Shown here: one piece after another, positions 1-20,000 of the stretch | Position numbering within the stretch: position 1 is the first letter of the stretch | Layout: the number at the start of each line of letters is the position of its first letter | DNA from: an uncultured virus (IMG/VR IMGVR_UViG_2791355488_000009) | Lineage: Duplodnaviria > Heunggongvirae > Uroviricota > Caudoviricetes | IMG/VR virus record: IMGVR_UViG_2791355488_000009 | Reading direction: 5' to 3' (one strand) | Length of the DNA stretch: 20,000 nt | Notes under the pieces: generated by a model | What the model saw: the letters and a program-made list of their open reading frames with translations, nothing else | What the model was told of the DNA's origin: nothing | Databases searched by the model: none | Translations under genes and position numbers: made by a program

Positions 1-333
1 GACCTGTTGGAAGACTTTTACGTAAAAGATAAGAAGGGGATATATGAATATATTTTGGGTGGCTGTCTAGATTCACGATTATTGAATATTCGTATATTTG
101 CTGAACCTACAAAAACAAGTGTATATCAATCACAAACAAGTAATGCAAAAGAGCAAGGAGTTTCTAACTGCCCATTATGTGCTATTGGCAGTAATAACAA
201 TAAAAGTAGAATATACAAGCAGAGCGAAATGGATGCAGACCATGTCACAGCTTGGAGCAAAGGTGGTTCAACGGATGTAGGCAATTGTCAGATGCTTTGT
301 AAAACTCATAATAGAGCAAAGGGTAATAAATAG
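1..333 (+). CDS. C-terminal part of an HNH endonuclease-domain protein (possibly GmrSD/DUF262-type), 5'-truncated by the window edge
   Basis: Frame is open from base 1 to TAG at 331-333; HNH signature CPLC...EMDADHVTAWSKGGSTDVGNCQMLCKTHNRAKGN. The GmrSD/DUF262 link is an inference because the N-terminus is not visible. Confidence 0.8.
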   Translation, partial: DLLEDFYVKDKKGIYEYILGGCLDSRLLNIRIFAEPTKTSVYQSQTSNAKEQGVSNCPLCAIGSNNNKSRIYKQSEMDADHVTAWSKGGSTDVGNCQMLCKTHNRAKGNK

Positions 334-488
334 AATCACGACATATCAAAACACTTTTATACAATAAACTATATTTCTTAGATTGATTCATTGATATGTT
401 TCCACATACGCAAGCCCTCAGTGGATATGTTCCCTCAAAGACAATAATGTTCAAGTGACTAATTTTTGACAGCTATGACTTCCTCTTA

Positions 489-499
489 ACACATGTAGA
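489..499 (+). repeat. Left att core (ACACATGTAGA)
   Basis: 10/11 identical direct repeat of 19607-19617; the two copies bracket the ICE genes. Confidence 0.8.
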
Positions 500-533
500 G
501 ACTATCGTGTTGATACAACGAGCAGATACGTAG
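489..533 (+). pseudogene. rlmD: Element-borne RlmD/RumA-like replacement C-terminus (THVETIVLIQRADT*)
   Basis: aca cat gta gag act atc gtg ttg ata caa cga gca gat acg tag; resembles the DMFPxTxHVExV end motif of 23S rRNA m5U methyltransferases. Confidence 0.7.
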
Positions 534-670
534 AAATCCTTAGTTTTAGGCACTTTTTCAAGCATATCGTCTTTACTGGTGAGGGGGATAAAATCAGAAA
601 TAAAGTGATTAAAAATTATATCAATGTTTCTGTGGTGGTTGATATAGAGTGTGGGGATACAACGAAATAA
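491..670 (+). other. Start-less reading frame that would form the recombinase C-terminus in the excised circle
   Basis: 59 sense codons then TAA (668-670); same phase relative to the att core as the recombinase at 19609. Confidence 0.6.
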
Positions 671-720
671 AGATTAAGATTTAAGGGGTACTGTAAAATG
701 GTACTCCTTTTCTCTTGTTC

Positions 721-750
721 AAGGCGTTCAGAAATGAGCGTCTTTTTTCT
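721..750 (+). terminator. Intrinsic terminator at the left end of the ICE
   Basis: AAGGCGTTCA-GAAA-TGAGCGTCTT followed by TTTTCT. Confidence 0.7.
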
Positions 751-860
751 TGCCAAAAACCAGAAAGGAAGTGATACCATATCACAGCCAAAACAGCAGG
801 AGCGTTCGCCGCCCATAATTATTTTTGAACGCCAGTCAGATGAAAACTGGCAGGAATACT

Positions 861-980
861 CCTTATTCTGCTTAATTGCGCTCTTACCTGTCTGAATGGG
901 ATTTGTCAAGGGTGCGAAGCACAAAGCCTGCCCTTGATAAATTTCATTTAGACGGGTATTATCCGCAAAGCAGAATGAGG
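861..980 (+). other. Long imperfect hairpin, candidate single-strand origin or leader RNA structure
   Basis: 885-912 pairs with 931-958 using only Watson-Crick and G-T pairs; 861-880 pairs with 964-980. Confidence 0.5.
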
Positions 981-1030
981 TTATGTGTCACATGAAAACA
1001 TTCATTTTTAGAAAGGAAAGGTAAAAACAT

Positions 1031-1345
1031 ATGGAACTGAAATTTGTTATCCCAAACGTAGAAAAGACATTTGGCAGTCTGGAATTTGCCGGAGAAAACA
1101 AAGTGGAACAGCGAAGAATCAACGGAAAAATGACCCTGCTGTCACGCAGCTTTAACCTATACTCGGACATTCAGAGGGCAGACGATATTCTTGTGATTCT
1201 TCCGGCAGAAGCAGGTGAAAAGCATTTTGACTTTGAAGAAAAAGTAAAGTTGCTTAACCCACGTATTACGGCAGAGGGCTATAAAATTGGTACTCGTGGT
1301 TTCACGAATTATATTTTGCACGCTGACGATTTGGTAAAAGCATAA
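1031..1345 (+). CDS. Tn916 Orf23-like protein (YdcP/DUF961 family, HelP-like)
   Basis: 104 aa MELKFVIPNVEKTFGSLEFAGE...GTRGFTNYILHADD resembles Orf23; SD-like AAAGGAAAGG upstream; first gene of the module. Confidence 0.9.
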   Translation: MELKFVIPNVEKTFGSLEFAGENKVEQRRINGKMTLLSRSFNLYSDIQRADDILVILPAEAGEKHFDFEEKVKLLNPRITAEGYKIGTRGFTNYILHADDLVKA

Positions 1346-1365
1346 GGAAAGAGAGGAATTATTCT

Positions 1366-1749
1366 ATGAGATTAGCAAACGGAATTGTAATTGATAAGGA
1401 CGCAACCTTTGGTATGTTAAAGTTTTCTGCTCTCCGTCGTGAGGTTCATATTCAGAATGAGGACGGAACCGTATCAGACGAAATTAAGGAGCGAACCTAT
1501 GATTTGAAATCAAAAGGTCAGGGCTGCATGATTCAGGTCAGTATTCCTGCAACTGTGCCGTTGAAAGAGTTTGATTATAATGCAGAAGTGGAGCTTGTCA
1601 ATCCGGTAGCGGATACGGTGGCGACAGCTACCTTTCAAGGGGCAACTGTGGACTGGTATATCAAAGCAGAGGATATTATCTTGAAAAAGGGTGCTGCTTC
1701 TGCCGGAAATCCGCAGCCGCCGAAAAAGGATATGTCTGCCGGAAAGTAA
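1366..1749 (+). CDS. Tn916 Orf22-like protein (YdcP/DUF961 family)
   Basis: 127 aa MRLANGIVIDKDATFG.LKFSALRREV...ERTYDLKSKGQG; SD GAGGA; synteny. Confidence 0.9.
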   Translation: MRLANGIVIDKDATFGMLKFSALRREVHIQNEDGTVSDEIKERTYDLKSKGQGCMIQVSIPATVPLKEFDYNAEVELVNPVADTVATATFQGATVDWYIKAEDIILKKGAASAGNPQPPKKDMSAGK

Positions 1750-1801
1750 AAGTTCCTATTAAGCAGGAGCTTTCAAAGCAAAGAAAAGGAGTGATTCAGA
1801 C

Positions 1802-3196
1802 ATGAAACAGTCTTTCTTCCGTGGAAAGCGGATTCGCTCCACGGACAAGGAGTTAGTTTTCCATGTTACCCTTGCCGCCCTCCTTCCGGTCTTTCTGCTG
1901 ATTGTTCTGCTGTTTCATGGCAAGGCAATCATGCAGATGGACTGGAAGAACAGCTCTCTTTTGCAGATAAGCAACATCAGTTTCCCTTATCTACTTATCA
2001 GCATGGGCGTGGCAGGCATCATATGTCTGGCATTGGCTGTGCTGTTTTATCATTATCGTCGTGATGATGTGAAACAGCTCTATCACCGTCAAAAACTGGC
2101 GAAAATGATTCTGGAAAACAAGTGGTATGAAGCAGAGCAGGTACAATCTGACGGATTCTTTAAAGACCTATCTTCCAGCCGTACTAAAGAGAAAATTACC
2201 TATTTCCCAAAACTGTACTATCAGCTTCAAAACGGGCTGATTCACATTCGGGTAGAAATTACGTTGGGGAAATATCAAGACCAGCTTTTGCATTTGGAAA
2301 AGAAGCTGGAAAGTGGCTTGTACTGTGAGCTGACCGACAAAGAATTAAAGGATTCCTATGTGGAATATACCCTGCTCTATGATACCATTGCAAACCGGAT
2401 TTTCATAGAAGACGTACAGGCACAGGGCGGCAGGCTCCGATTGATGAAAAATGTGTGGTGGGAGTATGACAAGCTCCCCCATATGCTCATTGCTGGGGGA
2501 ACGGGCGGCGGCAAAACATACTTTATCCTGACACTGGTGGAAGCCCTGCTCCGCACCAATGCCGTACTTTTTATCTTAGACCCGAAGAACGCTGACCTTG
2601 CCGATTTACAAACCGTTATGCCAAATGTCTACTATAAAAAAGAGGATATGCTTGCCTGCATTGATTCGTTCTATGAAGAAATGATGAAGCGCAGCGAAGA
2701 TATGAAGCAGATGGAGGGCTACAAGACAGGTGAAAACTATGCCTACTTAGGACTTCCAGCTCATTTTCTTATCTTTGATGAATATGTTGCGTTTATGGAA
2801 ATGCTGGGAACCAAAGAAAACACTGCTGTTTTGAATAAACTGAAACAGATTGTCATGCTGGGACGGCAGGCAGGCTTTTTTCTCATTCTTGCCTGCCAGC
2901 GTCCAGACGCAAAATATTTAGGGGACGGAATCCGTGACCAGTTTAATTTCCGTGTCGCTTTGGGACGTATGTCAGAAATGGGTTACGGTATGATGTTTGG
3001 GGAAACCGACAAGGACTTTTTCTTAAAGCAGATAAAGGGACGTGGCTATGTAGATACAGGAACTAGCGTCATATCGGAGTTTTACACACCTCTTGTACCA
3101 AAAGGACATGACTTTTTAAAAGAAATAAAAGTTCTGATAGACAGCAGGCAGGCGGCACAGGCGGCGTGCGAAGCGAAAGCCGCAGGTGCAGACTGA
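1802..3196 (+). CDS. FtsK/SpoIIIE-family coupling protein (Orf21/TcpA-like)
   Basis: Two N-terminal hydrophobic segments, Walker A GGTGGGKT, Walker B LIFDE, LGRQAG and QRPD motifs; SD AAGGAG. Confidence 0.93.
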   Translation: MKQSFFRGKRIRSTDKELVFHVTLAALLPVFLLIVLLFHGKAIMQMDWKNSSLLQISNISFPYLLISMGVAGIICLALAVLFYHYRRDDVKQLYHRQKLAKMILENKWYEAEQVQSDGFFKDLSSSRTKEKITYFPKLYYQLQNGLIHIRVEITLGKYQDQLLHLEKKLESGLYCELTDKELKDSYVEYTLLYDTIANRIFIEDVQAQGGRLRLMKNVWWEYDKLPHMLIAGGTGGGKTYFILTLVEALLRTNAVLFILDPKNADLADLQTVMPNVYYKKEDMLACIDSFYEEMMKRSEDMKQMEGYKTGENYAYLGLPAHFLIFDEYVAFMEMLGTKENTAVLNKLKQIVMLGRQAGFFLILACQRPDAKYLGDGIRDQFNFRVALGRMSEMGYGMMFGETDKDFFLKQIKGRGYVDTGTSVISEFYTPLVPKGHDFLKEIKVLIDSRQAAQAACEAKAAGAD

Positions 3197-3203
3197 CTAG
3201 CTG

Positions 3204-3258
3204 GCTGGTGTGGCGTAAGCCACGCCAGCACAGAACCCCCCGTATCTAACAGGGGGGT
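3204..3258 (+). other. oriT/nic region of the MOBT type
   Basis: Hairpin GCTGGTGTGGC-GTAA-GCCACGCCAGC (3204-3229), then ACCCCCC-GTATCTAACA-GGGGGGT (3235-3258) with CTAA in the loop, between coupling protein and relaxase as in Tn916/ICEBs1. Confidence 0.85.
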
Positions 3259-3385
3259 ACAAATCAACAGAAAACAGAATAAAAAAAGGCGAAAATCCTT
3301 TGTGGCATAAGGGTTTTCTATAAAAATGGCGTATGTCGGCTTGGTATGAAAAGTTGACATACGTTTTTTGATGGGAGGGATTTTA

Positions 3386-4588
3386 CTGAATATTAATACA
3401 TGGATACAGGAACTACGGGAAAAACGTTCCGCTTATGGCGTTTCCCAAAGAAGACTTGCGGTAGCTGCCGGAATCACACGCCAGTATTTAAGCGATATGG
3501 AAACTGGAAAGATAGTTCCATCAGAGGAATTGCAAATGTCCATTCTGGAAGCACTGGAACGTTTCAATCCTGATTCTCCGCTGGAACTGCTCTTTGACTA
3601 TGTGCGGATTCGCTTTCCAACGCTGGACGTAAAACACATTGTTCAGGACGTTTTGAAGTTAAAGCTGTCCTATCTGCTCCATCAGGATTATGGTTTTTAT
3701 TCCTATGCAGAGCATTATTCGCTGGGAGATATTTTCGTACTGGTATCCCCCGAACAGGAAAAGGGGGTTCTCTTGGAGCTAAAAGGGCGTGGCTGCCGCC
3801 AGTTTGAAAGCTATCTGCTGGCACAGGAACGAAGCTGGTATGAATTTTTTATGGATTGTCTGGTTGAGGGTGGTGTGATGAAGCGGCTTGACCTTGCCAT
3901 CAATGACAAGGCAGGCATTTTAAATATTCCAAACCTTACGGAAAAGTGCCGAAAAGAAGAATGTATCTCGGTCTTTCGTAGCTTTAAAAGTTACCGCAGC
4001 GGCGAACTGGTACGGCGTGAGGAAAAGGAATGTATGGGAAATACGCTTTATATCGGCTCTTTGCAAAGTGAAGTGTACTTTTGCATTTATGAAAAGGATT
4101 ATGAGCAGTACAAGAAAAACGATATTCCCATAGAAGAAGCAGAAATTAAAAACCGCTTTGAAATCCGGCTGAAAAATGAGCGTGCCTATCATGCTTTATG
4201 TGACCTGCTTTTTTATGACAATCCAGAACGCACCGCTTTCAAGATTATCAACCGATATGTCCGGTTCGTGGACAGGGATAATACAAAGCCTCGTTCCGAC
4301 TGGCAGCTCAACGAAGAATGGGCATGGTTTATCGGGGAGAATCGGGAAAGTATGAAGCTGACCACGAAGCCGGAGCCATATTCCTTTCAGCGTACCTTAA
4401 ACTGGCTTTCCCATCAGGTAGCCCCCACGTTAAAGGTAGCCATGAAAATAGATGAAATCAATCATACGCAGGTGGTAAAGGACATTATCACCCATGCAAA
4501 ATTAACGGAACGGCACAGAACCATTTTAAAACAGCAAGCCGCTTCTGTAGAAGAATTGATTGTCAAGGAAACAGATATTGCCCTGTAA
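3386..4588 (+). CDS. mobT: MOBT relaxase (Orf20-like; XRE HTH plus Rep_trans domain)
   Basis: N-terminal HTH (LREKRSAYGVSQRRLAVAAGITRQYLSDMETG); Rep_trans motifs RLDLAIND, TLYIGS, CIYEKDYEQ, NRFEIRL. Start uncertain: CTG 3386 follows GGAGG at 3374-3378, while the ORF track starts at 3368. Confidence 0.92.
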   Translation: MNINTWIQELREKRSAYGVSQRRLAVAAGITRQYLSDMETGKIVPSEELQMSILEALERFNPDSPLELLFDYVRIRFPTLDVKHIVQDVLKLKLSYLLHQDYGFYSYAEHYSLGDIFVLVSPEQEKGVLLELKGRGCRQFESYLLAQERSWYEFFMDCLVEGGVMKRLDLAINDKAGILNIPNLTEKCRKEECISVFRSFKSYRSGELVRREEKECMGNTLYIGSLQSEVYFCIYEKDYEQYKKNDIPIEEAEIKNRFEIRLKNERAYHALCDLLFYDNPERTAFKIINRYVRFVDRDNTKPRSDWQLNEEWAWFIGENRESMKLTTKPEPYSFQRTLNWLSHQVAPTLKVAMKIDEINHTQVVKDIITHAKLTERHRTILKQQAASVEELIVKETDIAL

Positions 4589-4615
4589 TTCGGGCAAAAA
4601 GAAAGGAGCAATTTT

Positions 4616-4837
4616 ATGAATTTCGGACAGAACTTATACAACTGGTTTTTAACCAATGCACAATCGATGGTCTTGCTGGCAATCGTAGTCATTGGATTGT
4701 ACTTAGGCTTTAAGCGTGAATTTTCCAAACTGATTGGATTTTTGGTGATTGCCTTAATTGCGGTTGGGTTGGTATTCAATGCTGCCGGCGTAAAAGATAT
4801 TTTGCTGGAACTGTTCAATAAGATTATCGGAGCATAA
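4616..4837 (+). CDS. Tn916 Orf19-like small membrane protein
   Basis: 73 aa MNFGQNLYNWFL... with two hydrophobic segments; SD AAAGGAG; synteny. Confidence 0.9.
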   Translation: MNFGQNLYNWFLTNAQSMVLLAIVVIGLYLGFKREFSKLIGFLVIALIAVGLVFNAAGVKDILLELFNKIIGA

Positions 4838-4886
4838 TGTAAAACAACCCAATCATTTTCAAGCAGAAAGGACGTGAGAATTTCAC

Positions 4887-5387
4887 ATGGAAATGCAGGT
4901 TTATATCTCGAACCTCGGTAAATACAATGAGGGTGAATTGGTCGGTGCATGGTTCACCCCTCCCATTGACCCCGAAGATGTAAAAGAAAAAATCGGGCTG
5001 AACAGTGAATATGAGGAATACGCTATTCATGATTATGAGCTGCCGTTTGATATTAACGAGTATACAACCATTGAGGACATTAACCGCCTGTGTGCTTTGG
5101 CGGAAGAACTTTCGGGTACACCGATTGAATCCGAAATGAAAGAGATTCAGCAAGCCTTTTTTAGCAGCTTTGAAGAAATGGCAGAACACGCAGACGACAT
5201 TATCTGCTATCCCAATTGTGATGATATGGCAGACGTGGCAAGATACTTTATTGAAGAAACGGGAGCCTTGGGCGAAGTGCCTGCCAGTCTTCAAAACTAT
5301 ATTGACTATGAAGCCTATGGGCGTGACTTGGAGCTGGACGGCAACTTTCTAGTCACGGCTCATGGCGTATTTGAATATGCAGGATAG
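4887..5387 (+). CDS. ardA: Antirestriction protein ArdA (Orf18-like)
   Basis: Very acidic 166 aa protein; motifs VYISNLGKYNEGELVGAW, EEYAIHDYE, YIDYEAYGRDL. Confidence 0.93.
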   Translation: MEMQVYISNLGKYNEGELVGAWFTPPIDPEDVKEKIGLNSEYEEYAIHDYELPFDINEYTTIEDINRLCALAEELSGTPIESEMKEIQQAFFSSFEEMAEHADDIICYPNCDDMADVARYFIEETGALGEVPASLQNYIDYEAYGRDLELDGNFLVTAHGVFEYAG

Positions 5388-5406
5388 CAACATAACGTAA
5401 CTTTAT

Positions 5407-5437
5407 GGGCAGTTCTTTTTTAGGGACTGCCCTTTTT
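5407..5437 (+). terminator. Terminator-like hairpin after ardA, inside the transfer operon
   Basis: GGGCAGTTC...GGACTGCCC followed by TTTTT. Confidence 0.6.
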
Positions 5438-5470
5438 CATGGAAATTTTGAAAAGAAAGGACAGGTTTTT

Positions 5471-5863
5471 ATGAAGAAAATACGAAGCTATACCAGTATC
5501 TGGTCGGTGGAAAAAGTGCTTTACTCCATCAATGACTTTAAGCTGCCGTTTCCTATCACCTTTACCCAAATGACGTGGTTTGTGGTGTCACTGTTTCTGG
5601 TGATACTCTTTGGCAGCTTGCCGCCGCTATCTCTGATAGACGGGGCTTTTCTCAAATACTTTGGGATTCCGCTTGCCATTACCTGGTTCATGAGCCAGAA
5701 AACCTTTGACGGAAAGAAGCCTTACGGTTTTCTAAAGTCAGTCGTGACCTATCTGGCACGCCCCAAAATCACCTATGCCGGAAAGCCTGTGAAGCTGCAA
5801 ACAAAGCGGCATACCGAAGCCATCACAGCAGTTAGGAGTGAAGTCTATGACGTATCCAATTAA
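5471..5863 (+). CDS. Orf17/TcpE-like conjugal transfer membrane protein
   Basis: MKKIRSYTSIWSVEKVLYSINDFKLPFP...KTFDGKKPYGFL; ATG 5471 after AAAGGA is preferred over 5405. Confidence 0.88.
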   Translation: MKKIRSYTSIWSVEKVLYSINDFKLPFPITFTQMTWFVVSLFLVILFGSLPPLSLIDGAFLKYFGIPLAITWFMSQKTFDGKKPYGFLKSVVTYLARPKITYAGKPVKLQTKRHTEAITAVRSEVYDVSN

Positions 5864-8300
5864 ATATATTGAAAACAATCTGGTCTGGAACCATGACGGG
5901 GAGTGCTATGCCTACTATGAGCTGATTCCCTACAATTACTCGTTCCTAAGTCCAGAACAGAAATTTCAGGTACATGATTCCTTTCGTCAGCTCATTGCAC
6001 AAAACCGTGACGGGAAAATTCATGCCCTGCAAATCAGCACGGAATCCAGCATACGAGCGGCGCAGGAACGCTCCAAACAGGAAGTGACAGGCAGATTAAA
6101 GGAAATTGCCTATGAAAAGATTGACCAACAGACAGAAGCCCTTGTTTCCATGATTGGAGAAAATCAGGTGGATTACCGCTTTTTTCTTGGGTTTAAGCTG
6201 CTTTTAAATGAGCAGGAAGTCACGGTGAAAAATATTGGAAAAGACATGGCAAATACTTTTTCTGATTTTGTTCATGAGGTGAACCACAAGCTCATGGGAG
6301 ATTTTGTTTCCATGAGCAATGATGAAATTGGACGTTTTTCTAAAATGGAAAAACTGCTGGAAAATAAGATTTCCCGACGCTTTAAAATCCGACGCTTAAA
6401 TAAAAATGATTTTGGCTATCTCATGGAGCATTTACACGGACAGTCCGGCACAGCCTATGAGGATTACGAATATTCTCTGCCAAAGAAAAAGCTGAAAGGA
6501 AAAACGCTGGTAAAGCGGTATGACCTGATTCAGCCGACCCGTTGCCTGATAGAAGAAAATCAGCGGTATTTGAAGATTGAGCAGGAGGATTCTACCACCT
6601 ATGCCGCTTATTTTACGATTAACTCCATTGTAGGGGAACTGGATTTTCCCTCTTCTGAAATCTTTTATTATCAGCAACAGCAATTTACCTTTCCCATTGA
6701 CACCAGCATGAATGTGGAGATTGTGGCAAACAAAAAAGCCCTTACCACTGTCCGCAATAAGAAAAAGGAACTGAAAGACCTTGATAATCACGCATGGGAA
6801 AGTGACAGCGAAACCAGCAACAATGTGATGGAAGCCTTGGATACAGTCAATGAACTGGAAACCAATTTAGACCAGTCAAAGGAAGCCATGTATAAGCTCT
6901 CTTATGTGATAAGGGTATCGGCTCCTGATTTGGAAGAACTGAAACGCCGCTGCAATGAGGTGAAAGATTTCTACGACGATTTAAGCGTCAAGCTGGTGCG
7001 TCCCTTTGGAGATATGCTGGGGCTACACGGCGAATTTTTTCCTGCCAGCAAACGGTACATGAATGATTATATCCAGTATGTGACCTCTGATTTTCTGGCA
7101 GGCTTGGGCTTTGGAGCTACACAAATGTTAGGTGAAAATGAGGGTATCTACGTAGGCTACAGTCTGGATACCGGAAGAAATGTGTACCTAAAGCCTGCCC
7201 TTGCCAGTCAGGGTGTCAAAGGCTCTGTTACCAATGCCCTTGCTGCCGCTTTTGTAGGCTCGCTGGGCGGTGGTAAATCCTTTTCCAATAACATGATTGT
7301 GTACTACTCTGTTCTGTTTGGAGCGCAGGCAGTCATTGTAGACCCAAAGGCAGAACGTGGGAACTGGAAAGAAACCCTGCCGGAGATTGCAGAAGAAATC
7401 AATATTGTCAATCTTACCAGCGAAGACAGGAACAAAGGATTGCTTGACCCTTACGTCATTATGAAAAATCCAAAGGATTCGGAAAGCCTAGCCATTGATA
7501 TTTTAACCTTTTTAACGGGAATTTCATCCCGTGACGGCGAACGCTTTCCTGTCCTTAGAAAAGCCATACGTGCGGTAACAAACAGCGAAGAACGGGGATT
7601 GTTAAAAGTCATTGAGGAATTGAGGGTAGAAAATACACCTGTCAGTACCAGCATTGCTGACCATATCGAGAGCTTTACGGACTATGATTTTGCACAGCTT
7701 TTATTTTCCAATGGTGAAGTCACACAGTCCATCAGTTTGGAAAAGCAGCTGAATATTATACAGGTAGCGGATTTGGTGTTGCCGGACAAGGAAACCGGAT
7801 TTGAGGAATATACGACAATGGAGCTGCTTTCCGTTGCCATGCTTATTGTTATCAGTACCTTTGCTCTGGATTTTATCCATACTGACCGGAGCATTTTTAA
7901 GATTGTAGACCTTGACGAAGCATGGAGCTTTTTACAGGTAGCGCAGGGAAAAACACTGTCTATGAAACTGGTGCGTGCCGGACGTGCCATGAATGCAGGG
8001 GTGTATTTTGTGACCCAAAACACCGACGATTTGTTGGACGAGAAGCTGAAGAACAATCTGGGGCTTAAATTTGCATTCCGTTCCACGGATATCAATGAGA
8101 TAAAGAAGACACTGACTTTTTTTGGCGTGGACGCAGAGGACGAAAATAACCAGAAACGATTACGTAACTTGGAAAACGGTCAGTGCCTGATTAGTGATTT
8201 ATATGGTCGTGTGGGTGTGATTCAGTTTCACCCGATATTTGAAGATTTGCTTCATGCCTTTGACACCCGTCCTCCGGTCAGAAAAGAGGTGGAATCATGA
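5847..8300 (+). CDS. VirB4-like conjugation ATPase (Orf16/TcpF-like)
   Basis: Walker A GSLGGGKS, VIVDPKAER, Walker B VDLDEAW, RAGRAMN; ATG 5847 after AGGAG. Confidence 0.93.
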   Translation: MTYPIKYIENNLVWNHDGECYAYYELIPYNYSFLSPEQKFQVHDSFRQLIAQNRDGKIHALQISTESSIRAAQERSKQEVTGRLKEIAYEKIDQQTEALVSMIGENQVDYRFFLGFKLLLNEQEVTVKNIGKDMANTFSDFVHEVNHKLMGDFVSMSNDEIGRFSKMEKLLENKISRRFKIRRLNKNDFGYLMEHLHGQSGTAYEDYEYSLPKKKLKGKTLVKRYDLIQPTRCLIEENQRYLKIEQEDSTTYAAYFTINSIVGELDFPSSEIFYYQQQQFTFPIDTSMNVEIVANKKALTTVRNKKKELKDLDNHAWESDSETSNNVMEALDTVNELETNLDQSKEAMYKLSYVIRVSAPDLEELKRRCNEVKDFYDDLSVKLVRPFGDMLGLHGEFFPASKRYMNDYIQYVTSDFLAGLGFGATQMLGENEGIYVGYSLDTGRNVYLKPALASQGVKGSVTNALAAAFVGSLGGGKSFSNNMIVYYSVLFGAQAVIVDPKAERGNWKETLPEIAEEINIVNLTSEDRNKGLLDPYVIMKNPKDSESLAIDILTFLTGISSRDGERFPVLRKAIRAVTNSEERGLLKVIEELRVENTPVSTSIADHIESFTDYDFAQLLFSNGEVTQSISLEKQLNIIQVADLVLPDKETGFEEYTTMELLSVAMLIVISTFALDFIHTDRSIFKIVDLDEAWSFLQVAQGKTLSMKLVRAGRAMNAGVYFVTQNTDDLLDEKLKNNLGLKFAFRSTDINEIKKTLTFFGVDAEDENNQKRLRNLENGQCLISDLYGRVGVIQFHPIFEDLLHAFDTRPPVRKEVES

Positions 8301-10612
8301 ATCAGCTTGTAACAGGCAGTGAAAAAAGAAAATGGAGCTGGCAGCGTACCGGAAAAGTGGTGATGACCGTATTTTTGATACTGGTAATCGCCCTTTTTCT
8401 TGTATCGGCATTGGGAACGGTGGCATACGCTGCTGGACTGGTGGACGATACGGTGAAAGCCGGAAATGAGTACAGCCAATACCCATTAGATAATTACCAG
8501 CTTGATTTTTATGTGGATAGCGGCTGGGACTGGCTCCCGTGGAACTGGCTGGACGGCATTGGAAAGCAGGTCATGTACGGGCTTTACGCTATTACCAATT
8601 TTATCTGGACTATCAGTCTGTATCTTTCCAATGCAACGGGCTATCTGGTGCAGGAAGCCTATTCACTGGATTTTATCTCCGATACGGCAGATTCCATTGG
8701 AAAGAACATACAGACCATTGCCGGAGTGAGCACAAGCGGACTTTCCCCTGACGGCTTTTATAGCGGATTTTTGCTGATTCTCATTTTAATCGTGGGAATT
8801 TACGTTGCCTATACGGGACTTATCAAACGGGAAACCACCAAAGCCATTCATGCGGTGATGAATTTTGTAGTAGTGTTTGTATTGTCGGCGGCGTTTATTG
8901 CCTATGCACCGGACTATATTGGAAAAATCAATGACTTTTCCTCGGACATCAGCAACGCCAGCTTATCCTTAGGAACGAAAATTGTCATGCCGGATTCGGA
9001 AAGTAAGGGAAAAGACAGTGTTGACCTGATTCGTGATAGCCTGTTTTCCATACAGGTAAAACAGCCGTGGCTTTTATTACAGTTCGATAATTCAGACAGT
9101 GAAGCAATCGGAGAAGAACGGATTGACAGCCTGCTCTCTACCAGCCCTGACGCAAACAACGGTAAAGACAGAGAAGAACTTGTAAAAGAAGAAATTGAAG
9201 AGAAAGACAATACAAATCTCACTATCACAAAGACCATCAATCGCTTAGGTATGGTATTTTTCCTGTTCCTCTTTAATATCGGGATTTCGGTTTTTGTATT
9301 TTTACTGACAGGGATTCTGATTTTCTCACAGGTGCTTTTTATTATTTATGCCATGTTCTTGCCTGTCAGTTTCTTGTTGAGTATGATACCCACCTTTGAG
9401 GGAATGACCAAACGTGCCATTACAAAGCTGTTTAATACCATTCTCACAAGAGCAGGAATCACGCTGATTATTACCACGGCGTTTAGTATTTCCACCATGC
9501 TCTATACCCTGTCTGTGGGATATCCGTTCTTTCTGGTGGCATTTTTGCAGATAGTGACCTTTGCCGGAATCTATTTTAAGCTGGGGGATTTAATGAGTAT
9601 GTTCTCCCTGCAAAGCGGAGATTCCCAAAGTGTAGGCAGACAGATCATGAGAAGACCCCGTATGCTCATGCAAGCTCATATGCACCGCTTGCAGCATAAG
9701 CTAGGGCGTTCCGTGGCAGCAATGGGAAAAAATCAAAATACAGGCAAAAAGAACGGAACAAGTGCAGGTACTTCCGCTTCAAGAGCAACGCAGGCAGACC
9801 ATACCAGACCGGAAAATGAAGCTGCCAGCAGACCGGAGCAATCCTCTCTTGGGAAACGTGCCGGAGAAGTGGCAGGAAAAGTGATGGATACCAAAGACCG
9901 GATTCGGGATACCGCAGGTCAGCTAAAGGAGCAGGCAAAGGATTTACCTGTCAATGCCAGATATGCCCTTTATCATGGCAGAACGCAGGTGTCGGAGGGC
10001 ATACAGGATTTTACCTCCGGCGTGACACAGACCAGAGCTGTCAGAAAGGAAGAACGGCAGGAAAAAGCCAAAAATCGGCGAAAAACCATTGCACAGCGTC
10101 GGTCAGAAATGGAACAGGCAAGGCAGCAAACAGCTTCCAATATAGAAAAAACACCAAATGTATCTAAAGTGGGCGGCTCGGTTCATGAAAGACCTGCTAC
10201 TGCCCCAGCCGGACAATCCCGTCCGATTGTTGACAGTCCGGCACAAGTGACCAGACCTACCGTACAGCCGGAACCTGCCAGAACTACTGCCCAAAGACCT
10301 GTTGTTTCTGCTAAGGGAGAACAACAAAGGCTCGATAGAGTACCCGACCATCAGACTGCACGACCAGAACAGCAGGCAGAAAGACAGATTTCTTCTGAAA
10401 GGCAGTCTACACAAAGAACTGTTTCTTTCAGTCAGAGGGAACGTGCCTTTCCGGTAGAACGACAAACGCAATCTGGCAGCTCCCCTGCTCCTGTTCAAAA
10501 ACGGGTATTACGGCAATCCGCCCCAAAACGCAGATTTACCGTGAAACGGGAACAGAAAATAAAGGGTTCTGCCATTCCTCCGACCAGCAGAAAGGAGGAA
10601 CCGAAACTATGA
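8297..10612 (+). CDS. Orf15-like polytopic conjugation membrane protein (VirB6-like)
   Basis: YPLDNYQLDFYVD..WDWLPWNW motif, many hydrophobic segments, long hydrophilic C-tail; ATGA overlaps at both ends. Confidence 0.9.
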   Translation: MNQLVTGSEKRKWSWQRTGKVVMTVFLILVIALFLVSALGTVAYAAGLVDDTVKAGNEYSQYPLDNYQLDFYVDSGWDWLPWNWLDGIGKQVMYGLYAITNFIWTISLYLSNATGYLVQEAYSLDFISDTADSIGKNIQTIAGVSTSGLSPDGFYSGFLLILILIVGIYVAYTGLIKRETTKAIHAVMNFVVVFVLSAAFIAYAPDYIGKINDFSSDISNASLSLGTKIVMPDSESKGKDSVDLIRDSLFSIQVKQPWLLLQFDNSDSEAIGEERIDSLLSTSPDANNGKDREELVKEEIEEKDNTNLTITKTINRLGMVFFLFLFNIGISVFVFLLTGILIFSQVLFIIYAMFLPVSFLLSMIPTFEGMTKRAITKLFNTILTRAGITLIITTAFSISTMLYTLSVGYPFFLVAFLQIVTFAGIYFKLGDLMSMFSLQSGDSQSVGRQIMRRPRMLMQAHMHRLQHKLGRSVAAMGKNQNTGKKNGTSAGTSASRATQADHTRPENEAASRPEQSSLGKRAGEVAGKVMDTKDRIRDTAGQLKEQAKDLPVNARYALYHGRTQVSEGIQDFTSGVTQTRAVRKEERQEKAKNRRKTIAQRRSEMEQARQQTASNIEKTPNVSKVGGSVHERPATAPAGQSRPIVDSPAQVTRPTVQPEPARTTAQRPVVSAKGEQQRLDRVPDHQTARPEQQAERQISSERQSTQRTVSFSQRERAFPVERQTQSGSSPAPVQKRVLRQSAPKRRFTVKREQKIKGSAIPPTSRKEEPKL

Positions 10613-11607
10613 GAGGAAAGCCTATCCTGATTGCCTTTTCCGGTGTGTTCCTCTTAATTTTCTCGCTTCTTTTGCTGGTAGTGATTCTTTTTTCGGAGGA
10701 AGAAGACGGAGGACATGACCTGTCATACGGGGGTGCAAACGTATCAGCGGAGGTGCTGGCACACAAGCCCATGTTAGAGAAGTACGCCAGAGAATACGGC
10801 ATAGAAGATTATATCAATGTGCTACTCGCAATCATACAGGTAGAATCCGGCGGTACATTGGAAGACGTTATGCAGTCCTCGGAATCTATGGGCTTGCCGC
10901 CAAACACGCTAAGTGCAGAGGAATCCATCAAACAGGGGTGCAAGTATTTTGCTTCCCTGCTGGAATCCGCAAAAGCAAAGGGCTGTGACCTAAATTCCGT
11001 TATCCAGTCCTATAACTATGGTGGCGGCTTTCTTGACTACGTGGCAAAGCGTGGGAAGAAATACACGTTCCAGCTTGCGGAGAGTTTTTCAAAAACACAG
11101 TCTGACGGTGTAAAGGTGACTTATTCCAATCCTATCGCTGTTCAGAAAAACGGCGGCTGGCGGTACGATTACGGAAATATGTTCTATGTATTGCTGGTAT
11201 CAGAATACCTGACAATGCCGCAGTTTGATGATAAAACGGTACAGGCTGTCATGACAGAAGCCCTAAAATATGAGGGCTGGCGGTATGTATACGGCGGTGC
11301 TTCTCCGACCACTTCCTTTGATTGCAGTGGTCTGGTTCAGTGGTGCTACGGGAAAGCTGGGATTTCCCTGCCACGAACCGCACAGGAGCAATACGACGTG
11401 ACCCAGAATATCCCTTTATCCGAAGCAAAGGCTGGGGATTTGGTCTTTTTTCAAGGCACCTATGACGCAGGTACTTACATTACCCATGTGGGGATATATC
11501 AGGGAAACAACCGTATGTATCATGCCGGTGACCCAATCGGCTATACCGCTTTAACCAGTTCTTATTGGCAGCAACATTTGGTTGGTGCAGGAAGAATCAA
11601 ACAATAG
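10609..11607 (+). CDS. Orf14-like peptidoglycan hydrolase (lysozyme-like plus NlpC/P60)
   Basis: LAIIQVESGG...DVMQSSES...QSYNYG; FDCSGLVQWCY...LPRTAQEQY...GDLVFF...HVGIY. Confidence 0.93.
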   Translation: MRGKPILIAFSGVFLLIFSLLLLVVILFSEEEDGGHDLSYGGANVSAEVLAHKPMLEKYAREYGIEDYINVLLAIIQVESGGTLEDVMQSSESMGLPPNTLSAEESIKQGCKYFASLLESAKAKGCDLNSVIQSYNYGGGFLDYVAKRGKKYTFQLAESFSKTQSDGVKVTYSNPIAVQKNGGWRYDYGNMFYVLLVSEYLTMPQFDDKTVQAVMTEALKYEGWRYVYGGASPTTSFDCSGLVQWCYGKAGISLPRTAQEQYDVTQNIPLSEAKAGDLVFFQGTYDAGTYITHVGIYQGNNRMYHAGDPIGYTALTSSYWQQHLVGAGRIKQ

Positions 11608-11623
11608 AAAGGACGATATTACT

Positions 11624-12529
11624 ATGAATTTAAGGAAAAAACAAGGACAACCGGAGCAGGTAAAAGAGAAAAAGCTCCATGTTTACAAAGTAAATACCCA
11701 CAAGAAAACGGTCATAGCCTTGTGGGTACTTTTGGCAGTTAGTTTCTGTTTTGCGGTCTATAAGAATTTCACCGCAATCGACATACACACCGTTCACGAA
11801 ACAAAGGTAGTAGAGGAAAAAGTTGTGGATACCCATAAGATAGAAAACTTTGTGGAGGATTTCGCCAAAGTTTATTATTCTTGGGAACAGATGGCAGCTT
11901 CCCTTGATAACCGGAATGACGCTATCAAGCATTACCTGACCGCAGAATTACAGGCACTTAATACCGACACTATCCGAAAGGATATTCCGGTTTCCTCCTC
12001 TGTCAGTGATGTGCAGATTTGGTCTGTGTCACAGGACGGAGAAAACCAGTTTAAAGTGGCTTATACGATAGACCAGCTTATTACAGAGGGAGAAAACAAA
12101 AAAACGGTACGCTCTGCTTATGAAGTAGTGGTTTATGTAGACAGCTCTGGAAATATGATTATCACAAAAAATCCCACTATTTGCAGTGTACCCGAAAAAT
12201 CCGGCTATGAACCAAAAGCAAAAGAAAGTGACGGAACGGTAGACGCAGCAACAACCAATGAAATCAATGAGTTTTTAACTACATTTTTCAAGCTCTATCC
12301 TACCGCTACAGCAAAAGAGCTGTCTTATTATGTGAATGACGGCGTATTAAAGCCAATCGGAAAAGACTATGTGTTTTCAGCGCTGATAAATCCTATCTAT
12401 AACCGAAGCGGTAATCAGGTGATGGTTTCGCTGGCGGTCAAATATCTGGATAAGCAGACAAAGGCAACGCAAATATCTCAATTTGATTTGGTGCTGGAAA
12501 AGAACGAAAACTGGAAGATTGTAAAATAA
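11624..12529 (+). CDS. Orf13/TcpC-like conjugal transfer protein (VirB8-like)
   Basis: One N-terminal TM segment, YKNFTAID, FLTTFFKLYPTA..ELSYY; ATG 11624 after AAAGGA. Confidence 0.9.
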   Translation: MNLRKKQGQPEQVKEKKLHVYKVNTHKKTVIALWVLLAVSFCFAVYKNFTAIDIHTVHETKVVEEKVVDTHKIENFVEDFAKVYYSWEQMAASLDNRNDAIKHYLTAELQALNTDTIRKDIPVSSSVSDVQIWSVSQDGENQFKVAYTIDQLITEGENKKTVRSAYEVVVYVDSSGNMIITKNPTICSVPEKSGYEPKAKESDGTVDAATTNEINEFLTTFFKLYPTATAKELSYYVNDGVLKPIGKDYVFSALINPIYNRSGNQVMVSLAVKYLDKQTKATQISQFDLVLEKNENWKIVK

Positions 12530-12537
12530 GAAAAAGC

Positions 12538-12581
12538 CCGGTAGTCTGCTATTTTATAACTAGCTATTAATAGACTACCGG
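12538..12581. terminator. Inverted repeat after orf13, possible terminator between converging units
   Basis: CCGGTAGTCT (12538-12547) and AGACTACCGG (12572-12581); the A-run just before it would be a U-tract on the minus strand. Confidence 0.45.
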
Positions 12582-12960
12582 AACTTTCCTGTCACTATTC
12601 AATTCTGTTTGGGACATTCATTCGTCCTCTGTTTCTACTTCCTTAACCTTTATCGCTCATATCCATCAAGCAGGCTGTCAAGGTGTCTGCGCTGCGTAGA
12701 TTTATCTATTTGCTTATTGGGAAAAAGTATTGGTCAACGGATACATCAAGTAGCGTTCAGTACCATATCCCTCTTCTTCAATAAAGCCTGTATAAAAAGT
12801 AACAAACATATATCACTTTTTACCTTTAAAATATCAATATCTGTGGTGTCATTATCTCGTCCCTTGACTGTGCTGACATAAAAGACTATTGCATTTCGCT
12901 CCACATATTCTATAGGGAAATCCTTATTCATTACATCAACTTTTTTGTGATTCAAAAGTT

Positions 12961-13851
12961 CTAAAGTTTTGTTTCTGGCAATGAAAAATTATCTATAAAA
13001 TATTTTATATATTTTTCCTTTGGTTTACCCTGATATGCAATCCCATATTCTATTGTATCCTGCTCTTGTATAGGAATAGCTACTATATCTTTCCAATCGT
13101 TAGATATGCAAAATTCTGGCATAATTGCTATTCCATAACCTGCTTTTGCAAGTAAAATTCCAACTTGGTCATTTTCACATATAAAGCCTAAATGTTGTTG
13201 TGAATGAATGGTTATCTTTTCCTGTATTTTATTTTGATATTGAAAAGGAATTAATTTGGGATGTAAAGTAATTAGACAGCTATCTTTTAAGTCGTCAAAA
13301 GTCAATTTTTTGTAGTTACTAAACGGAGAATTAGCAGGCATAACCGCATATTTTGTAAGAACTTTTATTTTTTTAAAAGTACAATTCCTAATATCTTTAA
13401 TCATCTCTTTCGTGGAAAGCATAATATCTATCTGCTTATTTATGAATAGATTTACAATCTGGGAATAATCATTGATTGAAATAACTGGATATACTCTAGG
13501 GTATTCTTGTTGCAAGCCTGATAAAATATCAGATAAACTATTCAATTCCGCATTACTTGTACAGCCAATACGAATAAAAATAATGTTACGTGTTGCTGCT
13601 TTTTCAACATGCTTCTTAGAAATATCAATTTTCATTAATATTTCTTTTGCATCACTATAAAAAGATATGCCGGCTTCTGTCAATTTCACCATTTTAGAAG
13701 TACGAATAAATAATTTGGTATTTAGTTCTTCTTCCAAACTTCTAATATGATGTGTGACGGTAGGGGGCGATAAATAAAGTTCCTCTGCTGCTTTAGTAAA
13801 ATTTAATTTATCAGCAACATTTATAAAGCATTGCAATTGTTGTGTATTCAC
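12961..13851 (-). CDS. LysR-family transcriptional regulator
   Basis: 296 aa; HTH LNFTKAAEELYLSPPTVTHHIRSLEEELNTKLFIRT...LTEAG; GTG start with SD AGGAGG. Confidence 0.95.
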   Translation of the reverse strand: MNTQQLQCFINVADKLNFTKAAEELYLSPPTVTHHIRSLEEELNTKLFIRTSKMVKLTEAGISFYSDAKEILMKIDISKKHVEKAATRNIIFIRIGCTSNAELNSLSDILSGLQQEYPRVYPVISINDYSQIVNLFINKQIDIMLSTKEMIKDIRNCTFKKIKVLTKYAVMPANSPFSNYKKLTFDDLKDSCLITLHPKLIPFQYQNKIQEKITIHSQQHLGFICENDQVGILLAKAGYGIAIMPEFCISNDWKDIVAIPIQEQDTIEYGIAYQGKPKEKYIKYFIDNFSLPETKL

Positions 13852-13911
13852 TTGACTTCCTCCTTTTGTCTAAGTTAATTATAAAACAGTTAATCAATCA
13901 TTTCAATATAT

Positions 13912-13930
13912 CATTAGAATTTATCTAATG
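13912..13930. promoter_or_regulatory. Putative LysR binding site (T-N11-A dyad)
   Basis: CATTAGA-attta-TCTAATG perfect dyad in the divergent intergenic region. Confidence 0.6.
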
Positions 13931-14165
13931 GCATTACGCTTTTTGAAATTCTCATTTTTCTTTTATTATGTTAAATTGTACATGGTGCTTTTATATAGAT
14001 GAATACATTTATTTAAAAATGTTACCGCTCAACACGATAAAAAGTTATTTGGAAAGAACCAGATGATAGGCAATAATGGGAGAACCATAAAGAAGAATTT
14101 ATCTAATAAATTGAGTGTTTCAGATAATATTGCCTGTAAAGGATATAGAAATAAAGGAGGATATC

Positions 14166-14282
14166 ATGCGTTTTATTATTACAAGTACAGATGGAAAACA
14201 TGGTGGAAGAGTTGTAGAAAATTTGCTAAAGAAAATGATTTTTCAAACGTGCCCTAGAGAAACTATCTTTAGTCCGCCATGA
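14166..14282 (+). pseudogene. 38-codon relic of an NmrA/SDR-like NAD(P)-binding protein
   Basis: SD AAAGGAGG, then MRFIITSTDGKHGGRVVENLLKK, resembling a degenerate Rossmann N-terminus (TGxxGxxG); TGA at 14280-14282. Confidence 0.5.
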
Positions 14283-14387
14283 CCATATCTAATATTAAGA
14301 ATAAGAAAGAGTCAGAAATCTGTGAATTTGAGATATAAAGAAAGTAAATAATTTTTTTAAGTAAATCACGTAAAAGGAACGATATAA

Positions 14388-15794
14388 ATGGAAATTTCAT
14401 ATGAGAGAAAAATAGATTTAAAGTTAATATTATCAATTATAGCAACGGGACTGATGTCCTTTACAGGCGTAGTTGTTGAAACAGCTATGAATGTTACTTT
14501 TCCAACATTAATGGAACAATTTAACGTAGGTACCTCAACAGTACAATGGGTAACTACAGGCTATTTGCTAGTTTTAGCTATAATTATTCCAGCTTCTTCA
14601 TTTTTAAAGAAACGATTTATGACTAAACATCTATTCCTGTTTGCTAATATTATGTTTATAATTGGTACGGTTCTTGCTGCGACAGCCCCATCCTTTAGTT
14701 TATTATTAATAGGCAGGATACTGCAAGGAATAGGAACAGGAATAGCTTTACCGCTAATGTATAATATTGTGCTAGAACAAACACCTTTAAATAAATTAGG
14801 ACTAATGATGGGAATTGCTACATTAATTATTGCTGTAGCACCTGCCGCAGGTCCTTCATTAGGGGGATTTATTGTATATTCATTCAATTGGCGGATGATA
14901 TTTATTGTTTTGTTGCCAATATTGGTACTTTCTTTTTTTATAGGATTGTTTTCCATTCGCCAAGTAAGACCAACTGAAAAGGTGACATTTGATTGGTTTG
15001 AATATGTATTTTTAGCCATAGGCTTTACTTGTTTTATTTTTGCTGTAAGTTTCGCTGGAATAATGGGCTGGGGAAGCTTTCAGGTTATTGGATTATTTGT
15101 ACTTAGTATTATTTCTCTAGTTGTGTTTTACAGGCATTCTAAAAAAAATGATGCACCAATTATTAATCTTCATGTGCTACAGTATAAATCATTTTCATTC
15201 AGCGTTGTGGCGTTAATGCTAATTCAATTTATTTGTTTGGGGTTAGGATTTTTAATTCCGAACTATGCACAGATTGTATCCGGTAAAAATGCGTTAGTCG
15301 CAGGCTGTATTTTATTACCAGGCTGTATTCTGGGAGCCATATTAACACCTATTAGCGGACGTTTGTTAGACAAGTTTGGCGCAAAGAAGCCAATTTTAAT
15401 TGGTATCACATTTATTACGATATCAACCTTATTTTATAGTATCTTTGCTCTAAATATGACTATATTACTTTTTGTTCTTTTTTATATATTATTTGGAATT
15501 GGACAAAGTTTTTCAACAGGAAATGTAATGACAAATGGTTTGAAGCAGTTACCGGAAAAAATGAATTTAGATGGTAATGCAGTTTTTAATACTATACAGC
15601 AGTTGGCAGGAGCAATTGGAACATCGGTTGTATCAACTATTGTATCGACCGCACAGGTAAAATTACCAGATGATTTGGCTGCGGCTACAATGCTAGGAAG
15701 CCGTAATGCATTCATATTACTATTGATACTGGCATTTATAGCATTTTTTTGTTTATTAAGAGTTCTTTGTTATATTTCAAGCAAGAAAATATAA
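14388..15794 (+). CDS. MFS efflux transporter, DHA2 (LmrB/EmrB-like) family
   Basis: 468 aa, roughly 14 hydrophobic segments; ETAMNVTFP, VQWVTTGYLL, LLIGRILQGIG, APAAGPSLGG, GRLLDKFG. Confidence 0.92.
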   Translation: MEISYERKIDLKLILSIIATGLMSFTGVVVETAMNVTFPTLMEQFNVGTSTVQWVTTGYLLVLAIIIPASSFLKKRFMTKHLFLFANIMFIIGTVLAATAPSFSLLLIGRILQGIGTGIALPLMYNIVLEQTPLNKLGLMMGIATLIIAVAPAAGPSLGGFIVYSFNWRMIFIVLLPILVLSFFIGLFSIRQVRPTEKVTFDWFEYVFLAIGFTCFIFAVSFAGIMGWGSFQVIGLFVLSIISLVVFYRHSKKNDAPIINLHVLQYKSFSFSVVALMLIQFICLGLGFLIPNYAQIVSGKNALVAGCILLPGCILGAILTPISGRLLDKFGAKKPILIGITFITISTLFYSIFALNMTILLFVLFYILFGIGQSFSTGNVMTNGLKQLPEKMNLDGNAVFNTIQQLAGAIGTSVVSTIVSTAQVKLPDDLAAATMLGSRNAFILLLILAFIAFFCLLRVLCYISSKKI

Positions 15795-16129
15795 AGTATA
15801 TACAACTATGAGTAAGGAGGCGGAAGTCTGTATCCTTTGGTCTGTTATACGAGATAGATAATCTAATAATGTTGTATATTAATGTAATAAAGCTGATTAC
15901 TTTATAGTTAGTAATATAATCTATCCGACATATGAGAACTAGCATAATACAGCCCCAAAAGTAGACTGTATACAGTAACCTACGCGGATAGTTCAAATGT
16001 TTCCACATGCATAGTTGTATTGAAAAAAATGTTAGATAAGTTTAATAAAAAACATATTGCCAAAAGGGGAATTAAAAACCGTATATTGGTATTATGATTT
16101 TTTTGCTTCAAAATCATATTTTATCACCA

Positions 16130-16165
16130 GACGACGGTTTAAATGAGCCGCCGTCTTTTGTTTTT
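16130..16165 (+). terminator. Intrinsic terminator-like hairpin upstream of the regulatory region
   Basis: AGACGACGGTTT...GAGCCGCCGTCT followed by TTTGTTTTT. Confidence 0.55.
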
Positions 16166-16238
16166 GATATAGAATCTACGGGAAAATATAATAGATTTAA
16201 TAATTGAGGTTCATGGCGGCGAAAAGGAGGTAGCCGTC

Positions 16239-16310
16239 ATGAACACTGCTATTTTTCAATACGTAACTGTTTCTGATGAAACGGTTCCCAAAAGTATTTT
16301 TCGCAAATAG
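16239..16310 (+). CDS. 23 aa small ORF (MNTAIFQYVTVSDETVPKSIFRK), putative leader peptide
   Basis: Strong SD AAGGAGGT upstream; the ATG lies in the 3' arm of hairpin 16209-16244. Confidence 0.35.
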   Translation: MNTAIFQYVTVSDETVPKSIFRK

Positions 16311-16537
16311 AGAAAAACAATTATCTATATGTTTATTTATAATACATAAGAAAAATAAAGAAGGTACACAGACAGAGATATTACTCTGTTCGTGTGCCTT
16401 TTTTGATTCTCAAACAAATCTCATTAATTCTTCTGAAAAACGCAACAAATATCACCTCTCCGGTGAGAGTCAGTGCGAAAGGGGGCAAGAGAAACCGAAG
16501 TTTCTCTCCCTGCTGGCTGGAAGGGGGGTGATATTCT

Positions 16538-17008
16538 ATGAAGCCATCTTCTTTCAATTCCATTCCGGTAAAAGAACTAACACAGCAGGTCAACCGTGAT
16601 TTTCAGACAACGATTCAGTACCAATTTGATTGTTTGGCAAGAAAGGTCATGATTCGCACACAAAGCAACTGCCGCCGTACTGCCGGAAGAAAAATCCGTA
16701 AAGAATGCCCGTTTTCCGAATTGCCGGAAAAGGAACTGAACCGTCTGCAAACGTTAGATACCTACCATCTGGACGGAAAGTATTATCTGATTCTGAAATT
16801 CCGTGTGGAAGTCGGGAATGAAGCGGTTGCAAATGCTTTGGACAACCTGCCGGAGGAAAAGCGGAACATTCTTCTAATGTTCTACTTTCTTGAAATGTCT
16901 GACGCTGAAATAGCGTTGGAGCTTGGTAAAGACCGCAGTACTATTTACCGCAGTCGTACCAGCGCATTAGCTGCCTTAAAAAAGCGATTGGAGGTTGAAG
17001 ACCTGTGA
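16538..17008 (+). CDS. Orf7-like sigma-70 region 4 domain regulator
   Basis: MKPSSF...FQTTI..QFD start; LPEEKRNILLMFYFLEMSDAEIALELGKDRSTIYRSRTSAL HTH. Confidence 0.88.
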   Translation: MKPSSFNSIPVKELTQQVNRDFQTTIQYQFDCLARKVMIRTQSNCRRTAGRKIRKECPFSELPEKELNRLQTLDTYHLDGKYYLILKFRVEVGNEAVANALDNLPEEKRNILLMFYFLEMSDAEIALELGKDRSTIYRSRTSALAALKKRLEVEDL

Positions 17009-17232
17009 AGAAAGAAAAAAATCTCCTGCCTTATACCACAATTAAAGCCGCTACAGAGAGTGACGCTATAGCGATACAAAAAATTTTGAAGCATTACGAG
17101 GGTTACATAGCGAAGCTGTCTACAAAGATTCTTTCCGACGAGTACGGAAAAGAATACTGCATTGTGGATAAGGACGTACAGGAGCAGCTTACAACAGCAT
17201 TGTTACAAATGATACTGGATTTTGAGATTTAA
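17005..17232 (+). CDS. Orf8-like helix-turn-helix protein
   Basis: 75 aa LLPYTTIKAA..DAIAIQKILKHYEGYIAKLS...DEYG; GTGA overlap with orf7; SD GGAGG. Confidence 0.88.
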   Translation: MKKEKNLLPYTTIKAATESDAIAIQKILKHYEGYIAKLSTKILSDEYGKEYCIVDKDVQEQLTTALLQMILDFEI

Positions 17233-17340
17233 GAGAAAGGGCGTGTGATTTTCATTTTCTCATGCGCCCTACTCTCTTCTAACTGCCAATCTATCAAAGC
17301 ATACTGTCATACGGTGTGTTTTGACAGGCTGACAAGCCAC

Positions 17341-17630
17341 TGTTCCTTGAAAACTGAATAAAGCGATTGAATACATTTTGATAGGGAAAGAGCCGACGGG
17401 CTGACACGCCATGACCTGAAAGGAGGGACAAAACGAGCGATTCATGTCAGTGTTCCGTATGTAGCCTTTGGCAAGGTTGCCGCCATGACTTCCCTATCGT
17501 AATAATGATACTCCCGTACAGCCATAGTCCGAGCGTGAAAAAACCGTCGCAGGCAATGGGTACGGCTGTATGAGAACCATGCAGGGGTGAGATTCCCGTG
17601 AGCTTTGCCAGAGCTGTTCAAGTTGCTTAT
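17341..17630 (+). ncRNA. Structured non-coding region with a boxA-like 5' motif, candidate cis-acting antiterminator RNA
   Basis: Several long helices and a CGCCATGAC direct repeat; lies between orf8 and the recombination genes. Confidence 0.5.
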
Positions 17631-17658
17631 AAATTATCAATGAATGGGAGGGGTGATT

Positions 17659-17805
17659 ATGGATAGAAATTTAATTCGATACAGTATGCAGATTGCCATG
17701 TTAAAACAATTACTCGCCCGAAACATGATTTCCGAAAAGGAATATGAAACCGTAAAGAAACGTCTCATGAGAGATTATAAAGTAGTTTCTGATATAACAG
17801 CTTGA
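17659..17805 (+). CDS. 48 aa SHOCT-like protein upstream of the recombinase, candidate directionality factor
   Basis: SD GGAGG, then MDRNLIRYSMQIAMLKQLLARNMISEKEYETVKKRLMRDYKVVSDITA*; LKQLL...ISEKEY..VKKRL fits a SHOCT-type pattern; below the ORF-track cutoff. Confidence 0.75.
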   Translation: MDRNLIRYSMQIAMLKQLLARNMISEKEYETVKKRLMRDYKVVSDITA

Positions 17806-17808
17806 TTT

Positions 17809-17837
17809 TTGCGATTTTTAGTATTAATATATATACT
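17809..17837 (+). promoter_or_regulatory. Putative sigma-A promoter of the recombinase
   Basis: TTGCGA-N17-TATACT, followed by SD AAGGAGG and ATG 17869. Confidence 0.5.
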
Positions 17838-17868
17838 ATAAAGGGAACACAAAAAGGAGGCGCGTTAT

Positions 17869-19650
17869 ATGCAGGAAGTTGAAGTAATAAAAGCGAAAAA
17901 TGTTTCATCAAAGCAGACACGGGGAAATTTTCTTGAACGGCAGCGTGTGGCGGCATATTGCAGAGTTAGTACAGACAGTGAAGACCAGTTGAACAGCTAT
18001 AAATCACAGAAAGCATACTATACAGATTTAATTAAGAAAAATAAGGAATGGGTTTTTGTTGATATATATGCTGATGAAGCGATTACCGGAACGCAGGTTA
18101 CAAAGCGTGAAGAATTTCAGCGAATGATAAATGATTGTATGAATGGTGATATTGATATGGTCATTACAAAGTCCATTTCCAGATTTGCAAGAAATACGCT
18201 GGATACCTTAAAATATGTCCGTATGTTGAAAGAAAAGAATATTGCAGTTTATTTTGAAGATGAAAAAATCAATACCCTAACAATGGACGGGGAACTGCTT
18301 TTAGTGGTACTTAGCTCCGTAGCACAGCAGGAAGTAGAAAATATCTCTGCGAATGTGAAAAAGGGATTGAAAATGAAGATGAAGCGTGGTGAGCTAGTAG
18401 GCTTTCAAGGTTGTCTGGGGTATGACTATAATAAAGAAGATAAAACCATCACAGTCAATGAAAAAGAAGCTGAAATTGTTCGTTACATATTCAATCGCTA
18501 TATTGAAGGGGCTGGTGGTTCTGTAGTAGGACAGGAATTAGAAAATCTTGGATACGTAACGAAATACGGTAGTTCTACATGGGCACCCTCTACTATTCTT
18601 GGCATTATAAAAAACGAGAAATATAAAGGTGATTTACTGCTTGGGAAGACCTTCACGGTTGACCCAATTTCCAAACGACGATTAGATAATATGGGAGAAG
18701 AAGACCAATTCTATATCCGTGAACATCATGAACCAATTATCAGTGAAGAAGTTTTTGAAAAAGCACAGGAAATCTTGAATCGTAGAAATAAAAACAGAGG
18801 GAAAATCGGTGATGGCAAACGAGAAAAATATAGCCGCAAATACTCTTTTAGCTGTATGCTGGAATGTGGATTTTGTGGCAGCACATTGTCTAGGCGTAAC
18901 TGGCACAGCGGTTCCGAATACAACAAGGTAATCTGGCAATGTGTAGCTGCAACAAAAAAGGGAAAGAAATTTTGTCCTGACAGCAAGGGGATTCCTGAAC
19001 AAGCCATTGAGGAAGCTTTTCTCGAAAGTTACCGTCTGTTATGTGATGATAACAAGGACATATTAGATGAATTTTTGCAAAGAATGGACGATACATTAAG
19101 CAGCAGCACTGTGAATAAGCAGCTATCTAAATTGGATAAAGAAATTGAATCCATTGAAAGAAAGAAAAGTAAACTGGTGGATATGCGGTTGGAAGATACC
19201 ATTGATAAAGTTTCCTATGAAGCGAAGTATTCTTCTTTTACAGAGAAGCAAGAACAATTATTAAAAGATAGAGAGAAGTTACAGGAAACGGCTGCAAATG
19301 AAAAGGATATAAAACGCCGTTTACGGGATTTTAAAAAGACGTTGGAGCAAAACGAAGTCTTATCTGAATTTGACCGCTATGTTTTTGAAAGTATTGTTGA
19401 AAAAGTTATCGTAGGGGGTTATGATGAAGATGGAAATAAAGACCCAGCTCAACTTACTTTTGTATATAAAACTGGATTGAAAAATAACGTAGATGGCAGC
19501 CGATTTAAGCCGAAAAGGAAAAATGCAAGGGGTAAACATAGAACTGCTGAATTGTGTTCCGATGATAAGAACGAGGTTCAGTCTTTGTCTTCCCATAGTA
19601 GTTCCGACACATGTGGAAGCAGTGGCAGTACTAACCTTGAAGTTGTCTAA
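17869..19650 (+). CDS. Large serine recombinase (resolvase, recombinase and Zn-ribbon domains)
   Basis: AAYCRVST catalytic motif, TKSISRFARN, LGYDY, IIKNEKYKGD, HEPIISEEVF, CGFCG Zn ribbon, coiled coil; reads through the right att core. Confidence 0.95.
   Translation: MQEVEVIKAKNVSSKQTRGNFLERQRVAAYCRVSTDSEDQLNSYKSQKAYYTDLIKKNKEWVFVDIYADEAITGTQVTKREEFQRMINDCMNGDIDMVITKSISRFARNTLDTLKYVRMLKEKNIAVYFEDEKINTLTMDGELLLVVLSSVAQQEVENISANVKKGLKMKMKRGELVGFQGCLGYDYNKEDKTITVNEKEAEIVRYIFNRYIEGAGGSVVGQELENLGYVTKYGSSTWAPSTILGIIKNEKYKGDLLLGKTFTVDPISKRRLDNMGEEDQFYIREHHEPIISEEVFEKAQEILNRRNKNRGKIGDGKREKYSRKYSFSCMLECGFCGSTLSRRNWHSGSEYNKVIWQCVAATKKGKKFCPDSKGIPEQAIEEAFLESYRLLCDDNKDILDEFLQRMDDTLSSSTVNKQLSKLDKEIESIERKKSKLVDMRLEDTIDKVSYEAKYSSFTEKQEQLLKDREKLQETAANEKDIKRRLRDFKKTLEQNEVLSEFDRYVFESIVEKVIVGGYDEDGNKDPAQLTFVYKTGLKNNVDGSRFKPKRKNARGKHRTAELCSDDKNEVQSLSSHSSSDTCGSSGSTNLEVV
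19607..19617 (+). repeat. Right att core (ACACATGTGGA)
   Basis: Direct repeat of 489-499 inside the 3' end of the recombinase gene. Confidence 0.8.
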
Positions 19651-19654
19651 CTAA
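19607..19654 (+). pseudogene. rlmD: Displaced 3' end of an rlmD/rumA-like host gene (THVEAVAVLTLKLSN*)
   Basis: aca cat gtg gaa gca gtg gca gta cta acc ttg aag ttg tct aac taa, in a frame different from the recombinase. Confidence 0.7.
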
Positions 19655-20000
19655 AATAAACATCTCTCAGTCAAAATAAACATTACCGATTCAGATCCGG
19701 TTTTCGTGAAAATAAACATTTCCGAATTCTGGGTCTTTTTCATGCCCAGCCCTTGCCCCATCTATGTTTACTCATGTTTCCTTCACTCAACATTCTCGGA
19801 GAACTTTATTTTAAAACAGAAAAAAAGATGAAAAAACAGGCGGAAAAGAGGTGGAAATACGTGCGTTTTTGAACCGAAAAAGTGGAAAAGTGGGGGTCCT
19901 GTCGGTAAACTTTATTTTAACTCGGACGGTGGAATGCGGGTTTGAGGTGGGGGTTTTCGGAGGGGTTAATTATGGTTGTACAGAAGTAATAAGCTTTTGA

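Follow-up and report, generated by a model that had tools for sequence, protein, structure and literature searches.

A probable canT antiterminator RNA with a covarying pseudoknotted fold and a conserved boxA-like motif in a Tn916-type integrative conjugative element

The 20,000-nt stretch of DNA analysed here (the window) contains a complete Tn916-type integrative conjugative element of ~19 kb with a serine recombinase, and its plus strand encodes a structured RNA that, judged by its sequence relationships, is very probably the canT antiterminator of this Tn916-family element. Comparison with ~100 homologues revealed a covarying fold of ~270 nt with two kink-turn (k-turn) signatures, a loop-loop pseudoknot and a four-way junction. 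This fold, the link between canT and an extended pemK RNA motif, and a conserved boxA were not encountered in the papers searched; antitermination by canT itself was already known. That the present copy also acts as an antiterminator is strongly suggested by its orthology and position, the covarying fold and the conservation of boxA. A literature search from which most subscription papers were absent found canT linked to neither pemK, boxA nor k-turns, and the accessible portion of the main text of the canT study (PMC11658703) contains no comparative structure, no boxA, no Rfam and no covariation.

In Tn916, canT is a processive antiterminator that acts in cis and in one orientation, is independent of element proteins and is required for transfer (PMC11658703, Wirachman and Grossman 2024; this paper and the others below are cited from the portions accessible to us). 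Trans complementation of canT fails, and canT mutants excise normally and lose expression of distal genes. A 452-bp canT fragment was active in reporters on five sets of terminators, and sub-fragments of 400, 373, 349, 291, 341, 290 and 232 bp showed 123, 49, 56, 7, 85, 10 and 0.6% activity, respectively (PMC11658703). Two published results count against the reading proposed here: a 291-nt fragment with the delta-162 and S3 region was inactive (7%), and the S3 change had no effect within a 400-bp fragment (PMC11658703). The authors left the structure of canT uninterpreted and, in the portion of the paper at hand, report that some related elements contain nothing that they recognised as similar to canT.

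In the window, positions 17295-17633 align over 345 columns with the spacer that separates orf8 from xis in Tn925/Tn916, at 79% identity, and a BLAST search of 16900-17900 against plasmids returned this noncoding stretch as its sole match (79% to Tn925/Tn916). Along +126..+412 of the published Tn916 region, 231 of 290 columns are identical, and the similarity stops at about +412; the active 452-bp fragment (from +126, in the +126..+577 region) starts at 17347 here, and the essential segment of delta-162 maps to 17450-17608 with 134 of its 162 bases identical. The site altered by the canT(S3) null allele is kept as ATA at 17502-17504 (plus strand, placed by alignment to Tn916), where it forms a conserved 2-nt bulge and one pair of helix P2a, and in held-out rows, most of which were picked by this very motif, its positions are A in 80/80, T or C in 79/80 and A in 78/80. 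A reading of the DNA from its letters alone (the sequence-only reading) had called this a canT-like RNA, which turned out to be an understatement: it is a direct sequence orthologue in the same position, and the reading is further supported by the left-end and post-ardA terminators. The RNA had been placed from 17341 onwards; a motif does lie there, but the conserved region begins ~45 nt upstream, at 17295. The fragment data could be arranged by size into a map with 5' ends at +120/147/171/229 and 3' ends at +519/460 that fits 7/7 sizes, and by hand into a second one with 5' ends at +126/185 and varying 3' ends that fits equally well, so that neither was used as evidence; one arithmetically possible map would make the whole modelled RNA insufficient. 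The Tn916 region was present as contigs in 18 RNA runs; two raw-read runs gave 0 reads and two contig runs showed flat depth.

The gene context is that of Tn916, with the RNA lying co-oriented between orf7-orf8 and the recombination genes. Upstream are an orf7-like sigma70 region-4 regulator (16538..17008, plus strand; Pfam Sigma70_r4_2) and an orf8-like HTH_16 protein (17005..17232, plus strand; Pfam HTH_16, E 5.8e-21); downstream are a small protein with a SHOCT domain, located where Tn916 has xis (17659..17805, plus strand; Pfam SHOCT_2), and a large serine recombinase (17869..19650, plus strand; Pfam Resolvase, Recombinase and Zn_ribbon_recom). The equivalents of orf23 to orf13 for DNA processing and conjugation (1031..12529, plus strand; by Pfam and 72-76% DNA identity to Tn925 on pCF10) are the presumed target of read-through, and the oriT at 3236..3257 (plus strand) is identical to the 22-mer removed in Tn916 delta-oriT. 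We infer that two copies of the 8-bp core ACACATGT, the only ones in the 20-kb window, are attL (489..496) and attR (19607..19614, both on the plus strand), and the right flank resembles a second genome place from ~19610. Besides 79% identity and the position after orf8, the element shares with Tn916 the S3 site, the places of terminators at the left end and after orf18, and the oriT 22-mer. It differs in carrying the SHOCT protein and serine recombinase instead of xis/int and a LysR regulator with an MFS transporter instead of tet(M); no orf9-like ORF was seen, and the terminator sequences are not alike.

Predicted terminator-like hairpins are again arranged as in Tn916, which has T1 at the left end and T2 after orf18 (PMC11658703). 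Two of them stand in tandem at 683..744, ahead of the first transfer gene (-13.7 and -12.7 kcal/mol; the T1 analogue by position), the first (683-709) 194 nt inside attL and the second from 721, and another follows ardA (orf18) at 5407..5432 (the T2 analogue by position), all on the plus strand. The terminators at 721 and 5407 that the sequence-only reading listed were both found as predicted hairpins, but its list omits 683-709 and a hairpin in the oriT-relaxase interval (3328..3365, plus strand). In the excised circle, the first terminator would be reached 2459 nt past boxA and the operon end after 14305 nt. A promoter-like site near consensus (11/12 matches) lies at 16164-16192.

Several further features of the element deserve mention. 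No orf9-like repressor ORF is listed ahead of orf7 in 15794-16538, where regulation may differ from Tn916, and the cargo at 12961-15794, LysR and a divergent MFS transporter where Tn916 has tet(M), is low in GC (~29-34%). A strong hairpin at 17238-17270 directly follows the orf8 stop and precedes a pyrimidine run; Tn916 also has a hairpin there. In the left arm, just ahead of the terminators, GTGAGGGG at 574-590 is possibly an Orf7-dependent promoter and resembles motifs upstream of boxA in some homologues; a purine motif of the Orf7 type, picked by eye, is close upstream of boxA in just 16 of 80 rows. Both att cores (489-530 and 19607-19654) translate as THVE peptides, resembling what is encoded at the 3' end of methyltransferase genes of the rumA type. 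On contig C5, the element is nested with a prophage-like region and has more serine recombinases upstream.

Homologues were collected with a pattern search that did not include boxA and gave at least 107 viral and at least 120 genome stretches with at least 181 distinct cores. Four of 29 seed candidates were dropped for want of an ATAC anchor, and model R1 and an unfitted MAFFT alignment were built from 25 sequences. Clustering left out 28 of 181 cores without the T-loop anchor, of which 21 were later searched and all matched model R1; among the matches listed, the model covers 79 of 79 held-out loci in full length. Pfam was run on the neighbouring genes after near-duplicates and short second ORFs had been taken out by hand, which left 55 of 83 ORFs upstream and 61 of 131 downstream. 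Upstream, 28 of 55 are orf8- or orf7-like regulators (15 HTH_16 and 13 sigma70 region 4), and downstream the homologues precede unrelated mobile-element genes, comprising serine recombinases (14), PemK (11), tyrosine integrases (7), excisionase-like genes (4) and DUF6870 (4) among 61. The RNA thereby appears in elements beyond the reach of BLAST, such as a vanB element and loci upstream of pemK, parA and DUF6870 genes. In the vanB-carrying element (L004:2857-3129), a full-length match of 211 bits lies between an orf8-like gene and an excisionase. On an Enterococcus plasmid (L003:3020-3291), Tn916-like orf7/orf8 are joined to a right end of the tndX type, and the RNA is present as a diverged copy. 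One locus (L149) has the RNA as two tandem copies at 2399-2663 and 2983-3249.

The single sequence does not fold more stably than expected by chance: z is -0.36, and 31 of 100 shuffles were equally good. Homologues were therefore needed. An 89-pair model of the RNA body (17362..17627, plus strand), closed by P1 (17362-17373/17615-17627) and matched by R1, was drawn by eye from the present sequence and its nearest homologues and counted on the unfitted alignment of 25 sequences. On this alignment, 80.7% of cells are paired and 67 pairs show double changes, and none of 500 shuffles scored as high, a statistic that, like every shuffle comparison here, is inflated because the homologues are related; slid controls reached 35-42%. 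The 5' domain (17374..17507, plus strand) comprises P2 (17374-17388/17490-17507), P3 (17397-17406/17445-17457), a variable hairpin and the P5 hairpin (17461-17480). The 3' domain (17502..17601, plus strand), a four-way junction that coincides with the Rfam family RF02913, contains P7 (17514-17535/17545-17565), P8 (17566-17584) and a hairpin at 17585-17597 that we take to be T-loop-like. Helices of the 3' domain are 92-100% paired, and the weak parts are P3a (42%), P9 (51%) and inner P2, for which misalignment is partly responsible. Among 80 held-out matches aligned with the model, 86.8% of cells are paired, an alignment that leans towards the model. Two pairs that are otherwise invariant alternate between G-U and A-U, which suggests that the plus strand is the RNA.

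All motifs and helices named in the sequence-only reading are present where it had placed them, its 13-bp crossing helix including three G-U pairs, and as a set its helices are 66% paired. Covariation, the absence of which was to count against that reading, is evident as compensatory changes on the unfitted 25-sequence alignment, where its helices 17380-17388/17490-17498 and CTGACA/TGTCAG (17401-17406/17445-17450) both covary. TACAGCC/GGCTGTA (17517-17523/17564-17570) had to be given up, one of its pairs being broken in 21 of 25 sequences and another in 11 of 25; the rival register CCGTAC/GTACGG belongs to a helix that is 94% paired. Of the crossing helix (17466-17478/17601-17613), a core of ~5 bp (17468-17472/17607-17611) is kept and 86% paired, but the extension is 58% paired.

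The crossing is a short loop-loop (kissing) pseudoknot in which the loop of P5 (17468-17474) pairs with that of the P9 hairpin (17602-17614); overall it spans 17468..17611 on the plus strand. All five pairs of its core show double changes. The pseudoknot pairs lie outside model R1, yet in held-out sequences cognate loops out-paired shuffled partners at three redundancy cut-offs (12.1-12.2 versus 10.1-10.4, including 12.2 versus 10.4 ± 0.3), with 0 of 1000 shuffles as good. The CGCCATGAC repeats at 17407 and 17481 that had been pointed out are indeed there and are explained as the bulged strand common to two k-turn signatures of the 5' domain, one at 17407-17414/17435-17439 and the other at 17390-17393/17482-17488 (both plus strand). 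A simple k-turn consists of a C helix, a 3-nt bulge and tandem G.A/A.G pairs (PMC4316175), and both sites are standard by this definition, with GA opposite GA. The first was part of the search pattern, so that independent evidence comes only from the 14 loci found through Rfam, where CGC-NNN-GA is present in 14/14 and the partner GAGCG, by inspection, in 12/14. At the second, the bulge is followed by G in 72/80 and A in 80/80, the partner A is kept in 79/80 and the 2n G is variable. From these signatures, both sites are likely to adopt the kinked geometry. The host genome encodes two L7Ae-family proteins and NusB.

An Rfam search, which the sequence-only reading had proposed, found one family above threshold, the pemK RNA motif (RF02913), at 17502-17601 with 67.8 bits against a gathering cut-off of 34.8, over the whole model (positions 1-61). 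This is the sole Rfam match of the 20-kb window at threshold and begins exactly at the S3 site; at permissive E-values, 17200-17700 yielded pemK alone with four other matches due to chance, and a search for tRNA and tmRNA found none. When 151 genomes were sampled from the phylum, RF02913 matched 12 of them, the present one counted. In 14 of 14 matches from other genomes, the similarity reaches 160-240 nt upstream to boxA and the k-turn signature, so that the pemK motif seems to represent the canT RNA's 3' domain; the Rfam model spans 61 positions only, compared with an RNA body of ~270 nt in the canT family. Rfam types pemK as Cis-reg (RF02913), and the accessible portions of the main text of PMC5737381, PMC11109978 and PMC8632094 mention neither pemK nor Tn916.

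Upstream of P1 lies the single-stranded boxA-like motif TGTTCCTTGAAAACTGAATA (17341..17360, plus strand), consisting of a core (17342-17353) and the ACTGAATA extension. Its likeness to rrn boxA, already noted from the letters, is real and family-wide. boxA was absent from all search patterns and models, and a strict boxA pattern was found within 90 nt upstream of 80 of 105 homologues and missed by 25, with 0 of 105 in downstream controls and a genome background of 0.002 per scanned interval; boxA is also present in 14 of 14 loci found through pemK alone. The profile agrees with 29 of 31 rrn leaders examined, with the unforced G at 100% versus 97%, but departs from them at position 11, where 97% of rrn leaders have A and 54% of these RNAs have C. 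Several host contig ends carry the same extended motif and are presumably collapsed rrn leaders; another boxA-like site with a long extension lies off the contig ends of genome G000 (contig C16, ~45607, minus strand) without such an RNA after it. B. subtilis NusB binds the rrn boxA AUGAUCUUUGAAA, and a small hairpin stands directly before boxA in B. subtilis rrn leaders (PMC13753749). The same arrangement is predicted here, with two hairpins 5' of boxA (17294-17324 and 17327-17338, within 17294..17338, plus strand), the Tn916 similarity starting at 17295 and the shorter hairpin (17327-17338) directly preceding the motif. Pairing of boxA within its own RNA gave no advantage to the own partner (-10.5 versus -10.6 ± 0.2 kcal/mol, 80 rows), and no partner was found within the 20-kb window, where the one candidate, at 14595, is poor with 5 mismatches. 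In a subfamily (L005, L026, L027, L157, L238 and others), an extra hairpin with a conserved AAGATAACG-type loop separates boxA from P1 in a boxA-boxB-like arrangement.

Mapped onto the present sequence, the active 452-bp fragment of Tn916 (PMC11658703) lacks the first six bases of boxA, including the conserved G and C. It thus starts mid-boxA, and an intact boxA is therefore probably not needed for short-range read-through. It is about an even bet that boxA would load host NusB-S10 in an accessory role, for long-range processivity or protection from Rho, and not for the core activity; this takes the analogy of conAn2, which over short range is active by itself but at a distance needs help.

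In the mechanism that we propose, a transcript from the orf7 promoter region would run through orf7-orf8 and fold co-transcriptionally into the ~270-nt RNA, the two k-turns bending its 5' arm and the four-way junction forming its 3' (pemK) domain. The loop-loop pseudoknot would lock both halves once the last hairpin has formed, and the folded RNA would remain on RNA polymerase and render it resistant to terminators. Excision would join attR to attL, allowing the modified polymerase to cross attP and read through the left-end (~2.5 kb past boxA) and internal terminators up to the end of the transfer operon (~14 kb). In the integrated state, the same terminators may shield the element from host promoters.

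Other explanations were weighed against this proposal. NusB-S10 loading by boxA could itself be the core of the mechanism, in effect copying the rrn or lambda nut complex with the large fold in place of boxB and N, and boxA indeed sits unpaired at a narrow distance range 5' of P1, matches the rrn profile and has a hairpin predicted on at least one side in 58 of 63 cases (counted without a shuffle control). We consider this unlikely given that a fragment starting mid-boxA is active on five terminator sets (PMC11658703); the vector sequence upstream of the 452-bp insert is not given there, so that boxA may have been reconstituted in part. Quite improbable is a local cis-regulator of the next gene (attenuator, riboswitch or translational operator) instead of a processive antiterminator: the Cis-reg type in Rfam and the varying downstream genes (PemK 11, serine recombinase 14 and tyrosine integrase 7 of 61) were counted in its favour, but terminator-like sites are listed nowhere inside or just after the RNA, and the Tn916 mutants excise normally and lose distal expression (PMC11658703).

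Highly improbable, too, is that the RNA is cut out of the transcript to work on its own, as a ribonucleoprotein or a catalytic RNA for which antitermination is secondary. Its size would suit this reading, as would the pseudoknot, the T-loop-like hairpin, both k-turn signatures and the closing stem P1. The boxA extension also resembles a strand that forms the rRNA processing stalk. Against such an RNA stands that the RNA body contains no strand that would be a cognate partner for boxA and that canT acts in cis only, uncomplemented in trans (PMC11658703). We give next to no credence to conservation stemming from an antisense gene for an orf5-like protein (a minus-strand ORF of 59 codons, 17442-17621) or from a sigma-A promoter with TTGAAA (or TTGACA) as a -35-like hexamer, since changes in the helices are compensatory and orf5 start and nonsense mutants conjugate normally (PMC11658703). 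The antisense ORF was rejected with longest open minus-strand stretches of 33 to 88 codons across 25 homologues, and the promoter with a -10 hexamer absent 16-18 nt after TTGAHA in 60 of 64.

With the canT antiterminator as the preferred reading, comparison with other systems sets its features in context. The rrn leader boxA (NusB-S10-NusG-NusA) shares the core G-N-W-C-Y-TTGA-N-AA, the extension ACTRAAYA and, often, a neighbouring hairpin. In the canT family, by contrast, boxA is followed by the ~270-nt folded domain and C is common at position 11, intrinsic terminators are targeted, and boxA appears dispensable at short range. The conAn2 RNA of pLS20 is likewise a noncoding cis RNA of similar size with a long terminal stem, placed near the start of the conjugation transcript after a small protein gene; it works alone at short range and needs ConAn1 at distance (PMC8191782). 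Model R1 had no match in pLS20 (1-50000) or pCF10 (1-22000), so a link to the pCF10 conjugation leader was rejected, as was homology to conAn2, around which a search with filters off gave 8.6 bits at best, from hairpin fragments. EAR of the Bacillus eps operon and HK022 put are cis-acting RNA antiterminators as well (PMC11658703, PMC8191782), described as much smaller than conAn2 (PMC8191782); at threshold, the present RNA matches no Rfam family besides pemK.

Tentatively, and somewhat short of an even chance, canT, pemK and many RNAs of Bacillota mobile elements might form a single, widespread antiterminator family of large RNAs that joins an rrn-boxA mimic (NusB-S10) to a double-k-turn, pseudoknotted scaffold. 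The scaffold may use host L7Ae-like proteins, which could make the RNA an element-encoded but protein-free mimic of rRNA antitermination, and the family might target intrinsic terminators and gate conjugation in Tn916-, Tn1549- and serine-recombinase elements. In the comparative fold, the change in the canT(S3) null allele falls on a bulge that is conserved, and the link to canT gives the pemK motif a probable function. Together, fold and boxA make the open mechanism of canT testable, with exact mutation sites named. A requirement for Nus factors or k-turn-binding proteins of the host, should there be one, would matter for the range of hosts open to these elements and may offer a way to block their spread.
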